A stretch of 64,000 nt of DNA. It comes from Escherichia phage RCS47. The stretch is taken from sequence record NC_042128.1. One strand, given 5' to 3'. A program made the position numbers and the translations under genes. How positions within the stretch are numbered: position 1 is the first letter of the stretch; every line of letters starts with the position of its first letter. The notes under the pieces were generated by a model that worked only from the letters and a program-made list of their open reading frames with translations, had not been told where the DNA came from and made no database searches. Below, piece after piece: positions 1 through 64,000 of the stretch.

Positions 1-17
1 ACATTATACGAAGTTAT
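1..17. other. loxP site, distal part (window starts inside the 34-bp site)
   Basis: ACAT+TATACGAAGTTAT matches the last 4 nt of the loxP spacer plus the 13-bp right arm; cre follows. Confidence 0.8.
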
Positions 18-84
18 CTTAAGGGTTATTGAACATGATCAATTTACCTGTAAATCCATACAGTTCAATACCTTATCAGGTCAA

Positions 85-115
85 ATAGTGATCACTTGAT
101 CATTTGATCAAGGTT
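85..115. promoter_or_regulatory. GATC (Dam site) cluster upstream of cra/cre
   Basis: GATC at 37, 90, 98 and 106, three within 20 bp; the P1 cre promoter region is known to be Dam-sensitive. Confidence 0.4.
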
Positions 116-206
116 GCGCTACGTAAAATCTGTGAAATGTTGGCAGTGTTAGTGCTCCAGATTTCGCGTAGCGCACTTAGCACCACCAATCAATCAGAGG
201 TGAAAA

Positions 207-428
207 ATGGGATATTCAGCTGCTAAAGTGTCCACTCATATTGAGCTTGAGAAAAACCGTGGTTACTGGCGGGCAAAAGGGTTTGATCGTGATAGTTGTC
301 AACTGTCATTATCGCGCGGTGAAGAGAAAATAGAACGCACGCGCGGTCGCTGGCGTTTCTATGACGAGAACCATAAACAGGTAAAGGCAGAGCCGATCCT
401 GTACACTTTACTTAAAACCATTATCTGA
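207..428 (+). CDS. small protein between lox and cre (Cra-like by position)
   Basis: 73-aa ORF with ATG start, ends 8 bp before cre. Confidence 0.4.
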   Translation: MGYSAAKVSTHIELEKNRGYWRAKGFDRDSCQLSLSRGEEKIERTRGRWRFYDENHKQVKAEPILYTLLKTII

Positions 429-435
429 GTGTTAA

Positions 436-1467
436 ATGTCCAATTTACTGACCGTACACCAAAATTTGCCTGCATTACCGGTCGATGCAACGAGTGATGA
501 GGTTCGCAAGAACCTGATGGACATGTTCAGGGATCGCCAGGCGTTTTCTGAGCATACCTGGAAAATGCTTCTGTCCGTTTGCCGATCGTGGGCGGCATGG
601 TGCAAGTTGAATAACCGGAAATGGTTTCCCGCAGAACCTGAAGATGTTCGCGATTACCTTCTATATCTTCAGGCGCGTGGTCTGGCAGTAAAAACTATCC
701 AGCAACATTTGGGCCAGCTAAACATGCTTCATCGTCGGTCCGGGCTGCCACGACCAAGTGACAGCAATGCTGTTTCACTGGTCATGCGACGGATCCGAAA
801 AGAAAACGTTGATGCCGGTGAACGTGCAAAACAGGCTCTAGCGTTCGAACGCACTGATTTCGACCAGGTTCGTTCACTCATGGAAAATAGCGATCGCTGC
901 CAGGATATACGTAATCTGGCATTTCTGGGGATTGCTTATAACACCCTGTTACGTATAGCCGAAATTGCCAGGATCAGGGTTAAAGATATCTCACGTACTG
1001 ACGGTGGGAGAATGTTAATCCATATTGGCAGAACGAAAACGCTGGTTAGTACCGCAGGTGTAGAGAAGGCACTTAGCCTGGGGGTAACTAAACTGGTCGA
1101 GCGATGGATTTCCGTCTCTGGTGTAGCTGATGATCCGAATAACTACCTGTTTTGCCGGGTCAGAAAAAATGGTGTTGCCGCGCCATCATCCACCAGCCAG
1201 CTATCAACTCGCGCCTTGGAAGGGATTTTTGAAGCAACTCACCGATTGATTTACGGGGCAAAAGATGACTCTGGTCAGCGATACCTGGCCTGGTCTGGAC
1301 ATAGTGCCCGTGTCGGTGCCGCGCGAGATATGGCCCGCGCCGGAGTTTCAATACCGGAGATCATGCAAGCTGGTGGCTGGACCAACGTAAATATTGTCAT
1401 GAACTACATTCGTAACCTGGATAGTGAAACGGGGGCAATGGTGCGCCTGCTGGAAGATGGCGACTAG
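436..1467 (+). CDS. cre: Cre tyrosine site-specific recombinase
   Basis: 343-aa product MSNLLTVHQNLPALPVDATSDEVRKNLMDMFRDRQAFSEHTWKML... matches Cre as recalled; adjacent loxP. Confidence 0.97.
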   Translation: MSNLLTVHQNLPALPVDATSDEVRKNLMDMFRDRQAFSEHTWKMLLSVCRSWAAWCKLNNRKWFPAEPEDVRDYLLYLQARGLAVKTIQQHLGQLNMLHRRSGLPRPSDSNAVSLVMRRIRKENVDAGERAKQALAFERTDFDQVRSLMENSDRCQDIRNLAFLGIAYNTLLRIAEIARIRVKDISRTDGGRMLIHIGRTKTLVSTAGVEKALSLGVTKLVERWISVSGVADDPNNYLFCRVRKNGVAAPSSTSQLSTRALEGIFEATHRLIYGAKDDSGQRYLAWSGHSARVGAARDMARAGVSIPEIMQAGGWTNVNIVMNYIRNLDSETGAMVRLLEDGD

Positions 1468-1484
1468 CCGTTTATTTACTCTTG

Positions 1485-1501
1485 ATTGCTCTAATTATTT
1501 G
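1485..1501. promoter_or_regulatory. C1 repressor operator-like site
   Basis: ATTGCTCTAATTATTTG vs P1 operator consensus ATTGCTCTAATAAATTT. Confidence 0.5.
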
Positions 1502-1517
1502 ATATTTATGGTGACAC

Positions 1518-1829
1518 ATGCGGAAGGATTTCAAAATAGACGGAAAATATGTGGTGCTGTCTGTAAGCTCTCAAATTCAGTCACCATCTGTCATTGTCAC
1601 CGTAAAGTTGAGCGATAGGATGCCTGATATCGACTCGATATCTGTTGCGTTCCCCGTTAAAAGTATGCGGAGTGCTGAACATTTTGTGATGAATGCAACG
1701 GAGGAGGAAGCGCGGCGCGGGCTTACTAGAGTGATGGCGGAATTTGGCGAACTCCTGGGTAAGGTAAACAATGCCCTTTCAATCAGTTCAGCAAGATCCA
1801 AAGCGTTAACAGCTTCCATGATGAAATAA
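1518..1829 (+). CDS. hypothetical protein at the c8 position of P1
   Basis: 103-aa ORF between cre and ref; assignment by synteny only. Confidence 0.35.
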   Translation: MRKDFKIDGKYVVLSVSSQIQSPSVIVTVKLSDRMPDIDSISVAFPVKSMRSAEHFVMNATEEEARRGLTRVMAEFGELLGKVNNALSISSARSKALTASMMK

Positions 1830-1960
1830 AAAAAGCCTGGCAAGGAGCCAGGCTGCACAAAAGAGCGGGTTTGTATTCCGCATCCAATCAATCAAGAAGG
1901 AGTATAGCACACAGGTACTGAAGTGAAAAAATGTGATTCGCGATTAACAAAATATCTACC

Positions 1961-1990
1961 ATTGCTCTAATTGATTGCTATAATTAAGCC
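1961..1990. promoter_or_regulatory. tandem overlapping C1 operator-like sites upstream of ref
   Basis: ATTGCTCTAATTGATTG followed by ATTGCTATAATTAAGCC; ref is C1-controlled in P1. Confidence 0.5.
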
Positions 1991-2044
1991 GCAGTTTTTG
2001 TCAACTACGAAGACGTTGCCATTACTTAACTCCTTGACATCATT

Positions 2045-2070
2045 GGCGGCCATTAGGCCGCCTTTTTTTT
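2045..2070 (+). terminator. GC hairpin plus T8 tract immediately upstream of ref ATG (terminator/attenuator-like)
   Basis: GGCGGCC-ATTA-GGCCGCC followed by TTTTTTTT, ends 5 nt before ref start. Confidence 0.5.
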
Positions 2071-2075
2071 GCCAT

Positions 2076-2636
2076 ATGAAAACAATCGAACAAAAACTTG
2101 AACAGCGCCGCGAGTGGCAGAAGGCAGCCAGAGAACGAGCGATCGCTCGGCAACGGGAAAAGTTGGCTGACCCCGCCTGGCGAGAATCGCAATATCAGAA
2201 AATGCGGGATTCTATCGACCGCCGTATCGCTAAACAGAAAGAGCGCCCACCAGCCAGCAAAACGCGGAAAAGTGCGGTAAAGATAAAATCTCGTGGCTTG
2301 AAGGGGCGAACATCGACAGCGGAGGAACGGAGCATCGCCAATGCTCTTGGCGCTCTCCCCTGCATTGCCTGCTACATGCATGGAGTAATATCTGAAGAGG
2401 TATCTCTGCACCATATCTCCGGTCGTACCGCGCCGGGTTGTCACAAAAAGCAATTGCCCCTTTGTAGATGGCACCACCAGCATGCAGCACCGGCTGAAGT
2501 AAGAGAAAAATACCCCTGGCTGGTCCCTGTTCATGCCGATGGTGTGGTTGGAGGCAAGAAAGAATTCACCTTGCTGAACAAGTCAGAGATGGAGTTGCTG
2601 GCTGACGCCTATGAGATGGCAAACATCATGCACTAA
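2076..2636 (+). CDS. ref: Ref recombination enhancement function (HNH endonuclease)
   Basis: 186-aa product from internal ATG of the 221-aa ORF; MKTIEQKLEQRREWQKAARERAIARQ... and Cys/His-rich HNH region. Confidence 0.85.
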   Translation: MKTIEQKLEQRREWQKAARERAIARQREKLADPAWRESQYQKMRDSIDRRIAKQKERPPASKTRKSAVKIKSRGLKGRTSTAEERSIANALGALPCIACYMHGVISEEVSLHHISGRTAPGCHKKQLPLCRWHHQHAAPAEVREKYPWLVPVHADGVVGGKKEFTLLNKSEMELLADAYEMANIMH

Positions 2637-2825
2637 TAAATATATTATTTTTAATCTGAAATAATTGACAACTGACAAGTGACTTCAGTCAGAATCATCA
2701 CATGCCCGGTACGGATGGATCCCTTTTCAAATATTCCATGGACGGCACAGTCTGAGTACCGGGCGCTACCTTCAGTTGTATTGCTAAGCCGCCGCTGGTG
2801 GCTTTTCTTTTTTGTAGGGGGCGCT

Positions 2826-3467
2826 ATGGATAAGAAAATATGCGTTGTTTCAATGAGCGTCGGCAAACCGGCGTCAATGACTGCTGCATGGATCAACAAT
2901 GAGCTGATAATGGCTGAGCGGACCAGCTACCCTGAACGCCGCCGCGATATGGAACTCCAGCTGCTGCGCGAATTGCGAGAAAAAGAGGAAAAGGGTTTTA
3001 TCGTGCTGGTGGAAGAGGAAAACAGCTTTATTACTGGTCGAGTTGGCCAGCGTGTAAGGTTGCGCGATCCCTTCATGAACGGCAGGCCGGTACTGATTGA
3101 AGCAATGCAGATTTACAAGGAGCTGGAACGCCAGAAAGCGATCAAGTTACCGCGCAAGGAATCCGGCAAATACATCCTCCACCAAAGCATCTTCGATTCC
3201 GAACACGATAAAAAAGGCGATGAATTTTTCAACATCAACTGGAGTGAAATAACGACAGAGCATGTTCTGACGTTACTATGTTGCTTTGCGACGGAATACA
3301 ACAACGTTGCCAGCGCCGACTACATCAGGGCAATGGCTGGAGAAGTTGAGGCCCGCCAGGAACCATCGTTACTAAGCCCTCTGATTAACATAATTCGCGG
3401 AACCCAAACACTGGCGCAAAAACAAGTACCACGAGGGGAATTGACGGGTAAAGGTAATTATCTCTGA
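2826..3467 (+). CDS. Mat-like protein (by synteny after ref)
   Basis: ATG at 2826 preceded by GGGGG; 213 aa; position matches P1 mat. Confidence 0.5.
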   Translation: MDKKICVVSMSVGKPASMTAAWINNELIMAERTSYPERRRDMELQLLRELREKEEKGFIVLVEEENSFITGRVGQRVRLRDPFMNGRPVLIEAMQIYKELERQKAIKLPRKESGKYILHQSIFDSEHDKKGDEFFNINWSEITTEHVLTLLCCFATEYNNVASADYIRAMAGEVEARQEPSLLSPLINIIRGTQTLAQKQVPRGELTGKGNYL

Positions 3468-3506
3468 AAGATGCCCGGCGACAGACCGGGCAAAAGGGCG
3501 GAAAGT

Positions 3507-3755
3507 TTAATCAGCATTCAGGAGCAATGCGTTATCTATGATGATCTGCTCCCATTCTTCGAATGCCCGATCGCGGACGCCCTGGGGAACACTGTTAGTT
3601 TTGAAATCGACGACCGTACGCCATTTCCCGTCCGGACGGTACATGCGCAGAGCTTTACTTCCCCCTTCCCTGCGCACCTCAACGTTATGCTTGTCAGCAA
3701 ACTCTTGTAATGCTCGTAGCGTCCCATGCTTTACTGTGTAGTATCGCTTTTTCAA
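3507..3755 (-). CDS. lxc: Lxc/Bof C1 co-repressor
   Basis: 82-aa product MKKRYYTVKHG...; TTG start overlapping upstream stop; last gene of darB-ulx-lxc operon. Confidence 0.6.
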   Translation of the reverse strand: MKKRYYTVKHGTLRALQEFADKHNVEVRREGGSKALRMYRPDGKWRTVVDFKTNSVPQGVRDRAFEEWEQIIIDNALLLNAD

Positions 3756-4192
3756 GTTTTCTCTCCAGCCTGTGCCAAGGCTTCAACTTCCAAATCGTAA
3801 GACTCAAACTCATAGTCCTGGTCGTCAACTTCTTCAGGCACTGGCAGTAAATGCCAGGCTGAGTATATCTGACCATTATCAAAACGCTCCTGGCTGTAGA
3901 GCGTCGCGGCTATGAGTGTTAGCGCCGGGCGGTCATAACGGTAAATTTTGCGAACGTCACGGTCAACGAGACGACCGAAATTACCATAACCGCGCTCCAG
4001 TAATAATTTTTTAATTTCCGGCCAGTATGGGCCATAGCTGCGGTACAGGCGGGGATTTTTCAGTAATCGCCCGCGTAGCCCTGACAGGAAGAAATCAACG
4101 TATTCGTCTTCTGTCTTTCCTAACAATGCCGTACGCAGTACCGCCTCAAGATATGTTTTATTCGGTTTTATTGTATCAGATAGTGTGGCCAT
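3752..4192 (-). CDS. Ulx-like protein (upstream of lxc)
   Basis: 146-aa ORF, ATG start, between darB and lxc. Confidence 0.45.
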   Translation of the reverse strand: MATLSDTIKPNKTYLEAVLRTALLGKTEDEYVDFFLSGLRGRLLKNPRLYRSYGPYWPEIKKLLLERGYGNFGRLVDRDVRKIYRYDRPALTLIAATLYSQERFDNGQIYSAWHLLPVPEEVDDQDYEFESYDLEVEALAQAGEKT

Positions 4193-4225
4193 ATTATGCG
4201 ACGCCCGGCGAACCGGGCGCTCCTG

Positions 4226-7200
4226 TTATGCGTATTGTTGGATGACGGCCAGAACGTCCGCCACGTTGTGTTTTGTCTCGATAATCCACCAGTTACCCGG
4301 GAAATCGCTGTTCTTCGCCTTCGCTGGCAGCCAGCGAGCGCCGAATTTCGCCTTGATTGCGTCTTTCGCACGGAAAAGAACGCCTTTCATGCCTGAGGCT
4401 TCCTGAAGCCCAAATACCTCGCCAGCGGCGAATTTTGGTGCGTACATCATCTTCAGGTCGGCGGTGGATACGCGATAATTCAGACCAAGAGACTGAGCTA
4501 TGCTGGTGGCATCACCCTGTATTGATGATAACTCTTCTTGTTTCTCGTTTCTGGCGGCAATTTCTTCCTCCGTGATGTTGCCAAGGGCCAGGTTTATCCG
4601 ATCAGCGTCGGCCTGTTTCTCTTCATCGGTGCGTCCGGCAAGAACCGTGTTAACTCTCTGCAATATCTCCACATGATTCTTGCGCATGCTGAGCAATTCC
4701 GGCGTAACCTCGTTAAGATCCACCAGCCCAAGGATGGCAAGGTCGGAAAACATTGATACCAGGTTGTAGGTCATGCGATAGCTGAGTTGACCATAGGCTG
4801 ATGGCAACTTCACCGCATCCATTTGATAGGCATCCATAAATTTAGAGCCGTCGTTTACGACATCCGCAATTGCCGGTGTGATTTTTCCTGTGGTGGCGGC
4901 CTCCCTGATTGCTGTTACCCACGATTGAGTCAGCGCGGCGACTGCATGATTCAGATTGGCTTTCCGTTCTGCTGCAATGCGCGCACTTGCTGCGTCCATT
5001 GCCTGCTTGATCTCGTCTTTATTGCTGTAAATGCCAATGGTGCCAAACTGTGCTGTGGTGATCTCATAATCTGACGCCCGGAACTCATTGGTACCGAAAA
5101 TGGCATTGGTGACTTCAAGTTCAGAATCCCCGTTACGAGTAGACCCCTGGCTTGTTTTTTCCGGCATTCTGGCGATCGCATCCGCTATTTTCTCCTGAAT
5201 TGCTTCAGGGGATAGCGTATCTCCGTATGACGCGATTACATCGCCATAATTGGAGCCAAACAATTCAACCAGGAATGTTTCTGCCGAACGGATCTGGCGG
5301 TTATTCCCTTCCGACATCATACCAAGCACCCATTTTGCAATTGACGACTTCAGCGCGCCGTCACGGCGATCCGGGTAAACCGCATGCTTCAGTGGGTCCG
5401 TATAGGTGCCAACAAAATCAATGCTATAGCCTGACTCTGTAGTCTGAACGCCGTATGAGTCAGTGATTTTGATCATGCCGCGCTGCTGGAAACGGTAGAA
5501 ATCGTCACAGGAAATGATGTCGTTAATCCCGGCGATGGAGACGCCACCACTGATTTTCTGCATAACAGCATCTTCATCGGGAGTTACATCCACCTGTTTA
5601 TCCAGCGTCTTCACATCCCAGTTACCCGATTTGGTGCCTTTGAAGGTAAAGATGATCTCCACGTCTGCGCGCGGGCTGTCGAAGTCCAGCGACTTAATGC
5701 GAACGATATCACCGGCACAATCGTAGTATTGGCCTACACGCCATGAGCGATCGCCGATAACAAGGAACTCATTCGCATGGTTAACCAGATCAGGATCAAC
5801 ATCCAGAATGCCTTTATTTATTGCATCCTCCACCAGCGGGCGCAGGCGTTTGATATCCGTCGCGGCCTTCTGAGTACGGTTCAATAATTTCTCATAGCGG
5901 GAGATGGCCTGAGAGATATTAGCCTTGCGCTGAATGGCGCTTTTCAACGACGCGCGATACTGTGCTAACAACGTACGGTCTGTGTGATGGACGCTACCCC
6001 AGCGGGCTTTCCAGTCTGCGTTATCAGCTGCTTTGGCCATTACCGCCTGTTTGAATTTAGCTACCTCGGCGGTGGTCTTTTCAAGTTCCGCTTTGCTTCG
6101 CTCTAATTCAGCGGTAAGTACCTCCGCATCCTCGCCAGCTGCGTGCTGCGCCTTGATGTAGCTCTGAAGGTCGATAGTAGCCTGTTCTTTCTGGCGAGCG
6201 CGTTGCGCGGCTTTCGCCTTATCCATTTGAACCTGCATCATTGCCAGACGTTCGCCGTCATCCTTCGCGGTATACATCTGCATTTCGATCATGTCATTGG
6301 CGTCGGCGTTCTCCATTTCCGACTTATCTGAACGGAGGATATCGGAGATCCAGCCTGCTTTACGCTTCAGCGTCTTCAATCGGTATTCATCGAAAGACCC
6401 CTTGCCGCAGTAGTAGTGAACGCGAACGCTTGCACGGTTGGAGCCAACTCGAGCACCGCGACCGTTACGTTGTGCGATGCTGGCTGGAGTCCACGGCAAC
6501 GTCAGGTGGTGGATATCCGTCGTTCCTCGATGCAGGTTGATACCCACCTCTGCCTTTTTGTTGCAGATGATGATCGGAGTCCGGCCCTCCTGGAAGTCGG
6601 CTGCAATCTTTTCCAGACCGCCCAACGACATTTCATTTTGCTGCGCGATATAGGCGTCATACAGAGCCATTTGCTCGTTGTATTTCGCTATCTGTGCATC
6701 TGTTGGTTCATCCGGTAACTCTTTCGGCGGTTTAACCGCTTTCAGTTTCTTACCGGTTTTACCTGCCTCGGCAACCGTCTGAGCATTCAGGATCCCCACC
6801 TTTGAAGGTTCAAGGTTAAGAGCATTGCAGATAATGCGCTTGAGCTTCTGGTGCTGCGTTTTTTCATCGGTGAAGATGATTTGCTTACCTTCCGGGAAAA
6901 ACTCCTTCAGCGTGGCAATCAGCTTCGCGTATTTGGGCGTAACGGGGTGAGTTACGGTCTGTTCGTCAATGCCAAACCTGGCCAGGCGCTTATTCACTTC
7001 CTGCTCGAACGCTTCCGGAACCTGTAACTGAATAAACTCGCCCTTATCTATCAGGGAGTATTGCGATTGCTGCGTGATTGAATCATCACTGTCGTCGTCT
7101 TCGCTGGTGGCTTGTTTAGGCAAACTGTCCGCCAGCTGCTGCACCGCATCGGCGTACTCCGGCAGGAAACGATAGGTGATCCGGCGATAGTACAGGTCCA

Positions 7201-10200
7201 TGTCAGTACATACGCGGTCCATATCCCTGATTATTGAGAAGATCGGACGGGCCTTCTCGTGCTCAATCACGCCGTCTTCATTGACCGAGGTCGTTACGCC
7301 ATTGTTGGCTTTTGCTGTCGCTTCCGCCTGCTGACGCAATTCTTCATACGCCGCCAGTTGTTCTTCAGTAAGTGGTGCATCCTGCTGGTGTTCGTCCAGT
7401 GCCGGGATCTCCACGGTATCCTTAACGTCTTCCGCCGTTTTAAGCGTTGTCCAGCGATGGAATATGCCGCGCAGCGCATCAAGGTTTTCAAAGCCCACCA
7501 GCGCCATTTTTTCTTCAACTTCACCGCTGATTTTCTGTACCGTTTCCAGCCTGGTCTTGCCGAAGAATTTAACGAAGTCATCAGGACCGTAGATCCCCAT
7601 CTTCTGCCAGTATTCCTTCGGCAGAACATGAGAAAGCATGTTGTATGCATCGATCGGGGTGTTAACGACTGGCGTTGCAGTCAGGAGAACCGGTCCGCGC
7701 CCGCCATTCTTTTTCATCAGGTACGCGTTTTTGATTGCCATATCTCGCGCCGATTGCGCTACCGCGCTGGTGGGCAGATAGGCCAGCTGTGACGCTTCGC
7801 GACCATTTTTATAGCTATTGCGGTAGTTGTGGCCTTCGTCGGCGATCACGCTGTCGAAGCCCATATCCTCAAAGTACGGATACTTCTCTGCTTTTTCGGT
7901 ACCGGTATCTGAATACTCCGACAATACCCGGCGACGCGCCGCCTCTTTGCGATGGGAATCGGAATCCATTGCGCTGGCTACGCGCCCAGCGGCAACGAAG
8001 TCATAAAGCATATCCTGTGCATGCTCATCTACGGTGTCATCACGTAGCGGAATGCGGGCGTATTGTTCTTTGGTAAACACGACTGCACGGTAATTTGAGT
8101 GCGGGATCGCGTTCATCCGCGCCGTGATAGTGGCTTCATCTGCCAGCTTAAGAGCATCGCGCATAACTGGAGTGCCATCAGTACCAAGAACTGGTTTACC
8201 GTTCTCATCGAGCACCGGCACCTGGCGAATCTGATCGCCATCCATCAGCACATCAAGACCGACGAACAGGTAGTTACTGAATGCCTCTTCACTCAGGAAT
8301 TCTTTTGCTTCGTAATACCAGTTTTCCAGCACTGATTTAGGCACTACATACGCAGTACGGGTGGAGCGACCGTTCTCATAGTTGAACGCCTCAAGCGCCA
8401 GTGCGGTCGTTGTTTTACCCAGCCCGGTGCCGAAGCCCAGGATGCCGCGCCCATCTTCGGACAGTCGGCGCACCTCGCTATTCTGGTAATCAAATGGCTG
8501 GCGCTTACCGCTTAATCCCTTCAACCCAAGCGGATCGCCAGAGTGTTCATACGGGATATTGCTATTGAACACATCGTTGTATTTGGCAACCAGCTCATCG
8601 TAGCGATCGTGCGTCTTGATCCACTTATTGAACTGGTCCTCAAGCAGTGCCATCTGCTCGCGGTAGCCGTTCGCCGTCGCGCTATCTTTGCCACCGATAC
8701 GCGCACCATTGAGATACTTTTCCAGCTGTGCCGGGAACCCGGTCGCGTTTTCACCTGATTTACGGTCCCACTCGTAGCGGATCTCGCCTGTTTCTTTATC
8801 CTTACGCTGGACGACACCGTATCGCTGCCCGACGAACAGGCCATCACCACCGTGATAGGTGTCAGAAACCATTTCGTCGCCTTCCAACTGCACTGACTGC
8901 ACATAGCGCAGATCCGGATAGCCGTTTTCCTGCAAAAACTCCAGAATGACGGAACGGTCGAACCAACGGCTATTGAGCTTAAAGCGGATATTCTCTGCTG
9001 GCGTCTTGATGCGCTTCTCTTCGATCGCTGCCAGCTGATTAAGGACGTTGTTCTTTACTGGACCGTCGGGGAGCGTGGCGAGGAATTCCTGTTTTGGAGC
9101 CACTATCTCGTTAATGTCGCCGCTGGTGGCGCGGGCGAACGGAACAATCCCGCCATACGGTGAAACCGCAATGCCAGGGGTGCTGGCCAATAAATTAAGC
9201 AACTCGTCATCACTGGCTGGCAGTTCGCCGGTAAACGCAAGGCGGAAATCATCGAGCTGGATTGGATCGCGAGTGAGATCACTGTAGAGATAACGCAGGG
9301 TGTCCTGATAGCTGGTGGAGTCATAACTGGCGCTGGAATCATGCGTAACCAGTTTTCCTGTCAGCTCGTCAGAAATAGTGCCATCCAGCTTAATTGCACC
9401 ACGGAAAGCAAACCAGGCGCGCGCACCGCTCCCCGATAATTTCGCTATCGGACCGCGACCGGGGTTACCAAAACGGTCAATCTCTGCCTGCAAACGGGAT
9501 ACCAGAGAAAGGCGCTGCTGTTCGATTTGTTCAGCACTATGCCCGGCGGCCTTCATGTCCTGATATTCAATTAACATCCGGCCAATCATCGCCCCGCGAT
9601 ACAAGCGTTCACGGTATTTTTCAGGCTGACTGTTAATCCAGTCCACCAGCTGCACCATATCGTCGCTGATTGATGTGGTGTACTTATCGCGGACATTTGC
9701 CATCTGGGTAAATGTCATACCGAGACGGCCTTCTGTTGTAGTCAGGTTACGCTGAAGAGCCTCCCAGCTATCCGCGCCATAACTGGCAGCATCAATCTTA
9801 AGCTCCTTACCAGCATCAGCTTCAATCCAGCGGCCACCAGCATATTTTTGCCATACGCCATTAATCAGGCGCATTTCCCCTTCACCAACAACGTCTGCGG
9901 TCGGTGACGGTTCAGCCATATCGAGCAAAGACCAGTCGATACGGCTTTCGAAACGATGAATCAGCTTCGCTTTAAGAGCCTGGTTATCAATCTGACCGTT
10001 GGCACGAACCTCAATACGCCCCCGGAAGCCCTTTTCCTGGGTGCCATGAACAAACCGGCGGCCATCCTTTTCAAACCACTTGCCAGAAATAAACGTTGGC
10101 CAAAGCATATTTGCCGATTCAAGAGTGCTTTCATCCACCAGGGGGATTTTCTCAGCCATCTCTGCCGGATGTTTGCGCATCAGCACCACATCTACGACCG

Positions 10201-10993
10201 TACTGGTCCCGTTTGCGTCAAAAGTACCGGTAGGCAAGCGGTGGGCACCAAGAAATTCAGCTTTACGGGATAGGCGCAGGCGTAACCGCTTCATGTTTGA
10301 ACCTGAAACAATGGACGGCGGCACAATCACGCACATGAATCCGCCTGGCTTTATCTTGTCCAGCATGCGGAGCATGAAGTAAGAACCCATGTCCATTTCT
10401 TCTGCGTAAGGCTTATCGATGTTGCGTGTGTTATCACGACCGCCGAACGGAACGTTACCCACAACATGGTCGAATGAATCATTAGGTGTGCTTATAGCCA
10501 GCTGTTCGAACGGGGAAATCTGTACGCTGTCTTCCGGGTGTAACAGCTGGTTTATACGACCGGAAACACTGCTGATCTCAGTCGCGGTAATCACCGTACC
10601 AACCGGTTTTGTCTCATTAAAAACGCCGGTGCCCGCCGATGGTTCCAGAGTGTTACCTACGTCCGCGCCGTAGAGCTTCATGATCTCCCAGACACCTTCA
10701 GCGATCGGCTTTGGTGTGTAATATTCGGAGACGGACCCGCCAATGCCGCCTTCACCGGTGTACCCAGCCAGGATCTGGCGCTGTTCATCTGTCAGTGTCG
10801 CGCCGTCCACCAGCGAATTAAGCAAATCTATCGCCTTCTGATTCGCCTCCCGGCGCAGTCGGTCATAGCTTTTGCCTTCCACCTTTTCCACGCCGTATCT
10901 AATCGGCGCTCGGTGAGATGTTATTGCCCTAATGTATTTCAATATTTCGCTGACACTTGAACAGCGAAACACCCCCATAGATAGCTTTTTCAT
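4226..10993 (-). CDS. darB: DarB antirestriction protein (methyltransferase plus helicase domains)
   Basis: single 2255-aa ORF; contains helicase-like motifs (GTGLGKTTTA, DEGHNYRN); size equals P1 DarB. Confidence 0.85.
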   Translation of the reverse strand: MKKLSMGVFRCSSVSEILKYIRAITSHRAPIRYGVEKVEGKSYDRLRREANQKAIDLLNSLVDGATLTDEQRQILAGYTGEGGIGGSVSEYYTPKPIAEGVWEIMKLYGADVGNTLEPSAGTGVFNETKPVGTVITATEISSVSGRINQLLHPEDSVQISPFEQLAISTPNDSFDHVVGNVPFGGRDNTRNIDKPYAEEMDMGSYFMLRMLDKIKPGGFMCVIVPPSIVSGSNMKRLRLRLSRKAEFLGAHRLPTGTFDANGTSTVVDVVLMRKHPAEMAEKIPLVDESTLESANMLWPTFISGKWFEKDGRRFVHGTQEKGFRGRIEVRANGQIDNQALKAKLIHRFESRIDWSLLDMAEPSPTADVVGEGEMRLINGVWQKYAGGRWIEADAGKELKIDAASYGADSWEALQRNLTTTEGRLGMTFTQMANVRDKYTTSISDDMVQLVDWINSQPEKYRERLYRGAMIGRMLIEYQDMKAAGHSAEQIEQQRLSLVSRLQAEIDRFGNPGRGPIAKLSGSGARAWFAFRGAIKLDGTISDELTGKLVTHDSSASYDSTSYQDTLRYLYSDLTRDPIQLDDFRLAFTGELPASDDELLNLLASTPGIAVSPYGGIVPFARATSGDINEIVAPKQEFLATLPDGPVKNNVLNQLAAIEEKRIKTPAENIRFKLNSRWFDRSVILEFLQENGYPDLRYVQSVQLEGDEMVSDTYHGGDGLFVGQRYGVVQRKDKETGEIRYEWDRKSGENATGFPAQLEKYLNGARIGGKDSATANGYREQMALLEDQFNKWIKTHDRYDELVAKYNDVFNSNIPYEHSGDPLGLKGLSGKRQPFDYQNSEVRRLSEDGRGILGFGTGLGKTTTALALEAFNYENGRSTRTAYVVPKSVLENWYYEAKEFLSEEAFSNYLFVGLDVLMDGDQIRQVPVLDENGKPVLGTDGTPVMRDALKLADEATITARMNAIPHSNYRAVVFTKEQYARIPLRDDTVDEHAQDMLYDFVAAGRVASAMDSDSHRKEAARRRVLSEYSDTGTEKAEKYPYFEDMGFDSVIADEGHNYRNSYKNGREASQLAYLPTSAVAQSARDMAIKNAYLMKKNGGRGPVLLTATPVVNTPIDAYNMLSHVLPKEYWQKMGIYGPDDFVKFFGKTRLETVQKISGEVEEKMALVGFENLDALRGIFHRWTTLKTAEDVKDTVEIPALDEHQQDAPLTEEQLAAYEELRQQAEATAKANNGVTTSVNEDGVIEHEKARPIFSIIRDMDRVCTDMDLYYRRITYRFLPEYADAVQQLADSLPKQATSEDDDSDDSITQQSQYSLIDKGEFIQLQVPEAFEQEVNKRLARFGIDEQTVTHPVTPKYAKLIATLKEFFPEGKQIIFTDEKTQHQKLKRIICNALNLEPSKVGILNAQTVAEAGKTGKKLKAVKPPKELPDEPTDAQIAKYNEQMALYDAYIAQQNEMSLGGLEKIAADFQEGRTPIIICNKKAEVGINLHRGTTDIHHLTLPWTPASIAQRNGRGARVGSNRASVRVHYYCGKGSFDEYRLKTLKRKAGWISDILRSDKSEMENADANDMIEMQMYTAKDDGERLAMMQVQMDKAKAAQRARQKEQATIDLQSYIKAQHAAGEDAEVLTAELERSKAELEKTTAEVAKFKQAVMAKAADNADWKARWGSVHHTDRTLLAQYRASLKSAIQRKANISQAISRYEKLLNRTQKAATDIKRLRPLVEDAINKGILDVDPDLVNHANEFLVIGDRSWRVGQYYDCAGDIVRIKSLDFDSPRADVEIIFTFKGTKSGNWDVKTLDKQVDVTPDEDAVMQKISGGVSIAGINDIISCDDFYRFQQRGMIKITDSYGVQTTESGYSIDFVGTYTDPLKHAVYPDRRDGALKSSIAKWVLGMMSEGNNRQIRSAETFLVELFGSNYGDVIASYGDTLSPEAIQEKIADAIARMPEKTSQGSTRNGDSELEVTNAIFGTNEFRASDYEITTAQFGTIGIYSNKDEIKQAMDAASARIAAERKANLNHAVAALTQSWVTAIREAATTGKITPAIADVVNDGSKFMDAYQMDAVKLPSAYGQLSYRMTYNLVSMFSDLAILGLVDLNEVTPELLSMRKNHVEILQRVNTVLAGRTDEEKQADADRINLALGNITEEEIAARNEKQEELSSIQGDATSIAQSLGLNYRVSTADLKMMYAPKFAAGEVFGLQEASGMKGVLFRAKDAIKAKFGARWLPAKAKNSDFPGNWWIIETKHNVADVLAVIQQYA

Positions 10994-11059
10994 TGGTAAT
11001 CCTTAACAAGTGACTAGTGTTAAATTCCGTTGAAACACGATGCGAATTATTCTAATTAA

Positions 11060-13790
<2,731 letters not shown>

Positions 13791-13795
13791 CCATC

Positions 13796-13828
13796 AAAAA
13801 TAACCCCGGCGGCTGCCGGGGTTCTCGT
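13796..13828. terminator. bidirectional hairpin terminator between pro and lyz operons
   Basis: CCCCGGC-GGCT-GCCGGGG flanked by A5 and TTCTCGTT. Confidence 0.5.
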
Positions 13829-13834
13829 TAACTA

Positions 13835-14089
13835 TTATCGCCTTCGTCTGCGTGCCATATATTTGCGCACCGCGCGACGTGGGCAATCTGAAGCGGTTTC
13901 TTTCTGCTGCATCAATCTTGCAGCCATGCTCAAAAATGTCAGGCACAGCCGAAGCCCGGCATATAATAGCGGTTCCAGTGGCCACGTCTCATTGAGCACA
14001 TATACCGCCATGAAAATCGAGTCGAAAACTATCGCCGCGAGCGATAACTTCATTGTCGAAAGTCGGCGGAGCTGCCGGAGTTTATTCAT
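13835..14089 (-). CDS. small membrane protein translationally coupled to lyz
   Basis: 84 aa, two hydrophobic segments and Arg-rich C-terminus; ATG overlaps lyz stop. Confidence 0.35.
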   Translation of the reverse strand: MNKLRQLRRLSTMKLSLAAIVFDSIFMAVYVLNETWPLEPLLYAGLRLCLTFLSMAARLMQQKETASDCPRRAVRKYMARRRRR

Positions 14090-14639
14090 TGACCAGTCCC
14101 GTCAGGCAAAGCTGGCGTTCTTTTTCACGGCGAATCTTTAAACCTCGCAGGGGCACGCCGTTACTGTTCACGAAATCAGGGAGATGGTTACACATATTCA
14201 CCCATTCCCCTTTCTGCGCCCACTTGTGGATGGACGTTTCTACTCGCATGCCTCGCGCTTTGCTGTAGTAGGTCCGTAAGCTATTGCATCCCATATTGAA
14301 TGCCGCGCTTGTCATTGCACTGAAGGCATTATCGGGCATGTCTTTGCCCCGGAAGTGCTGATTAATACAGCGTTCAGCGATCAGGATATTCTTTTCCCAA
14401 TCAGCGGCGATTTGCTGGTCGGTTTTTCGCACACCCGGCGTTACCCCGTGTGTATTACCGATCCCGTCAGTCCATACCCCCGCCGGGCACATGTATGGAT
14501 CACGTCGGCAACCTTCAGCGTTACCAATCAGCTCAAGCCCCGCCTGGTTGGTTCGCACATTGCCATTACCCATCACGATGGTAATCATCACCGCGATAGC
14601 GCAAATTGCACCGCCTCCTGCGGCTGTTTTTCCCTTCAT
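14082..14639 (-). CDS. lyz: Lyz endolysin with N-terminal signal-anchor-release domain
   Basis: 185 aa from ATG at 14637-14639; MKGKTAAGGGAICAIAVMITIVMGNG... followed by lysozyme-like sequence. Confidence 0.85.
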   Translation of the reverse strand: MKGKTAAGGGAICAIAVMITIVMGNGNVRTNQAGLELIGNAEGCRRDPYMCPAGVWTDGIGNTHGVTPGVRKTDQQIAADWEKNILIAERCINQHFRGKDMPDNAFSAMTSAAFNMGCNSLRTYYSKARGMRVETSIHKWAQKGEWVNMCNHLPDFVNSNGVPLRGLKIRREKERQLCLTGLVNE

Positions 14640-14772
14640 AAAGACCTCATAAGCGAATTTTTTACGCTCCAGGACAAACACTCATTCACAGCCAATACCG
14701 ACTGACTCGATCCCTTTAGAAGGCACAGGATAATGCAAATCACTTGTTAGCCACGTTTCAAAGATATACATT

Positions 14773-14789
14773 ATTGCTCTAATTAATTT
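14773..14789. promoter_or_regulatory. C1 operator-like site upstream of ssb
   Basis: ATTGCTCTAATTAATTT, 20 bp upstream of ssb start. Confidence 0.55.
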
Positions 14790-14808
14790 ATTTTATTAGG
14801 TAAGAAAA

Positions 14809-15297
14809 GTGGCACAACGCGGTGTAAACAAAGTCATCCTGATTGGTACCCTGGGGCAAGACCCGGAGATCAGGTATATACCAAATGGCGGCGCAGTCGG
14901 AAGACTCAGCATCGCAACGAATGAATCATGGCGCGATAAGCAAACGGGCCAACAGAAAGAGCAAACAGAATGGCATAAAGTCGTTTTGTTCGGAAAACTT
15001 GCTGAAATTGCGAGTGAGTATTTACGAAAAGGTTCTCAGGTCTACATCGAAGGGAAACTTAAAACCCGTAAGTGGACTGATGACGCCGGTGTAGAACGTT
15101 ACACGACGGAAATTATCGTCAGCCAGGGCGGCACCATGCAAATGATCGGCACTCGCCGCGACGATTCACAGTCCTCAAATGGCTGGGGGCAGTCAAACCA
15201 ACCTCAAAACCACCAGCAATACAGCGGTGGCGGCAAACCTCAGAGCAGCGCCAATAACGAACCTCCAATGGACTTTGACGACGATATTCCGTTTTGA
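14809..15297 (+). CDS. ssb: single-stranded DNA-binding protein
   Basis: 162 aa, GTG start; OB-fold region plus Gly/Gln-rich tail ending DFDDDIPF. Confidence 0.9.
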
Positions 15298-15494
15298 ATG
15301 TGTAAAAAACGACTGAAAGAAAAGCGGTGGTCCAGACGCCGACAAAAGCACGAACTCGCAAACAAACGCCAAAGTTGGCAATGGCACACGCTTTTCACGA
15401 AAAGAACACCCCGAGATATTGCGTTCGCTGGTGGGAAAACATTCCTGCCCCACCTGAAGGCGCAATACATCAGGTTTTAAGCAGAGGAAAGACT

Positions 15495-15946
15495 ATGAAT
15501 AACATGACAACGAAAGAGCTTTTGACGGCACTTCCAAAATACAAAAGCCATAAAACAGTTCGCGCCTCAAAAATCAAAGATATCGAAATTATCGCCCTAA
15601 TGGATGTGGTCCTTTTTTGCAACATCGAAGTCGTTGAGCCAGAAGGGGTAAAAGTCCATGTTGATAAAATATTTTTGCAAAAACACCGACCAGAAATTGG
15701 CGGATATCTGGTCGCTTATGAGGACGGATCTCTGTCCTATTCACCAGAAAAAACATTTGAAGAAGGCTTTAGTCGGACTAACGACTTCTTCGAAAATGGG
15801 GTATCGCTCAGCATTGAAGGTCACAATGGGGTGACATTCATTACAGCCAGGGACGTAACTATTTCTGCTGGCGGTATCGCTACTCTACAAGAAGAAATCG
15901 ACCTTGAAGCAGCCGACTTTTCTGACGCGCTGATGTGGCTGAAGGA
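15495..15946 (+). pseudogene. 5' part of a phage gene interrupted by the IS26 unit
   Basis: ORF from ATG 15495 runs in frame into the IS26 left end; its continuation is found after the second IS26 at 25584. Confidence 0.65.
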
Positions 15947-16766
15947 GGCACTGTTGCAAATAGTCGGTGGTGATAAACTTATCATCCCCTTTTGCTGATG
16001 GAGCTGCACATGAACCCATTCAAAGGCCGGCATTTTCAGCGTGACATCATTCTGTGGGCCGTACGCTGGTACTGCAAATACGGCATCAGTTACCGTGAGC
16101 TGCAGGAGATGCTGGCTGAACGCGGAGTGAATGTCGATCACTCCACGATTTACCGCTGGGTTCAGCGTTATGCGCCTGAAATGGAAAAACGGCTGCGCTG
16201 GTACTGGCGTAACCCTTCCGATCTTTGCCCGTGGCACATGGATGAAACCTACGTGAAGGTCAATGGCCGCTGGGCGTATCTGTACCGGGCCGTCGACAGC
16301 CGGGGCCGCACTGTCGATTTTTATCTCTCCTCCCGTCGTAACAGCAAAGCTGCATACCGGTTTCTGGGTAAAATCCTCAACAACGTGAAGAAGTGGCAGA
16401 TCCCGCGATTCATCAACACGGATAAAGCGCCCGCCTATGGTCGCGCGCTTGCTCTGCTCAAACGCGAAGGCCGGTGCCCGTCTGACGTTGAACACCGACA
16501 GATTAAGTACCGGAACAACGTGATTGAATGCGATCATGGCAAACTGAAACGGATAATCGGCGCCACGCTGGGATTTAAATCCATGAAGACGGCTTACGCC
16601 ACCATCAAAGGTATTGAGGTGATGCGTGCACTACGCAAAGGCCAGGCCTCAGCATTTTATTATGGTGATCCCCTGGGCGAAATGCGCCTGGTAAGCAGAG
16701 TTTTTGAAATGTAAGGCCTTTGAATAAGACAAAAGGCTGCCTCATCGCTAACTTTGCAACAGTGCC
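15947..16766 (+). mobile_element. IS26 copy 1
   Basis: 820 bp, ends GGCACTGTTGCAAA ... TTTGCAACAGTGCC. Confidence 0.92.
16010..16714 (+). CDS. tnpA: IS26 transposase
   Basis: 234 aa [35 protein letters not shown]... Confidence 0.95.
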
Positions 16767-17421
16767 TTTCGCCCTCATCCGGTTCATGACGGTCGGGCAG
16801 GGAGGCAATCTGAATATGGCGATACTGGCCGGCATATTCGGTAATAAGATGGCTTAAATTGCCGTCCACCTTCTGCGCGTGAAACAGATCTAACTGCACC
16901 GCCAGGTTCGGCCTGTCGACCCGTTTCACCATCGCCAGCGTCTGATATTGACTGTGGTAGAGATAGCCCGGTTTGGTCTGCGGATTCAGCGCTTCGATGA
17001 GTATCCGCTTGTCGTGGCGGGCAAAGCACTCCGCCGCGTAGCGCAGATTATCGATAAGCACGGCCTCGCAGGCTGCGCGATCCGCTCCCGGCGGCACCAC
17101 GCCGGCCATGATATGCACCTGCGGGCAACCGAGCTGGCAGGCATACTCCAGCGCCAGCTCAATATCGCGTCGGGCCTCCGCGCTTCTCCCGGGGATGGCG
17201 GCGAGCCCCCATTCTCCGGCGTTGACGTCGCCGGGTGGGGTATTGAACAGCACCAGCTGCAGCTGGTTCTCCTGCAGGCGCTGTCTGATTTCCCCGGCGG
17301 CATACTCATAGGGAAACAGAAACTCAACGGCTTCAAATCCCGCCCGGGCAGCGGCGGCAAAGCGTTCCAGGAACGGCAGTTCGGTAAACAGCATGGATAA
17401 ATTTGCAGCGAATTTTGGCAT
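16767..17421 (-). pseudogene. ygbM: ygbM-like hydroxypyruvate isomerase family gene, 3' end truncated by IS26
   Basis: N-terminal ~218 aa intact, reading frame continues into IS26. Confidence 0.65.
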
Positions 17422-17425
17422 GGTT

Positions 17426-18046
17426 TTATCTCAGTTCTTTTACTTCGTCAGCGGTCAGGTAGCGGATCTCGCGGTTGCCGAGGGTAAATATCAGCCGTGC
17501 GGTCTCTTCCAGTTCCTCGGTATTGTTGGTGGCTTCGCGCAGCGATGAGCCAGTAACCACCGGTCCGTGGTTGGCCAGTAAAAAGGCGTTATAGCGGGGC
17601 GCCAGCCCGGCCAGCGCCTGGGCAATACGGTCATCGCCCGGCCGGTAGTAGGGAACCACCGGGACGTCGCCGACGCGCATCACCACATAGGGGGTAAAGG
17701 GGCGGATACAGTTGTGCGGATCGAGCCCCTGCAGGCAGGAGAGCGCGGTCAGATAGTGGCTGTGCAAGTGGACGATCGCCTTGCAGGCCGGGTTGTGCAA
17801 ATAGACTGCCCGGTGAAAAGTGACCTCTTTCGACGGTTTGTCGCCGGAGATCCATTCTCCTTGCAGCGTCACCACCGACAACCGCTGAGCCTGCAGTTCG
17901 CCGAGGCAGGCGCCGGTCGGCGTCGCCAGCAGGTTGCCGTCCGGCAGCAGCAGCGACAGATTGCCAGCGGAGCCGGTGGCATAGCCGCGGCTAAATAACG
18001 AGGCGCCAATCTGCACCATTTCCTCTCGCAGTTGTTGCTCAGTCAT
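17426..18046 (-). CDS. ygbL: class II aldolase/adducin family protein (YgbL-like)
   Basis: 206 aa from ATG 18046; part of ygbJKLM-type operon. Confidence 0.65.
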
Positions 18047-19304
18047 GACGAAACTCCTGCTGGGCACGGGCAAAGAACTGGATATCGCCGAAGTTACCTG
18101 ACTTCAGCGCCAGGGAGAGCGGCTGGCGGGTGTCACGCACCCAGGGCACGCCAGGGGAGATGGTCGGCCCAATATGGAACGCCTCAACCCCCAGGGTCTG
18201 CGCCACAATGCTCGACGTTTCCCCTCCGGCCACAATAAAGCGGGTAAATCCTTTCGCCTTCAGGGCGGCGGCAAGAGCGGCAAACAGCTGTTCCACCCGT
18301 TCGCTGCTGGCCTTGTCGCCATACTGCGCCTGGATCCGCTGCAGCGTTTGCGGCTCGGTGGTGGCATAGATCATCGGCGCCAGCGGCGCATCGCGCTGCG
18401 CGTCCACCCAGTCAGTCAGCGTCCTGACGTAGCTCTCCAGATCGGTAAAGCAGGCGCTTAAGTCGACGGCGCGGGCGGGGGCCTGTTGACGATAGGCCGC
18501 CACCTGGCTGTTGGTCATCACCGAGCAGGAGCCCGAGAGCACCACCGCCGGGCCGACCAGCGGCATGCCGGCCTGAGCGCTTTCACCCCGGGCGCCATGG
18601 CGCTGCGCCAAGTCGCGGGCGAGGCCGATGGCGAGGCCGGAACCGCCGGAGACCAGCTTCATCTCCCGCAGCGCCACGCCCTGGGTGAGCAGATCCTGTT
18701 CGCTGAGGGCGTCGAGCACCACATAGCGCACCGCCGGATCGTTGACTGCCGCCAGCGCGGCGGCGACCGCCTCCGGCCCCCGGGCGACAATCGGCCAGGC
18801 AATCAGCGCGGCTTTTCCGCGCCCCTGGCGCTCAATTAAGCGGCCCAGGTGCGCATCCTCCATCGGCGTCACCGGATGGTGGCGCATCCCGGACTCATTC
18901 AGCAGTTGCTCGCCGACGAACAGATATCCCTGATAGACCGTGCGGCCGTTAACCGGCAGCGCCGGGGAAATCACCGTCCGCGTCTCACCCAGCTCGGCCA
19001 GCAGGGCATCCAGCACCGGGCCAATGTTGCCCTGCGCGGTGCTGTCGAAAGTGGAACAGTACTTGAAATAAAACTGCTGACAGCCCTGGGCCTGCAGCCA
19101 GCGCAGGGCCGCCAGCGACTGGCTGACGGCCATTTCCGCCGGGCAGGAGCGAGTTTTCAGGCTGATGACCACCGCCTCGCTGGTCAGCGGAAGATCGCGG
19201 GTCGGCACGCCATTCAGTTGCACCGTCGGCATGCCGTTGCGCACGAGGAAGCTGGCAATATCCGTGGCGCCGGTGAAGTCATCGGCAATGACACCAAGCT
19301 GCAT
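18039..19304 (-). CDS. ygbK: four-carbon acid sugar kinase family protein (YgbK-like)
   Basis: ~421 aa; operon context. Confidence 0.6.
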   Translation of the reverse strand: MQLGVIADDFTGATDIASFLVRNGMPTVQLNGVPTRDLPLTSEAVVISLKTRSCPAEMAVSQSLAALRWLQAQGCQQFYFKYCSTFDSTAQGNIGPVLDALLAELGETRTVISPALPVNGRTVYQGYLFVGEQLLNESGMRHHPVTPMEDAHLGRLIERQGRGKAALIAWPIVARGPEAVAAALAAVNDPAVRYVVLDALSEQDLLTQGVALREMKLVSGGSGLAIGLARDLAQRHGARGESAQAGMPLVGPAVVLSGSCSVMTNSQVAAYRQQAPARAVDLSACFTDLESYVRTLTDWVDAQRDAPLAPMIYATTEPQTLQRIQAQYGDKASSERVEQLFAALAAALKAKGFTRFIVAGGETSSIVAQTLGVEAFHIGPTISPGVPWVRDTRQPLSLALKSGNFGDIQFFARAQQEFRHD

Positions 19305-19315
19305 GTTGTCTCTCC

Positions 19316-20218
19316 TCACTGTTTATGGCCCGGCAGGGTGATGCCGTTGAAAATCTTGATCACCGCGCTGTCATCTTCCCGACCGAATCCGGCATTACTG
19401 GCGGAGGTGAACATATTCAGCGCGGTGGTAGCGAGCGGCAGCGGGAAGGTCAGCGCCCGGGCAGTGTCATTCACCAGCCCGAGATCTTTGACAAAAATAT
19501 CGACAGCGGATTTTGGCGAGTAATCGCCATCCAGGACGTGCTGCATGCGATTCTCAAACATCCATGAATTACCCGCCGCGTGGGTGACCACGTCATACAT
19601 CGTTTCGAGTGGGATCCCGGCGCGGGCGGCAAGCGCCATCGCTTCGGCGGCAACGGCGATGTGCACCCCGGCCAGCAGCTGATGGATAATTTTTACCGTC
19701 GAGCCAAGACCAATGTCGCTCCCTATGCGGTAGACTTTGCCGGCCACGGCGTCCAGCACCGGCGCGAGGCGGGCAAAGGCGGCATCGCTCCCGGAGGCCA
19801 TCACCGTCATGTCGCCGGCGGCCGCTTTCACGGCGCCGCCCGATACCGGCGCGTCGAGCATCAATAGCTGGTACTCCGCCAGCGCCTCGGCAATGGCCTG
19901 AGCATCGGCGGAAGCGATGGTGGACGACACCATCACGACGGTGCCCGGCTTCAGATGGGCGGCGAGGCCGCTCTCGCCGAACAGGATCCCCCGCACCTGG
20001 GCGGCATTGACCACCAGCAGCACAACTGCATCCAGTTCCGCGGCGAACGGCACCGCGCTGGGGCCCGCGCCATTGGCGCCCGCCGCCAGCAGTGCGCGAC
20101 AGTTGTCGGGATTGATGTCAACGCCCCAGGTGTTCAGGCCCGCCTGCAGGCAGGCGCGGGCGGCGCCCATGCCCATTGAACCCAGTCCAATCACGCAGAC
20201 GTTAGTGTGTGCAGCCAT
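19316..20218 (-). CDS. ygbJ: NAD-dependent 3-hydroxyisobutyrate dehydrogenase family protein (YgbJ-like)
   Basis: 300 aa; N-terminal GLGSMG Rossmann motif. Confidence 0.7.
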   Translation of the reverse strand: MAAHTNVCVIGLGSMGMGAARACLQAGLNTWGVDINPDNCRALLAAGANGAGPSAVPFAAELDAVVLLVVNAAQVRGILFGESGLAAHLKPGTVVMVSSTIASADAQAIAEALAEYQLLMLDAPVSGGAVKAAAGDMTVMASGSDAAFARLAPVLDAVAGKVYRIGSDIGLGSTVKIIHQLLAGVHIAVAAEAMALAARAGIPLETMYDVVTHAAGNSWMFENRMQHVLDGDYSPKSAVDIFVKDLGLVNDTARALTFPLPLATTALNMFTSASNAGFGREDDSAVIKIFNGITLPGHKQ

Positions 20219-20478
20219 GCTGGTCTCCTTGTGAACATTAGTTAATTAATGTGATTTAATGATAGAATAAAGCGTTATCATGTGAATTTATGTGAGAGTT
20301 ATCACGAATAACCCACATGAATATAAAAAATTCACAGGCGGAAAGAGGCTGCACAACGGCGATTCTTGCCCTAAAATAGCGTAAAAACAGCGGCAAAGCG
20401 CGATAACAACACCGGGTGTCGCCAGGGCCGTAGCCTGGGTGGTGACGCCTGGTGTGAAAAAATGGTAAGGGGAGAGCG

Positions 20479-21240
20479 GTGATTCCAATAGAACGACATC
20501 AGCGTATTTTAGCCCTGGTGGAGCAGCGTGGGGCGGTAAGCATTAACGAGCTGACGGAGATCCTCGGCGTGTCCCATATGACCATCCGTCGGGACGTCAG
20601 TAAACTGGAGGAGCAGGGGCTGCTGGTCAGCGTCTCGGGCGGCGTGCGCGCCGTCAGCCGGCTGGCTGCGGAACCCAGTCATCTGGTGAAAAGCACGCTG
20701 CAGAGTGAGGAGAAACAGGCGATCGGCGCGCTGGCGGCGAGTCATATCGCTAAAAACAGTTGCATCTATCTGGATGCCGGGACTACCACCCTGGCGCTGG
20801 CGCGGGCGATCCTCGACCGGAACGATCTCCAGGTGGTCACCAATGATTTTGAGATAACCCAGCTGCTGATCGATGCCAGCCAGTGCGGCGTGATCCACAC
20901 CGGCGGCACTCTGTGCCGGGAGAACCGCTCCTGCGTGGGCGAATCGGCGGCGCGTACGTTACGCCACCTGGCTATCGATACGGCCTTTATCTCCGCCAGC
21001 GGCTGGGACAGTCGCGGGATATTCACCCCTGATGAGAACAAGGTTACCGTCAAGGAGACCGTCAGCCAGGTCAGCGCGAGAAGCATCCTGCTGTGCGACA
21101 GTTCGAAATACAATCAGGTGGCCACGTTTATGGCGTTACCTTTGACCCGGTTCACCACCATCATTACCGACCGGCATCTTTCCGATGCCGCCGCCAGTCA
21201 TATCGCCCGGCACGCCTGCGAGGTGCTGCGGGCCGGATAA
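20479..21240 (+). CDS. ygbI: DeoR family transcriptional regulator (YgbI-like)
   Basis: 253 aa; N-terminal HTH then sugar-binding domain; divergent from ygbJ. Confidence 0.7.
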   Translation: MIPIERHQRILALVEQRGAVSINELTEILGVSHMTIRRDVSKLEEQGLLVSVSGGVRAVSRLAAEPSHLVKSTLQSEEKQAIGALAASHIAKNSCIYLDAGTTTLALARAILDRNDLQVVTNDFEITQLLIDASQCGVIHTGGTLCRENRSCVGESAARTLRHLAIDTAFISASGWDSRGIFTPDENKVTVKETVSQVSARSILLCDSSKYNQVATFMALPLTRFTTIITDRHLSDAAASHIARHACEVLRAG

Positions 21241-21260
21241 CGCGCGCGGCCACCGCCGGG

Positions 21261-22121
21261 TTAGCGTTGCCAGTGCTCGATCAGCGCCGCGCCGATCCCG
21301 GCGATTTGCTGATTTCGCTCGGCCATGCTCGCCGGGGTATCCCGCAGATAAATCACCACAATGCGCTCTGCTTTGTTATTCGGGCCAAGCAGGGCGACAA
21401 TCCCGCGCGCACCCCGCTCGCTAGCTCCGGTCTTATCGGCGATAAACCAGCCCGCCGGCAGCACGGAGCGGATCAACGGTCCGGCGACCCGATCGTCCAC
21501 CATCCACTGCAGCAGCTGCCGTTGCGAACGGGCGCTCAGACGCTGGCTGGTCAGCAGCTTGCGCAGGGTCGCGGCCATGCTGGCCGGGGTAGTGGTGTCG
21601 CGGGCGTCGCCGGGAAGCGCCTCATTCAGTTCCGTTTCCCAGCGGTCAAGGCGGGTGACGTTGTCGCCGATCTGGCGCAAAAAGGCAGTCAATCCTGCGG
21701 GGCCGCCGACGGTGGCCAGTAGCAGATTGGCGGCGCTGTTATCGCTCATGGTAATGGCGGCGGCGCAGAGTTCGCCGACCGTCATGCCGTCGGCAAGGTG
21801 TTTTTCGCTGACCGGCGAGTAGTCCACCAGATCCTGCTGGCGATAGTGGATCTTTCGCTCCAGCTGTTCGTCACCGGCATCCACCCGCGCCAGCACTGCG
21901 CCGCAGAGCACTACTTTAAAGGTGCTCATCATGGGAAAGCGTTCATCGGCGCGCCAGGCGGTCAGCGTGCGGCCGCTGGCCAGATCCATTTCTATCATGC
22001 CTACGCGGCCCGACAGCTGGCTTTCGCTTAGTTTAATTTGCTCAAGCGGCTGCGGGCTGGCGTGTACCGCCAGCGGCAGGGTGGCTAACAGGGAGATAAT
22101 ACACAGGCGAATATAACGCAT
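21261..22121 (-). CDS. blaSHV: SHV class A beta-lactamase, Ser238 variant (SHV-2-like, extended-spectrum)
   Basis: 286 aa [21 protein letters not shown]...; [11 protein letters not shown] with AGC (Ser) codon at Ambler 238, Glu240, Leu35. Confidence 0.93.
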
Positions 22122-22397
22122 AACCACAATACATCCTTGAGTGAGGGCCGATAAAGGCGAGTAAAGAAGCGACAAATAAGAATAACCCGGCGTTTTGCTG
22201 ATTCACAATTCCTCTTTTTTCCTTCATCATTTTTCATCTTTTATTTCGAATAATCAATATCTAGCCCTGCCTAAGCACGCTATTTTTTGACTCAAGGCCG
22301 TGATGAACTATAAGAAAGTACTAAATACCGCACTCTGTCGGGCGTCGCTGTTTGCCGATCACCACGCCCGCCGGTCCCTGCGGTTCGCCAACGCTAT

Positions 22398-22679
22398 ATG
22401 CCATCCCGGGAGGAACTGGTGCACCCGATAATTAAGGTCATGCTGGTGGGCGGTAAGGCGGACGGGCTGTTGGTCAGCGTCGCCGATGACGCGACCGAAG
22501 TCTCGGTGACGCCTGCGCAGTACGGTGCGCTATCCGGGCAATCGTTGAGCTACCGAATTGTTAGCCAAACCATTGACGATGAACGCTATTTTTTTGGCGT
22601 TTTCAGCGACGCCCATCAGGATAGCGATAAGCTGACGCGGGTCGCCCTGACCCGTGGAATGAAAAAAATGTTCTGTTAA
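22398..22679 (+). CDS. hypothetical small protein upstream of recF-like ATPase
   Basis: 93-aa ORF, no recognisable motif. Confidence 0.3.
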   Translation: MPSREELVHPIIKVMLVGGKADGLLVSVADDATEVSVTPAQYGALSGQSLSYRIVSQTIDDERYFFGVFSDAHQDSDKLTRVALTRGMKKMFC

Positions 22680-22765
22680 ACCCTGCCCGAAAGGGGGCGT
22701 AAGAGGGTATGCCGGGCGCCGCTGTGCTACTGTGGCAGCCTTCTATTTCCAGGGCCGGACGCATA

Positions 22766-23854
22766 ATGATTCAGTACATTCGTATTCAAAATTTTCGCTC
22801 AGTAAAGGATATCGCGCTGGAGCTCGGGCCGCTGAACATTGTCTTCGGCCCTAACGGCTGCGGTAAATCCAATATTTATAACGCCATCCACCTGCTGACC
22901 GCTGCCGCTGAGGGCAGGCTTTCGGGGTTTATCAGCGAAGAGGGCGGTCTGGAGAATATGATGTGGTCCGGGGAGCGTTCGCCCCTCGATCGTCACCCCC
23001 GCCGGCTGCAAATCGCCTGCCGGACCGACAGCTTCGATTATGAACTGCAGATAGGCTTCCCTGAAAAATTGCCCTATCCGACGCAATTCATGCTCGATCC
23101 TATCGTTAAAGAAGAGAATATCTGGCTGGCCGGCTACTCCCGCCGGCCTTCCTCCCGCGTACTGCAGCGCAAGAATCAGGCGGCGTTTCTCGTCGATGTC
23201 ACCGGGGAGAAAAGTACTTTCACCGAGAGTATTTATGAAAATGAGTCGGTGTTCGGTCAGCTTGGCGAGCCGCACCGTTTTCCCGAAGTATCGCGAGTGC
23301 GGGAGACGCTGCGCCGTTGGCGGTTTTATCATGAATTCGCGATTGGCCGTCATTCGCCACTGCGTCAGCCGGCCGTGGGTTACCGTTCGCCAGTCCTCGA
23401 CAGCGATGGCCAGAATCTCGCCGCCGCCTTTCAGACCATTGTCGAGATCGGCGCGGAGGAGATTTTGCATGAAATCCTTGCCGACGCCTTTCCCGGCTGC
23501 CAGTTTTATTGTGAAAACGAGCACTCGCGTTTCGCTCTGAAAATGCGTCGCGAAGGGATCCGCCGCCCGCTGCTGGCGGCGGAGATGTCCGACGGTACGC
23601 TGCGCTTTTTGTGCCTCGCCGTCGCGCTGCTCAGTCCGCGCCCGCCGGCGTTTCTGGCGATCAATGAACCGGAGAACAGCCTGCATCGCGACATGTTGCC
23701 CGCGCTGGCCCGGCTGATTATCGAGGCCTCGCGCTACAGCCAGATCTGGCTGACCAGCCACTCGGCGGAGCTGGCGGAGCTTATCGCCGCCGGGGCGCCT
23801 TGTCAGCGCTATGCGCTGGAGAATCGCGGCGGTGAGACGCGGATTGTCGAGTGA
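22766..23854 (+). CDS. RecF-like AAA family ATPase
   Basis: 362 aa from ATG 22766; MIQYIRIQNFRS, Walker A GPNGCGKSN, C-terminal LAINEPENSLH. Confidence 0.7.
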   Translation: MIQYIRIQNFRSVKDIALELGPLNIVFGPNGCGKSNIYNAIHLLTAAAEGRLSGFISEEGGLENMMWSGERSPLDRHPRRLQIACRTDSFDYELQIGFPEKLPYPTQFMLDPIVKEENIWLAGYSRRPSSRVLQRKNQAAFLVDVTGEKSTFTESIYENESVFGQLGEPHRFPEVSRVRETLRRWRFYHEFAIGRHSPLRQPAVGYRSPVLDSDGQNLAAAFQTIVEIGAEEILHEILADAFPGCQFYCENEHSRFALKMRREGIRRPLLAAEMSDGTLRFLCLAVALLSPRPPAFLAINEPENSLHRDMLPALARLIIEASRYSQIWLTSHSAELAELIAAGAPCQRYALENRGGETRIVE

Positions 23855-23884
23855 AGCCCGTCATCCCTGACGGGGGCGCTGGAG

Positions 23885-24763
23885 TCAGGCGGGGCTCTGC
23901 GTCTCTGCGGTCGGCAGCAGACGGTTGCCGCCGCGTAGGGTGACGAACGAGAGCAGGGTGAAGCTCAGGGTTATGCAGCCGAGGATCAGATAGGCCTGAT
24001 GGAAGCCGACGGTGTCGTACATCCGGCCCACCCAGGCGGAAAGCACCACCCCGGACAGCTGTTTTGACAGATTAAAACCGATCAGGAACAGGGTGGCCGA
24101 GAGGCGCGGGTTAAAGGCGGAAGAGATATATTTAAAAGTTCCCACCAGCAGGAAGGGGATCTCAAACATATGCAGCATCTTGAGGATCACCACCTCGACT
24201 GCCGATGAGGCGAAGGACGACCCGAGAATACGCACCGACATGATCATCCCCGCGGTCAGCAGGGCGTTTTTGGCGCCGATGCGGTTAACGATGGCCGGCG
24301 CGCAGAACATGATCAGCGCGTTGAGCAACTCGCCGCCGGTGGTGACGAAGCCAAACACTTCGGTACCGCGCTGCGGACTGGCGAAAAAGCTTTTGAAAAA
24401 GTTGGCGAACTGCTGGTCAAACACGTCGTAGACGCTGGCGACACCCACCACATAGACGATAAAGCCCCAGAAGCGCGGCATACGCAGCAGCTCTGCCGCC
24501 GTACGCAGCGAAAAGGCCTGGCGATTGGCGCCCAGCGCCTCGATAACCTGGGCGCTGTTGCTGCTTTCCGGCCGCGACAGCCAGAGCAGCAGACCGAGCA
24601 CCAGCGCAAAGCCGGAGGCGATCCAGAAGGTGATATTGGGATCGATGCCGAACAGCACGCCGGTTATCGAGGCGCATAGCGCCCAGCCGACGCAGCCTGC
24701 GACCCGCACTTTGCCATATTCAAAGCGGTTGGCCCGGCTGACGCGTTCGATATAAGCTTCCAC
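23885..24763 (-). pseudogene. lacY: lacY lactose permease, 5' end truncated by IS26
   Basis: C-terminal ~290 aa of an MFS permease colinear with LacY (...FEYGKVRVAGCVGWALCAS...); frame continues into IS26. Confidence 0.8.
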
Positions 24764-25583
24764 GGCACTGTTGCAAATAGTCGGTGGTGATAAACTTATC
24801 ATCCCCTTTTGCTGATGGAGCTGCACATGAACCCATTCAAAGGCCGGCATTTTCAGCGTGACATCATTCTGTGGGCCGTACGCTGGTACTGCAAATACGG
24901 CATCAGTTACCGTGAGCTGCAGGAGATGCTGGCTGAACGCGGAGTGAATGTCGATCACTCCACGATTTACCGCTGGGTTCAGCGTTATGCGCCTGAAATG
25001 GAAAAACGGCTGCGCTGGTACTGGCGTAACCCTTCCGATCTTTGCCCGTGGCACATGGATGAAACCTACGTGAAGGTCAATGGCCGCTGGGCGTATCTGT
25101 ACCGGGCCGTCGACAGCCGGGGCCGCACTGTCGATTTTTATCTCTCCTCCCGTCGTAACAGCAAAGCTGCATACCGGTTTCTGGGTAAAATCCTCAACAA
25201 CGTGAAGAAGTGGCAGATCCCGCGATTCATCAACACGGATAAAGCGCCCGCCTATGGTCGCGCGCTTGCTCTGCTCAAACGCGAAGGCCGGTGCCCGTCT
25301 GACGTTGAACACCGACAGATTAAGTACCGGAACAACGTGATTGAATGCGATCATGGCAAACTGAAACGGATAATCGGCGCCACGCTGGGATTTAAATCCA
25401 TGAAGACGGCTTACGCCACCATCAAAGGTATTGAGGTGATGCGTGCACTACGCAAAGGCCAGGCCTCAGCATTTTATTATGGTGATCCCCTGGGCGAAAT
25501 GCGCCTGGTAAGCAGAGTTTTTGAAATGTAAGGCCTTTGAATAAGACAAAAGGCTGCCTCATCGCTAACTTTGCAACAGTGCC
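24764..25583 (+). mobile_element. IS26 copy 2 (direct orientation)
   Basis: 820 bp with same terminal IRs and identical transposase ORF. Confidence 0.92.
24827..25531 (+). CDS. tnpA: IS26 transposase
   Basis: identical 234-aa product. Confidence 0.95.
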   Translation: MNPFKGRHFQRDIILWAVRWYCKYGISYRELQEMLAERGVNVDHSTIYRWVQRYAPEMEKRLRWYWRNPSDLCPWHMDETYVKVNGRWAYLYRAVDSRGRTVDFYLSSRRNSKAAYRFLGKILNNVKKWQIPRFINTDKAPAYGRALALLKREGRCPSDVEHRQIKYRNNVIECDHGKLKRIIGATLGFKSMKTAYATIKGIEVMRALRKGQASAFYYGDPLGEMRLVSRVFEM

Positions 25584-25816
25584 TGAAGGATGGCAAGAAA
25601 GTTGCTCGACGCGGGTGGAACGGCGAAAACCAATTCTGCTGGCTGGTTCCTGAAGGACAGTACCCGGCACGAATGGAAGCCATTAAGGGATATTTCCCCG
25701 GCGACCTCGTTCCGTATGGTGCTTATTTCGCCTTAAAAAATGCACAAGGTGTAGTTGTTCCGTGGGTTCCTTCTGTAGGCGACTTACTGGCATGTGACTG
25801 GTTTGTAGTGGAGTGA
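25584..25816 (+). pseudogene. 3' part of the interrupted phage gene; DUF2829/Tad2-like domain
   Basis: (K)DGKKVARRGWNGENQFCWLV...PWVPSVGDLLACDWFVVE, in frame with 15495-15946 after removal of the IS26 unit. Confidence 0.6.
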
Positions 25817-25822
25817 TTTAAC

Positions 25823-26605
25823 GTGGAAAATACTAAAGCAATTCAATACCGCCTGCGTAATGGCCAGAGTGTCGAAGTGACCATCAATAATGATGGAGTA
25901 CCTGGCGAAAAGGTTTCTATCTCTGATCTGGCTATCGAAAAAACCATCATGTGCCACCTTGGCTTTACTGAAGAAGTGAGCAAAAAGCATGGTGTAGCAA
26001 TCTGGAGCGCAATGGATACTGGTATGCGCAAATTCATTACTGCTCGTACCCCAGGGATGACCATGATGGACCTCATGCAGATTGCGCCGCTGTTTGAATG
26101 TGAGCCTTTAGATGTATTCAGCAATCCAGCTATCTGCCAGCAGTTATATGGTGAGATGAAACTCGCGGTTACCCCCATTGTGCTGCATGAAGGATCGCTT
26201 GCTGGCGTGTGGAAAGTAGAGCGTATTTCAAGCTACATGCCTTTCCATGTCAACGGCGTAATCACTGGTGAAAATCAACCTGTTTCCGTTATAAAGTCAG
26301 ACCTCAAGCGCGCAATTCTTGAAGCAAGTTGTCGAGTTGTCGGCCTGGGCAAACAGTCTTATGTTTCCTTCCCGGCTGGCCCTGAAGGCCCGGCAGAAAT
26401 TCTGATCATGGATGCCGATCTGCTATGGCAAATACAGTTTCTGATTGGCAAAAGCATCATCCGCGCTGAAGAACTCGATCAGTACATTACCTGCACGATG
26501 ACGGATGAAGTCAAAAGTGTAGCTATAGCCAATGCCCGGAACCTATGTCGTGCTGCATTAACAGAATTGCAAGAAAACACCACGGAAGAAGTGGAAAGCG
26601 ATTAA
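25823..26605 (+). CDS. hypothetical phage protein
   Basis: 260-aa ORF, GTG start after GGAG. Confidence 0.45.
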   Translation: MENTKAIQYRLRNGQSVEVTINNDGVPGEKVSISDLAIEKTIMCHLGFTEEVSKKHGVAIWSAMDTGMRKFITARTPGMTMMDLMQIAPLFECEPLDVFSNPAICQQLYGEMKLAVTPIVLHEGSLAGVWKVERISSYMPFHVNGVITGENQPVSVIKSDLKRAILEASCRVVGLGKQSYVSFPAGPEGPAEILIMDADLLWQIQFLIGKSIIRAEELDQYITCTMTDEVKSVAIANARNLCRAALTELQENTTEEVESD

Positions 26606-26616
26606 ATGTATTAGCT

Positions 26617-27800
26617 CAGACCTGATCTGACAGTTACCGGTTATTTATACAGGTATCTGTCAGATTACATCTGGCTTAAATTTTTCTCGGCCCAGATGCG
26701 TTTTCCATCAAGTAACGTTTCCATTGGCGTACGCCCACAGCACATTTTTCCCTGATGAGTTCGCTCATTATTGTAATGCCACAACCACTTGTCCAGATCC
26801 ATTTGCAGGCTTTCCAGGTTTGTATATAGCTTTTTACGGAACGTAACCTGATAAAACTCCTGCAAAATGGTCTTATGGAAGCGCTCGCAGATGCCGTTCG
26901 TCTGCGGAGACATCGCCTTCGTTTTCGTATGGTCAATGTCGTTGATAGCCAGATACAACTGATAATCATGCTGCTCAACTTTACCACAGTACTCTGTTCC
27001 CCTATCGGTCATGATTCTCAGCATCGGCAGCCCCTGAGACTCGTAGAACGGCAGTACACGATCATTGAGCAAATCAGCTGCGGTGATCGGCGTTTTACTC
27101 GTATATAGTTTGCAGTGTGCCACTTTCGAGTACGTATCCACGAACGTCTGCTGATAGATACGGCCAACACCTTTCAGGTTGCCCACGTAGAAGGTGTCCT
27201 GTGACCCCAGATACCCCGGATGTGCCGTTTCGATTTCACCGTTGGCCTCATCATCCTGGGCTTTCTTTTCTAGCGCTGCGATTTGAGCGTCAGTGAGTAC
27301 GATCCCTTCTCTGGCGACTTTTTCTTCAAGTGCTTTCAGACGTTTACGGAAGTTCTCCAGGTCGTGTCGTTGCCAGATGGAGCGTACGCCGCTGCCGGAG
27401 ATAAATACGCCTTTCTTACGCAGTTCATTACTGGTCCGGTGCTGCCCATGAGCCGGAAACTCAATTGCGTACTCAACAACTGCACGTTCAGTCGCTTCAT
27501 CGACACGGTTCTTTATGTTCGGGACTCTGCGGTTCTGATTAACCAAAGCATCAATACCGCCTTCCTCAGCCAGTTCCTGATAGCGGTAAAATGTGTCGCG
27601 TGACACCCCCATGATTTTACAGGCTTTTGATACGTTACCGAGTTCTTCGGCGAGGTTGAGCAGACCGACTTTGTGTTTGATGATGGGATTGTTAGTATGA
27701 AGCATGAGAGTTACCTCGTGTTTTGTATAAGGATTAGACACCCATATCAAAACCGGTAACTCTCAACCTTTCAAGGCTCAGTGTCAGATCAAGTCGCGAC
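26617..27800 (-). mobile_element. IS481-family insertion sequence (boundaries approximate)
   Basis: single transposase ORF flanked by imperfect inverted repeats containing TGATCTGACA and GTTACCGGTT. Confidence 0.6.
26665..27705 (-). CDS. IS481-family DDE transposase (HTH plus rve integrase core)
   Basis: 346 aa from ATG 27705 after GAGGT; C-terminal ...SPQTNGICERFHKTILQEFY... integrase-core signature. Confidence 0.7.
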   Translation of the reverse strand: MLHTNNPIIKHKVGLLNLAEELGNVSKACKIMGVSRDTFYRYQELAEEGGIDALVNQNRRVPNIKNRVDEATERAVVEYAIEFPAHGQHRTSNELRKKGVFISGSGVRSIWQRHDLENFRKRLKALEEKVAREGIVLTDAQIAALEKKAQDDEANGEIETAHPGYLGSQDTFYVGNLKGVGRIYQQTFVDTYSKVAHCKLYTSKTPITAADLLNDRVLPFYESQGLPMLRIMTDRGTEYCGKVEQHDYQLYLAINDIDHTKTKAMSPQTNGICERFHKTILQEFYQVTFRKKLYTNLESLQMDLDKWLWHYNNERTHQGKMCCGRTPMETLLDGKRIWAEKNLSQM

Positions 27801-27811
27801 TAATACAGATT

Positions 27812-27837
27812 AAAAAAATCCCGCCGATTGGCGGGAT
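27812..27837 (-). terminator. rho-independent terminator ending the dar operon
   Basis: ATCCCGCC-GATT-GGCGGGAT followed on the minus strand by T7. Confidence 0.6.
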
Positions 27838-27841
27838 TTCT

Positions 27842-28153
27842 TCAATATACGATCTGGTCTACATGATCACCAAAATCATCGTCGTCGTCGTCCTCATCGC
27901 CACCATCTACTGCTGGCCAATCAACAAACCAGCCAGCGTAAAGATGCAGCGTTCGGAGAACATCACTTGCGGGAGCATCAAGGGTGTTAACGAATCCCAT
28001 ATAGCTATTGGGATTTGCCCCAGCTATGGCTTCAGCGATCATGTCCTCGGTAATGTCACCGGAGATAATGCTTAAACGCCCGGAAACTTCTTCATTATCA
28101 TCAAATTCGATAATGGCATCTCCGCCTAATGGCGCTGCGATTTTAATCTGCAT
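27842..28153 (-). CDS. highly acidic small protein, last gene of dar operon
   Basis: 103 aa, overlaps ddrB stop; GGDEDDDDDDFGDH acidic tract. Confidence 0.5.
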   Translation of the reverse strand: MQIKIAAPLGGDAIIEFDDNEEVSGRLSIISGDITEDMIAEAIAGANPNSYMGFVNTLDAPASDVLRTLHLYAGWFVDWPAVDGGDEDDDDDDFGDHVDQIVY

Positions 28154-31130
28154 TATTTAGCTCCTTTGCCACACCTAATAACAGTTCCAGCAATCCGTCA
28201 CCATTCATCAGTGATGCGGCAGCGGCCTCTTTGTCATGATACAACTGAAGAGCCATAGAGAATACTTCCGTTGCTGACGTTTTGGAAATAGTCGGTGATT
28301 TCTGCCGAATTTTCCCTGAGTTACTCACTGAGACTGGCGGGTATACCTTCGCCATATAAATATTACTCAATCGAGATCTGAAGCACCATTCAGGCTTGCC
28401 ACGCCCACCGATATTGACGAAAGATGGCTTATCCCCTTCAACATTGGCCTTCAGGAATGACCGGGCTTTCTCTAACAAACCAGGGTTACTGTACTCAAGA
28501 TGATGACCCAGCTCGTGCCACAGTGCATTTGCATTTTCATCGTGCAAATCGACAGCAACAACACCATTAAGATTTGCATACGCCCTACCCTGGTGGTGAA
28601 CTACCTTTGATAAGGTCGATATTTTCCCGCCGGTCAGGCGATAAATATCAGCAAGTTCCTTGCGCAGGTCTATCCCACCATTCTGTCCAGCGCGGGCTTC
28701 TTCCACTTCTTCCGTGATAAAAGAGTCGGCCCACTCAAGAGCTTTTTCTTCTGATACAGATGAGTTGGCGATCGCACTGTTCATGGCAGATAACACTTTC
28801 TCGTAGACCGAATCCATACTTCGCTGATTCATTTGCCAGCGTGTCTGCGGGTTATATGAGAATCGCTTAAGTAGTTGGTCAAGCTGCTCAAGTTCTTCTT
28901 CACTGACATACTTTTTAGCCTCACCAATAATGCCAGGGAGAATATTGCCGTTAGGATTAAACGCTCGCGAAAGGAAGAGTTTCAGCGCCCCCATGCCCTC
29001 CGATGCTTCAATATCACCAATAACCCGGTTAACAATGGCCGCACTCTTCGGATTAGCATCCGCCAACGCTCTGGCTACGATTTGCAGGGACGATACGACC
29101 TCACGCTGCATATCAGTCCTGATCTCATCAATAAACTCTGGCGTTATGCCGTGCTCTTTAAGGATATCCCGGCCTTCCGCCGTTACCCCATCGATATCAC
29201 CGACATGTTTATTAACACGACTTTGCAATGCCTTAAATGCCTTCAGAATTCCACGGGAATCATCCGCTTTACTAACGGCCTTCCTGAATGCTGGCAAGAA
29301 GTCTGAGTTAACCTCATTTTGTTGATCGGCCCACTGAATGGAGGCTTCTTTCATCTCGTCCAGAGTCAGATCACCCAACGCGGTATGGTCTGTGAATATG
29401 AGCGACAACCTCTGAACCATTTCTGCCAATGGTGATGCCGAATGCGCCGCGCTAAGGAATGCTTTCACCCTGGTTGGGCGAATGGAAAACCAGTCAATAG
29501 CTGGTGGCATATCTCCGTTTTGTATCGCCTGCGCTATCTCATCAAAGCCATCGCGCCCAAGGGAAGATGCGTGATTTAACAATCCGCGAAGTAACGAATT
29601 GCTGATACCGAATAATCGGCACCATTTATTCACGTCGGCAACAGGCATTCGAACAAAATGCGCAAGCACTTGTACAAGCTGTTCATCCTGGGGATCTGTG
29701 CGGGAAAGCAGCCTGATCAGATGAATAATGTCTTTGATGCCGGATGCCCGATGTAATAGCAAACTGGTATACGGAGCAACACCGTTGTAACTACCGCCGG
29801 AAACGGACTCGAAAAGACCGCCGGATATCCCTTGCATGCCTTCGTTTTCCAGTTCCTGAGACACCTGGCGAAGGATATCCTGTAACGACACATCGCCGCC
29901 GCCAAACATATCCCCGAGCGCCTGGCCCTGGTGCTGTAACTCATCATTGATACGTTGCGCCATCAACTTAAAGGCGGTGGCCATACGCTTCGCGCTACGG
30001 TTATTCGCGACGATGAACAACGCGAGTGCTTTCACTTCCGGGGCCGTTTCGCTGAACATATCCCCCTGAGCAATAACATCGGTAATATGCTGGCCTAACT
30101 CCTTCGATTGCCTTACCAGGTCTACCGCATCTTTCAATGCCGCCAGCGCCTTTTTATCGAGGCTATCCGCTGTCTCAATGCCATCAACAATAGTTGTCAC
30201 AGCCTGCTTGTGCGCTTCTCCTGACAAAGCCTGCATCTGGACAAAATCATTGGCTGCCGCATTAAGCGCCGTCAGAACATTACGCATATCCGGATCAGGT
30301 TCTTCTGCAACCATCCTTACCAGGCGCGCATCCTTATATGCCTTGGCAAAGATCGCGTTTTGTATACGGTCTACAAGTTGCCGTGTTGGTCGCCCATCTT
30401 CAGTTACAAGGCCAGCCGCCTGTGTGGCACCAACTTGCGTCATAAATCCGCGAATAAACGTGTCATTACTGCGGCTAAGCAGATCTCCGCTTTCTGACGG
30501 GTTAAAAAGCGCCATCATCGCCGGTGTTATGCTGTCGGCATCAACAAAAGCCTTTTCACTGGCTGCCATTTCCTGAAGATCAGAAATATTTGAGTCCTTG
30601 GCAAACTGAACGCGGTCAACCTTAGTTAACCGGCGGCGCACCAGTACCGGAGCCGTCATTGATTCAACCTTTTCAGGTCGTATGCCGAATTCGGTCGCAT
30701 GATCAATCAGGTACTCACGATACCGATCCGCATTGCCGTCCTGATAGGCTTTAATGATCCCCATGGTCCGTCCATTACCTGACTCAACGGCATTGTCCTC
30801 ACCAATTATCGGCGCGCCATGGCTGGATAGACCGGAATCGGTAAGCTGAGCAGGCCGCAAATCCTTGGATATCTGGTTAACCTGAAGAAGGCTGGATGCG
30901 CGGGTCCGGTCGCGCGGTTGAAGTTCCTGGGGATAGTCAGGATTAATTTTCCCATCCAGAGTATTGGATACCAAAAGAGCTGAGGCATCGACGATATCAA
31001 ACGCTGTTTTTACCTCGTCTCCCTTCGCTGTCACCACATACGAAACCCGCCCATAATCGGGCAGGTTCTTTAGCAGCTCGATCAGCGTTTCTATGCTGGT
31101 GGCCATTACCACCTGATCGCTTAAGCTCAT
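28143..31130 (-). CDS. DdrB-like antirestriction accessory protein
   Basis: 995-aa ORF with ATG start; position downstream of darA/ddrA as in P1. Confidence 0.55.
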   Translation of the reverse strand: MSLSDQVVMATSIETLIELLKNLPDYGRVSYVVTAKGDEVKTAFDIVDASALLVSNTLDGKINPDYPQELQPRDRTRASSLLQVNQISKDLRPAQLTDSGLSSHGAPIIGEDNAVESGNGRTMGIIKAYQDGNADRYREYLIDHATEFGIRPEKVESMTAPVLVRRRLTKVDRVQFAKDSNISDLQEMAASEKAFVDADSITPAMMALFNPSESGDLLSRSNDTFIRGFMTQVGATQAAGLVTEDGRPTRQLVDRIQNAIFAKAYKDARLVRMVAEEPDPDMRNVLTALNAAANDFVQMQALSGEAHKQAVTTIVDGIETADSLDKKALAALKDAVDLVRQSKELGQHITDVIAQGDMFSETAPEVKALALFIVANNRSAKRMATAFKLMAQRINDELQHQGQALGDMFGGGDVSLQDILRQVSQELENEGMQGISGGLFESVSGGSYNGVAPYTSLLLHRASGIKDIIHLIRLLSRTDPQDEQLVQVLAHFVRMPVADVNKWCRLFGISNSLLRGLLNHASSLGRDGFDEIAQAIQNGDMPPAIDWFSIRPTRVKAFLSAAHSASPLAEMVQRLSLIFTDHTALGDLTLDEMKEASIQWADQQNEVNSDFLPAFRKAVSKADDSRGILKAFKALQSRVNKHVGDIDGVTAEGRDILKEHGITPEFIDEIRTDMQREVVSSLQIVARALADANPKSAAIVNRVIGDIEASEGMGALKLFLSRAFNPNGNILPGIIGEAKKYVSEEELEQLDQLLKRFSYNPQTRWQMNQRSMDSVYEKVLSAMNSAIANSSVSEEKALEWADSFITEEVEEARAGQNGGIDLRKELADIYRLTGGKISTLSKVVHHQGRAYANLNGVVAVDLHDENANALWHELGHHLEYSNPGLLEKARSFLKANVEGDKPSFVNIGGRGKPEWCFRSRLSNIYMAKVYPPVSVSNSGKIRQKSPTISKTSATEVFSMALQLYHDKEAAAASLMNGDGLLELLLGVAKELNNAD

Positions 31131-31139
31131 CCCTGTTAC

Positions 31140-32477
31140 GCCTTATCCAATGTGCCGCCCCCTACGCTCCTCATAGTGGGGATATAAGGCACAGTTTTCC
31201 TCCCGGCTATTTTTGCTTAAAATAGTGACATGAAACAACAGGTGTCATTCAAATTCCGGTTAAAACCAGATGGTCAACAGGAGCGTCAAATGAGGCGCTT
31301 TGCCGGAGCTTGTCGTTTCGTTTTCAACCGTGCTCTGGCGCTTCAGAATGAGAATCATGAGGCCGGTAAAAAATACATCCCTTACACGAAAATGGCTTCC
31401 TGGTTGGTTGAGTGGAAAAAAGACACTGAAACCGAATGGCTTAAAGATTCTCCCTCACAGCCATTGCAACAGTCACTGAAAGACCTTGAGCGGGCTTACA
31501 AAAACTTCTTCCAGAATCGGGCAGCTTTTCCCCGATTCAAAAAGCGGGGACAGAATGATGCATTCCGCTACCCGCAGGGTGTTAAGCTCGATCAGGAAAA
31601 CAGCCGTATTTTTCTGCCGAAACTTGGCTGGATGCGCTACCGGAATAGCCGTCAGGTCACGGGTATTGTGAAAAATGTTACTGTCAGCCAGTCCTGCGGT
31701 AAGTGGTACATCAGTATTCAGACAGAAAGAGAGGTATCCACTCCTGTTCACCCTTCAGCATCAATGGTCGGACTGGATGCTGGCGTGGCTAAACTCGCCA
31801 CGCTGTCAGATGGCACAGTCTTTGAACCTGTAAATAGTTTTCAGAAAAACCAGAAGAAGCTGGCGAGACTTCAGCGACAGTTAAGCCGCAAGGTCAAATT
31901 CAGCAACAACTGGCAGAAGCAGAAACGCAAAATACAGCGACTGCATTCCCGTATCGCAAATATCCGCAGGGACTACCTTCACAAAGTCACAACGACCGTC
32001 AGCAAAAACCACGCAATGATTGTCATTGAGGATTTGAAGGTTAAATACATGTCAAAGTCAGCGGCGGGAACGATAAGTCATCCGGGTCGCAATGTCCGGG
32101 CAAAATCAGGTTTAAACCGTTCGATACTGGATCAGGGCTGGTATGAAATGCGCCGCCAGCTTGAGTACAAGCAGCTCTGGCGTGGCGGTCAGGTGCTTGC
32201 TGTTCCGCCAGCGTACACAAGCCAGCGTTGCGCGTGCTGTGGTCATACAGCGAAAGAAAATCGCCTGTCACAAAGTAAATTCAGATGCCAGGTATGTGGA
32301 TATACAGCGAACGCCGATGTAAACGGCGCTCGTAACATTTTAGCGGCGGGGCACGCCGTACTTGCCTGTGGAGGGATGGTGCAGTCAGGCCGCCCGTTGA
32401 AGCAGGAACCCACCGAAATGATTCAGGCGACAGCCTGAACGTAGCAGGAATCCACGCCCTTCGGGGCGTGGAGGATG
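31140..32477 (+). mobile_element. TnpB-only IS200/IS605-family element (boundaries approximate)
   Basis: tnpB ORF plus 3' hairpin CCACGCCC-TTCG-GGGCGTGG at 32452-32471; fills the ddrA-ddrB junction. Confidence 0.6.
31230..32438 (+). CDS. tnpB: TnpB RNA-guided endonuclease family protein
   Basis: 402 aa; [36 protein letters not shown]..., RuvC-like motifs and CxxC...CxxC zinc finger. Confidence 0.85.
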
Positions 32478-32843
32478 TCACGCTGCCTCTTTAATGTTGG
32501 CGGCTATCCATGCCGCCGTGTGCTGTTTAACCTGGTCCAGGTCGATGTATGTGCCAACATATTGACTCAAGTCCTGTAACGTACCGATAAATGCATCAGT
32601 GCTCTGATCGACGAATTTATCAGCCAGGAAATCAGCAACCAGTTTTGGCACACCATCATGTACCGAAGGTTGTTTTTCCTCGCCACTACTGCCGCCGGAC
32701 GCGCCGTACCCCATCTGTTGCATGATCTGGTCAATTTCATCGCTGATATCCAGCAACTCCATGCCACTCGCGGTAGCCGCTTTGGACATCAGAGCATCCA
32801 ACTTATCGCTGAGGTCCATTAACTCAATAGCTGATAGTGTCAT
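32478..32843 (-). CDS. DdrA-like protein
   Basis: 121 aa, immediately downstream of darA. Confidence 0.5.
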   Translation of the reverse strand: MTLSAIELMDLSDKLDALMSKAATASGMELLDISDEIDQIMQQMGYGASGGSSGEEKQPSVHDGVPKLVADFLADKFVDQSTDAFIGTLQDLSQYVGTYIDLDQVKQHTAAWIAANIKEAA

Positions 32844-34759
32844 GCCGCTACCCCCGCTTTCTGGATTGCTACCAGCAGATCAGCCAGGTGGCGAGCAGCG
32901 CCATTAACCAGCTCTTCGTTTTCCTCAAAACGTCCGGCAGCCTGAAGGGCTGCAATCGCTTCCCGGACATTGCCCCGGGCGTTACGGATCTCCGCCATGT
33001 CAGTGCTTTGCATATCCATCACGTTATTGAGATATTCAATGGCTTTATTAGCCTCTGCATCTGCTTCGCTAACCGTTTCATCAGGCTGTGCCGGGGCCGG
33101 TTCTGGCTGAGTAATCTCACCGACTTCGGCCTGCAATGCATTGATCATGCTCTGCACCATTTTCTCGGTGCCAGCGCCCCCCGGAAACGCAATATTGGGG
33201 AAAGTTTTTTGAAACTGAGTCTTCAGCATTACTCGGAACTCGTCTGGTGAGCTGGTGGCCAGCTCCAGAGCTTTTTGTGCATATTTGCCAAACGGACCAT
33301 TAGTAAGTGTCTTCGCCAGGAAGTCGAAAGAATCCTCGCGAGGCAATAACTTCAGGTCGTACTCACTCATTTGCTGATCAGAAAGCGGGGTATCGTAAGT
33401 AGCAATGCCGTAGCGTGCATATTCATAATACGGGTCACCTTCATCAGGGCGCGGCAGAATTGCTTTGTTACCTTCAGGTATTGCGCCAGGGGCCGCCGGA
33501 CGCATTTGCAGGGCATATCGATATGCACCTACAGAGACTTCTGGTTCAGGCGAAGAGCTACCGGTATCCTCCGCTGGTTCAGGTTCGACGTTTTCCGGTT
33601 TATGTTCTTCTGGTTGGACCAGGTATTCCGATACATTACCCGCTTTATAGGCTTTAAACAGCTTGCCGATCGCATCTGCCATGTCCACACCCTGTATGGA
33701 TTTAGCCTTGATCATGTACACGCTGCCATCCGAATCGGTTAACTGGATATACCCTTCACCGTCCTCAATGAATTGCTTCATTGATGCACCATTACTGAGC
33801 GTCACTTCCCCGTTCATATGCATACGATTTTTGATACTTGCAAGGCGATCCGTCATCGCGCGAGAGTGTCCACCAGTCATCCCCGCAGGAGCAATGGTTT
33901 CGCGCCCACCAGTGCGATTGAGCTGATCAATCTCCGTCTGCAAACGCTCATTCTCTTCATAAAGAGAATCCGCTTCCGATGCAACAGCGTTAATTTTCTG
34001 CTCCAGATCTGCCTTCTGCCCTTCTACCGCTGCCACCTGATCCGCGAGGTCGCTCATGGCATCCTCTTTCTGGTCACTGTCAGCCTGTAGTTGGGTTATT
34101 TCATCAACAAGGGCTTTTTTCTTCTTCTGCGCACGCTGGAATTTTGCCGAGTTTTTCTCTGCAAGGTTGGCAAGTTTCATGGTGACCTGCGCCAGCGTCA
34201 TATCACGTCCACTCATCGGAGCAACGGTGTGAGTAACGTCTTTTTTATTCAGTAAGAACTGGAAAGCAACCAGCGTATCGCTATTGGTGATCCGGTTTTC
34301 CGCTGTCGGGCTATGAAACAGAATGCTGATAGTCTGACCATCACTGAGCGGAATAATGGCAGGCAGGACTGGCAGCCCGTTAACGTTACGTGCCCGGCCA
34401 ATTTCAGCGCCGCCGATCGCGCGCGCGCCGCTCTGGGCCACATCCCCCGTTTTATCACTCCCCGCAGAGATTCCGGTACCATTCAGCTTCTGGTTCAATG
34501 CCCGGACAAATGCCTGCATGGTCCGGTGTAACTGCAAACGAGTAGAACTAATCGCCTCCAGTAAATCCGTAGCACACCAGTGGATCGGCGTGTCATAGAA
34601 GAACGTAGCCTCGATTTCCTCCAGGGTGTTGGATTCCGTCATCAGATAGCGGCCCTCACCGGCCATTAATGCGCGATATTCATCATCAGTCACTGGCGGG
34701 GGAAGCACGTCAAGCCCAGGTTTGATCGTCACCCCTTTATTGATATTGAACTGTTCCAT
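32840..34759 (-). CDS. darA: DarA-like antirestriction / capsid internal protein
   Basis: 639 aa, size and position match P1 DarA; coiled-coil middle region. Confidence 0.6.
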   Translation of the reverse strand: MEQFNINKGVTIKPGLDVLPPPVTDDEYRALMAGEGRYLMTESNTLEEIEATFFYDTPIHWCATDLLEAISSTRLQLHRTMQAFVRALNQKLNGTGISAGSDKTGDVAQSGARAIGGAEIGRARNVNGLPVLPAIIPLSDGQTISILFHSPTAENRITNSDTLVAFQFLLNKKDVTHTVAPMSGRDMTLAQVTMKLANLAEKNSAKFQRAQKKKKALVDEITQLQADSDQKEDAMSDLADQVAAVEGQKADLEQKINAVASEADSLYEENERLQTEIDQLNRTGGRETIAPAGMTGGHSRAMTDRLASIKNRMHMNGEVTLSNGASMKQFIEDGEGYIQLTDSDGSVYMIKAKSIQGVDMADAIGKLFKAYKAGNVSEYLVQPEEHKPENVEPEPAEDTGSSSPEPEVSVGAYRYALQMRPAAPGAIPEGNKAILPRPDEGDPYYEYARYGIATYDTPLSDQQMSEYDLKLLPREDSFDFLAKTLTNGPFGKYAQKALELATSSPDEFRVMLKTQFQKTFPNIAFPGGAGTEKMVQSMINALQAEVGEITQPEPAPAQPDETVSEADAEANKAIEYLNNVMDMQSTDMAEIRNARGNVREAIAALQAAGRFEENEELVNGAARHLADLLVAIQKAGVAA

Positions 34760-34760
34760 G

Positions 34761-35372
34761 TTAATTTCCTGCTTTCAGTTGCTTAAGACGGCGTTTGAGT
34801 TCGCCATTTCGGGCCTTTTCGTTATTGAGTCGGCCTGTCTCCTTATCCAGCTTCGCCCGCAAATCAGTGATCTGCTGTTGATTGAAAGACACCGAGTTCT
34901 GCGCTGATTTATAAGCGGCAACCACCTGAGCATTCCGCTGTTTTGCCTCTTGCAGGCGCTGAAAGTTGGATTTTACTGCCGGTTTCTTGTCTACCGGATT
35001 GGCAACACGTTTCGCTTTGGCGATCAGTGATTTCTGGAATTTTGCGGAGTTTTTGCGGGCCGCTTGCCCCATGACGGTACCAAGCGTCTTGATATCCGGC
35101 GACTGAGCGTTAGGAATAGCTTTTCCATTCAGCCTCACAGACGATATATCGCCAGTATCGTTTACCTGTATGGCAAGAATTTGTCCGTCGTTAAGAACCA
35201 GCTTTGCGGTTTTAACTTTAACGCCATCTTTCGTTGTTGCGCGGTTGCTGGAGTCAACCTCAATTACCGTAACACCGGTTTTATTGATCGCCGCGATAAG
35301 GGATTTCAGCCCCTTTTCATTAACCTGGTCAAAATCGACCGTTGCATACTTATTTCTCGTCATCTGACACAT
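34761..35372 (-). CDS. Hdf-like protein
   Basis: 203 aa immediately upstream of darA. Confidence 0.45.
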   Translation of the reverse strand: MCQMTRNKYATVDFDQVNEKGLKSLIAAINKTGVTVIEVDSSNRATTKDGVKVKTAKLVLNDGQILAIQVNDTGDISSVRLNGKAIPNAQSPDIKTLGTVMGQAARKNSAKFQKSLIAKAKRVANPVDKKPAVKSNFQRLQEAKQRNAQVVAAYKSAQNSVSFNQQQITDLRAKLDKETGRLNNEKARNGELKRRLKQLKAGN

Positions 35373-35793
35373 CCTGTGCGAGATTTATTACGTAACTTCT
35401 GCGGATTTGCTGAGTAACAGGGAAAATCCGATACAACGGGTTAATGAACGAGTCGCCATGCGTAACCATGACGTTGAAATGCCACAGCCGTTCTCCTTTA
35501 CCCATATATTCAGTGGGTATGTACAACCATTCACTGTTTTCGCCCTGTTCAGCCGACGTCAGACAACGTTGTTCGCCTTCAATCACTGTCGTTGGCTTCT
35601 GAACATCGCGGATCCAATATCTGACCGTTGCGCCGCGCAAAAACGGGAATTTAGACCGGTATTTGAACGGCACCCGGATGAAACCCGGTTTAATTTCCAC
35701 ATCACCAAGTTCTAAATGCGTGATGTCCTTGCGTTTTAGCAAATAGCGATCGGCTAAGGCTAACGCAAGAACGCATACACCCCAGCCAATCAT
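35350..35793 (-). CDS. LydB-like antiholin
   Basis: 147 aa, overlaps upstream holin gene. Confidence 0.45.
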   Translation of the reverse strand: MIGWGVCVLALALADRYLLKRKDITHLELGDVEIKPGFIRVPFKYRSKFPFLRGATVRYWIRDVQKPTTVIEGEQRCLTSAEQGENSEWLYIPTEYMGKGERLWHFNVMVTHGDSFINPLYRIFPVTQQIRRSYVINLAQDVSDDEK

Positions 35794-36119
35794 TTCCCGC
35801 CTCCCTTTTTCACCAAACTTGTAAGAACATTCAGAATGCTATCGATATTCACTCGTTTCATCCCTGAAATCACCTCATGACCGTTATTGCTGGCTATCGT
35901 TACCATTAAGTACGTAATTGATAACTCCCAGCCCTCGTGTTGCCCCAATAGGTACGCCACCGCGCCAGCTGTCACTGCAACAAAGATCTCCGTAACCAAT
36001 CCCAACAAATTGCCAGACTGGCGACCGTCTCGGACATCCATCAGGAACGTGCCTATCCCACCAATTACTGAAAGCAGGAGCGCAATAGCAACTGGAGCTA
36101 ATTCCTGTGTGTCAAGCAC
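35790..36119 (-). CDS. LydA-like holin
   Basis: 109 aa with three hydrophobic segments and Lys-rich C-terminus. Confidence 0.55.
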   Translation of the reverse strand: MLDTQELAPVAIALLLSVIGGIGTFLMDVRDGRQSGNLLGLVTEIFVAVTAGAVAYLLGQHEGWELSITYLMVTIASNNGHEVISGMKRVNIDSILNVLTSLVKKGGGK

Positions 36120-36179
36120 AAGTTCCCTCCTACGTTGTCAGGAGGTAATGGTATGCAAAGTAACTTCTCATCTGGTTGT

Positions 36180-36464
36180 TCATAATTTGCCAATACATTC
36201 GTAAATCAAGTGAAAAACCCATATTTTGGTTATTCTTAATACAAAATGGCTATTCCAACTACATATCAAAAAAGCAACCACATCCAAAAATGAGTTTCCC
36301 CACTGAACTTCTGCAAGACAAAAACCAACAAAACCACCTTTTATGGCAAGCAGCCATGCTTCAAGCCAATGTAAAAAACATGGCTTATAAGCTCCACGCC
36401 TAACTCCAGTAAGAAATAAATAGGTTCCACTAATAATGGACATTAAAAAAATCAAAATCTGCAT
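36180..36464 (-). CDS. small membrane protein
   Basis: 94 aa, ATG preceded by GGGAGGAG, three hydrophobic segments; AT-rich. Confidence 0.4.
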   Translation of the reverse strand: MQILIFLMSIISGTYLFLTGVRRGAYKPCFLHWLEAWLLAIKGGFVGFCLAEVQWGNSFLDVVAFLICSWNSHFVLRITKIWVFHLIYECIGKL

Positions 36465-36585
36465 AAGCTCCTCCCGGATCTAACAAAAATCAAGCAGGAA
36501 CCTATTCAGATTGTTATTTCTGTGCATAACGCTTTGTTCTTTAAAATTCGCAGACTCATAAGAACAACGCATTAGAGTAAAAATC

Positions 36586-37147
36586 ATGCTGATCGGCTAT
36601 GTACGCGTATCAACAAATGAACAAAACACTGCTTTGCAACGAAATGCCCTTGAAAGCGCAGGATGTGAGCTAATTTTTGAGGATAAGGCGAGCGGCAAAC
36701 AGACTGAACGCCCTGGGCTAAAAAAGGTTTTGCGTATGCTTTCCAGAGGTGACACCCTGGTCGTATGGAAGTTAGATCGTCTTGGGCGCAGCATGCGTCA
36801 CTTGGTTGTGCTGGTGGAAGAGCTGCGTGACAGAGGAATTAATTTCCGGAGTCTCACTGACTCTATCGACACCAGTACACCAATGGGGCGCTTTTTCTTT
36901 CACGTAATGGGGGCGCTGGCAGAAATGGAACGTGAGCTTATCGTTGAACGTACACGCGCTGGACGTGATGCAGCTCGCGCAGAAGGTCGTAATAGGTGGG
37001 CGTCGGCCTAAATACCAAGAAGAAACATGGCAGCAAATGCGGCGATTGCTGGAGAATGGCATCCCCCGTAAGCAGGTTGCAATCATCTATGATGTGGCTG
37101 TTTCCACGCTTTATAAGAAGTTTCCGGCGTCGTCATTTCAATCCTAA
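36586..37147 (+). pseudogene. cin: cin DNA invertase with +1 frameshift
   Basis: N-terminal 135 aa of a serine invertase then frame breaks at 36991; C-terminal ...GGRRPKYQEETW...IYDVAVSTLYKK... continues in the +1 frame to 37147. Confidence 0.8.
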
Positions 37148-37164
37148 ACCTTGGTTTAAGAGAA
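37139..37164. other. cixL invertase crossover site
   Basis: CAATCCTAAACC-TT-GGTTTAAGAGAA, hix/gix-like 26-bp site overlapping cin stop. Confidence 0.6.
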
Positions 37165-37194
37165 CTCGGTACCAGCGGTGAAAAGATCCCCCTG

Positions 37195-38496
37195 TTGAGC
37201 ACGGCTAACACATGGAGTGCGCGCCAGACTTTCAACGGAGGGATCACCGGGGCACTGACAGGGAACGCCGACACCGCGACGAAATTGAAAACAGCACGCA
37301 CTATTGGCGGTGTGGCATTTGATGGTACTGCGAATATTAATTTACCTGGTGTTAACGTTGCGGGTAATCAGAATACATCCGGTAACGCGGCTACAGCGAC
37401 CAAGTTGCAGACAGCATGTACTATCAACGGCGTCTCGTTTGATGGTTCTAAAAATATTGAGCTAACGGCGGAAGATTTAAATCTACAGGAATTTATTAAT
37501 AAAGCAAATAATGCCGTTCAGCGTTCAGGCGATATCTTGTCCGGCGGACTTACTTTTGAAAACGGCTCAATCCTTGCCTGGATTCGAAATACTGACTGGG
37601 CAAAGATTGGATTTAAAAATGATGCCGACAGCGACACAGATTCATACATGTGGTTTGAAACAGGCGACAACGGCAATGAATATTTCAAATGGAGAAGCAA
37701 ACAAAGCACCACAACAAAAGACCTGATGAATCTTAAATGGGATGCTTTGTCTGTTCTTGTTAAAGCCCTTTTCAGCAGTGAAGTAAAAATATCGACAGTC
37801 AATGCACTGAGGATATTTAATTCATCTTTTGGTGCCATTTTTCGCCGTTCTGAAGAATGCCTGCATATCATCCCTACACGAGAGAATGAGGGGGAAAATG
37901 GTGATATAGGGCCACTACGTCCCTTTACGCTTAATCTCAGAACTGGCCGCATAACTATGGGGCATGGTCTGGATGTTACAGGAGATATAACAACTAACGC
38001 CTGGGTGTATGCAAACAGGTTTGCTATTAATAGTGGCTCAACCTCATGGATTGATATGCGAAACCAGAATGTCATTTTTGGTAGAAACGCAGTATCAACA
38101 AGTTCTGCGCAGGCTTTGTTAAGACAAGACCATGCAGAACGCAAATTTTTTGTCGGTGGACTTGGTAACTACCAGTTTGGTTTTTACATGATTAATAACT
38201 CAAGGACAGCCAATGGCACCGATGGTCAGGCGTACATGGATAATAACGGTAACTGGCTTTGTGGCTCGCAAGTTATTCCTGGCAACTATGGCAATTTTGA
38301 TTCCAGATATGTGAGAGATGTTCGCCTGGGTACGCGAGTTGTTCAATTGATGGCGCGTGGTGGTCGTTATGAAAAAGCCGGACACGTAATTACCGGATTA
38401 AGAATCATTGGTGAAGTAGATGGCGATGATGAAGCCATCTTCAGGCCAATACAAAAATACATCAATGGCACATGGTATAACGTCGCACAGGTGTAA
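37195..38496 (+). CDS. Sv' alternative tail-fibre C-terminal segment (silent in this orientation)
   Basis: shares the STANTWSARQTFNGGITGALTGNADTATKLKTA segment with S across the inverted repeat. Confidence 0.6.
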   Translation: MSTANTWSARQTFNGGITGALTGNADTATKLKTARTIGGVAFDGTANINLPGVNVAGNQNTSGNAATATKLQTACTINGVSFDGSKNIELTAEDLNLQEFINKANNAVQRSGDILSGGLTFENGSILAWIRNTDWAKIGFKNDADSDTDSYMWFETGDNGNEYFKWRSKQSTTTKDLMNLKWDALSVLVKALFSSEVKISTVNALRIFNSSFGAIFRRSEECLHIIPTRENEGENGDIGPLRPFTLNLRTGRITMGHGLDVTGDITTNAWVYANRFAINSGSTSWIDMRNQNVIFGRNAVSTSSAQALLRQDHAERKFFVGGLGNYQFGFYMINNSRTANGTDGQAYMDNNGNWLCGSQVIPGNYGNFDSRYVRDVRLGTRVVQLMARGGRYEKAGHVITGLRIIGEVDGDDEAIFRPIQKYINGTWYNVAQV

Positions 38497-39027
38497 ATGA
38501 TGCAGCATTTAAAAAATATTAAGTCTGGAAATCCTAAAACGAAAGAACAATATCAGCTAACAAAGAATTTTGATGTTATCTGGTTATGGTCCGAAGACGA
38601 TAAAAACTGGTATGAGGAAGTGAAAAACTTTCAGCCAGACACAATAAAGATTGTTTACGATGCAAATAATATTATTGTCGCCATCACTAAAGATGCCTCC
38701 ACGCTTAACCCTGAAGGTTTTAGCGTCGTTGAGGTTCCTGATATTACAGCCAACCGCCGCGCTGATGATTCAGGAAAGTGGATGTTTAAGGATGGAGCTG
38801 TAGTTAAACGGATTTATACGGCAGACGAACAGCAACAACAGGCCGAATCACAAAAGGCCGCATTGCTTTCCGAAGCTGAATCAGTCATCCAGCCGCTGGA
38901 ACGCGCTGTCAGGCTGAATATGGCAACAGACGAGGAACGCACACGACTGGAAGCATGGGAACGCTACAGTGTTCTGGTCAGCCGTGTGGATACGGCAAAT
39001 CCTGAATGGCCACAAAAGCCTGAATAA
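38497..39027 (+). CDS. U' alternative tail-fibre assembly chaperone
   Basis: 176 aa, paralogous to U ([23 protein letters not shown]...). Confidence 0.65.
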
Positions 39028-39032
39028 AAATT

Positions 39033-39052
39033 AAGGCCCGCTATCGGGCCTT
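39033..39052. terminator. bidirectional hairpin between convergent U' and U
   Basis: AAGGCCCG-CTAT-CGGGCCTT. Confidence 0.55.
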
Positions 39053-39055
39053 GTC

Positions 39056-39589
39056 TCATTCAGGTTGTTCGGGAAATGTTACTGGCAGGCTGGAGGTGTC
39101 TGTAGATTCGACTTTCTGCGCATAGAGCATCCACTCAGTTAATTTTTGTTTATTCTCGTCGGAAATGATGCCCAGCCGTAGCTGTGAGTCCCATAGCTGG
39201 GTTTTATCCCTGACAAGTTGCAACAGGCTTTGTTTTTCATTCTCTGCCTGCTGCCTTTGTTCCTCCTCGGTATAAGTTCGCTTTATCACTACGCCATCTT
39301 TGAACATCCATTTACCCGAAATATCAGCCCGGCGATTTGCTGTAATATCAGGAACCTCAACGACGCTTGCGCCTTCTGGATTAATTGCTGAAACATCCTT
39401 TTCAATACAAATAATAACGTCGTTGTGGTCATAGACCATTTTCAACGTATCAGGCTGAAAGTTCTTTTGTTCCTCATACCAGTTTTTCCCATCCTCTGTA
39501 TAAAGCCATTTGATGTTAAATTGTTTCGTTAGCTGGTATTGCTCTTTTGTTTTAGGGTTGCCAGCAGTAATGTTTTTTAAGTGCATCAT
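39056..39589 (-). CDS. U tail-fibre assembly chaperone
   Basis: 177 aa [22 protein letters not shown]... Confidence 0.7.
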   Translation of the reverse strand: MMHLKNITAGNPKTKEQYQLTKQFNIKWLYTEDGKNWYEEQKNFQPDTLKMVYDHNDVIICIEKDVSAINPEGASVVEVPDITANRRADISGKWMFKDGVVIKRTYTEEEQRQQAENEKQSLLQLVRDKTQLWDSQLRLGIISDENKQKLTEWMLYAQKVESTDTSSLPVTFPEQPE

Positions 39590-39591
39590 CG

Positions 39592-51336: not shown

Positions 51337-51876
51337 CTACCACCAACTGCTAGCTTTCTTCTCTCTAGCTTTTCCTTCGCTTTGCAGTAAATCTTTACTT
51401 CCTGTAGAAATATTTCTATTTGCATCAGCCTCAGACTGAATTACATCTGTCTTAGCTGCTCTCTCCTTCAACTCCTGCTCTATAAAATCGTTTTCTCGCT
51501 GGACACGAGCCGCTTTTGCTTGCAGTTCGAGTTTCATGCTTTCGAGTTGCAGCTTGCGAAGCTCATCCTCATAAGCTTGATCTCGCTTCTTGTCATTTGC
51601 TAGCTCGGCTTCTCGTTTTGCTCTACGTTCATTTTCTGCAGCAACACGCTGTTTTTCGCGTGCAGCAGCGGCAGATGCTGCTTTTTCTCTTCTAATACGT
51701 TCAGCTTGTGCTTGTTGGCGAATAAGTTCTTTTCTGGCATCCTCAGCTTGCTGCTCTTTAGCTCGCCCTTCATTTTCCGCTTGAGCAATAGCAGCAATTT
51801 GACTTTGCAACGAGTTAGCCAAGGCAGTGCCTACACTAAACGTAGAAAAGATTAGAAATAAAATAATTTTATTCAT
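51337..51876 (-). CDS. secreted coiled-coil protein
   Basis: 179 aa; signal peptide MNKIILFLIFSTFSVGTALA; Ala/Glu/Arg/Lys-rich; AT-rich codons. Confidence 0.5.
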   Translation of the reverse strand: MNKIILFLIFSTFSVGTALANSLQSQIAAIAQAENEGRAKEQQAEDARKELIRQQAQAERIRREKAASAAAAREKQRVAAENERRAKREAELANDKKRDQAYEDELRKLQLESMKLELQAKAARVQRENDFIEQELKERAAKTDVIQSEADANRNISTGSKDLLQSEGKAREKKASSWW

Positions 51877-51879
51877 AAA

Positions 51880-52392
51880 TTATTTCTTTTCTGGACAAGT
51901 AGCATTTGGCTGAATTCGAGTTTCATTATCTTTAGTTGAAATAAGCACAGCAAGCCCCGTTGTAAACTGGCATGCTTTACCAACTTGAGTTGAAGTGAAC
52001 ACCTTAGTTCCTTCTTTATAAGTCAGTGAAACACCTTCAACAATTGTTTTATCACTAACCAAAGAACCAGCCGCTGCACCAAGAGCCGCACCACCAGTAC
52101 CGCCAGCTACAGCACCCAGTGTCGATGTGCCTTTAACATTATAACCGGCAACGCCCCCAGCAACAGCTCCCAGTACCGCACCAAATGTCTGTGCCGCTTC
52201 TTTATTAGCTTTATTATCAACTTTCACTTTAGCTGGAAGCACAGAGATAATATTGACTGTCTTTGTTTCCTGCTTCGAATTCAATTGAGCGGTATCATAA
52301 ACATCGGCAGCATAATCAGCACCGCTAGATTGACACCCAGAAAGAAGAATTGCAGATACAACAAGAGCGCATAAAGTATACTTTTTAGACAT
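51880..52392 (-). CDS. glycine-zipper lipoprotein
   Basis: lipobox LLSGC after signal peptide; GAVLGAVAGGVAGY...GAVAGGTGGAALGAAAG glycine zipper. Confidence 0.55.
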   Translation of the reverse strand: MSKKYTLCALVVSAILLSGCQSSGADYAADVYDTAQLNSKQETKTVNIISVLPAKVKVDNKANKEAAQTFGAVLGAVAGGVAGYNVKGTSTLGAVAGGTGGAALGAAAGSLVSDKTIVEGVSLTYKEGTKVFTSTQVGKACQFTTGLAVLISTKDNETRIQPNATCPEKK

Positions 52393-52683
52393 AAGAATCA
52401 TCCAAGAAAAACAAAAACCGGCGAGAAGTTACCACGAGAACGGAAAGTAAACAAGAATACTCCCATTGACTTATATCAATTAATCAACTTTTTATAAGCA
52501 ACCCCTAACTTATTGTGTATAGCTGAAAAGTCAGAGACAAGTTCACCATCTGCATTATTTCTTAAGTTAATAGTTTATTGCTAACTTAATTTATGTATCG
52601 ACTATTGATATCCATCTTAAAGTAACAATATCCCTCTGCATTATTTTTCATCACAAATAATACTTCTATTGCACGACACTCAT

Positions 52684-52699
52684 CTGCTCTAATAAATTT
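52684..52699. promoter_or_regulatory. C1 operator-like site upstream of immI
   Basis: CTGCTCTAATAAATTT. Confidence 0.55.
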
Positions 52700-53013
52700 G
52701 TATTTTTAAGTCGTGAATGCTATCTTTTCGCATCATATTGACCTTTTAATCGTTCAGGCTTATAGTTTCGCCGTCGTAGCAAATTCTGCGACCGGGTTTA
52801 GCAGCCTGAATGATTGTGCGGACAGCCGCAGATATCCGATATTGCGGTATTTTTGTGTCCGTAAAACCGCGTTACGCCCAAATTATGGTGGGGCGTGATG
52901 GGGAGGCTTCGGCCTGCTGGTTTCACAATCGCCAGTCTGCTAACCCCGTCACGTCCTGCCACCTGTTTAGCAGCGGGTAGCAGGTTGTTAAACCTGATTG
53001 TGAGGCCGTAACT

Positions 53014-53235
53014 ATGGTTAATGCCAATCCTTGCGCACGCCAAGAATTCATCTGGCGTTTCTATTCCTGTAAAAAACACCACTATCACTTCGTTATCGCA
53101 GCAACAGAAGACGAAGCACGCTCTCAATTGCCTGATGGCCCCTGCATTTTTACTGCCCGTTTTTCAACTAACTCGCGCAATTCACTTAGTTACTGGAGCC
53201 TCCCCTTCTCTGCCGACGTTCAGGGGGGTTTATGA
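53014..53235 (+). CDS. icd: Icd-like cell division inhibitor
   Basis: 73 aa, ATG after TGAGG, overlaps ant start by 4 nt as in P1. Confidence 0.55.
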   Translation: MVNANPCARQEFIWRFYSCKKHHYHFVIAATEDEARSQLPDGPCIFTARFSTNSRNSLSYWSLPFSADVQGGL

Positions 53236-54266
53236 AAACACCTCTCGTCACCCGTAATGAAATAGCCGAAGCGATCGCCTTGCATACAATCTGTATGCCG
53301 ACACGGGAGATCCCCGGCGCAATTGCCAACTATTTCATGATAACCAGGCGTTTTTATACCCGAACAGATAAGGCTGTGATCAACAGGCTACTGATAGCCG
53401 AGATCAGGGATTATTTGATTGAACAAGGACGTCTACGTTACGCAACAGTGGCAGCAGAAATGAGAAAGGAGGCACATAGAATGACCGGTAATAATTTAAA
53501 TGTTGAAAAACCAGCACCTGTTGCTTCAGCTACGCCAGCACCAGCCCTGAATGTCATCCCCAACACCGGAGACACAATCGACAGCCAAACATTGTTGAAG
53601 ATGGTCAATGAGGCACGGAAATTATGTAGCGAAAAACCAGTTCGCAACAATGATTTCATTGCCAGAGTTAAGGATGAGCTTGAAGGAGAAACCTACGAAA
53701 TTTTCGTAGGTCAAAAAAACGGCGCAGAAATAGATATTATAACCATGACCTACAAACAAGCCCTGCGAGTTGCCGCGCGCGAGTCAAAAGCGGTCCGCCG
53801 TTCGCTGATCGACAAACTGGAAGAATTACAGCAGGCAAACTCCCCTACCCCATCGATCCCCCAGACATTACCAGAAGCCCTACGCCTGGCTGCCGAGTTA
53901 GCAGAACAGAAAATGCAGTTGGAACAACAGCTGGTGGCCGCAGCCCCTAAAGTCGATTTTGCCGACCGGGTATCAGTGGCCAATGGAATCCTGATCGGGA
54001 ACTTTGCAAAGGTCGTTGGACTTAAGCAAAACGCCCTTTTCTCATGGTTGCGCCAGAATGGCATTCTCATGGCTTTTGGAGCGCGCAAAAACGTACCGCG
54101 CCAACAGTACATCAACGCCGGGTATTTCACGTTGAAAGAAGTGGTGCTGGATGATGAAAATGGCTACCAGATACGGCTGACGCCCCAATTAACGGGTAAA
54201 GGCCAGCAGTGGTTAACTCGCAAGCTACTTGATGCTGGTTTGTTAAAACCAGTAGCAATAGGTTAA
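53232..54266 (+). CDS. ant: Ant antirepressor
   Basis: 344 aa; C-terminal antirepressor domain shared with KilA (...GNFAKVVGLKQNALFSWLRQNGIL...). Confidence 0.75.
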   Translation: MKTPLVTRNEIAEAIALHTICMPTREIPGAIANYFMITRRFYTRTDKAVINRLLIAEIRDYLIEQGRLRYATVAAEMRKEAHRMTGNNLNVEKPAPVASATPAPALNVIPNTGDTIDSQTLLKMVNEARKLCSEKPVRNNDFIARVKDELEGETYEIFVGQKNGAEIDIITMTYKQALRVAARESKAVRRSLIDKLEELQQANSPTPSIPQTLPEALRLAAELAEQKMQLEQQLVAAAPKVDFADRVSVANGILIGNFAKVVGLKQNALFSWLRQNGILMAFGARKNVPRQQYINAGYFTLKEVVLDDENGYQIRLTPQLTGKGQQWLTRKLLDAGLLKPVAIG

Positions 54267-54276
54267 CAAAAGAAAA

Positions 54277-54303
54277 AACCTGCCAGCAAACTGGCAGGTT
54301 TCT
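54277..54303 (+). terminator. rho-independent terminator after ant
   Basis: AACCTGCCAG-CAAA-CTGGCAGGTT followed by TCT. Confidence 0.6.
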
Positions 54304-54343
54304 GAGCAGATCGACCAACCCGATCTGGATCGAGTCAGAAAAA

Positions 54344-54360
54344 TTTGCTCTAATAAATTT
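54344..54360. promoter_or_regulatory. C1 operator-like site upstream of kilA-repL
   Basis: TTTGCTCTAATAAATTT. Confidence 0.6.
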
Positions 54361-54429
54361 CGTTTTCTAAGTGCAAAGAATCACCATTTCGAGCTGGTGA
54401 TTGAAGGTTGATGCAAATTTGGAGAAAAA

Positions 54430-55230
54430 ATGCAACAAACATTCAATGCGGATATGAATATATCAAACCTTCATCAAAATGTCGATCCTTCAACCACTCT
54501 GCCCGTTATTTGTGGTGTTGAAATTACGACCGACCGCGCTGGCCGTTACAACCTTAATGCTCTACACAGAGCGAGCGGACTCGGTGCCCATAAAGCGCCA
54601 GCTCAATGGCTAAGAACGCTGTCAGCTAAACAGCTCATCGAAGAGCTTGAAAAAGAAACTATGCAGAATTGCATAGTTTCGTTCGAAGGCCGTGGCGGCG
54701 GCACTTTTGCCCATGAATTGCTCGCAGTGGAGTACGCTGGTTGGATTTCTCCCGCGTTTCGGCTGAAGGTAAACCAGACATTTATCGACTATCGAGCCGG
54801 AAGATTACAACCTGCTATTCCGCAGAGTCTCCCTGAAGCTCTCCGTTTGGCTGCCGACCTGGCAGAGCAAAAGCAACGGCTGGAACAAAAAATGCTTATG
54901 GATGCACCTAAAGTCGAATTCGCCGAACGCGTTGCTACCGCCAGCGGGGTTCTAATCGGCAACTATGCCAAAGTGCTCGGTCTGGGCCAAAACTATCTCT
55001 TCACCTGGTTGCGTGATAACGGAATTCTGATCGCAACCGGTGAACGCAGGAACGTCCCCAAACAAGAATACATATCCCGTGGGTATTTCACCCTTAAAGA
55101 AACCGTGATCGATACAAGCAATGGAAGCAGGATTTCTTTCACGACTCGTATAACCGGCAAAGGTCAGCAGTGGCTGATGAAGCGATTGCTTGATACTGGT
55201 GTGCTGGTACCTGTCGCGGCAACGCGCTAA
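54430..55230 (+). CDS. kilA: KilA
   Basis: 266 aa; N-terminal KilA-N-like region plus C-terminal domain paralogous to Ant. Confidence 0.7.
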   Translation: MQQTFNADMNISNLHQNVDPSTTLPVICGVEITTDRAGRYNLNALHRASGLGAHKAPAQWLRTLSAKQLIEELEKETMQNCIVSFEGRGGGTFAHELLAVEYAGWISPAFRLKVNQTFIDYRAGRLQPAIPQSLPEALRLAADLAEQKQRLEQKMLMDAPKVEFAERVATASGVLIGNYAKVLGLGQNYLFTWLRDNGILIATGERRNVPKQEYISRGYFTLKETVIDTSNGSRISFTTRITGKGQQWLMKRLLDTGVLVPVAATR

Positions 55231-55259
55231 CAGACGTAGTAAGAACCACCAGCATTGTA

Positions 55260-56105
55260 ATGCTGGCTAAAGTCACTTTCCTGAGCTGTATAACGATGAG
55301 CGATTTTACTTTTTCTGGCTATGAATTGGCCTGCTTTGTAACACACTCCGGTCTATCCCGTAGCGCCGGGCATATCCTGTCGCAATGTGCAAATCTCGCG
55401 GCAACAACCAGTGAATACTTCATTCACAAGCCTCACCGCCTGATCGCGGCAGAAACTGGTTATAGCCAATCAACCGTCGTTCGTGCATTCCGTGAAGCTG
55501 TAAACAAAGGAATCCTGTCTGTAGAGATTGTTATCGGCGATCACCGTGAACGTCGCGCTAACCTGTACCGGTTTACACCATCCTTTTTGGCCTTCGCACA
55601 ACAAGCCAAAAATGCGCTGATTGAAAGCAAATTAAAGATCTCTTCAGCGGCAACCAAGGTTAAAGCTGTTCTCGCTAAGACATTGGCTTTATTTAATTTT
55701 TTATCCACATCCCCATGTCAAAATGATACCCCCTCCCCCTGTCAGGATGACGTGGCAATAAAGAATAAGAAGTCACAAGTTAAAAAAACAAAAAGATCAG
55801 TTTCCGACGGTGCCGGAACGTCCAGACTCAAAAAATTGACTTCGTGGATCGCTGAGGCAAAAGCAAAAGCTGACAATCTGCGGTTATCCAAAAAACGCGC
55901 TCAAAAACATGAGTTCAAGCAGAAAGTAGAGGCGGCAGCGCGGAAATATGCTTACCTGAAGAACAAGCGTTCTCCTGATATTGGCGGGATATCAAACTTC
56001 GATAATCTGCCGCATTGCATGACGGTAAACGAAGCTCTTAATGCGGTTTTAGCCAAAAATAAAGATAACGAACAATGGGGTATACCGGCAGGATTCAGAG
56101 GGTGA
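55260..56105 (+). CDS. repL: RepL lytic replication initiator
   Basis: 281 aa directly after kilA. Confidence 0.65.
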   Translation: MLAKVTFLSCITMSDFTFSGYELACFVTHSGLSRSAGHILSQCANLAATTSEYFIHKPHRLIAAETGYSQSTVVRAFREAVNKGILSVEIVIGDHRERRANLYRFTPSFLAFAQQAKNALIESKLKISSAATKVKAVLAKTLALFNFLSTSPCQNDTPSPCQDDVAIKNKKSQVKKTKRSVSDGAGTSRLKKLTSWIAEAKAKADNLRLSKKRAQKHEFKQKVEAAARKYAYLKNKRSPDIGGISNFDNLPHCMTVNEALNAVLAKNKDNEQWGIPAGFRG

Positions 56106-56139
56106 TAGATTGCTCTAATCTGGAGTCACCTGGCGTTTT

Positions 56140-57470
56140 CAGCGAAAAACCGCCGAGAACCCTCGCCCAATGCGGGCGGGGAGGAAAGGCGGAAAAGCCC
56201 GAAGGGCTTTAAAAATATTATTACGGTGTTAGCATAAAAACCTGTACCAATGAGCGGTGACTATGTTAAGAGCAACAAAAGTACGCATCTACCCGACACC
56301 AGAACAGGCTGAATTTATCAACGCCCAGTTCGGTGCAGTGCGTTTTGTGTACAACAAAGCTCTGCATATCAAGAAACATTCTTACCAGCGGCACCGCGTA
56401 AATTTAAACCCGCGTAAAGACCTCAAACCACTGCTTGCAGTGGCGAAGAAATCCCGCCGGTATGGATGGCTTAAAGAATATGATTCTATTGCGTTGCAGC
56501 AGGCGGTAATTAACCTCGACGTGGCTTTTTCTAACTTTTTCAATCCGAAACTGAAAGCAGGTAAACCTACCTTTAAAAGTAAACACGGCAGACAATCTAG
56601 CTATCATTGTGTTGGCATAAAAGTCCTTGATGGTGCGATAAAAATACCGAAAATCTTGCCGATTGAAGCGCGTTTACATCGTGAAATTACGGGAATGCTG
56701 AAAAGTATCACGTTGAGCCGCAGCGCAACCGGGAAATACTACGCGTCGTTACTCTGTGACGACGGGATGGAAGCGCCGGCAAAGCCCGCACTGATATCAA
56801 ATGTGACAGGGCTGGATATGGGGCTGGCGCATTTTGTCATCAAATCGGACGGCAATAAAATTGCCAGTCCCCGCCACCTAATCAATGCAAGTCGCAACCT
56901 GCGCCGGAAGCAGAAAGCACTGTCCCGTAAGAAAAAAGGGAGCGCAAACAGGCGCAAAGCCAGAATACAACTTGCAGCCGTTCACGAACGGGTAGCCAGT
57001 GCCCGTGCCGATTTCCAGCACAAGTTATCTCGCGCAATTGTTGACGAAAACCAAGCGGTAATTGTCGAAACATTGAAAACGGCAAATATGATGAAAAATC
57101 ACCATCTGGCTCGTGCGATAGGCGATGCTGGATGGTCTGGATTCATCACAAAACTGGAATACAAAGCAACAGAGAAAGGTGTGCATCTGGTGAAACTGGA
57201 TCAATGGTTCGCCAGTTCGAAAACCTGCCACTGCTGCGGTCACAAAATGTCGGAGATGCCATTACATAAGCGCATCTGGCAGTGTCCAGAGTGTGGAGTT
57301 GAACATGACCGCGATATCAATGCGGCGCTCAACATCAAACGCAAGGGCATACTGGAATTACAAGCGGCGGGACTCGTCGTTTCTGCCCATGGAGGCCAGC
57401 GTAAATCCGTCACACAGACGGTTGCGGCTTAAGAAGTGGGAAGCCTCGCCCGACAGGGCGGGGAGCAGTC
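56140..57470 (+). mobile_element. second TnpB-only IS200/IS605-family element (boundaries approximate)
   Basis: near-identical hairpins CTCGCCC-N5/4-GGGCGGG at 56162-56180 and 57445-57462 bracket the tnpB ORF. Confidence 0.6.
56263..57432 (+). CDS. tnpB: TnpB RNA-guided endonuclease family protein (different subfamily from 31230-32438)
   Basis: 389 aa from ATG 56263; MLRATKVRIYPTPEQ..., C-terminal CHCCGH...CPECG zinc finger. Confidence 0.85.
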   Translation: MLRATKVRIYPTPEQAEFINAQFGAVRFVYNKALHIKKHSYQRHRVNLNPRKDLKPLLAVAKKSRRYGWLKEYDSIALQQAVINLDVAFSNFFNPKLKAGKPTFKSKHGRQSSYHCVGIKVLDGAIKIPKILPIEARLHREITGMLKSITLSRSATGKYYASLLCDDGMEAPAKPALISNVTGLDMGLAHFVIKSDGNKIASPRHLINASRNLRRKQKALSRKKKGSANRRKARIQLAAVHERVASARADFQHKLSRAIVDENQAVIVETLKTANMMKNHHLARAIGDAGWSGFITKLEYKATEKGVHLVKLDQWFASSKTCHCCGHKMSEMPLHKRIWQCPECGVEHDRDINAALNIKRKGILELQAAGLVVSAHGGQRKSVTQTVAA

Positions 57471-57770
57471 ACTATGGATTTTCTTTGGCGCGGTCTGGCC
57501 ATTAGGGGTCATGTTTGCTGCAACGTTTCTTCTGATGTGGATATTCACCCTTCCAGGTGATTTCTATAGAAAAAAAGCCAGACATTGATACACCCGCTGC
57601 GGTGTGCTTGAGGCTATCTGCTTCAGGCATTCCCCGAAAAGCAGATAGAAGAAAGCCCCAGTAAACATTATGCGTCCCGCACAACGCTTAACATTAACCG
57701 GGGCCATACCTATGCTTAGCGTGCTTAGATTAATCCTCTCCTCTGTCAAGGAGCAAGGAATTTTTTACTG

Positions 57771-58403
57771 CTATGCCGCCTTTCCAGTTATGGATTCAGC
57801 GACCAGAACAACCCCATGCTTACTTCGATCTGGGTGTTCACTCCATATCTCGGATTCAGGAATACTTACCCCGTCATAGCAAACACGTTCGCCGTCAAAC
57901 GGGTAATACTGAGCGGCATCGGTGTCGAGGATAAACACTTTTAGCTCGGAAGAGCGACGGGCGATATGTTGCCAAAGAGCTTTTCCACCTTCGTATTGCT
58001 CATTATCACTGAGCAAAACAACACCAGCTTTTGAGGCTACGGTTTCGTAAACAAAAGTAGCTAAACCGACATCCCGGACAGTTCCATCAACCACGATACC
58101 TTCAATCTGGGCAACATCGCTATCCTCCCAGAACTTCCTTACCAGTACGCCTTCAAGCTGCGGGCGACGTTGAAGTTCAAGAGTAGCGACAACCTTATGC
58201 CGCATATCACCATCGATAACAGAAGGCGCAGCCTCTATTACAGCTGCAAATGGGGTTTTGGAATCCCATATAACCTGGTAAAGCACACCCTGGATGGTAA
58301 CTCCGTCCAGGATCGAAAATCGACGAGCGACAGTACCCGGGGAGTACGACATTGGAATCACAGCCATTTTAGAGTCCCCCTTTAACAGTACAGGCACAAA
58401 CAT
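57771..58403 (-). CDS. hypothetical phage protein (PmgF position)
   Basis: 210-aa ORF; synteny only. Confidence 0.35.
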   Translation of the reverse strand: MFVPVLLKGDSKMAVIPMSYSPGTVARRFSILDGVTIQGVLYQVIWDSKTPFAAVIEAAPSVIDGDMRHKVVATLELQRRPQLEGVLVRKFWEDSDVAQIEGIVVDGTVRDVGLATFVYETVASKAGVVLLSDNEQYEGGKALWQHIARRSSELKVFILDTDAAQYYPFDGERVCYDGVSIPESEIWSEHPDRSKHGVVLVAESITGKAA

Positions 58404-58538
58404 CTACCTCAATAATTGTAGTTTATTAGAACATTAATAATCTAACATAAAACTCCAGACAATGTTATCGATGCATTTTTATATAAAATAGTTATAAAAA
58501 AAGCTCCCGAAGGAGCTTTAAAATACAAGGGATGACTC

Positions 58539-59048
58539 TTAATCCCACTCAATCCAGTTGTAGACGATACGAAGTGACGGGCGCACAGCGGCAGTCACAT
58601 CTTCGGTACTAAAGTCGATTGCATCACTGTAGATTTTGCAGTCCAACATTTCAATTGTTGTAGCAGCTTTTGTCACAGCGTTAACCCCGGAAGATTTGGA
58701 TTCAGGGGTAGCAGCCATCGTGATATCAACATAGTCCTTCGCCGCAATGCGATCCTTAATGAACTGAAGAATATCGCCTTCGATAGTCTCCACGCACTGG
58801 ACCTGGATTTCCCCAGAGTTTCGAATTGGTCCGTGCTGGTTGAACTTCACACCATTCGGACCATAGTCCTCCACATCCTCGCGAGTCATTTCAGGGATTT
58901 GCGACGTACGAACAAGTACACTGATATCTTCATAGCCTGCAAAAGTGAGCTGGAATTCAGAAGATACCAGTCGTTCGCCTTTGGCCGCGTTGGCAGTATA
59001 GCGGCCCTTAATAAATTTACGGTTTCCCTTAGTGTTATTGTGCCCCAT
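58539..59048 (-). CDS. late structural protein (BplB position)
   Basis: 169 aa; synteny only. Confidence 0.35.
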   Translation of the reverse strand: MGHNNTKGNRKFIKGRYTANAAKGERLVSSEFQLTFAGYEDISVLVRTSQIPEMTREDVEDYGPNGVKFNQHGPIRNSGEIQVQCVETIEGDILQFIKDRIAAKDYVDITMAATPESKSSGVNAVTKAATTIEMLDCKIYSDAIDFSTEDVTAAVRPSLRIVYNWIEWD

Positions 59049-59059
59049 ATAAAATCCTT

Positions 59060-59641
59060 TTACTGGAACGCCCGAACAATATCGGAGCTGTTATATATCG
59101 AAGAACCGGTCAACTGGAGGTTGACGGTGTTTTTCAGGAAATATCCATTACTGTCCCTTGGCGCATCGAGATCAAAACTTAAGTCCTGGATAGCGACATC
59201 GGTGATGTTGATCCGGCGACCAATGTTTAGCGTCACACGTTCCGGGATTCGACCACCAACATTGGCCGCTTTTAGTTCCGGGCTAATCATGGCTGTCAAC
59301 GCGGCGATAGCGCCTGAAACTTCAATGAATGGATTGTTCAAAGCAATGAAAGTTACGGGCAGCGTGAACGTCGGCGGTGTCCCCCCTTCCCAAACCATTA
59401 AGCTGTTCCAACGGGCAACCGACGTTGTTTCAGTACCTACTTGCACAAACCCCCCCAGAGCGCCAGAAACAGACCCCATGGACATACCAGTAAACGGTGC
59501 TTCCCAATTCTGGGCCATGTTCATTGCCGCCCCCTGGCTGATATATCCGGTAACCTGGTACTGAGAGTTCGTTAAAGTAACTTTCAGAAATGGCGATACA
59601 CCATCAGCCTGGCTGTAAACCCCATAAGGTATAGGTGCCAT
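59060..59641 (-). CDS. late structural protein (PmgG position)
   Basis: 193 aa; synteny only. Confidence 0.35.
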   Translation of the reverse strand: MAPIPYGVYSQADGVSPFLKVTLTNSQYQVTGYISQGAAMNMAQNWEAPFTGMSMGSVSGALGGFVQVGTETTSVARWNSLMVWEGGTPPTFTLPVTFIALNNPFIEVSGAIAALTAMISPELKAANVGGRIPERVTLNIGRRINITDVAIQDLSFDLDAPRDSNGYFLKNTVNLQLTGSSIYNSSDIVRAFQ

Positions 59642-59676
59642 TCAAGTTAAAGGCCGGAGTTCTCCGGCCTCCTCCT

Positions 59677-60492
59677 TTAGCCAAGGCGCTTACGGCGCAG
59701 TTTCATTGACTTTTTGCGGGCAAGTTTTGCCGCACCGGTCTGGGCTTTTCGACGCGCTTTTTTCAGCGCCGATTTTTGAGCCGCAGTCAGACGTTTTTTA
59801 CGCAGGCGTTTACGGATGAGTTTGATCTCACCGTTACGAACAACCTTCTTAAATGCTTCAGTCAGCATTTCATCAGAAGTGCCAGCAACAACAAACGCCG
59901 CTTCCAGTTCGTCACGATCGTCGCTATCTAAACCAGCGATAGAGGCACCAACATCAGCAGCTGCGTCGTCGTCTTCATCGTCAGCCAGTGCTTCGATCAG
60001 GTCATCATCTACACCGCATGCTGCGAGGAAGTCAGCAACATTTGCCCATGCTTCGTTATAGGCATCGTCCTGTTCTTCTGTAACTTCGGAGTCGTCGTCA
60101 TCAGAGATACCAGCGATAGCCTGAACGAAACCATCAAGGGAGTCGAAAGTCAGATCACCGCTATCAGCCCAGGCGAAAACGGCGTCGGCCGCATCACTCA
60201 ACGCATTCTGCATAGCACTTCGATTTGCAGCTTCCAGAATCATCTGGTGCGCCTGTTCAACGGTCCATTCTTTACCTTCTTTCCCTTCCAGGATTTGCCC
60301 AGGAGCCTGGTCAGGTTGAACGTTCTCGTTAATCTGTGCCGCCGGTTCCGGATTATTATTAATAACCGGATCTGTTGGCGGTTCGGCGCTTGCCCGGGCA
60401 GACTCCATCAGCTGCACAGGATCAGAATTCAAAGCGAAACGGGACAGTCCATTCCCCAAAAATGCCCCGGATTGAAAAAAGTTTTTGCTCAT
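59677..60492 (-). CDS. late protein with acidic core and basic C-terminus (gene 21 position)
   Basis: 271 aa; synteny only. Confidence 0.35.
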   Translation of the reverse strand: MSKNFFQSGAFLGNGLSRFALNSDPVQLMESARASAEPPTDPVINNNPEPAAQINENVQPDQAPGQILEGKEGKEWTVEQAHQMILEAANRSAMQNALSDAADAVFAWADSGDLTFDSLDGFVQAIAGISDDDDSEVTEEQDDAYNEAWANVADFLAACGVDDDLIEALADDEDDDAAADVGASIAGLDSDDRDELEAAFVVAGTSDEMLTEAFKKVVRNGEIKLIRKRLRKKRLTAAQKSALKKARRKAQTGAAKLARKKSMKLRRKRLG

Positions 60493-60501
60493 TGTATTCC
60501 C

Positions 60502-62091
60502 TTACTTAATAAGCAGCGGTACGCCCTGGATACGACGGGCTACGCCAGTCGGGCAGCAGGCCCAGACTACTTCCCATTTATCGAATTCCGCCTGCGTAAC
60601 TTTCAGCACATACGGTTCTGTACCGTCAGCATCAGGATCACGAGGAGCCACCAGAGCGCCGGAGGCGACAAAGCGATCTAAAAGTTTGGTCATCCCTTTA
60701 GTCAGGCCAGCCGCAGTAATACCGTCCGGGCTATGCTTCATCTGTCGGGCTAACTGGACAAAGAAACGGCTGATTGCATTCATCAGGGATGGGACGTGCT
60801 GGAAGTGCAGATAGTTATCCTGCGTGCAGCAAGTTAAAGCATCGTCGATGATCATCTGGCCAGAGGTGCCAACAGATACTTTATTGAGACGGCCCTTGAC
60901 CATTGCTTCTTCGTCCGGGGTATCTTCCGGATACAGCGGTTGAATTGACGCACGAGCAATGACGGCACGTTCTTCACCAGCCGGTGAGTAATGCCAACCG
61001 CCGACATCAGAGTTTTTCTTGACGCCACGAGCTTTCGCCGCATACGCCACGCCAGACAGACCAAAGACCACACGGGATTGGGTCCATTTGTCTTTGCAGG
61101 AGAACGGGTAGTGATAGACAGCACAGCTTACATAATCGGTACCAAGTAAACCGGTATCTTCAACAGCAGAGATCGCTTCCGTGTACGTCAATGTCGGTTT
61201 GACATCAAAGAAGCCATCAATCAGGCGATCTGCACAGATTTTACCTAATGCGGTGATAGCCGCATTGTCATAGCAGCCCAGGCCAAGAACAGCGGTGTAC
61301 ATGTACGGCGCATTATTCAGCACTTTAACCGCACGCAGGTACGCAGCGGTTGAGATTTTCGACTGATCGCCGTTGGTACCGCCAGTGAACGCCAACGATT
61401 TTTTGTTTGTTACTTTCGCTGTCGAAATCAGCTCTTCATTAACAACCGCGCGCAGATATTTAGAACGGGCTTCCAGAGCCGTAGGCAGATAACACAAGCG
61501 GCCCATGTCATCTTTCGCTTCTTCCGCCAAAGACACAGTGTGTGTCTCCAGGGTCGTTACCACGCCGAGCGAAGTCGTCTGGGTCAGTTTTAAGAGGAAG
61601 CGTTCATTACCCGCGCTGTCCGCTGTTGCCGTTTCGATGGTTAACTCACGGGTAGGTGAAATACACGGATCACCATCATCAACGTAGATAGCAAAGGCTT
61701 CGCCACTATCAAGTTCAATTTCAGAACCGTATGGCAACGCACTGTAAGCCGGTTCGCCTGATTCATCGAACATAATAATCGGGAACTTCGCATCATCCGG
61801 AACAGCGCGAACAACATAACCAGACGTTTGCTGAATAGCTTCGTATACATGGCGAATTGGTTCGAACTGTGAGCCGGAAGACGGCTTCAGCGGTTCGCCG
61901 AGAACATCTTCGTAATTGGACTCAGTAACCGCAAGAACAGTAAACGGCTTGCCACGCGCAAATACGCCAATACCAGCCCATAAGCTGCTATTTAATGCAA
62001 CACCGGTAGATAACGTCGCATCGGCATTGATCGGGCTAACCGCGACGCCGGATGCATTACCTAATGACTGTTGAATTGAATATTGAGACAT
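60502..62091 (-). CDS. putative tail sheath protein (P1 gene 22-like)
   Basis: 529 aa (~58 kDa) in the position of P1 gene 22. Confidence 0.5.
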   Translation of the reverse strand: MSQYSIQQSLGNASGVAVSPINADATLSTGVALNSSLWAGIGVFARGKPFTVLAVTESNYEDVLGEPLKPSSGSQFEPIRHVYEAIQQTSGYVVRAVPDDAKFPIIMFDESGEPAYSALPYGSEIELDSGEAFAIYVDDGDPCISPTRELTIETATADSAGNERFLLKLTQTTSLGVVTTLETHTVSLAEEAKDDMGRLCYLPTALEARSKYLRAVVNEELISTAKVTNKKSLAFTGGTNGDQSKISTAAYLRAVKVLNNAPYMYTAVLGLGCYDNAAITALGKICADRLIDGFFDVKPTLTYTEAISAVEDTGLLGTDYVSCAVYHYPFSCKDKWTQSRVVFGLSGVAYAAKARGVKKNSDVGGWHYSPAGEERAVIARASIQPLYPEDTPDEEAMVKGRLNKVSVGTSGQMIIDDALTCCTQDNYLHFQHVPSLMNAISRFFVQLARQMKHSPDGITAAGLTKGMTKLLDRFVASGALVAPRDPDADGTEPYVLKVTQAEFDKWEVVWACCPTGVARRIQGVPLLIK

Positions 62092-62151
62092 AACTTTCCC
62101 TGTTATGCGCCCCGCACGGGGGCGCTATGTTAAACGGAGAACTTCCCCTGA

Positions 62152-63879
62152 TTACTCAGAGTCACCGGCATCAATCGTGTCGCCGCTAATGAAGTTAAGC
62201 CCGCCTTTTTTGGCCATTGTCAGCGTTACACGAGTGAAGTAATCAGCGCCGTTGCGTGGGTGCATATCGTTGATAGCCGAACCCCACAGCGTGGTACGGT
62301 TGACCAGCGCCGGAGTGGTCGGATGCTGGAACGGGATGGCCGGGACAGCATCACCAGTCACGAAGCCTGCTTTACCCGGATTTTCATCACGGACGTAGCA
62401 CAGCACATCCATCGAGCTGAACTGAATGTTCTCTGTCGTTAAGTTCTTACAAATACCAGCAGGTACTTCGTACACTTTCACGTTACCGAACAGGGTACCG
62501 ATGTAGTGAACATACGGAGTCTGGATATAGTCTTCGGCTGGCTGGAAGAAATCCTTCGGCAACTGTTTGAAGAAAGATGCTGCATCAGCACCAGCAAACA
62601 TCCCCATCGCACCAGAAGATTTAACGCGCTCAATAATGTCGCGATATACAGTCTGGAATTTGCCACGAATGATGGTTGCCCATACATCAAAGGACTGGTT
62701 AACCGGCAGAGCGATGTCAAAGGTGTCGGTCGCAAGAGTACGCCAGATCATGATGCGAAGACGCAGCATATCCTGTTCATGAGACAGGTATTCCTTCAGG
62801 GTGCGGAACTGTAGGGAACCCAGGTCCAGACCAAATTCACGCTGTGCTTCATACGCCGCCTGTACCGTGTGCTCAGCCGCGATAACGAACTGGCTTGGGA
62901 ACAGGGTGTATTTCTTCATTTCGTGGTTGATCAGCGGGATCAGCTCAGGAGCGGCTTCAATATTGATTTCCGTCTCAATTGCGATCTCAGTGCCTTTATC
63001 CGGCGCTTTGGAGAACGACAGGGCAATCTGACCAATGTTGTAGTTCAGAGAGCAGGTAACAGTGATTTGCTCACCAGCAGCATTAGTAAACGAGTGAAGT
63101 AGGCTGCCGGAACCGTTATCAACAACAGACTTAATACGGTTAACGTAGATGTTAGTACGACCTTTTCGGATTGGTACATTCTGGCCTTCGAAGTCTTCCA
63201 TCTTGAAGGTTGCGGTTTTGCTGGTGCCATCGGAGCTTGCCACCAGCACATAGCGGCGGCGTAACTGGCTGTACACACCGACGGATTGCATGTCCAGAAC
63301 ATCACCAGCAGCATAAGAACCAAAAGAGGAACCTGCCACGTTAAAGACTTCATAGATGTCGGACTGGTCACGCGTAACCGGAATGAAGGTACACGCATCA
63401 GCGGTAGCTGCCCCCAACTGAACAGGCAGGATCATCGCGAGGAATAAAGGCAGACGCATAACACCGTCAGAAACGCTCATCATCTCTGCTGCGACGGATT
63501 CCAGCATCGCTTTATTAGTGGCATCCATGCTATTGCGGGTGGACTCAATCAGGCAGTTTTCCAGCGTCTGGTGGCAGGAGGCCAGAATTTCCGGACGCGG
63601 CATAGATTTATGTGCTGCGGCGTAGTCAGCCAGTGCACTTGCCCACGCTGTAGCGATTTGAGCGGTGGCATTATCAGAGATACCCGCAAAAACCGGGTCT
63701 TTACGTGCAGCTTCAAGGATAGATGCGGCACGCGCGGCATCATCTTTAATGAATTGGTTATCAGTACCGAACTGCGCAGTGCTTGCCCAGCCAAGCACAG
63801 CTTTAGAGCGTTTTGCGATATCTGCAATACGATTCTGGTATTCGCGTAAGTTACTCAATTTACTCTTCCTTAAACACAA
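62152..63879 (-). CDS. putative major capsid protein precursor (P1 gene 23-like)
   Basis: 575 aa (~63 kDa), TTG start in track; position of P1 gene 23. Confidence 0.45.
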   Translation of the reverse strand: MCLRKSKLSNLREYQNRIADIAKRSKAVLGWASTAQFGTDNQFIKDDAARAASILEAARKDPVFAGISDNATAQIATAWASALADYAAAHKSMPRPEILASCHQTLENCLIESTRNSMDATNKAMLESVAAEMMSVSDGVMRLPLFLAMILPVQLGAATADACTFIPVTRDQSDIYEVFNVAGSSFGSYAAGDVLDMQSVGVYSQLRRRYVLVASSDGTSKTATFKMEDFEGQNVPIRKGRTNIYVNRIKSVVDNGSGSLLHSFTNAAGEQITVTCSLNYNIGQIALSFSKAPDKGTEIAIETEINIEAAPELIPLINHEMKKYTLFPSQFVIAAEHTVQAAYEAQREFGLDLGSLQFRTLKEYLSHEQDMLRLRIMIWRTLATDTFDIALPVNQSFDVWATIIRGKFQTVYRDIIERVKSSGAMGMFAGADAASFFKQLPKDFFQPAEDYIQTPYVHYIGTLFGNVKVYEVPAGICKNLTTENIQFSSMDVLCYVRDENPGKAGFVTGDAVPAIPFQHPTTPALVNRTTLWGSAINDMHPRNGADYFTRVTLTMAKKGGLNFISGDTIDAGDSE

Positions 63880-64000
63880 GGCACTTGTGTGAATCCCTTT
63901 TCGGAAGAGATTTTATTGAAAGTCACTTGTTGACTTTCTCGTGACAAGCAATTTTTTTATTTTTTCGGGAGGAGGGGAGGAAGGTAAAATCCAAGGTGAA

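Follow-up and report, generated by a model that had tools for sequence, protein, structure and literature searches.

Analysis of a 64,000-nt stretch of Escherichia phage RCS47 (NC_042128.1), hereafter the window, indicates that hxr, a small gene lying directly after ddrB, tracks the metallopeptidase (MPTase) end of DdrB rather than the ParB domain or antirestriction operons as such. As judged from the genomes compared, the MPTase domain of DdrB-type virion or 'polyvalent' proteins is the only conserved genomic partner of the Hxr family. Our preferred reading, held with moderate confidence, is that Hxr is a dedicated regulator or inhibitor-like partner of the DdrB MPTase. The function of Hxr has been stated as unknown (PMC10695390).

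The hxr gene at the end of the darA operon

The hxr ORF occupies 27842..28153 on the minus strand and, by the ORF list and translation, runs from an ATG start through 103 codons to a TGA stop; it is the orthologue of P1_gp021. By tblastn the Salmonella phage SJ46 protein is 100% identical to that of the window, P1 Hxr (P1_gp021, YP_006490) is ~99% identical to it over residues 1–80, and the match to PHROG 2292 (3.2e-60) extends across residues 1–103, the full length of the protein. The P1 and SJ46 records both carry the name hxr, and in these phages the gene has the same location after ddrB, the same overlap and the same terminator as in the window, differences being limited to poly-Asp length and a few substitutions. 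Database relatives numbered 14 in one search and 30 in another, and those at 29–60% identity retain seven invariant core residues. Because of the PHROG 2292 match, the invariant core residues in relatives and the in-frame variants of the poly-Asp tract, the ORF is, by these comparisons, a real gene.

On the minus strand the order is LPdar (~36166), lydA (35790–36119), lydB (35350–35793), hdf (34761–35372), darA (32840–34759), ddrA (32478–32843), ddrB (28143..31130) and hxr. The late promoter LPdar (36148–36166, minus strand) was placed by an exact match to the −22 box and −10 element of P1 LPdar. The genes lydA, lydB, hdf and ddrA were assigned from ORFs and P1 annotation, and darA also from its Pfam DarA_N and DarA_C domains. 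The upstream part of the operon, from LPdar to ddrA (32478..36166, minus strand; ORFs, Pfam and promoter match), is followed by an IS605-family tnpB gene between ddrA and ddrB (31230..32438, plus strand; Pfam OrfB_IS605, Cas12f1-like TNB and HTH_OrfB_IS605). The insertion is the same in SJ46, where it is annotated insQ, and it puts ~1.3 kb between LPdar and ddrB-hxr. By the operon map and the LPdar match, hxr resides in the darA late operon, as Dar components do. The sequence-only reading of this DNA had called hxr the last gene of the antirestriction operon, and the map agrees.

That reading had also proposed that hxr is translationally coupled to ddrB and followed by the operon terminator, and both proposals are borne out. 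The hxr start lies within the final ddrB codons, giving an 11-nt overlap. The coupling region (28143..28166, minus strand) contains an AAGGAG Shine-Dalgarno sequence (28161–28166), a 7-nt spacer, the hxr ATG (28151–28153) and the ddrB stop codon TAA (28143–28145), and ddrB-hxr overlaps of 11–17 nt are retained in six divergent lineages. The intrinsic terminator (27810..27839, minus strand) consists of a 10-bp GC-rich stem, AAAUCCCGCC/GGCGGGAUUU, with an AAUC loop and a U7 run, and its hairpin begins 2 nt past the hxr stop. In RNA folding the MFE helix reaches 17 bp at −24 kcal/mol (z = −6.4), and 0 of 200 shuffles fold as well. A simple terminator scan did not flag this hairpin; in our reading, the A-run and U-run flanks lengthen the stem and use up the T tail. 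Homology to P1 and SJ46 stops just past the terminator, at ~27808.

Co-inheritance of hxr with the metallopeptidase domain of DdrB

DdrB (995 aa; 28143..31130, minus strand; Pfam, PHROG 2299 and P1 annotation) has an N-terminal ddrB-ParB domain at residues 36–167 (30630–31025, minus strand; Pfam PF18763 at 2e-39), a variable middle, and a C-terminal zincin-like MPTase domain of ~220 aa at residues ~775–995 (28146..28808, minus strand). It is a founding example of the MPTase 'polyvalent proteins' of phages and conjugative elements, combining ddrB-ParB with a C-terminal zincin MPTase, and the assignment of the DdrB C-terminus to this class is that of Iyer et al. 2017 (PMC5512222). Our call of the domain is based on motifs and on this literature. 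The motif W-HELGH-HLE lies at residues 871–879, with the HExxH at 28503–28517, and TEVFSMALQ is also found; an alignment of eight divergent MPTase domains has invariant W, H, E, G, H, E and, further on, T, E, S, M, Q. By blastp and tblastn the domain matches Vibrio and other phage proteins. Pfam gave no peptidase family above threshold for the DdrB C-terminus and only a sub-threshold Reprolysin_3 for its Bakedbeans homologue; a PDB search with the DdrB C-terminus gave no match, and PADLOC and NCBIfam gave no hits.

In six divergent lineages (Rosenbergiella, Klebsiella and metagenomic contigs; Hxr at 29–59% identity), hxr lies directly 3′ of a full-length ddrB, and the genes 3′ of hxr are different in each of the six. 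Sequence divergence varies along the pair: across lineages, identity is 58–90% for DdrB residues 1–450, 35–46% for residues 701–995, and 29–46% for Hxr. In one locus, L095, identity to the window DNA is 96–100% up to ~28520 and then 56–80% through hxr, the breakpoint falling at DdrB residue ~871, on the HExxH motif, which starts at 872. In phage D6, DdrB residues 1–454, the ParB half, are present, and the MPTase and hxr are both absent. In L193 and L204 (the latter being Pantoea alvi, L262), darA-ddrA is followed by a 530–535-aa MPTase protein without a ParB domain, and an Hxr-family gene is retained −1/+1 nt from the MPTase gene. Together with the coupling of rates, these loci (D6, L193, L204/L262 and L095) indicate that hxr is co-inherited with the protease domain, independent of other DdrB domains. 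Since D6 and other phages keep the ParB half without Hxr, and L193 and L204 retain Hxr without ParB, we disfavoured the view that the ParB (DNase/NTPase-like) domain has Hxr as its immunity protein or chaperone.

As to how such events are to be read, hxr adjoins the MPTase-coding end of ddrB, and one deletion, as in D6, or one recombination tract, as in L095, could carry both through adjacency alone.

The extent of the family was explored by an iterative HMM search seeded with the Hxr alignment, the target being 2,802 non-redundant ORFs of all fetched loci. The search converged at 45 matches, the new members having E values of 1e-4 to 6e-10. All 45 lie on the plus strand, as does the MPTase gene, and each newly recruited member begins ~2900–3000 in its locus, just beyond the MPTase match. 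The family was extended by hhalign to L200 (P = 5e-5) and L209 (P = 6e-5), and an independent scan of GTDB genomes met the MPTase-hxr pairing again in Serratia, Citrobacter, Chimaeribacter and Pantoea. A coupled small ORF is lacking after the DdrB-type MPTase genes of L183, L263, L270, L271 and Xanthomonas phage Rb1. Extensions of ~130–170 aa that follow the MPTase domain in L181, L186, L191, L195, L199 and L223 were considered as Rosetta-stone fusions and set aside, as they are not Hxr-like.

In Vibrio phages, and in contigs of Desulfovibrio, Verrucomicrobia, Anaerovibrio, Streptococcus, Bacillus and Neisseriaceae, DdrB-type MPTase genes likewise have a small ORF of 76–132 aa behind them, at gaps of −19 to +14 nt. 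Most of these ORFs are acidic; those of the Vibrio phages are neutral or basic, without an acidic tail. When Hxr was aligned by hhalign with the small ORFs from Vibrio phages and from distant phyla, the probabilities were 0.1–12%, which do not establish homology. The Vibrio phage ORFs (BX-1/VAP7, Bakedbeans and D509) resemble Hxr by eye and were rejected as homologues at 3.8 bits in hmmsearch and 0.5%, then 12%, in hhalign; the BX-1 ORF had only two relatives in a database search, too few for a profile. FG-GAP repeat proteins found by phmmer (P0021, P0026 and P0027) proved to be low-complexity GD..GDG matches and not relatives of Hxr. A background control for the arrangement 'large gene plus coupled small acidic ORF' was contaminated by darA-ddrA pairs and unrecognised MPTase genes and was not used.

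Acidity and predicted fold of Hxr

The sequence-only reading had described a strongly acidic product of 103 aa, and had named pI and structure prediction as checks. Hxr contains 18 D, 6 E, 1 K and 2 R, for a net charge of ~−21 at pH 7, and its computed pI is 3.4 with EMBOSS pK values (the Biopython calculation bottoms out at 4.05). The window has 100 ORFs of 80 aa or more, and Hxr is the most acidic of them, at −0.204 charge per residue versus −0.107 for the next, DdrA, and its DEDDDDDD is the longest D/E run. The C-terminus had been misread: the protein does not stop at ...FGDH, after which VDQIVY follows.

Single-sequence AlphaFold2 of Hxr was unusable (pLDDT 39), and the model taken was fed by a 24-sequence alignment; it is of moderate confidence, with a mean pLDDT of 76. 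Hxr is predicted to have a beta-rich core and a disordered acidic tail. The folded core, residues 1–82 (27908..28153, minus strand), has the order beta-beta-beta-alpha ... alpha-beta, with strands at 2–6, 12–16, 28–32 and 76–78 and two helices only, and means of ten-residue blocks over residues 1–80 run from pLDDT 70 to 89. The residues invariant in the alignment of relatives, G53, V65-L66-R67, W75 and W79-P80, all belong to this core. The tail, residues 83–103 (27845..27907, minus strand; DGGDEDDDDDDFGDHVDQIVY), has block means of 39–51 and is predicted to be disordered. The net charge is split about equally between the core (−10, residues 1–82) and the tail (−11, final 21 residues). Across the family the acidity of core and tail is maintained, the tail carrying −7 to −13 in 24 of 24 relatives.

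Within the tail, the DEDDDDDD run (27875..27898, minus strand) is encoded by GAT GAG (GAC)4 GAT GAT, a length-polymorphic triplet repeat that varies from D4 to D9 among close relatives (IMG/VR loci), every variant being in frame. The poly-Asp run is limited to the P1 lineage, and distant family members carry mixed tails. The tail ends with a conserved aliphatic-aliphatic-Y/N tip; the pattern [IVLE][IVLE][YNF], which was defined post hoc from the same data and scored on lineages that are not independent, is present in 17 of 39 lineage representatives versus 21 of 1,878 background ORFs. Hxr proteins are small (~95–120 aa), acidic and of two parts, a compact alpha/beta core and a ~20-residue acidic tail with its C-terminal tip.

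These properties bear on the database label 'possible repressor; homolog of Xre', under which Hxr would be an Xre-like helix-turn-helix (HTH) repressor. The label goes back to the P1 GenBank note alone, which cites 28% identity of residues 23–80 to Xre, and it has been passed on to SJ46, JL22, pSCKP83 and others. Searches with Hxr found no Pfam family at all, HTH families included, at E <= 10 and no NCBIfam hit, and 24 relatives gave no Pfam HTH match at E <= 1. Further, a pI of 3.4 and a net charge of −21 are incompatible with DNA binding, and the model places three N-terminal beta strands where the all-alpha, five-helix Xre/HTH_3 fold would be expected. Moreover, hxr sits in a late operon, coupled to the gene of a virion protein. 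The repressor reading was rejected on the lack of an HTH profile match, the acidic pI and the beta-rich model; it is effectively refuted, with hardly any chance of being right.

The acidity of Hxr raised another possibility, also put forward by the sequence-only reading, namely that Hxr is a DNA mimic or acidic decoy that inhibits restriction or other DNA-targeting defences, either in the manner of Ocr and ArdA or as an SSB-type acidic tail mimic. Such a protein would be co-injected from the capsid, or would act late in the producing cell, e.g., against nucleases on replicating or packaging DNA. The extreme acidity of Hxr (~−0.2 charge per residue, the highest among the window ORFs), its conservation in core and tail, and the location of hxr in an antirestriction operon are what a mimic would lead one to expect. 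Hxr shares small size, strong acidity, a phage origin and an anti-restriction setting with Ocr (T7 gp0.3), ArdA and Arn. The end of Hxr, where acidic residues lead into a hydrophobic or aromatic C-terminus, may also be a counterpart of the tails of SSB and T7 gp2.5. However, no solved mimic, Ocr, ArdA and Arn included, matches Hxr in sequence or fold, and the PDB yielded no match when searched by sequence and profile with the Hxr family or its extended version. Half of the charge is on a lineage-variable tail predicted to be disordered rather than to form a rigid surface, and poly-Asp itself is found in the P1 lineage only. The genetics also differ: hxr is expressed from a late promoter and is no early or leading-region gene, and the partner of Hxr is a peptidase domain, which hxr accompanies even outside Dar operons, being missing where DdrB is reduced to its ParB half. 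In addition, Dar protection acts in cis only, according to Iida 1987 as relayed in PMC12707154, unlike Ocr and other mimics that titrate an enzyme in trans, and the review passages that list the six Dar proteins do not have Hxr among them. Finally, a clean hxr deletion and CRISPRi knockdown gave no plating defect (PMC10695390). Given the lack of a mimic match, the disordered tail charge, the MPTase partnership, cis-only Dar and normal plating, the proposal of a mimic finds no support in the tests made here, and we consider it quite improbable, with some room left for action against other defences.

A proposed role of Hxr in the maturation of DdrB

The place of hxr directly downstream of, and coupled to, the protease-domain end of its partner gene is that of operon-coupled protease regulators. 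Operon-encoded protease inhibitors and immunity proteins include the staphostatins ScpB/SspC, the serralysin inhibitors Inh/AprI, and the products of immunity genes that follow polymorphic-toxin C-terminal domains. As with hxr, each of these is a small gene just downstream of the end of a protease or toxin domain, co-expressed and co-varying with that domain and not with the remainder of the protein. Hxr has no sequence or fold similarity to these proteins, and an acidic disordered tail with a conserved tip is a feature of Hxr that does not define those inhibitors.

DdrB is cut to ~76 kDa before packaging, and the MPTase has been proposed as the agent of this autoprocessing; Iyer et al. predicted that the C-terminal MPTase part is removed before packaging (PMC5512222). 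In the scheme we favor, ribosomes ending on ddrB would restart at the overlapping hxr start, so that Hxr would be made in fixed proportion to DdrB. Hxr would then bind the MPTase module as its cognate regulator, most likely as a prodomain-like or inhibitor-like clamp or as a folding helper, its acidic, flexible tail and the C-terminal tip of that tail filling the peptidase cleft. In this way it would govern when DdrB is processed (108 to 76 kDa), holding the peptidase in check within the producing cell and while heads are being assembled. We infer the binding to the MPTase, the inhibition, the insertion of the tail and the staying of Hxr outside the virion. A comparable arrangement recurs in the Dar system and speaks for such a partner role: ddrA comes directly after darA and ulx after darB, and Ulx is reported in the P1 virion study to help DarB localisation. 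Since the hxr deletion plates normally, laboratory hosts do not require whatever part Hxr may play in handling DdrB.

The same layout also suggests a different fate for Hxr. It might be a low-copy internal virion protein, a seventh Dar accessory packaged on DdrB and delivered with the DNA. Once in the new host it would work with or on DdrB, for instance by adapting or activating the peptidase, or it would be required for protection against restriction systems not yet assayed. DdrA and Ulx are packaged small proteins and, like Hxr, are encoded right after a large Dar gene in a late operon. Both recall Hxr, DdrA being acidic overall (net −13) and Ulx having an acidic C-terminal stretch, and the strict coupling of hxr to ddrB would suit a packaged pair as well. 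No sequence relationship to Hxr was detected for either, and they differ from it in being found in virions and having antirestriction phenotypes, whereas Hxr is unreported in virions and its deletion is without a reported phenotype. The virion proteome, another place where the sequence-only reading had suggested looking, does not help its case: Hxr is absent from the published LC-MS/MS list of 27 P1 virion proteins and, in the sections of later papers and of a review that enumerate them, is not one of the six Dar proteins incorporated into the head. The LC-MS/MS study set a minimum of two tryptic peptides, and Hxr, whose basic residues are K4, R26 and R67, yields peptides of 4, 22, 41 and 36 aa, of which essentially one is usable. 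The method is therefore nearly blind to Hxr, so that its absence is weak evidence, against a packaged accessory and against a co-injected mimic alike. If the MPTase part of DdrB is cleaved off before packaging, as predicted (PMC5512222), a partner bound to it would be left behind. On balance a packaged Hxr is unlikely.

An MPTase partner of this kind may extend beyond the P1 relatives. A term search of the Iyer et al. 2017 survey (PMC5512222) turned up no conserved small gene placed after the MPTase, and the pairing seems to have gone unremarked there. We raise it as a tentative possibility that Hxr-like proteins are an unrecognised, cross-phylum family of cognate zincin-peptidase regulators acting on virion-delivered 'polyvalent' effectors. 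The core would dock on the peptidase, and the tip of the tail would slip into its active-site cleft, mimicking a product or pseudo-substrate; effectors such as DdrB would thereby process themselves and become armed at the right time in head assembly.

The P1 Dar system, of which DdrB is part, protects DNA from type I restriction. If Hxr is no repressor and belongs to the peptidase module, a label copied into many phage-plasmid annotations would be corrected, and P1-like phage-plasmids such as RCS47 carry clinically relevant resistance genes, so that correct annotation of their backbone is of practical use. If the link is right, hxr would offer a concrete and cheap route into DdrB maturation. 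Should the wider pairing hold, the MPTase domain and its small acidic partner would be a conserved two-gene module, one that would bear on how injected effector proteases stay inactive until delivery.

The hxr gene and its operon

The ORF at 27842..28153 is real: it is a single minus-strand ORF with an ATG start, and its 103-aa product is Hxr (MQIKIAAPLGGDAIIEFDDNEEVSGRLSIISGDITEDMIAEAIAGANPNSYMGFVNTLDAPASDVLRTLHLYAGWFVDWPAVDGGDEDDDDDDFGDHVDQIVY). The sequence-only reading had called the protein strongly acidic, and its acidity is exceptional, with a net charge of about -21, a pI of about 3.4, and 18 Asp plus 6 Glu versus 1 Lys plus 2 Arg. The window has 100 ORFs of 80 aa or longer; Hxr is the most acidic of them by a factor of two and contains the longest D/E run. 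The C-terminus had been read correctly as far as FGDH; that is not the end of the protein, as VDQIVY still follows. The proposed coupling to ddrB (28143..31130, minus strand) is borne out: the hxr ATG lies within the last ddrB codons, giving an overlap of 11 nt, and the Shine-Dalgarno sequence AAGGAG is found on the minus strand 7 nt upstream of the ATG. The operon terminator was also found, as a 10-bp GC-rich hairpin followed by U7, 2 nt past the stop codon, with a predicted fold of -24 kcal/mol (z = -6.4 versus shuffles). A consensus terminator scan did not pick up this hairpin, likely because the flanking A and U runs lengthen the stem; the predicted helix reaches 17 bp through them. hxr is indeed the last gene of its operon, the minus-strand order being LPdar, lydA, lydB, hdf, darA, ddrA, ddrB, hxr, terminator, and the late promoter LPdar (about 36166, minus strand) is an exact match to the P1 element. 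These results show that Hxr is a real, conserved, late-expressed protein whose production is tied to that of DdrB.

The window is a phage-plasmid of the P1/SJ46 type, and the 701 bases around hxr match 17 Punavirus records at 97.5-98.9% identity. As in SJ46, an IS605-family tnpB (OrfB_IS605, with a Cas12f1-like TNB domain; 31230-32438, plus strand) sits between ddrA and ddrB and separates LPdar from ddrB-hxr by about 1.3 kb of antisense DNA; this insertion may lower or uncouple ddrB-hxr expression in the RCS47 element. A putative 132-aa ORF lies antisense within ddrB (30178-30576, plus strand), at a position comparable to that of P1-annotated iddB ("unknown protein function"). Directly past the hxr terminator is an IS481-family transposase gene (26665-27750, minus strand), and similarity to P1 and SJ46 stops at about 27808, beyond hxr. 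In all relatives the stretch 3' of hxr is a variable-cargo hot spot, with IS1/isaB, an ompD-like porin, toxin-antitoxin pairs and ssb. An IS26-bounded insertion with a Klebsiella-type blaSHV module (15992-25531) occupies the ssb/isaA region of the P1 backbone. Its ends are two IS6-family transposases (15992-16714 and 24809-25531), and it holds an SHV class A beta-lactamase gene (21261-22175, minus strand), ygbM/L/K/J-like oxo-tetronate and threonate genes with the repressor ygbI, a RecF/AAA-like ATPase and a 5'-truncated lacY-type permease.

A small gene follows each of the three large Dar genes (darB-ulx, darA-ddrA, ddrB-hxr). ulx (3752-4192, minus strand) lies after darB with a 33-nt gap, and Ulx has an acidic C-terminal stretch; ddrA (32478-32843, minus strand) overlaps darA by 4 nt, and DdrA has a net charge of -13. 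Hdf, in contrast, is strongly basic (net +21, pI 10.3).

The Hxr family and its labels

The P1 record names its counterpart hxr (P1_gp021) and describes it as "possible repressor; homolog of Xre"; the SJ46 counterpart, 100% identical to the window protein, is annotated "putative repressor protein Hxr". Hxr matches PHROG 2292 (function unknown) at 3e-60. In database searches its relatives occur only on P1-like contigs of ~80-96 kb from Enterobacterales, with identity down to 29%. Invariant residues in the family are G53, V65-L66-R67, W75 and W79-P80. All members carry a tail, 18-23 residues long, that lacks basic residues and has a net charge of -7 to -13; its sequence is not conserved, but it usually ends in I/V-V-N or I-V-Y. 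The poly-Asp run comes from a (GAC)n triplet repeat (27875-27898); in close relatives, including P1-like genomes that are otherwise ~95-100% identical (loci L007-L086), its length ranges from D4 to D9 and the frame is always kept. The pattern suggests slippage, with selection preserving the C-terminal FGDHVDQIVY. Distant members have a mixed, probably helical tail, and poly-Asp is therefore an elaboration of the P1 lineage. A 184-aa variant, P0015 (5001-5555 of locus L095), has two tandem Hxr domains, the first with a short tail and the second with the full acidic tail; it follows a ddrB whose last ~125 codons also diverge.

The repressor label fared poorly. Pfam yields no match to Hxr even at E <= 10, and no HTH match at E <= 1 for any of 24 relatives; NCBIfam and PADLOC gave no match either. 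An AlphaFold2 model built on a 24-sequence alignment (mean pLDDT 76; ten-residue block means 70 to 89 over residues 1-80) has strands at residues 2-6, 12-16, 28-32 and 76-78, helices at 36-44 and 62-71, and predicted disorder at 83-103. Given the lack of an HTH profile match, the pI of 3.4 and the modelled beta strands, we rejected an Xre-like HTH repressor; a pI this low is also incompatible with a DNA-binding protein, and the database label is scarcely credible. The label has spread without support across the P1 (NC_005856), SJ46 (KU760857), JL22 and pSCKP83 records. In Vibrio phage VAP7, a small ORF 3' of the MPTase gene is labelled "tetraspanin-15", which looks like a mis-transfer.

The sequence-only reading had proposed Hxr as a candidate inhibitor of restriction or defence, perhaps a DNA mimic. 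Profile searches of all PDB sequences gave E > 1 or no match, and Foldseek of the model versus PDB and BFVD gave no match at E <= 0.001; Hxr therefore has no relationship to Ocr, ArdA, Arn, Gam or other solved proteins. The charge that invited the proposal is divided between the core (-10) and the flexible tail (-11), and we regard a DNA mimic as distinctly improbable. Hxr might instead be packaged, as a seventh Dar accessory. In the P1 virion proteome, DdrB, DdrA, DarA, Hdf, DarB and Ulx are reported and Hxr is not; its absence is weak evidence because the method used trypsin with a two-peptide cut-off and Hxr yields tryptic peptides of 4, 22, 41 and 36 residues. Ulx is reported to help DarB localisation. 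Reviews name six Dar proteins and leave out Hxr, and one of them states that Dar protection works only in cis (PMC12707154). We consider a packaged accessory unlikely.

Co-inheritance with the DdrB metallopeptidase domain

DdrB has been described as a "polyvalent protein", with a ddrB-ParB domain at its N-terminus and a zincin-like metallopeptidase (MPTase) domain at its C-terminus; it is processed to about 76 kDa before packaging, for which MPTase autoprocessing was proposed (Iyer et al. 2017, PMC5512222). The MPTase domain gives no Pfam match, and the putative peptidase assignment draws on motifs and the literature. In six divergent lineages hxr lies directly 3' of full-length ddrB with an 11-17 nt overlap, while the genes past hxr differ in each (ssb, a RelE/MqsA pair, an Arc-like gene, a porin, a CHAP protein, IS elements). 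DdrB evolves at two speeds. Across P1-like lineages its N-terminal half (residues 1-450) is 58-90% identical and its C-terminal half 20-46%; within the latter, residues 451-700 hardly align (20-35% identity or no match) and residues 701-995 are 35-46% identical. Hxr divergence (29-46% identity) resembles that of the C-terminal half. These rates are consistent with an arms race or a co-evolving C-terminal module.

Three kinds of rearrangement bear on the association. Across darA, ddrA and ddrB, as far as window coordinate ~28520, L095 DNA is 96-100% identical to the window, and from there through hxr identity is only 56-80%; the breakpoint corresponds to DdrB residue ~871, exactly at the HExxH zinc-binding motif (HELGH at 872). 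Phage D6 retains hdf-darA-ddrA and DdrB residues 1-454, the ParB half, and has neither the DdrB C-terminal half nor hxr. Likewise, Acinetobacter, Alcaligenes, Pseudoalteromonas and Shewanella phages with only the DdrB N-terminal half gave no Hxr match. The reciprocal case is provided by loci L193 and L204 (the latter identical to Pantoea alvi contig L262), in which darA-ddrA is followed by a 530-535-aa protein that has only its last ~220 residues in common with DdrB and no ddrB-ParB domain; both retain an Hxr-family gene at -1/+1 nt. The joint loss in D6 and the joint replacement in L095 can be explained by adjacency alone; the argument has its weight because of the reciprocal case, the rate coupling and recurrence in unrelated genomic contexts.

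IMG/VR was scanned with an alignment of the C-terminal domain, whose invariants are W-H-E-x-G-H-x-x-E and T-E-x-x-S-M-x-x-Q. An iterative HMM search seeded by the Hxr alignment, covering the 2,802 non-redundant ORFs (60 aa or longer) of all fetched loci, converged on 45 matches, all 45 on the plus strand, that of the MPTase gene. All newly recruited members (E from 1e-4 to 6e-10) begin at locus position ~2900-3000, just 3' of the MPTase match, and hhalign added two more (P about 5e-5). An independent GTDB scan, with one genome for each species, found the MPTase-Hxr pairing in Serratia, Citrobacter, Chimaeribacter, Pantoea and Escherichia. These results show that the evolutionary partner of Hxr is the DdrB C-terminal MPTase module, rather than ParB or antirestriction operons generally.

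The layout extends to cases where homology can no longer be detected: three Vibrio phage lineages, and contigs of Desulfovibrio, Verrucomicrobia, Anaerovibrio, Streptococcus, Bacillus and Neisseriaceae, also have a small ORF 3' of a DdrB-type peptidase gene. These ORFs encode 76-132 aa at gaps of -19 to +14 nt; most are acidic (net -4 to -21), the neutral or basic Vibrio ORFs being exceptions, and several terminate in RIY, VIY, VVY or IEY. The tip [IVLE][IVLE][YNF] occurs in 17/39 lineage representatives versus 21/1,878 background ORFs of similar size, an enrichment that we treat as a lead, the statistic being inflated by relatedness and the motif picked post hoc. No small ORF follows the MPTase gene in L183, L263, L270, L271 or Xanthomonas phage Rb1. 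Long ORFs occupy the Hxr position in L195 (-4 nt from the MPTase gene stop, 507 aa, net -59) and L268 (-1 nt, 621 aa); by eye, the N-terminal ~80-100 residues of both look like the small proteins (strand-strand-"TGD" motif), and the long ORFs may join the small domain to another part.

Hxr as a putative partner of the peptidase module

From its travelling with the MPTase, we infer that Hxr may bind this module of DdrB and regulate it. A partner dedicated to the MPTase is probable; for the whole reading, partner and regulator, we see an even chance. The conserved architecture of folded core, acidic linker and fixed C-terminal tip suggests, speculatively, a tethered peptide that would fill the peptidase cleft, a specific inhibitor mechanism that we put forward as possible and rather doubtful. 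In its position after ddrB, hxr has the gene layout seen for cognate protease inhibitors, such as staphostatins and serralysin Inh/AprI, and for toxin-immunity pairs, such as those of polymorphic toxins; in the Dar system itself, ddrA follows darA and ulx follows darB.

The hxr gene itself was in the catalogues before; the seemingly new points are that its repressor label is rejected and that it is linked to the MPTase domain, with a family reaching well beyond P1. In a term search of Iyer et al. 2017 (PMC5512222), neither Hxr nor any conserved small gene 3' of the MPTase came up. The link is drawn from comparative genomics and concerns a gene dispensable in the laboratory, where CRISPRi knockdown and an earlier clean deletion gave no plating defect (Piya et al., PMC10695390). 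If the proposed mechanism is true, Hxr would be an operon-coupled cognate regulator of a protease domain. The link should be useful and somewhat surprising to the P1 specialist, and it makes DdrB maturation directly testable.

Follow-up and report, generated by a model that had tools for sequence, protein, structure and literature searches.

A tnpA-less IS609 derivative between ddrA and ddrB of Escherichia phage RCS47, with ends that look defunct and TnpB–omega-RNA cargo that looks functional

That IS609-type elements insert into P1-like plasmids is already known: IS609 was described in pJIE250-3 and pSvP1 (MN510445, MN510446) with the cleavage sites TTAT/TCAA, TTAT being the left one (Venturini et al. 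2019). A functional study of a tnpB insertion at the ddrA/ddrB junction was not found in the literature, and the element is mentioned neither in the SJ46 paper nor in a 77-genome survey of P1-like genomes. Chromosomal copies of IS609 carry divergently oriented tnpA and tnpB genes; tnpA is dispensable for non-autonomous or IS1341-type members of the IS200/IS605 family. For IS608, mutation of the left guide sequence abolishes assembly of the transpososome. At the RNA level, a sense-overlapping transcript was found at the 3' end of tnpB in E. coli K-12 (Gomes-Filho 2015), and the RNAs designated HgcC, sot0042 and RAGATH-18 all derive from the 3' ends of tnpB genes.

The window, i.e., the entire stretch of 64,000 nucleotides from Escherichia phage RCS47 (NC_042128.1) considered here, carries an insert of 1335 bp between ddrB and ddrA (Table 1). 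A first-pass annotation had proposed a TnpB-only element of the IS200/IS605 type at this place, extending from 31131 to 32477 and beginning beside a TTAC at 31136-31139, and had called for a comparison with P1-like genomes lacking it. This comparison bears out the insertion and at the same time moves both ends to 31147 and 32481: P1, P7 and Ro157c2YLVW read uninterruptedly ...GCCTTAT/GCTGCC... (TTATGCTGCC being the empty site of P1 and P7), whereas the window reads ...GCCTTAT-(CCAATG...GTCAC)-GCTGCC..., and the spans of query and P1 differ by 1335 bp. The left end adjoins TTAT and not TTAC, which is ordinary P1 intergenic DNA, unchanged in the empty sites of P1 and P7. Alignment with these two empty sites reveals neither a target-site duplication nor terminal inverted repeats; the element lies 3' of a fixed tetranucleotide, in the manner of IS200/IS605 insertions. 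Among 17 distinct readable sites of the IS609-type family, the tetranucleotide 5' of the left end is TTAT in 14 and TTAC in three. The insert contains tnpB alone, preceded by 83 nt and followed by 43 nt, and tnpA is absent from its 1335 bp.

Table 1. Coordinates of the element, its parts and the adjacent genes in the window.
Feature	Position	Strand	Remark
ddrB, 995 aa, intact	28143-31130	-	ATG at 31128-31130
TTAT, target tetranucleotide and predicted TAM of TnpB	31143-31146	+	directly 5' of the left end
Whole inserted element, tnpA-less IS609 derivative	31147-32481	+	empty-site alignment
Left end, 83 nt, variant form	31147-31229	+	family alignments and DNA folds
tnpB (insQ-type), 402 aa	31230-32438	+	ORF, Pfam, match to ISDra2 TnpB
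Predicted omega-RNA (reRNA) scaffold, ~147 nt	32335-32481	+	overlaps the tnpB 3' end, reaches the right end
Right-end subterminal hairpin, TTCG loop, 9 bp; also predicted terminal stem-loop of the omega-RNA	32451-32472	+	
Right-end cleavage tetranucleotide TCAC	32478-32481	+	TCAA in every other family member
ddrA, 121 aa, intact, C-terminus rebuilt by the element	32478-32843	-	
Predicted 16-nt omega-RNA guide GCTGCCTCTTTAATGT	32482-32497	+	antisense to the last ddrA codons

The TTAT target corresponds in P1 to the complement of the ddrA stop codon plus one base, and the insertion point falls within the last ddrA codon. The positions originally given for the ddrB start codon (31128-31130) and the ddrA stop codon (32478-32480) are correct, but the notion that the element merely abuts these genes is not: it does more than abut ddrA, since the new stop codon (TGA) and the third base of the last Ala codon, read on the minus strand, lie within the element, the last bases of which (GTCAC) rebuild Ala-stop. 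Hence, ddrA ends with GCA GCA TAA in P1 and with GCA GCG TGA in the window, both encoding ...KEAA followed by the stop. With the end of ddrA rebuilt in this way, and with ddrB retaining its start codon and, upstream of it, 16 nt of the native sequence with the ribosome-binding region, the insertion is tolerated.

The 402-aa protein encoded by the insert had been recognized as a TnpB from RuvC-like motifs and a zinc finger, an assignment for which the lack of any TnpB/OrfB family match would have been fatal. All of the Pfam matches obtained are above threshold, namely OrfB_IS605 (1.5e-34), the Cas12f1-like_TNB zinc ribbon (2.4e-24) and HTH_OrfB_IS605 (1.6e-16), and the alignment with ISDra2 TnpB (8BF8; E = 9e-52) places D191/E278/D361 on D183/E267/D363 of the window protein. 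The protein thus exhibits the HTH/WED, RuvC and zinc-ribbon architecture together with the catalytic D-E-D residues; with the triad and the zinc finger (C334/C337/C353/C356) intact in a full-length protein of 402 aa, it shows neither the loss of RuvC residues nor the truncated C-terminus of nuclease-dead regulators of the TldR type. Since insertion, tnpB has evolved with dN/dS = 0.19 (p = 8e-7). However, the differences between the window and SJ46 cluster in patches bearing alleles of other family copies. This points to gene conversion, the donor copies of which would themselves be subject to selection. The low ratio is thus partly confounded, and its value as proof of selection in situ is weakened.

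Identity to chromosomal IS609 is ~95% over 31246-32480, while the first 99 nt of the element match it loosely, with a stretch of 22-23 nt at 87-91% identity. Given these 99 nt and the missing tnpA, the element is best called an IS609 derivative. The first-pass annotation had missed this descent, the provision of the ddrA stop codon by the element and the published IS609 insertions in P1-like plasmids.

At the right end, the perfect 8-bp hairpin CCACGCCC-TTCG-GGGCGTGG noted earlier downstream of the tnpB stop codon (32452-32471) is indeed present and extends to 9 bp (32451-32459 paired with 32464-32472). Its DNA fold (-12.1 kcal/mol; z = -3.4) is equalled by one of 200 shuffles, its position is conserved throughout the family, where helix 7 shows compensatory changes, and the GAAT preceding it is intact; it is followed by 10 nt up to the end of the element if the 8-bp stem (through 32471) is considered, or by 9 nt with the 9-bp stem, a spacing close to that at the right end of IS608. 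At the left end, a compensatory change has preserved the outer stem TGTGCC/GGCACA, but in the window other sequence takes the place of the canonical inner hairpin CCCCGTCC-TTCA-GGGCGGGG and of the AAAA preceding it. A weaker inner stem is present, which in SJ46 is a perfect 6-bp helix, and the folding energies of the left-end DNA are -6.9 kcal/mol (z -1.1) for the window, -11.2 kcal/mol (z -3.05) for SJ46 and -18.1 kcal/mol (z -3.9) for IS609. Since outer stem and weaker inner stem remain, the left end could also be a working variant for another TnpA.

The right-end hairpin had also been proposed to belong to an omega-RNA scaffold, which our analysis supports in that the hairpin would form the 3' stem-loop of a predicted omega-RNA. 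Although no Rfam family attains its gathering threshold, the sub-threshold matches to HgcC (28.1 bits; threshold 44.9), sot0042 (22.6; 50) and RAGATH-18 (17.8; 88) converge on 32335-32481, with the HgcC and sot0042 models aligning to the terminal GC-rich tetraloop hairpin and then GAGGAxGUCA, and RAGATH-18 to the stem CCUGUGGAG...GAAGCAGG. The RNA fold of this region has z = -3.8. Among close relatives, suppression at synonymous sites over the omega-RNA is weak and clear only in the last ~40 nt, so that the structure was assessed with more distant relatives: in the resulting consensus of 16 sequences, 96% of cells are paired, compared with 37-51% in slid controls. Many of the pairs are invariant G.U, and five exhibit compensatory changes, a covariation that is limited and mostly confined to the terminal hairpin. 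TnpB proteins, as a rule, take their guide from the flank of the right end, and the 16 nt beyond this end were therefore taken as the guide. GCTGCCTCTTTAATGT is present once in the window, and TTAT followed by GCTGCCTCTTTAATGT, i.e., TAM plus target, nowhere in it; in contrast, TTAT plus predicted guide matches the empty site of P1, P7 and Ro157c2YLVW perfectly over >20 nt. A TnpB ribonucleoprotein would then be expected to recognize TTAT + GCTGCCTCTTTAATGT, which corresponds to the ddrA/ddrB junction of P1 and P7 in its unoccupied state. In all of this, expression of the omega-RNA, activity of TnpB and the identity of the TAM are deduced by homology.

Taken together, the feature is most likely a non-autonomous, tnpA-less IS609 derivative which arose from one insertion at TTAT and was inherited vertically, with ends that are probably stuck and TnpB–omega-RNA cargo that looks functional. 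The comparisons show that it entered an ancestor of one sublineage of P1-like phage-plasmids a single time, 3' of a TTAT overlapping the ddrA stop codon, and has been passed on vertically since then; presumably, it arrived by single-strand peel-and-paste with TnpA acting in trans from a full-length IS609. Its ends appear subsequently to have lost what TnpA needs (the left hairpin, the AAAA guide, and TCAA through change to TCAC), while the nuclease gene stayed intact and the scaffold over its 3' end conserved. The alternative considered at the outset, a conserved backbone gene of P1-like phages, accounts for the presence of the ORF at the same place in SJ46, vB_EcoM-813R1 and dozens of plasmids; it is refuted for practical purposes by the empty sites, since the ddrA-ddrB junction is uninterrupted in 390 of 464 E. 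coli records (84%) as well as in P1 and P7, and the ~95% identity to an IS that chromosomes carry at many unrelated sites likewise speaks against it. A single insertion is indicated by the distribution: the left end of the window type occurs in 64 E. coli plasmids (~14% of the 464 E. coli P1-like ddrA-ddrB loci), in 75 PLSDB plasmids, in eight IMG/VR contigs and in five metagenome contigs, and always in the ddrB/ddrA context, while two exact-pattern scans of one genome per species for 185,579 species, which diverged copies could escape, yielded none. Furthermore, SJ46 and the window share the insertion site, 23 derived substitutions and the terminal C, and their tnpB genes differ by the same dS (0.098) as the flanking ddrA (0.097). 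Against this stands the idea that the element has remained mobile as a non-autonomous IS, served in trans by TnpA of a chromosomal IS609, with TnpB–omega-RNA cutting the emptied donor site and recombination restoring the copy. Helpers would be at hand, as 5015 of 5426 complete E. coli genomes harbor an IS609-like tnpB, some with an intact tnpA; moreover, sibling copies devoid of tnpA reside at many different sites, and the right-end hairpin with its GAAT and the compensated left outer stem are in place. However, every copy of this left-end variant across five collections sits at one and the same site. The variant is devoid of the canonical left hairpin and of the AAAA guide, the right cleavage site ends in a different base, and in IS608 it is mutation of the left guide that prevents transpososome assembly. 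Hence, we consider continued mobility quite improbable; that the old single insertion is now probably immobile is a judgement based on sequence and distribution.

Two further proposals concern consequences of the insertion. The hairpin had been suspected to act as a terminator polar on ddrB and the acidic gene downstream, and in an extended version late transcription of the dar operon would end either at the hairpin or within the 1.3 kb of antisense tnpB, which is not translated, lowering DdrB and the acidic Hxr. In favor of such polarity, ddrB now lies 1335 bp farther from ddrA than the 12 nt that separate them without the element, a long untranslated stretch could permit Rho-dependent termination, and one weak terminator-like site is located on the minus strand inside tnpB (31864-31849). 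Yet the 3' flank of the hairpin (plus strand, AGGATGTCAC; minus strand, ATTCCTGCTA) contains a T-tract on neither strand, a terminator consensus scan of both strands calls no site at the hairpin, and the three terminator-like sites that it finds match the number expected from shuffles (2.3 +/- 1.4). The hairpin was thus discarded as an intrinsic (Rho-independent) terminator. Neither ddrB nor hxr is truncated, and ddrB keeps its native ribosome-binding region. Relative to SJ46, i.e., between two element-bearing lineages, ddrB exhibits dN/dS of 0.11 (0.19 relative to P1); it thus remains under purifying selection and is still in use. For want of a T-tract and in view of this selection, strong polarity appears very improbable. 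We also find it unlikely that TnpB–omega-RNA was co-opted by the phage-plasmid to cut the empty ddrA/ddrB site of rival replicons of the P1/P7 type, destroying or converting them, with selection on tnpB reflecting the benefit. This idea draws on the perfect matches of TTAT plus guide in P1, P7 and Ro157c2YLVW alongside their absence as TAM-plus-target from the window, on the intact nuclease residues, on the low dN/dS of tnpB despite ends that look defunct, and on the occupancy of 64 of 464 loci. For IS200/IS605 elements, a role of TnpB in homing is reportedly established. On the other side, gene conversion confounds the sign of selection on tnpB, and immunity as well as IncY incompatibility restrict co-residence of P1-like replicons. 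Moreover, 84% of the loci are still unoccupied, and any drive must therefore be weak. The corresponding view that the module is no transposon any more, being immobilized and kept as an RNA-guided nuclease for homing into, or exclusion of, empty-site rivals of the P1/P7 type, is one we put forward as a rather improbable speculation.

As it stands, recognition of the element is routine annotation, GenBank and RefSeq records being already labelled insQ/TnpB. What is added here are the exact ends, the TTAT target and the stop codon that the element provides for ddrA. A further addition is the contrast between transposition ends that look defunct and a nuclease gene and guide-RNA scaffold that look intact. 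If the nuclease were active, its sole natural target would be the empty site in other P1/P7-type phages, and it would represent a simple natural case of an RNA-guided gene drive or of a weapon in competition between phage-plasmids; if the homing or exclusion reading were true, rivals would be cut upon co-infection or during co-residence and then be eliminated or converted. Since P1/P7-type phage-plasmids spread ESBL and mcr genes, this may be of broader relevance, and users of P1-like vectors or of transduction in strains harboring such plasmids may be advised to take caution.

Finally, comparison with known systems places the element closest to IS609 of E. coli (IS200/IS605; insQ = tnpB), with which it shares (i) the 402-aa tnpB, (ii) the right-end hairpin with a 10-nt tail, and (iii) the TTAT target without duplication. 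In contrast to IS609, it lacks the divergent tnpA of ~430 bp, the left inner hairpin and AAAA are replaced, the last base is C instead of A, and the first five codons of tnpB differ. IS1341-like siblings devoid of tnpA are found in other enterobacterial plasmids and phage-plasmids (e.g., NZ_CP022228 p1_000200, LN890519, CP085982) and likewise comprise an 83-nt left end, a 1209-bp tnpB, a 43-nt right end and the conserved TTTTTGCTTAAAATAG before the start codon; they differ in having kept the canonical left hairpin, AAAA or AAAG and the terminal TCAA, in occupying many different sites, and by a tnpB dS of 0.26-0.31 relative to the window. The TnpB–omega-RNA of ISDra2 (PDB 8BF8/8EXA/8H1J) resembles that of the window in full-length homology, in the RuvC D/E/D residues, in the CxxC...CxxC zinc finger and in a guide RNA, predicted in the case of the window, that spans both the right end and the 3' end of the gene. 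However, its TAM is TTGAT instead of the predicted TTAT, a 15-residue insertion follows the catalytic Glu, and activity of the window protein is only predicted. With IS608 of H. pylori, the IS609-type family shares a left cleavage tetranucleotide that is external to the IS and covaries with the 4 nt preceding the left hairpin, a right cleavage site ~10 nt 3' of the right hairpin, and GAAT 5' of the latter; the window departs from this in lacking the left guide and hairpin and in having TCAC as its right cleavage site. The pairing of cleavage site and guide known from IS608 is paralleled at two TTAC-type family sites (L010 and L048), where AAAG takes the place of AAAA 5' of the left hairpin.

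Comparison of the window with the ddrB-ddrA junction of P1, P7 and Ro157c2YLVW, all devoid of the element, defines the insert as 31147-32481 (1335 bp): the empty junction reads ...CAT CC(G/C)TGTTACGCC TTAT|GCTGCCTCTTTAATG..., and the occupied one ...GCCTTAT[CCAATGTGCC...GGAGGATGTCAC]GCTGCC.... The boundaries of the first-pass annotation (31131-32477) are shifted by this comparison, and the TTAC (31136-31139) it had noted beside the left end turns out to be native P1 intergenic sequence and not the target. The insert is positioned 3' of TTAT (31143-31146), with neither target duplication nor terminal inverted repeats, and comprises a left end of 83 nt, tnpB and a right end of 43 nt, but no tnpA. 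The insertion point lies within ddrA, the 3' end of which reads GCA GCA TAA in P1 and GCA GCG TGA in the window; the last four bases of the element supply the G and TGA, and the length and C-terminus (...KEAA) of DdrA are therefore kept. ddrB retains its ATG along with 16 nt of native upstream sequence.

Genes around the insertion in the window, a P1-like (Punavirus) phage-plasmid
Feature	Coordinates	Strand	Product	Basis
hdf	34761-35372	-		ORF listing / Pfam / colinearity with annotated P1
darA	32840-34759	-		ORF listing, Pfam DarA_N/DarA_C, colinearity with annotated P1
ddrA	32478-32843	-		ORF listing / Pfam / colinearity with annotated P1
tnpB ORF (between ddrA and ddrB)	31230-32438	+	402 aa	ORF listing, Pfam (as first proposed)
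ddrB	28143-31130	-		ORF listing, Pfam ddrB-ParB, colinearity with annotated P1
hxr	27842-28153	-		ORF listing / Pfam / colinearity with annotated P1

Directly past hxr, a transposase-like ORF (26665-27750, minus strand; 361 aa, TTG start; Pfam HTH_29/rve_3/rve) occupies the position of isaB/IS1 in P1 and of two hypothetical genes in plasmid pSA186_4, which is nearly identical otherwise; this ORF probably marks another IS insertion of the replicon, unrelated to the IS609-type element. The cin-type DNA invertase (36586-37147, plus strand) is represented by a pair of overlapping ORFs, 36586-37011 (141 aa) and 36932-37147 (71 aa, the C-terminal ...GGRRPKYQEETW... part); a frameshift, or an error of sequencing, around 36990-37010 appears to have split it.

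Of 5426 complete E. coli genomes, 5015 contain sequence ∼95% identical to 31246-32480, at loci representing IS609, that is, a divergent tnpA followed by tnpB (insQ). These loci share the right end of the window element and carry TTAT directly before the left end, but possess the tnpA which the window element lacks. The element is an IS609-derived, tnpA-less insertion placed 3' of TTAT, and its initial reading as a TnpB-only element of IS200/IS605 type thus stands. A conserved backbone gene, the alternative then considered, is refuted by the empty sites: the ddrA-ddrB junction was found in 464 E. coli complete-genome records and is uninterrupted in 390, from which ∼14% of E. coli junctions are occupied. 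Siblings of identical tnpA-less layout are found in different plasmids and phage-plasmids, inserted at different sites. Among distinct insertion sites where the tetranucleotide before the left end is readable, it is TTAT in 14/17 and TTAC in 3/17, and two of the three sites with TTAC have AAAG, not AAAA, on the 5' side of the left hairpin. The pairing of AAAG with TTAC and of AAAA with TTAT mirrors the rule for IS608, in which a tetranucleotide preceding the hairpin on its 5' side acts as guide by pairing with the cleavage site.

Two tnpA-less siblings have canonical ends: that of Salmonella IncFII plasmid LN890519 (2970-4303) lies directly past psiB-psiA in the F-type plasmid leading region, and that of E. 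coli p1_000200 (2970-4304) within the early region of another phage-plasmid. Plasmids and phage-plasmids seem to be the preferred location of this small family of TnpB-only elements. Fragments 96% identical to mid-tnpB also occur in filamentous phage If1 (U02303, 6409-7055, annotated ORF348) and in the jumbo phage record of Aeromonas phage AP1; these could represent remnants of IS609, or else contamination of the records by host DNA.

The left end of the window element stands well apart from those of all other family members. CCCCCTACGCTCCTCATAGTGGGG takes the place of the canonical TAAAA-CCCCGTCC-TTCA-GGGCGGGG, with ∼60% mismatch over 20 nt as compared with 85-95% identity in the rest of the element; the AAAA guide is absent and the left-end fold is no better than shuffles, while the outer stem is preserved via a compensatory C.G -> T.A change. 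The right end is TCAC, versus TCAA in 14/14 other right ends of alignment A1 (one from a chromosomal IS609 and 13 from relatives on viral contigs or plasmids); the only further row ending in TCAC, L037, represents an SJ46-type copy located at this same site. The left-end variant was found in 64 E. coli and 75 PLSDB plasmids (counted as left-end query matches on P1-sized plasmids, not by individual junctions), in 8 IMG/VR contigs and in 5 metagenome contigs, and in none of 185,579 species represented by one genome each. All junctions read directly, namely those of SJ46, the 8 IMG/VR contigs and the 5 metagenome contigs, are flanked by the start of ddrB. The insertion of Salmonella phage SJ46 is the same, but its left end differs slightly; SJ46 has 23 derived substitutions in common with the window, the terminal C included, and its tnpB dS relative to the window (0.098) is equal to the value for neighbouring ddrA (0.097). 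The element has been inherited vertically and represents one old insertion, now probably immobile.

In one metagenome contig (SKEB01000180.1), a left junction of P1 type, made up of the start of ddrB, TTAT and the variant left end, leads through tnpB to the flank that borders the right end of the chromosomal IS609 copy beside ytfB, as in L007; the contig is either a chimeric assembly or a product of recombination between plasmid and chromosomal tnpB copies.

The hairpin CCACGCCC-TTCG-GGGCGTGG at 32452-32471 is present as first described, with a stem extendable to 9 bp and a folding energy as single-stranded DNA of -12.1 kcal/mol (z = -3.4). Its proposed role as marker of the right end is borne out: it lies 9-10 nt from the element end (9- or 8-bp stem count), a geometry close to that of IS608. 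The first-pass annotation had further considered it a terminator polar on ddrB. However, what comes after it (AGGATGTCAC on the plus strand, ATTCCTGCTA on the minus strand) is in neither case a T-run, and a terminator scan over 2 kb makes no call there, so that an intrinsic terminator is rejected; the three terminator-like sites in those 2 kb match the shuffle expectation. Rho-dependent effects, via 1.3 kb of untranslated antisense RNA, may still occur. ddrB is full length and exhibits a dN/dS of 0.11 between the window and SJ46, both occupied, which argues against a disabling polar effect.

A sigma-70-like site (31219-31248, minus strand; ATGACA, 18 nt, TATTTT) in the left end of the element faces ddrB and could be an independent driver of it; its -35 arises from substitutions (31237-31245) common only to the window and SJ46, which also alter TnpB codons 3-6. 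Such sites are no commoner here than in shuffled sequence. In SJ46, the region equivalent to the right-end hairpin (6850-6882) has a reverse-complemented loop (TTCG -> CGAA) and one stem mismatch, a signature of intrastrand template switching at the hairpin.

The tnpB ORF matches OrfB_IS605, the family expected from the outset, as well as Cas12f1-like_TNB and HTH_OrfB_IS605, all far above the Pfam threshold, and aligns over its full length with ISDra2 TnpB (8BF8; E = 9e-52). Catalytic D191, E278 and D361 of the latter correspond to D183, E267 and D363, and the window TnpB also has the CxxC...CxxC zinc finger; judged from this alignment, the nuclease motifs are intact. Three Rfam matches, all sub-threshold, converge at 32311-32494 (RAGATH-18, HgcC and sot0042), which are RNAs from tnpB 3' ends; Gomes-Filho et al. 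reported such a transcript also from E. coli K-12 tnpB. The fold of 32270-32481 has z = -3.8. When the region is aligned with viral-contig relatives that share 68-100% protein identity with the window TnpB, 96% of cells in the consensus structure are paired, versus 37-51% with slid partners. Compensatory changes affect five pairs, most of them belonging to the terminal hairpin, and many invariant G.U pairs favour RNA over DNA. A scaffold of ∼147 nt is bounded by a closing helix formed by 32335-32340 and 32473-32478. The modelling supports, but does not prove, a predicted omega-RNA at the tnpB 3' end and right end.

Between the window and SJ46, tnpB dN/dS is 0.19 (42 changes, 18 of them nonsynonymous; binomial p = 8e-7), which would indicate that the protein has been maintained after insertion. 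Since the differences are patchy and the patches hold alleles of other family copies, gene conversion from other, selected copies may contribute to this low value.

The gene is annotated as insQ/IS605 transposase in the SJ46 record and as RNA-guided endonuclease InsQ/TnpB in RefSeq, and Venturini et al. (2019) described IS609 (∼1340 bp, cleavage sites TTAT/TCAA) in the antirestriction/head-processing region of P1-like plasmids pJIE250-3 and pSvP1; we found no paper on the tnpA-less state, altered ends or guide target of this insertion. The feature is real, correctly classified in outline, ordinary and already catalogued, the corrections concerning boundaries, target and terminator. What remains of interest is a possible role in homing or exclusion. 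The element probably inserted via TnpA supplied in trans, and its ends are probably non-functional by now. TnpB and its omega-RNA are predicted to recognise TTAT + GCTGCCTCTTTAATGT, the sequence of the uninterrupted junction in P1, P7 and Ro157c2YLVW (perfect over >20 nt); the window itself does not contain it. In a mobile IS, such cleavage would lead to retention of a copy after excision, whereas an immobile copy carried by a phage-plasmid would find its target only in a rival replicon lacking the element.

Follow-up and report, generated by a model that had tools for sequence, protein, structure and literature searches.

A frameshifted cin invertase pseudogene in the P1/P7-type phage-plasmid RCS47, and both C-segment orientations among assemblies with the same allele

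We analysed a 64-kb window (64,000 nucleotides, NC_042128.1) that corresponds to the first 64 kb of a P1/P7-type phage-plasmid, with coordinates counted from loxP. An inherited insertion of a single A, linked to a Leu127Arg substitution, has made its invertase gene cin a pseudogene, yet the fibre switch that cin belongs to is probably not frozen, and the reading we favour is that the C segment is inverted in trans. The same allele accompanies opposite orientations of the C segment in different assemblies, with the exchange inside a 28-bp interval at cix.

The cin gene is split at its domain boundary

The identification of the gene as cin in the initial annotation was confirmed by a tblastn search with P7 Cin (E = 1.8e-102), which aligned in two pieces. 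All 135 residues of the N-terminal piece (Cin residues 1–135) aligned to 36586–36990 with one mismatch, L127R, and residues 136–186 aligned in the same search to 36992–37144 with 100% identity. Frame 0 runs from an ATG at 36586 to a TAA at 37009–37011 and encodes a product of 141 aa, which consists of Cin residues 1–135, then NRWASA and the stop (ending ...RAEGRNRWASA). The C-terminal part lies in the +1 frame, which is open up to 37147 and reads ...IGGRRPKYQEETW...IPRKQVAIIYDVAVSTLYKKFPASSFQS; the two frames and the stop were as annotated initially (tblastn, translation). Base-by-base alignment to P7 (AF503408) and two plasmids revealed two differences in the 561 bp of cin, T>G at 36965 and an A inserted at 36991/36992 that turns CGTATAGG (CGT-ATAGG) into CGTAATAGG. 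The insertion agrees with the single extra A that had been placed near 36991, and the L127R change is the only detail that had been missed.

Pfam analysis assigned residues 3–135 of the 141-aa product to the Resolvase domain (PF00239, E = 8e-51), with the Ser9 nucleophile in MLIGYVRVST, and found no HTH_7 in it. HTH_7 was confined to the +1 ORF (E = 6e-19), in which Resolvase was not found, and both domains were recovered when the extra A was removed. The frameshift thus falls at the boundary between the catalytic and the DNA-binding domain and leaves HTH_7 detached in the +1 frame, as had been proposed from the reading frames. Of the traits of the Din family, the catalytic domain with its serine is present and HTH_7 on the same polypeptide is absent. 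Judged from its sequence, the cin locus is a pseudogene of a Din-family serine invertase and not a functional member, and it should be marked in annotations as a frameshifted pseudogene, neither silently repaired nor dismissed as an error.

A +1-frame ATG is located 3 nt downstream of the L127R site at 36965 and opens a 59-aa peptide with the whole HTH domain (36968–37147) that has no clear Shine-Dalgarno sequence; its position beside L127R is probably a coincidence. A look-up of recorded proteins returned no record for the 59/71-aa +1 ORF. Rescue by a split protein was rejected on two grounds: the +1 ORF has no protein record, and a free catalytic domain cannot be positioned on cix.

Table 1 Features of the cin locus and the C segment (window coordinates)
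Feature	Position	Strand	Remarks
cin frame 0, truncated 141-aa product	36586–37011	+	catalytic Resolvase domain with Ser9
cin 3' part, +1 frame	36992–37147	+	minor-groove arm and HTH_7, Cin residues 136–186
Frameshift	36991–36992	+	AA here, single A in P7 and all close relatives
T>G substitution	36965	+	CTT>CGT, Leu127Arg, helix E; 26 nt upstream of the insertion
Recombinational (Fis) enhancer	36604–36671	+	within the 5' part of cin; coordinates carried over from the P7 annotation, sequence identical to P7
cixL	37139–37164	+	CAATCCTAAACC TT GGTTTAAGAGAA; crossover TT at 37151–37152; overlaps the natural cin stop codon
cixR	41146–41171	-	TTATCCAATACC TT GGTTTAAGAGAA read on the - strand; core at 41158–41159
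Invertible C segment	37152–41158		
Imperfect inverted repeats at the C-segment ends	37148–37295 and 41015–41162		6 differences, the first 37176 C / 41134 T
Silent cassette	37195–39027	+	Sv' 37195–38496, U' 38497–39027
Expressed cassette	39056–42519	-	S = Sc+Sv 39592–42519, 975 aa from ATG; U 39056–39589

Cis-acting parts and fibre cassettes are intact

The enhancer, cixL, cixR and both fibre cassettes are intact (Table 1). The enhancer is retained in cis in the 5' part of cin (its Fis sites are predicted), and the two 26-bp crossover sites are inverted, have TT cores and enclose Sv'/U' and Sv/U. Over their 148 bp, the repeats at the C-segment ends show ~96% identity and contain identity tracts of 28, 44 and 32 bp. 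No record was found for the exact 975-aa form of S. The U protein is identical in thousands of contigs; look-ups of U and U' yielded common relatives only, with no carriers of the cin allele among them, and brought up further prophages that bear invertases as well as relatives in either orientation.

The frameshift is an inherited allele

We found the exact 141-aa product on six other contigs, one from an NCBI assembly (GCA_965265255.1, a 93-kb contig) and five from Logan assemblies of separate runs, three of which are SRR21096940, SRR21096736 and ERR8574479. The three Logan contigs that were read are 99.96–100% identical to the window and all have the inserted A together with CGT as codon 127, and Leu127Arg is linked to the extra A in every assembly that has the substitution. 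Since at least six further independent assemblies share the identical allele, the extra A is a genuine inherited allele, which decides the question of a real change or a sequencing error that had initially been left open. The allele was not found in the phage, PLSDB or complete E. coli collections, where the best matches have 750 bases against 751 here and 99.7% identity, corresponding to the two changes, and none of several hundred relatives has the extra base. Exact-pattern scans of genome_contigs (51-mer), viral_contigs (30-mer) and metagenome_contigs (30-mer) also retrieved no match, and the allele is rare in these three sets.

The allele occurs with both orientations of the C segment

The contig of GCA_965265255 carries the same cin allele and the same TnpB-only insertion sequence as the window. 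It is identical to the window over 33586–37175, differs by only 2 SNPs over 30919–37175 (~6.2 kb), and after 37175 runs on into the opposite C-segment end, following the window from 41162 down to 40170 with 1 mismatch in ~990 positions. The ten differences on the outer side, up to 37147, all match the cin side, and every difference on the inner side, beginning at 37176, matches the Sv end. This confines the exchange to 37148–37175, a stretch of 28 bp that holds the cix core. Relatives with intact cin are likewise found in both orientations, and their C/T marker travels with the segment ends.

The shared tract is 28 nt long, and an assembler with k > 28 would therefore need spanning reads to bridge the junction. 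We simulated the k = 31 de Bruijn graph for the window, for its in-silico inversion and for both together. The cin unitig ended at 37206 with a single orientation and at 37175 with the mixture. Among the Logan contigs, ERR8574479 ends at 37206, which is the expectation for one orientation, that of the window, and SRR21096736 ends at 37175, exactly as predicted for the mixture; the last 30-mer at this end is cin-side specific and was found in 0 of the 11 chromosomal prophage loci examined. SRR21096940 ends at 37177, which fits either a Sc-side junction to the C-variant repeat or C in both repeats. The contig end of SRR21096736 suggests mixed orientations in that run. The contigs of SRR21096736 and SRR21096940 are short, and no repeat in the window explains their left breaks at 35006 and 35125; the cause may be low coverage or another related element in these samples, from which the other junction or an intact cin would come.

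From the loss of cin, the initial annotation had concluded that the C segment is locked in its present orientation and the host range fixed to the Sv/U fibre. Locking is not supported, and the finding of both orientations is what the initial annotation itself had named as evidence against it: GCA_965265255 carries an inverted segment beside the identical allele, with the exchange at cix, and the contig end of SRR21096736 also fits a mixed population. On these sequences both consequences are probably wrong.

The segment could nevertheless be truly locked if the cin block had been moved by homologous recombination onto a plasmid with the opposite C segment, and the early ends of the SRR contigs would then reflect low coverage or the co-residence of a related element. 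We consider this unlikely, though it deserves to be weighed. The window and GCA_965265255 are not clonal, and the plasmids are mosaic: prt is ~2% divergent beside the near-identical 6.2-kb block, and the cargo differs. Homology extends over 184 bp from the insertion to the first repeat variant at 37176, and a crossover with another P1-like plasmid within this stretch could have brought the allele together with an inverted segment. ERR8574479, which has one orientation only, counts against ongoing flipping, and the unexpected left breaks of the SRR contigs also suit a locked segment. Against it, the crossover must have fallen in this one 184-bp stretch, the C-segment end of GCA_965265255 is almost the same as that of the window, and neither the exact position of the SRR21096736 end nor the cin-side specificity of its last 30-mer, absent from the prophage loci, would be expected.

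Inversion might also have come about by RecA-dependent recombination between the imperfect inverted repeats instead of site-specifically at cix, a route to which their length and identity tracts lend themselves but which we regard as very improbable. Of the identity tracts, it is the outermost one, with 28 bp and the cix core, that contains the exchange; this tract represents ~13–19% of the target by simple length weighting. In relatives with intact cin the variants swap in exactly the same manner.

Both orientations would be explained without a helper enzyme if +1 recoding near CGU AAU AGG U gave some full-length Cin, the switch being turned down and not off. The layout superficially resembles that of prfB, with a Shine-Dalgarno-like GAAGGU, a 3-nt spacer before AAU and the rare, slow A-site codon AGG. 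By inspection, however, the P-site tRNA-Asn on AAU is unable to re-pair with AUA (one of three pairs), and the 37-nt overlap has no other codon that gives good +1 re-pairing; the site thus has no re-pairable P-site codon conserved among homologues, as prfB-type sites have. The lack of the extra base in the several hundred relatives from three collections indicates a recent lesion and no conserved site, L127R in helix E suggests decay, and for transcriptional slippage there is no supporting homopolymer. We therefore give recoding hardly any credence.

An error in the record, with intact cin in the true molecule, would fit a single-base length change and the absence of the allele from the phage, PLSDB and complete E. 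coli collections, but it is effectively refuted by the insertion and linked L127R in six contigs assembled independently from different runs, by an AA that is not an error-prone homopolymer, and by a P7-aligned backbone of >22 kb that has no other indels (10.8 kb with the cin insertion as the sole gap, and 11.8 kb more with zero gaps). The insertion is also the sole gap in 13.9 kb aligned to two other relatives (L020 and L024).

Inversion in trans is the favoured explanation

Serine invertases bind the half-sites of their crossover sites with the arm and HTH, and the catalytic part alone is non-functional; Cin, Gin, Hin and Pin are generally interchangeable. Fis activates the invertase via contacts to its DNA-binding domain (PMC3798978). 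Translation that stops at 37009–37011 would leave a product of catalytic domain and helix E, without the arm and HTH_7 that bind cix and contact Fis. Because the 141-aa sequence lacks these parts, and given what is established for serine invertases, the phage itself would no longer make a working invertase. The segment would still be invertible through its surviving cis parts, namely the enhancer in cin, cixL, cixR and both fibre cassettes.

What is lost with cin would be the phage's own invertase only, as related enzymes act across segments: inversion of the e14 P segment by PinQ, of the Salmonella H segment by Fin, and of both the H segment and the Mu G segment by PinE has been described (PMC12529663). 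A tblastn search with P7 Cin returned no second invertase in the 64-kb window. Chromosomal P2-, Mu- and e14-like prophages (among loci L007–L016) carry an identical U gene beside their own Resolvase plus HTH_7 invertases, and their crossover sites (gix/pix-type), TTATCCAAAACC TC GGTTTACAGGAA, have half-sites in common with cix. By analogy, we infer that the likeliest mechanism is a resident Din-family invertase acting on the cix sites of this plasmid. Inversion in trans would then be carried out by Pin/Gin-like invertases of host-resident prophages, whose presence in the carriers is assumed, and fibre switching would depend on the prophage content of the host.

It is a further and rather doubtful step to propose a sub-lineage without its own invertase that retains the enhancer, the cix sites and both fibre cassettes intact and relies on the invertases of resident prophages, in a state that is maintained and not decaying. 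If this were true, host-range switching of a P7-like sub-lineage would be conditional on host prophage content.

Backbone, cargo and insertions

The window begins at P1/P7 coordinate 1 (loxP, cre), with cre (436–1467) in the same place as in P7. Positions 1–3500 are without the Tn3 of P7, and ~78 bp (3422–3500) stand in place of its 5.1-kb type III res-mod genes. Over 3500–15297 the coordinates are shifted relative to P7 by a net 10,000 bp exactly, which is happenstance. An IS26-bounded module of ~9.6 kb (15944–25590) replaces the nmpC region of P7 and contains a class A beta-lactamase (21261–22175, - strand), a DeoR regulator, otnK/ltnD-like genes and a lacY remnant. It is 99.9–100% identical to blaSHV (SHV-2/-1/-5) contexts in Klebsiella and other plasmids and fits the description of RCS47 as an SHV-2 P1-like phage (FO818745; PMC5241659). 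Between the SHV module and odaA there is a 361-aa transposase ORF (HTH_29 and rve; 26665–27750, - strand), in whose context one matching plasmid has an annotated ISKpn34-family IS3-like element.

The TnpB-only element of the IS200/IS605 family (31147–32481) is located between prt and odaC relative to P7, and its TnpB ORF (31230–32438) has OrfB_IS605 and a Cas12f1-like TNB domain. It was dropped as a marker of the frameshift lineage, as 72 PLSDB plasmids have the same junction. In the prt region (27869–30918) GCA_965265255 and the window are separated by ~60 SNPs and a 6-bp indel; next to the 2 differences over 30919–37175, this marks a sharp recombination boundary beside the insertion sequence.

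Comparison with known systems

The closest known system is the P1/P7 Cin/cix switch. The cin of the window is 99.6% identical to that of P7 (AF503408), and the two share the position of the gene, the enhancer, cixL over the stop codon, cixR in gene S, and the Sv/U and Sv'/U' cassettes. The orientation of the P7 record, C(+), is that of the window, and S (Sc+Sv) and U are expressed in both. They differ in the extra A that splits the domains, in L127R, and in U, which is intact here (177 aa) and split into Ua/Ub in the P7 record.

Truncated cin in P1-like plasmids is already known from pSvP1 (MN510446) and pTZ20_1P (Sci Rep 2019, PMC6906374). In the same interval, the P7-like pSvP1 carries an IS609-like element; of its invertase ORF only the N-terminal catalytic domain is left, and its authors assumed that the switch is lost (PMC6906374). 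In contrast to pSvP1, the window has an intact sit gene, the SHV module and a complete C segment; the first two rule out that the window is pSvP1 itself.

Among characterised invertases, the repaired Cin aligns end to end with Gin (structures 3UJ3/4M6F; E = 2e-88 for 3UJ3), which also has Leu at position 127. The 141-aa product has its counterpart in the catalytic fragment of gamma-delta resolvase (1GDR, 140 aa; 2RSL), and the +1 ORF in the DNA-binding peptide of Hin (1HCR). Unlike these crystallised fragments, the two pieces here are separated at the genetic level, and a start codon with native translation signals is left to the N-terminal piece alone. Among the Din-family invertases (PinE, PinQ, Fin, Gin and Hin), cross-element inversion is documented for PinQ, Fin and PinE (PMC12529663), and for the cix sites of this plasmid it is inferred.

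The cin of the window is hence an ordinary pseudogene in a textbook switch, and our understanding of Cin-type switches is unchanged by this case; a modest twist may be that the switch is outsourced to invertases of the host. From a broken invertase gene alone, neither a fixed tail fibre nor a fixed host range can be concluded, which is relevant to predicting the infection-borne spread of a phage-plasmid with an SHV beta-lactamase.

Follow-up and report, generated by a model that had tools for sequence, protein, structure and literature searches.

The stretch of Escherichia phage RCS47 considered here, a window of 64,000 nucleotides from sequence record NC_042128.1, carries two small genes for exported proteins at the place where phage P1 has simC, simB and simA. 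The two genes form a replaceable cassette whose limits are given by the loss and return of homology to P1, and the features of the locus are as follows.

51257..51303, minus strand: strong hairpin that separates the cassette from pmgC, overlapping LPsit, with 18-nt arms that are 89% complementary
51288..51305, minus strand: late promoter LPsit, a backbone element that bounds the slot on the left and is annotated in both P7 and P1
51309..52684, minus strand: replaceable cassette, a P7-type yfgHI-like module; P1 homology is lost at 51308/51309 and returns at 52684/52685
51337..51876, minus strand: yfgI-like gene (P7 upf50.0), 179 aa, a DUF5384 protein whose signal peptide is cleavable and whose mature part is all-helical and highly charged
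51880..52401, minus strand: yfgH-like gene (P7 upf50.5), 173 aa, product 100% identical to P7 Upf50.5 and assigned to the SlyB family of glycine-zipper outer-membrane lipoproteins
52402..52682, minus strand: cassette-specific non-coding upstream region, AT-rich by its GC of 32%
52465..52480, minus strand: inverted repeat ATTGA-N6-TCAAT, a candidate regulator site lying some 70 nt before the start codon
52683..52699, plus strand: C1 repressor operator Oc4 (Op51), a backbone element that bounds the slot on the right, matching the operator consensus with 2 mismatches and annotated in P7 and P1

The flanks of the cassette are P1-like, with 98.4% identity to P1 over 49001-51308 and 95.7% over 52685-55500, and the DNA between them stands exactly in place of simC/simB/simA. 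The original prediction had put two tandem minus-strand genes, lower in GC and different in codon usage from their neighbours, at the position of the P1 sim locus next to immI, and alignment of the flanks with P1 bears this out. The two reading frames are separated by 3 nt, and an ATG at 52392 offers an alternative start for the yfgH-like gene. Over the whole cassette the GC content is 40.4% against a window mean of 50.3%, the lowest of any stretch of its length in the window (only 0.24% of stretches of equal length have GC that low), while GC3 falls to 24% in the yfgH-like and 31% in the yfgI-like gene, compared with 43-53% in sit, pmgB, tub, pmgC, ant1, kilA and repL. On the left, LPsit, the one place in the window that fits the late-promoter pattern exactly, drives pmgC-tub-pmgB-sit and not the cassette; on the right, Oc4, one of six C1 operator-consensus sites in the window where 0.22 would be expected, governs the rightward c4-icd-ant operon. 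The hairpin overlapping LPsit has an RNA folding energy of -30.3 kcal/mol (z-score -6.1) and may shield the late operon from cassette read-through. A search with Rfam returned no family inside the cassette, and outside it only C4 and its a1b1 targets.

The slot belongs to the eight low-GC variable regions known in P1-like phage-plasmids (PMC9603915) and holds at least three alternative cassettes, in which every encoded protein has a signal peptide: signal sequences are present in all seven proteins of the three cassettes examined, namely SimA, SimB and SimC, a pair of 158 and 215 aa, and the yfgHI-like pair. Such a location is what would be expected if the genes were passengers without selected function, AT-rich DNA that had landed in a recombination-prone slot, although the selection acting on them, described below, makes this the least credible of the explanations considered. 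The P1 sim genes share slot, orientation, low GC (33% in sim) and exported products with the cassette. The cassette could be a superinfection-exclusion or anti-phage module standing in the functional place of Sim. The number and size of the genes differ between the two, and no similarity of the cassette proteins to SimC, SimB or SimA was detectable, the best BLASTP match having an E of 0.18 over 30 residues. In the third cassette type, the 215-aa secreted protein shares a 47-residue segment with the injection protein Sit (49% identity, pairwise E 6e-9), a hint that genes interfering with injection are favoured in this slot. A resemblance of SimC to Sit was tested and rejected, as was the YfgI-like protein as a Sit mimic (best E 0.86).

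The lipoprotein encoded by the first gene has the lipobox L-L-S-G-C, in which Cys23 is followed by Gln at position +2 (Gln-Ser-Ser); a +2 residue other than Asp places it in the outer-membrane sorting class. Overlapping small-xxx-small (GxxxG-type) repeats span residues 70-116, and both the LLSGC lipobox and the glycine-zipper core that had been described for this gene are therefore real features of its product. The lipobox Cys is invariant in a family alignment of 42 sequences, as are Cys144 and Cys169. Alignment with K-12 YfgH is gapless over 171 aa (67% identity, E 6e-73), and 483 homologues were found, many of which carry the names glycine zipper 2TM or SlyB. Pfam glycine-zipper models score below their cut-offs on the lipoprotein, and single-sequence searches of the PDB returned no significant match for either cassette protein; SlyB is reached only with the YfgH-family profile, which aligns to 7OJF over its full length (residues 6-153 of 155, E 1.4e-9). 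SlyB is also the top Foldseek match of the AlphaFold2 model (7ojf_A, E 1e-6, TM 0.50/0.59), but the model is poor, with a pLDDT of only 56, and claims about the fold consequently lean on the profile match. The protein is labelled a "DNA methyltransferase" in RefSeq and in PHROG 1277, and the record of phi456 calls both cassette genes tail proteins; these labels are wrong and are propagating.

The second gene encodes a 179-aa protein whose N-terminal signal sequence ends in A-L-A and is followed by N-S. Charged residues make up about 41% of it and Ala 19%, with an abundance of Glu, Arg, Lys and Gln, in keeping with the signal-peptide protein rich in Ala, Glu, Arg and Lys that had been anticipated here. 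It is 100% identical to P7 Upf50.0, is 47% identical to K-12 YfgI and matches Pfam DUF5384 (PF17358) at 147.8 bits (cut-off 25; E 3e-43), with residues 39-179 aligning to profile positions 4-145 of 145. AlphaFold2 models residues 3-178 as one helix (mean pLDDT 88), which would be up to about 24 nm long. The signal peptide, the charged helical body and a conserved C-terminal stretch of 85 residues ending in SWW or SWF are shared with YfgI and the DUF5384 family, whereas the N-terminal charged half varies freely.

On these alignments the cassette is a P7-type version of the core yfgH-yfgI operon of E. coli and belongs to a mobile-element lineage that has diverged from it. Its nucleotide identity to chromosomal yfgI-yfgH is about 69%, the gene order is alike, and of 5426 E. 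coli genomes 5420 contain a match to it, which is the chromosomal copy in nearly every case. The one factual mistake of the original prediction was to state that neither protein matches one that can be named: judged by sequence identity and homology, the pair is already known, as P7 Upf50.5 and Upf50.0 (100% identity) and as paralogues of yfgH-yfgI. Homology to a housekeeping envelope protein had itself been named as the first half of a case against exclusion, and such homology was found, in the form of this core operon. YfgH (b2505) resembles the phage lipoprotein in length, lipobox, class of +2 residue, glycine-zipper hairpin and a C-terminal beta domain with two conserved cysteines, and a yfgI homologue comes next downstream in both cases. 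The chromosomal gene lies between guaA and yfgG with a GC3 of 43%, whereas the phage copy, at 24%, resides on a phage-plasmid. The tip of the hairpin also differs, being GYNVKGTSTLGAVAGG in the mobile-element lineage, within which it is conserved, and GHNVGSGSNSGTTAGA in YfgH; this conserved tip of its own and the divergence of the lineage, with only 47% identity for the YfgI-like protein, hint at a changed specificity.

A YfgH-family reading frame lies directly upstream on the same strand in 63 of the 65 species-level loci that encode a DUF5384 protein, the other two being contigs shorter than 340 bp, and the adjacency is kept in all mobile-element copies examined. Because the genes are nearly obligate neighbours, the two proteins may well work together.

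Functional data on YfgH come from one preprint and one genetic-interaction study. According to the former, from 2025, YfgH stabilises the outer membrane: deletion of yfgH causes sensitivity to SDS+EDTA, its over-expression rescues cells knocked down for genes of outer-membrane biogenesis, AlphaFold3 predicts that YfgH forms rings like those of SlyB, and suppressors of yfgH and slyB deletions map to different pathways, while the introduction mentions more blebbing and outer-membrane shedding upon loss of YfgH (bioRxiv 10.64898/2025.12.22.696046). The latter describes aggravating genetic interactions between yfgH and lptD (PMC3219608). For yfgI, the sole phenotype reported is nalidixic-acid sensitivity (PMC11619404), and literature searches on DUF5384 and upf50 retrieved nothing relevant. 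SlyB (PDB 7OJF/7OJG) has a strand, a two-helix glycine-zipper hairpin and a beta domain in the same order as the phage lipoprotein, but identity is about 25% and slyB is without a DUF5384 partner gene. In work by Janssens et al. from 2024 (Nature 626:617), SlyB, a PhoPQ-induced lipoprotein, reportedly encircles outer-membrane proteins and lipid in nanodomains.

We favour, with a probability of roughly 45%, the view that the cassette is a moron, a set of self-contained accessory genes, that fortifies or remodels the outer membrane of the lysogen. To judge from its Sec signal, lipobox and Gln at +2, the lipoprotein would be lipidated at Cys23 and reach the outer membrane through Lol sorting; as a homologue of YfgH and SlyB, it would insert its glycine-zipper helical hairpin there and build ring-like belts around patches of lipid or outer-membrane proteins. 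The DUF5384 protein, as a secreted long charged helix, would cooperate with the lipoprotein. If the cassette is transcribed in the lysogen from a promoter of its own in the AT-rich DNA upstream, the net result would be tolerance to detergent or bile, to chelators, and to defects in the assembly of LPS or outer-membrane proteins. This would amount to lysogenic conversion benefiting the carrier cell, with some hindrance of incoming phage as a possible secondary effect. Phage lipoprotein morons include Bor of lambda, which confers serum resistance, and the FhuA blockers Llp of T5 and Cor of phi80/N15. These, too, are small lipoproteins of the outer membrane that come from temperate or early phage genes and alter the host surface, but they are not homologous to the lipoprotein described here, and the PHROG match to Cor (E 0.022) extends only over residues 10-54, that is, the signal peptide and lipobox. 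Counting against a moron, chromosomal yfgHI is already present in lysogens, so that a plain extra copy looks redundant, and the slot is otherwise home to Sim, an exclusion locus, and, in the third cassette, to a copy of a Sit segment. The hints of a changed specificity in the mobile-element lineage, the poor model of the lipoprotein and the two-study basis of the functional data on YfgH weigh on the same side.

The promoter of the cassette presumably lies within 52402..52682. A strict sigma-70 consensus scan of the minus strand upstream of the cassette returned no promoter and reading by hand gave weak candidates only; expression in the lysogen is thus an assumption, with no promoter confidently identified, which also counts against the moron reading. 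The inverted repeat at 52465..52480 overlaps an extended -10-like element, TGnTATAAG, and is kept in three diverged alleles of the P1 slot (P7-type, 84% and 88%) within surrounding DNA that is not conserved. Because the cassette lies directly upstream of the late sit operon and shares its orientation, it might instead serve the lytic cycle, either by holding the outer membrane until spanin-mediated lysis or by sparing progeny from debris and vesicles in the manner of T5 Llp, and the increased blebbing and shedding that follow loss of YfgH would accord with such a role. We nevertheless think this improbable. The strong hairpin sets the cassette apart from the late operon, the pair also occurs on elements without a lytic cycle, no Lpa-type late promoter motif was found upstream of the cassette, and the sim genes of the same slot are non-essential for lytic growth (PMC10695390); the last two of these points count at the same time in favour of the moron reading.

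Among the roughly 505 P1-type plasmids in PLSDB the cassette is present in 168, about one third, and more than 160 plasmids carry both frames intact and in identical form. Pairwise comparison of P1-slot alleles gives dN/dS of 0.03-0.10 at dS above 1, synonymous sites being saturated between alleles; the differences cluster in the signal peptides, the mature proteins are highly conserved and the family-invariant residues are all retained in both. By these ratios the mobile-element alleles are under strong purifying selection, and the low dN/dS, the intact frames and the retained residues all speak against a mere passenger. The pair is also found on a Vibrio MPF_F plasmid, on a 7.5-kb ColRNAI plasmid, where it adjoins a phosphoethanolamine transferase gene, and in a chromosomal island. 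That it might be widespread phage cargo was largely rejected: true phage copies in IMG/VR are confined to P1-like contigs, and many matches of 66-69% identity lie at the edges of prophage predictions and are chromosomal yfgH next to the integration site, as exemplified by the record of TL-2011b. With such carriage outside phages, a general role in envelope fitness fits better than exclusion specific to P1.

Exclusion in place of Sim, which we hold to be a serious possibility but less probable than fortification of the membrane, could act through SlyB-like lipoprotein rings and a long periplasmic helix that block outer-membrane penetration or DNA transit, or through receptor masking, and could be directed against incoming P1-like or other phages. 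Occupation of the exact sim slot beside immI, the export of all proteins of the three cassette types, the Sit-like segment of the third cassette and the existence of a strongly conserved mobile-element lineage distinct from the chromosomal orthologues are all consistent with it. A further parallel is provided by TraT of F-like plasmids (PDB 9FSM, 9E2V; F-plasmid sequence NC_002483), which functions in surface exclusion and serum resistance and is also an outer-membrane lipoprotein with a two-helix, Gly/Ala-rich hairpin. The hairpin of the phage lipoprotein aligns to that of TraT with an hhalign probability of 86% over 72 columns (Pfam TraT E 7e-5). TraT hairpins form an oligomeric helical barrel and the chromosomal gene family was acquired by mobile elements, which sets a precedent for the co-option of a chromosomal outer-membrane lipoprotein (PMC11733297). 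The lipoprotein nonetheless falls outside the TraT family (PF05818), with 23.1 bits against a cut-off of 31 and non-significant Foldseek E values of 0.2-0.5, and TraT, with 243 aa, has an LptE-like core and a beta-hairpin that are both absent from the phage lipoprotein, which is 70 residues shorter.

Set against these parallels, the cassette proteins resemble neither the Sim proteins nor Sit, they match no family among the PADLOC defence models at E up to 1, and the likeness to Cor is confined to the region of the lipobox. Among characterised homologues the nearest is a housekeeping protein that stabilises the membrane, the same lineage is present on non-phage plasmids, and literature searches found no paper tying YfgH/SlyB-type or glycine-zipper lipoproteins to phage exclusion. 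P1 and P7 are classically heteroimmune, each plating on lysogens of the other, and the Sim effect is seen mainly at multicopy; the mutual plating speaks against a single copy strongly excluding P1. The case for exclusion is solely one of position and analogy. A bolder form of the same idea, which we find slightly more doubtful still, would see mobile YfgH-YfgI as a new exclusion or defence module, interchangeable with Sim and recruited from a housekeeping stabiliser as TraT was, in which a SlyB-like belt and a periplasm-spanning helical ruler of about 24 nm would stop phage or conjugative DNA-delivery machines.

If the cassette does exclude phages, this would be a second function for YfgH/SlyB-type lipoproteins and for the orphan DUF5384 family, and the P1 sim slot would become a natural test-bed of interchangeable envelope-acting modules. 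If, as we prefer to think, it fortifies the outer membrane, it would represent a lysogenic-conversion trait affecting tolerance to bile, detergents and possibly antibiotics, carried by P1-type phage-plasmids that disseminate mcr-1, blaCTX-M and other resistance determinants.

The window is a P7-type P1-like phage-plasmid, and over 51200-52900 sequence comparison gives 99.4% identity to phage phi456 and 98.9% to phage P7. Between pmgC (50690-51256) and the c4-icd-ant immunity operon lie two tandem minus-strand open reading frames, separated by 3 nt and bordered by two regulatory sites:

51288-51305, late promoter LPsit, adjoining the left cassette edge
51337-51876, minus strand, yfgI-like gene, 179 aa, signal peptide ending in ALA and followed by NS
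51880-52401, minus strand, yfgH-like lipoprotein gene, 173 aa, lipobox LLSGC with Cys23 and Gln at +2
52683-52699, C1 operator Oc4, adjoining the right cassette edge

The core of the 173-residue protein is rich in glycine and alanine, with overlapping small-xxx-small repeats, while the mature part of its 179-residue partner is 41% charged and 19% alanine. Alignment with P1 shows a clean cassette swap, in which 1376 bp (51309-52684) replace the 1513 bp carrying simC, simB and simA in P1, between a left flank (49001-51308) of 98.4% identity and a right flank (52685-55500) of 95.7%. The cassette has a GC content of 40.4% against a window mean of 50.3%, placing it at the 0.24 percentile among windows of equal length, and GC3 is 24% and 31% in its two genes compared with 43-53% in their neighbors. 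The original prediction of an AT-rich pair at the position of the P1 sim locus is thus fully confirmed by composition and alignment borders. The P1 sim module is likewise AT-rich (GC 33%).

The two products match P7 Upf50.5 and Upf50.0 at 100% identity; the original P7 record annotates these as an outer-membrane lipoprotein and as a membrane protein whose function is unknown, resembling E. coli K-12 proteins. The cassette DNA matches chromosomal yfgI-yfgH at ~69% identity with gene order kept. Of 5426 complete E. coli genomes, 5420 have such a match, nearly always as the chromosomal copy, which in K-12 is flanked by guaA and yfgG. Amino-acid identity to K-12 is 67% for YfgH and 47% for YfgI. 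The 179-residue protein is a full-length DUF5384 member (E 3e-43), and a YfgH-family profile of 42 sequences matches the SlyB structure 7OJF/7OJG across its whole length (E 1.4e-9). The identity of the region as a P7-type yfgH-yfgI-like cassette is settled. GenBank has contained both genes since the P7 record; new here are their link to the YfgH/SlyB family, the near-obligate pairing of the two genes and their distinct mobile-element lineage.

The AlphaFold2 model of the lipoprotein is poor (pLDDT 56), yet its elements follow the same order as in SlyB, the sole significant Foldseek match (E 1e-6). For the DUF5384 protein the prediction is of good confidence (pLDDT 88) and gives a single unbroken helix, which with ~159 mature residues would measure roughly 24 nm if fully extended. 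Hydrophobic residues are scarce and charge is abundant in its N-terminal half, heptad-like hydrophobic residues occupy positions 92-133, and the conserved part of the family is the last 85 residues.

Of 65 species-level DUF5384 loci, 63 have a YfgH-family frame immediately upstream of the gene and on its strand, and both exceptions are on contigs shorter than 340 bp, so the pair behaves as a near-obligate module. Alleles at 84%, 86% and 88% identity sit in the same P1 slot, the site between LPsit and Oc4, or in an island. Between alleles, synonymous sites are saturated (dS >1) and dN/dS is 0.03-0.10, with differences mostly in the signal peptides; given these selection data, it is very improbable that the pair is a neutral passenger. 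The mobile alleles share a hairpin tip unlike the chromosomal one, and all have GC3 of 21-35% versus 43-50% for E. coli chromosomal genes; the cassette is therefore no recent copy of the E. coli genes. Judged by sequence, the mobile elements have a distinct lineage of their own, to which the phage copy belongs. Non-phage carriage of this lineage includes a Vibrio MPF_F plasmid and the 7.5-kb ColRNAI mobilizable plasmid pYLMB10c, where the yfgH-like gene (75% identity) adjoins a phosphoethanolamine transferase gene and an IS1 element, and the downstream yfgI-like frame is broken, split in two. It also occurs on a Salmonella contig next to phage-type genes.

Apparent phage matches outside P1-like elements (IMG/VR, TL-2011b) are mostly host yfgH at the edges of prophage calls. 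Many prophage records or predictions of ~40 kb (TL-2011b, JQ011317; IMG/VR L033-L094) end in chromosomal yfgG-yfgH-yfgI, indicating that a common prophage integration site adjoins yfgI/guaA. Host genes thereby end up recorded as phage genes and enter PHROGs 1277 and 1094.

The sim region is one of eight low-GC variable regions in P1-like phage-plasmids (PMC9603915). Lytic growth does not require the sim genes (PMC10695390), and a lytic-cycle role for the present cassette seems improbable. The distribution of backbone and slot proteins is as follows.

Numbers of PLSDB records carrying backbone and slot proteins
PmgC at >=95% identity (P1-type backbone): about 505
YfgH-like protein of the window at >=95% identity: 168
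YfgH-like alleles at 80-90% identity: 20
SimC at >=95% identity: 140
Third-cassette 215-aa protein, full length: about 84

Extra genes enlarge the slot in the plasmids that carry the 84% or the 88% allele (L006:3889-5148; L009:5175-7298). After one allele comes a gene for a 419-aa DUF559/REase_MTES_1575 protein; after the other come genes for a YfjT-like protein and for a 389-aa product that weakly matches SH3_3.

A third cassette occupies this slot in phage vB_EcoM-Ro157c2YLVW; its two products, 158 and 215 aa long, both have signal peptides. P1 simA seems to be what truncation has left of the longer secreted protein, because the entire mature-plus-signal part of SimA (52 aa; L002, P1, 3771-3929) is 93% identical to residues 1-41 of the 215-aa protein (L005, the third-cassette phage, 2144-2791). 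Residues 122-168 of the latter align at 49% identity with Sit, the injection/tape-measure protein, over its residues 937-979 (window 46152-46280; pairwise E 6e-9), and Sit residues 1013-1026 give another short match; the 215-aa protein could be a periplasmic decoy of Sit. Every protein of all three cassette types carries an N-terminal signal sequence. Export of all slot proteins, together with the position of the pair in this slot, would fit superinfection exclusion, as would an analogy with TraT. Like TraT, the phage lipoprotein has a hairpin anchor and is of a chromosomal outer-membrane type taken up by mobile elements (for TraT, see PMC11733297). An hhalign comparison covers 72 columns (probability 86%) comprising the Gly/Ala hairpin and the next strands, and Foldseek places the solved TraT decamers second and fifth, non-significantly. 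The Pfam TraT model scores 23.1 bits, under its 31-bit cut-off, and the LptE-like core of TraT is absent, so the lipoprotein is not a TraT. On position, export and this analogy, exclusion is conceivable, though rather unlikely.

The lipoprotein is called "DNA methyltransferase" in RefSeq phage records NC_050152, NC_031129 and NC_019445 and in PHROG 1277, and in phi456 (OR339795) the two genes are labeled "minor tail protein" and "tail tip protein". Homology searches gave no support for methyltransferase or tail labels of 51880-52401 and 51337-51876.

Motif search of the window found no Lpa-type late promoter upstream of the cassette, and no strict sigma-70 match was found upstream on the minus strand. 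Two elements stand out:

52465-52480, inverted repeat ATTGA-N6-TCAAT, overlapping a TGnTATAAG element
51257-51303, strong hairpin with 18-nt arms, -30.3 kcal/mol with flanks, z-score -6.1

Unlike the DNA around it, the repeat is kept upstream of three diverged cassette alleles in P1-like elements, and it is the best candidate control site of the cassette. The hairpin, which lies between the cassette and pmgC, overlaps LPsit and stops just short of the start codon of pmgC. Transcription running on from the cassette could be halted there before it enters the late operon; a transcript started at LPsit would lack the left arm, and upstream read-through would contain the whole hairpin. We infer that the cassette is expressed in the lysogen. 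Separately, the Rfam model of isrK, a Salmonella sRNA, matches 52773-52854 below threshold (43.7 bits versus a gathering score of 50); the match overlaps the a1b1 target region of c4, which lies upstream of C4 RNA (52881-52966).

In S. Typhi, SdiA regulates the orthologous srgIL operon. The sole reported phenotype of YfgI is nalidixic-acid sensitivity (PMC11619404), and yfgH was linked to lptDE in an earlier genetic-interaction map (PMC3219608). According to a 2025 preprint, deletion of yfgH in E. coli causes SDS+EDTA sensitivity and higher permeability, over-expression of YfgH rescues knock-downs of outer-membrane biogenesis genes, yfgH suppressors map to cardiolipin synthase, and AlphaFold3 predicts SlyB-like rings for YfgH (bioRxiv 10.64898/2025.12.22.696046). 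Close homology to a membrane stabilizer and carriage by non-phage elements lead us to favor, at a probability of roughly 45%, the reading of the cassette as a moron, a self-contained accessory gene cassette, that would fortify or remodel the outer membrane, the lipoprotein acting through SlyB-like assemblies with its helical YfgI-like partner.

Follow-up and report, generated by a model that had tools for sequence, protein, structure and literature searches.

Directly downstream of its lytic replication gene repL, Escherichia phage RCS47 carries a gene for a TnpB protein, which raises the questions of what kind of element this gene belongs to, how the element came to lie there and whether it serves the phage-plasmid or only itself. 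The window analysed here, a continuous stretch of 64,000 nt, comes from a P1-like (Punavirus) phage-plasmid: kilA (54430–55230) and repL (55260–56105) are 97–99% identical to their counterparts in P1, P7 and relatives, and the region is found at 100% identity in CP099080.1, an E. coli plasmid of 99,269 bp. Our analysis assigns, with high confidence, positions 56143–57472, beginning 37 nt past the repL stop, to a non-autonomous insertion sequence of the IS200/IS605 family, namely a tnpA-less, chimeric derivative of ISEc46. It is an element of a known, already catalogued kind, and identical copies are annotated as TnpB in public plasmid records.

The boundaries of the element are defined by comparison with related plasmids. 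Homology to the IS-free relatives vB_EcoM-673R5 and Punavirus P1 MH422554 breaks at 56142/56143 and at 57472/57473, and an exact empty site is found in plasmid pExPEC1, where 56142 is joined to 57473 (...TTTTCAG|TATGGATTTTC...). Because pExPEC1 joins these two positions directly, the element spans 56143–57472 (+ strand, 1330 bp) with an unambiguous junction and no target duplication, and it carries no terminal inverted repeats. The first-pass annotation had placed an element at 56125–57470, which was correct as to its presence and slightly off at both bounds. Immediately to the left lies TCAG (56139–56142, + strand), which belongs to the flanking DNA and occupies the position of the left cleavage or target tetranucleotide and of the presumed TAM for TnpB. 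Insertion 3' of a specific tetra- or pentanucleotide, without target-site duplication and with a precise empty site, is as expected of the IS200/IS605 family. The case for a simple insertion is drawn from a single type of empty site, that of pExPEC1, and this plasmid could itself be an excision product. Diverged copies with 81–85% identity, carried by many plasmids of E. coli, Salmonella and Klebsiella, match this 1.33-kb span and no more, and tnpA is absent from them as well. In addition, 80 further loci came from a scan that took one genome per species, and in more than 70 of these the conserved sequence stops at ...GGGGAGCAGTCAC, ending in AGTCAC, with unrelated flanks beyond.

Two hairpins that the first-pass annotation had described, CTCGCCC-AATGC-GGGCGGG at 56162–56180 and CTCGCCC-GACA-GGGCGGG at 57445–57462, are present exactly as claimed. 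They had been proposed as the left- and right-end palindromes of an IS200/IS605 element, and the comparative ends bear this out: the hairpins lie 19 and about 10 nt inside the termini that the exact empty site and numerous independent copies define. Both extend to 8 bp with one T·G pair (56161–56181 and 57444–57463). The left subterminal imperfect palindrome, IP_L (CCTCGCCC-AATGC-GGGCGGGG, 56161–56181, + strand), starts 18–19 nt from the left end and folds as DNA at –13.8 kcal/mol (z = –2.6). Its right counterpart, IP_R (CCTCGCCC-GACA-GGGCGGGG, 57444–57463, + strand), doubles as the last stem-loop of the RNA scaffold described below; within its stem (helix 9) three pairs are changed on both sides, the innermost pair being CG in 27 sequences and GC in 19, and the loops of relatives range from 4 to 25 nt. 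In copies from Photorhabdus, Serratia, Aeromonas, Vibrio, Halomonas and others, comprising 35 distinct left ends and more than 70 right ends, the hairpins keep their positions, and they are no chance occurrence. Subterminal imperfect palindromes at both ends, in place of terminal inverted repeats, are a trait of the IS200/IS605 family. An outer stem, 56150–56154 paired with 56188–56192, encloses IP_L and its guide in the DNA fold and by eye appears to covary among relatives (CGCC/GGCG, CCGC/GCGG, CCCC/GGGG).

The sequences next to the palindromes correspond to the guide and cleavage code of IS608 from Helicobacter pylori. In IS608, cleavage occurs at TTAC, 19 nt 5' of the left palindrome, and at TCAA, 10 nt 3' of the right palindrome (PMC3201880, PMC5934647), and the guides AAAG (left) and GAAT (right) lie 5' of the hairpin foot (PMC3201880; PMC5934647). 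By sequence correspondence, the window element would have a left guide G_L of GAAC (56157–56160, + strand) directly 5' of the IP_L foot, in the position of the IS608 G_L (PMC3201880), a right guide G_R of GAAG (57440–57443, + strand), parallel to the IS608 pair of G_R GAAT and C_R TCAA (PMC5934647), and a right cleavage tetranucleotide C_R of TCAC (57469–57472, + strand), which forms the last bases of the element. The spacing also corresponds, with 18–19 nt on the left and 9–10 nt between the palindrome foot and the terminus on the right. Both systems thus share subterminal hairpins of the kind recognized as single-stranded DNA, cleavage spacings of about 19 and about 10 nt, and 4-nt guides 5' of the hairpins, with TTA-N pairing with AAA-N' on the left and TCA-N with GAA-N' on the right (PMC3201880, PMC5934647). 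They differ in the tetranucleotides themselves, which are TTAC/AAAG and TCAA/GAAT in IS608 and TTAG/AAAC (or TCAG/GAAC) and TCAC/GAAG here, and in that IS608 carries tnpA, which the window element lacks.

Among relatives, G_L AAAC occurs together with the flank TTAG in 32 of the 35 distinct left ends, and the AAAC/TTAG pairing (T-A, T-A, A·A, G-C) reproduces the left pattern of IS608. G_L GAAC is accompanied by TCAG in the window element and in an 85%-identical copy on another phage-plasmid (NZ_JBYCWU010000003.1), and on the right G_R GAAG and the terminus TCAC occur together in 68 of 73 ends. The odd flank of the window copy, TCAG, is what its own G_L would predict, which argues for a genuine TnpA-mediated insertion.

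Between these ends lies an intact tnpB gene (+ strand), which runs from ATG at 56263 or GTG at 56257 to 57432 and encodes 389 or 391 aa. Its product contains the Pfam domains HTH_OrfB_IS605, OrfB_IS605 and Cas12f1-like_TNB, scores 343 bits against the NCBIfam model guided_TnpB and shares 98.97% amino-acid identity with ISEc46 TnpB. It is homologous over its full length to ISDra2 TnpB of Deinococcus radiodurans (PDB 8EXA/8H1J; phmmer E = 1e-74), and the RuvC triad D185, E269 and D351 aligns with D191, E278 and D361 of ISDra2. The CHCC and CPEC motifs of the zinc finger begin at residues 322 and 341, respectively, so that the protein has both the D-E-D triad and the zinc finger of a guided nuclease. 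The window holds another TnpB gene at 31230–32438 (+ strand; 402 aa, guided_TnpB 392.7 bits), named insQ/ydcM in some records. The 389-aa protein does belong to a different lineage, as had been noted, with 29% identity between the two; the description of the two elements as unrelated does not hold, since both encode TnpB homologues.

Covariance analysis near the right end, a check proposed in the first-pass annotation, revealed a strongly covarying structure at 57362–57463. We aligned the last 260 nt of 54 distinct copies and evaluated the alignment with RNAalifold and pair counts. The presumed scaffold core of the omega-RNA (reRNA) occupies 57362–57472 (+ strand) and takes in the right end together with the last 71 nt of tnpB; it contains four covarying stem regions, with RNAalifold stems at 57362–57369/57375–57382, 57386–57390/57436–57440, 57394–57397/57426–57429, 57407–57411/57417–57421 and 57444–57451/57456–57463. 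In this 3' part of the consensus (57362–57463), 97.6% of cells are paired across the 41 predicted pairs, compared to 35–54% when the partners are slid by 1–3 columns. Compensatory changes are found in 20 pairs, and none of 500 shuffles reached the observed values. The stem 57407–57411/57417–57421, for instance, occurs as CCGTC/GACGG, CTGGC/GCCAG, CTCGA/TCGAG and CCGGT/ACCGG. Two longer-range helices of the consensus are unproven: variation in 57233–57237/57465–57469 and 57257–57260/57346–57349 is nearly one-sided, with a single pair of the second helix changed on both sides in four sequences. It is covariation and not folding energy that speaks for the RNA, since the single-sequence fold of 57340–57472 gives a z of only –1.9. 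A conserved structured RNA lying across the 3' end of tnpB and the right end, with its limit at the element boundary, is a further hallmark of guided nucleases. No omega-RNA family of Rfam was matched in a scan of 54000–60000 (E ≤ 1), whose one genuine hit was the sok/hok-type match described below, and the promoter scan gave 4 sites against 2.5 expected, the promoter and terminator scan together being no richer than in shuffled sequence.

In ISDra2, the reRNA is about 150 nt long and its last ~16 nt, derived from the right flank, serve as the guide (PMC8612924). The last ~110 nt of the window element would presumably be the corresponding omega-RNA. By analogy with ISDra2 (PMC8612924), its predicted guide segment lies in the flanking DNA at 57473–57492 (+ strand), TATGGATTTTCTTTGGCGCG, so that the guide would read TATGGATTTTCTTTGG(CGCG). 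The two systems share full-length TnpB homology, an identical catalytic triad and a structured RNA that reaches from the 3' end of tnpB through the right end as far as the transposon boundary (PMC8612924); they differ in the TAM or target, which is TTGAT for ISDra2 and presumably TTAG or TCAG here. The sequence identical to the predicted guide follows CTTAG in the IS-free vB_EcoM-673R5 and Punavirus P1 MH422554 and follows TTCAG in pExPEC1.

What the element lacks is the transposase of its family. No Y1 transposase TnpA was found in the element or elsewhere in the 64-kb window (tblastn, best E = 0.57), whereas full-length ISEc46 has its own Y1 (HUH) TnpA (NCBIfam transpos_IS200, 141.8 bits), which PGAP names 'IS200/IS605-like element ISEc46 family transposase' in NZ_CP018206.1. 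The window copy therefore depends on TnpA supplied in trans and is non-autonomous, like the tnpB-only members of the family. In the full-length ISEc46 of NZ_CP018206.1, an AAAGCCC-GAA-GGGCTTT hairpin follows directly past the 3' end of tnpA (– strand); the same hairpin stands in the window at 56189–56211 (– strand) and, from its position, looks like the terminator of the lost tnpA, although it is not among the hits of the terminator scan.

A second departure from ISEc46 concerns the left end. Chromosomal ISEc46 copies are 99.1% identical at the nucleotide level over 56248–57472 and 89% identical over the left 70 nt. The first ~100 nt of the element are 91% identical to the copy in NZ_JBYCWU010000003.1 and 77% identical to ISEc46, and from about 56250 on the sequence is 99–100% that of ISEc46. 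Furthermore, 56143–56242 is 100% identical to the left end of a tnpA-less lineage of 81% overall identity (NZ_CP083587.1 and others); in the alignment to NZ_CP083587.1 the match covers query positions 99–200, two flanking bases included. The left end and tnpB leader (56143–56247, + strand) thus come from this tnpA-less sister lineage and not from ISEc46, and the window copy is a recombinant, since a sister-lineage left end is joined to an ISEc46 body. Shared with ISEc46 are tnpB and the right end (99.1%), the right hairpin, G_R GAAG, the terminus TCAC and the left hairpin sequence; ISEc46 differs in its length of 1763 bp, the divergent tnpA between its left end and tnpB, G_L AAAC and the flank TTAG. 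Shared with the tnpA-less IS1341-type relatives (NZ_JBYCWU010000003.1, NZ_CP083587.1), which also occur on phage-plasmids, are the order left end–tnpB–right end within about 1.33 kb, an identical or nearly identical left end, G_L GAAC and the TCAG flank; these differ in the central part of tnpB, which is 70–86% identical, the body of the window copy being that of ISEc46. With tnpA absent and 77% identity over the first 100 nt, near-identity to ISEc46 does not extend across the whole element, which, judged by its sequence, is a derivative or chimera of ISEc46 and not an isoform of the full IS. Both the loss of tnpA and the chimeric make-up had gone unnoticed in the first-pass annotation. The copy in NZ_JBYCWU010000003.1 itself shares 98–99% identity with the window element and ISEc46 over the last 400 nt (zinc finger, RNA scaffold and right end) and 70–80% in mid-tnpB, which suggests that the lineages have recently exchanged the guide-RNA module; recombination looks common among family members.

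The DNA that stood at the site was not rlfA/rlfB, the genes that follow repL in P1. The IS-free sisters vB_EcoM-673R5 and Punavirus P1 MH422554 already lack rlfA/rlfB at this place and carry a small membrane ORF and a hok/sok-type region there, ruling out the displacement of rlfA/rlfB by the element; compared with the nearest IS-free relatives of the window, the order of operator Op55, rlfA and rlfB after repL is found in P1 itself only. In Punavirus P1 MH422554 (locus L002) the ORF at the site reads through and encodes a two-helix membrane protein of about 81 aa (L002 3457–3700), spanning a 142-bp segment and the DNA to its right; in vB_EcoM-673R5 this ORF has a 1-nt frameshift. The window and pExPEC1 lack the first 142 bp of the membrane ORF, a segment that begins after TTTTCAG and ends in CTTAG, both target-type tetranucleotides, and the majority of IS-free relatives are set apart from the window by this segment in addition to the element. 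The insertion may have entered an already deleted backbone; two copies may have inserted and then recombined with each other, a history that would account for the chimera as well; or pExPEC1 may be an excision product. Among 5426 complete E. coli genomes, neither intermediate junction was found, be it 142 bp-CTTAG running into the left end or the right end running into TTTGAGG-142 bp. The window retains the C-terminal half of the membrane ORF, and a GTG at 57436 in the right end opens a 50-aa ORF (57436–57588, + strand) in which right-end sequence is joined to this remaining half. Further downstream, 57602–57775 (+ strand) is a full-length match to the Rfam sok/hok model (68.5 bits, gathering score 59, E = 4e-14); no Hok peptide can be read after the model's final AUG, and the region looks like a hok/sok leader without the toxin gene. 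From about 57740 on, the window follows vB_EcoM-673R5 (210-aa ORF, 57771–58403, – strand) and not Punavirus P1 MH422554 or pExPEC1 (mokW/hokD).

Related insertions are found in the same backbone and beyond it. In NZ_CP128941.1 (locus L005, 2501–2538), a 38-bp right-end remnant extending to AGTCAC is followed by the right flank of the window, with an IS3-family pseudogene directly upstream; this is a decayed form of the window-type allele. In Kluyvera cryocrescens NZ_BCTM01000057.1 (locus L064, ~3317), an ISEc46-type right end abuts GGATCATGTTTGC, after CATTAG in the same P1-like backbone and 36 nt rightward of where the window element is inserted. Its TnpB comprises residues 132–389, 100% identical, with the N-terminus truncated, and the copy is an independent insertion into a neighbouring TTAG. 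The copy in NZ_JBYCWU010000003.1 (locus L007, 2507–3837), which is tnpA-less and lies on a phage-plasmid with portal, Icd-like and Rha genes, is 109 nt from the 3' end of a RepL homologue (3947–4909; 29% identical, E = 4e-26). The two independent insertions just downstream of lytic-replication genes may reflect chance or a permissive site. A link of orientation to the forks leaving oriL was dropped, since the two elements are oppositely oriented relative to their repL genes.

These neighbours bear on whether the window element is a decaying relic in which tnpA and 142 bp of adjacent DNA were deleted and protein, RNA and ends are all inactive. The absence of tnpA, the truncation of the small membrane-protein gene relative to Punavirus P1 MH422554 and the existence of such forms nearby (the right-end-only remnant and the TnpB truncated at residue 132) would fit this reading, but the ORF is full-length, retains every catalytic and zinc-finger residue and shares 98.97% identity with ISEc46 TnpB, both ends are complete, and the left guide and flank fit the code. 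Furthermore, the layout without tnpA is that of an established lineage whose 81–85% diverged members occur in many plasmids, which points to propagation rather than decay. We consider a relic highly improbable; the element and the relic forms around it are the normal turnover of an IS on a plasmid.

The earlier suggestion that two TnpB genes on one phage-plasmid are unusual does not stand up. The first element, which lies next to ddrA, is found with its flanks in 72 PLSDB plasmids and is a common fixture of P1-like plasmids, the ISEc46 family is widespread (1121 of 5426 complete E. coli genomes, with 493 places on chromosomes), and many plasmids carry two copies of the relatives. At the repL site, by comparison, the second element is present in 5 PLSDB plasmids at 99.4–100% identity, as well as in further RefSeq plasmids. 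With only 5 PLSDB carriers here and a truncated remnant in NZ_CP128941.1, it is neither fixed nor obviously under selection.

A preferred course of events can be proposed for the mobile, chimeric IS. The element would have arrived by single-strand 'peel and paste' transposition with a Y1 TnpA acting in trans, for example that of a chromosomal ISEc46, and its left guide GAAC would have selected a TCAG target; later or earlier than the insertion, its body would have been swapped with ISEc46 by homologous recombination. The omega-RNA, with TATGGATTTTCTTTGG as its 3' ~16 nt, would direct TnpB to cleave the unoccupied site (TAM followed by guide sequence), so that the element would be more readily retained or copied, as has been shown in ISDra2. 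How the reRNA, the TAM and donor-joint cleavage work has been described for ISDra2 (PMC8612924). Whether the window protein would cut its own vacant site (TTCAG) is uncertain, because it is 99% ISEc46-like and ISEc46 sits after TTAG, while the window copy sits after TCAG. Our literature search returned no paper with TTAG as the TAM of a TnpB, and ISEc46 appeared only in the mobile-element lists of resistance-genomics papers.

Alternatively, TnpB and its RNA may have been domesticated as a fixed, immobile weapon or regulator, for example one that excludes or converts rival P1-like plasmids. The window without tnpA, the intact catalytic triad, the retention of the same insertion at 99.4–100% identity in several plasmids and the perfect match of the guide, over 20 nt or longer, by the canonical CTTAG in the common IS-free P1-like backbone agree with such a role, and the 142-bp segment ending in CTTAG is found at up to about 430 places in E. 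coli plasmids, a figure that includes matches to element left ends. However, both ends are intact and fit the transposition code, a mobile IS with 99% identity to the element resides in roughly 10% of E. coli chromosomes and can supply TnpA, the few carriers at the site and the truncated remnant speak against fixation, and the cutting of vacant sites is what a selfish TnpB normally does (PMC8612924). We regard domestication as improbable and retain the reading of a mobile, non-autonomous IS.

A related proposal, that among P1-like phage-plasmids the element serves as a device for RNA-guided drive or exclusion, has a somewhat better though still small chance of being correct; the predicted guide TATGGATTTTCTTTGG... 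matches the site after the canonical CTTAG. Since the 99%-identical ISEc46 relatives are flanked by TTAG, acceptance of TTAG by the window TnpB is suggested, and if so, sibling P1-like plasmids would be cut. Under this proposal, TnpB would cut incoming or co-resident siblings, leading to their elimination or, through repair, to their conversion to the IS-bearing, 142-bp-deleted allele. Such cutting of siblings would be standard TnpB homing, which between competing plasmids could act as exclusion or drive; our search found no paper on TnpB-mediated plasmid competition.

As a member of a well-described family, the element has small discovery value in itself. It offers a natural illustration of the IS608 guide and target code, in which G_L GAAC versus AAAC tracks the flank TCAG versus TTAG, and an example of recombination between IS lineages. 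In addition, as a tnpB-only element whose predicted guide is aimed at a conserved site in sibling plasmids, it may provide a simple E. coli/P1 system in which TnpB homing can be set against plasmid competition.
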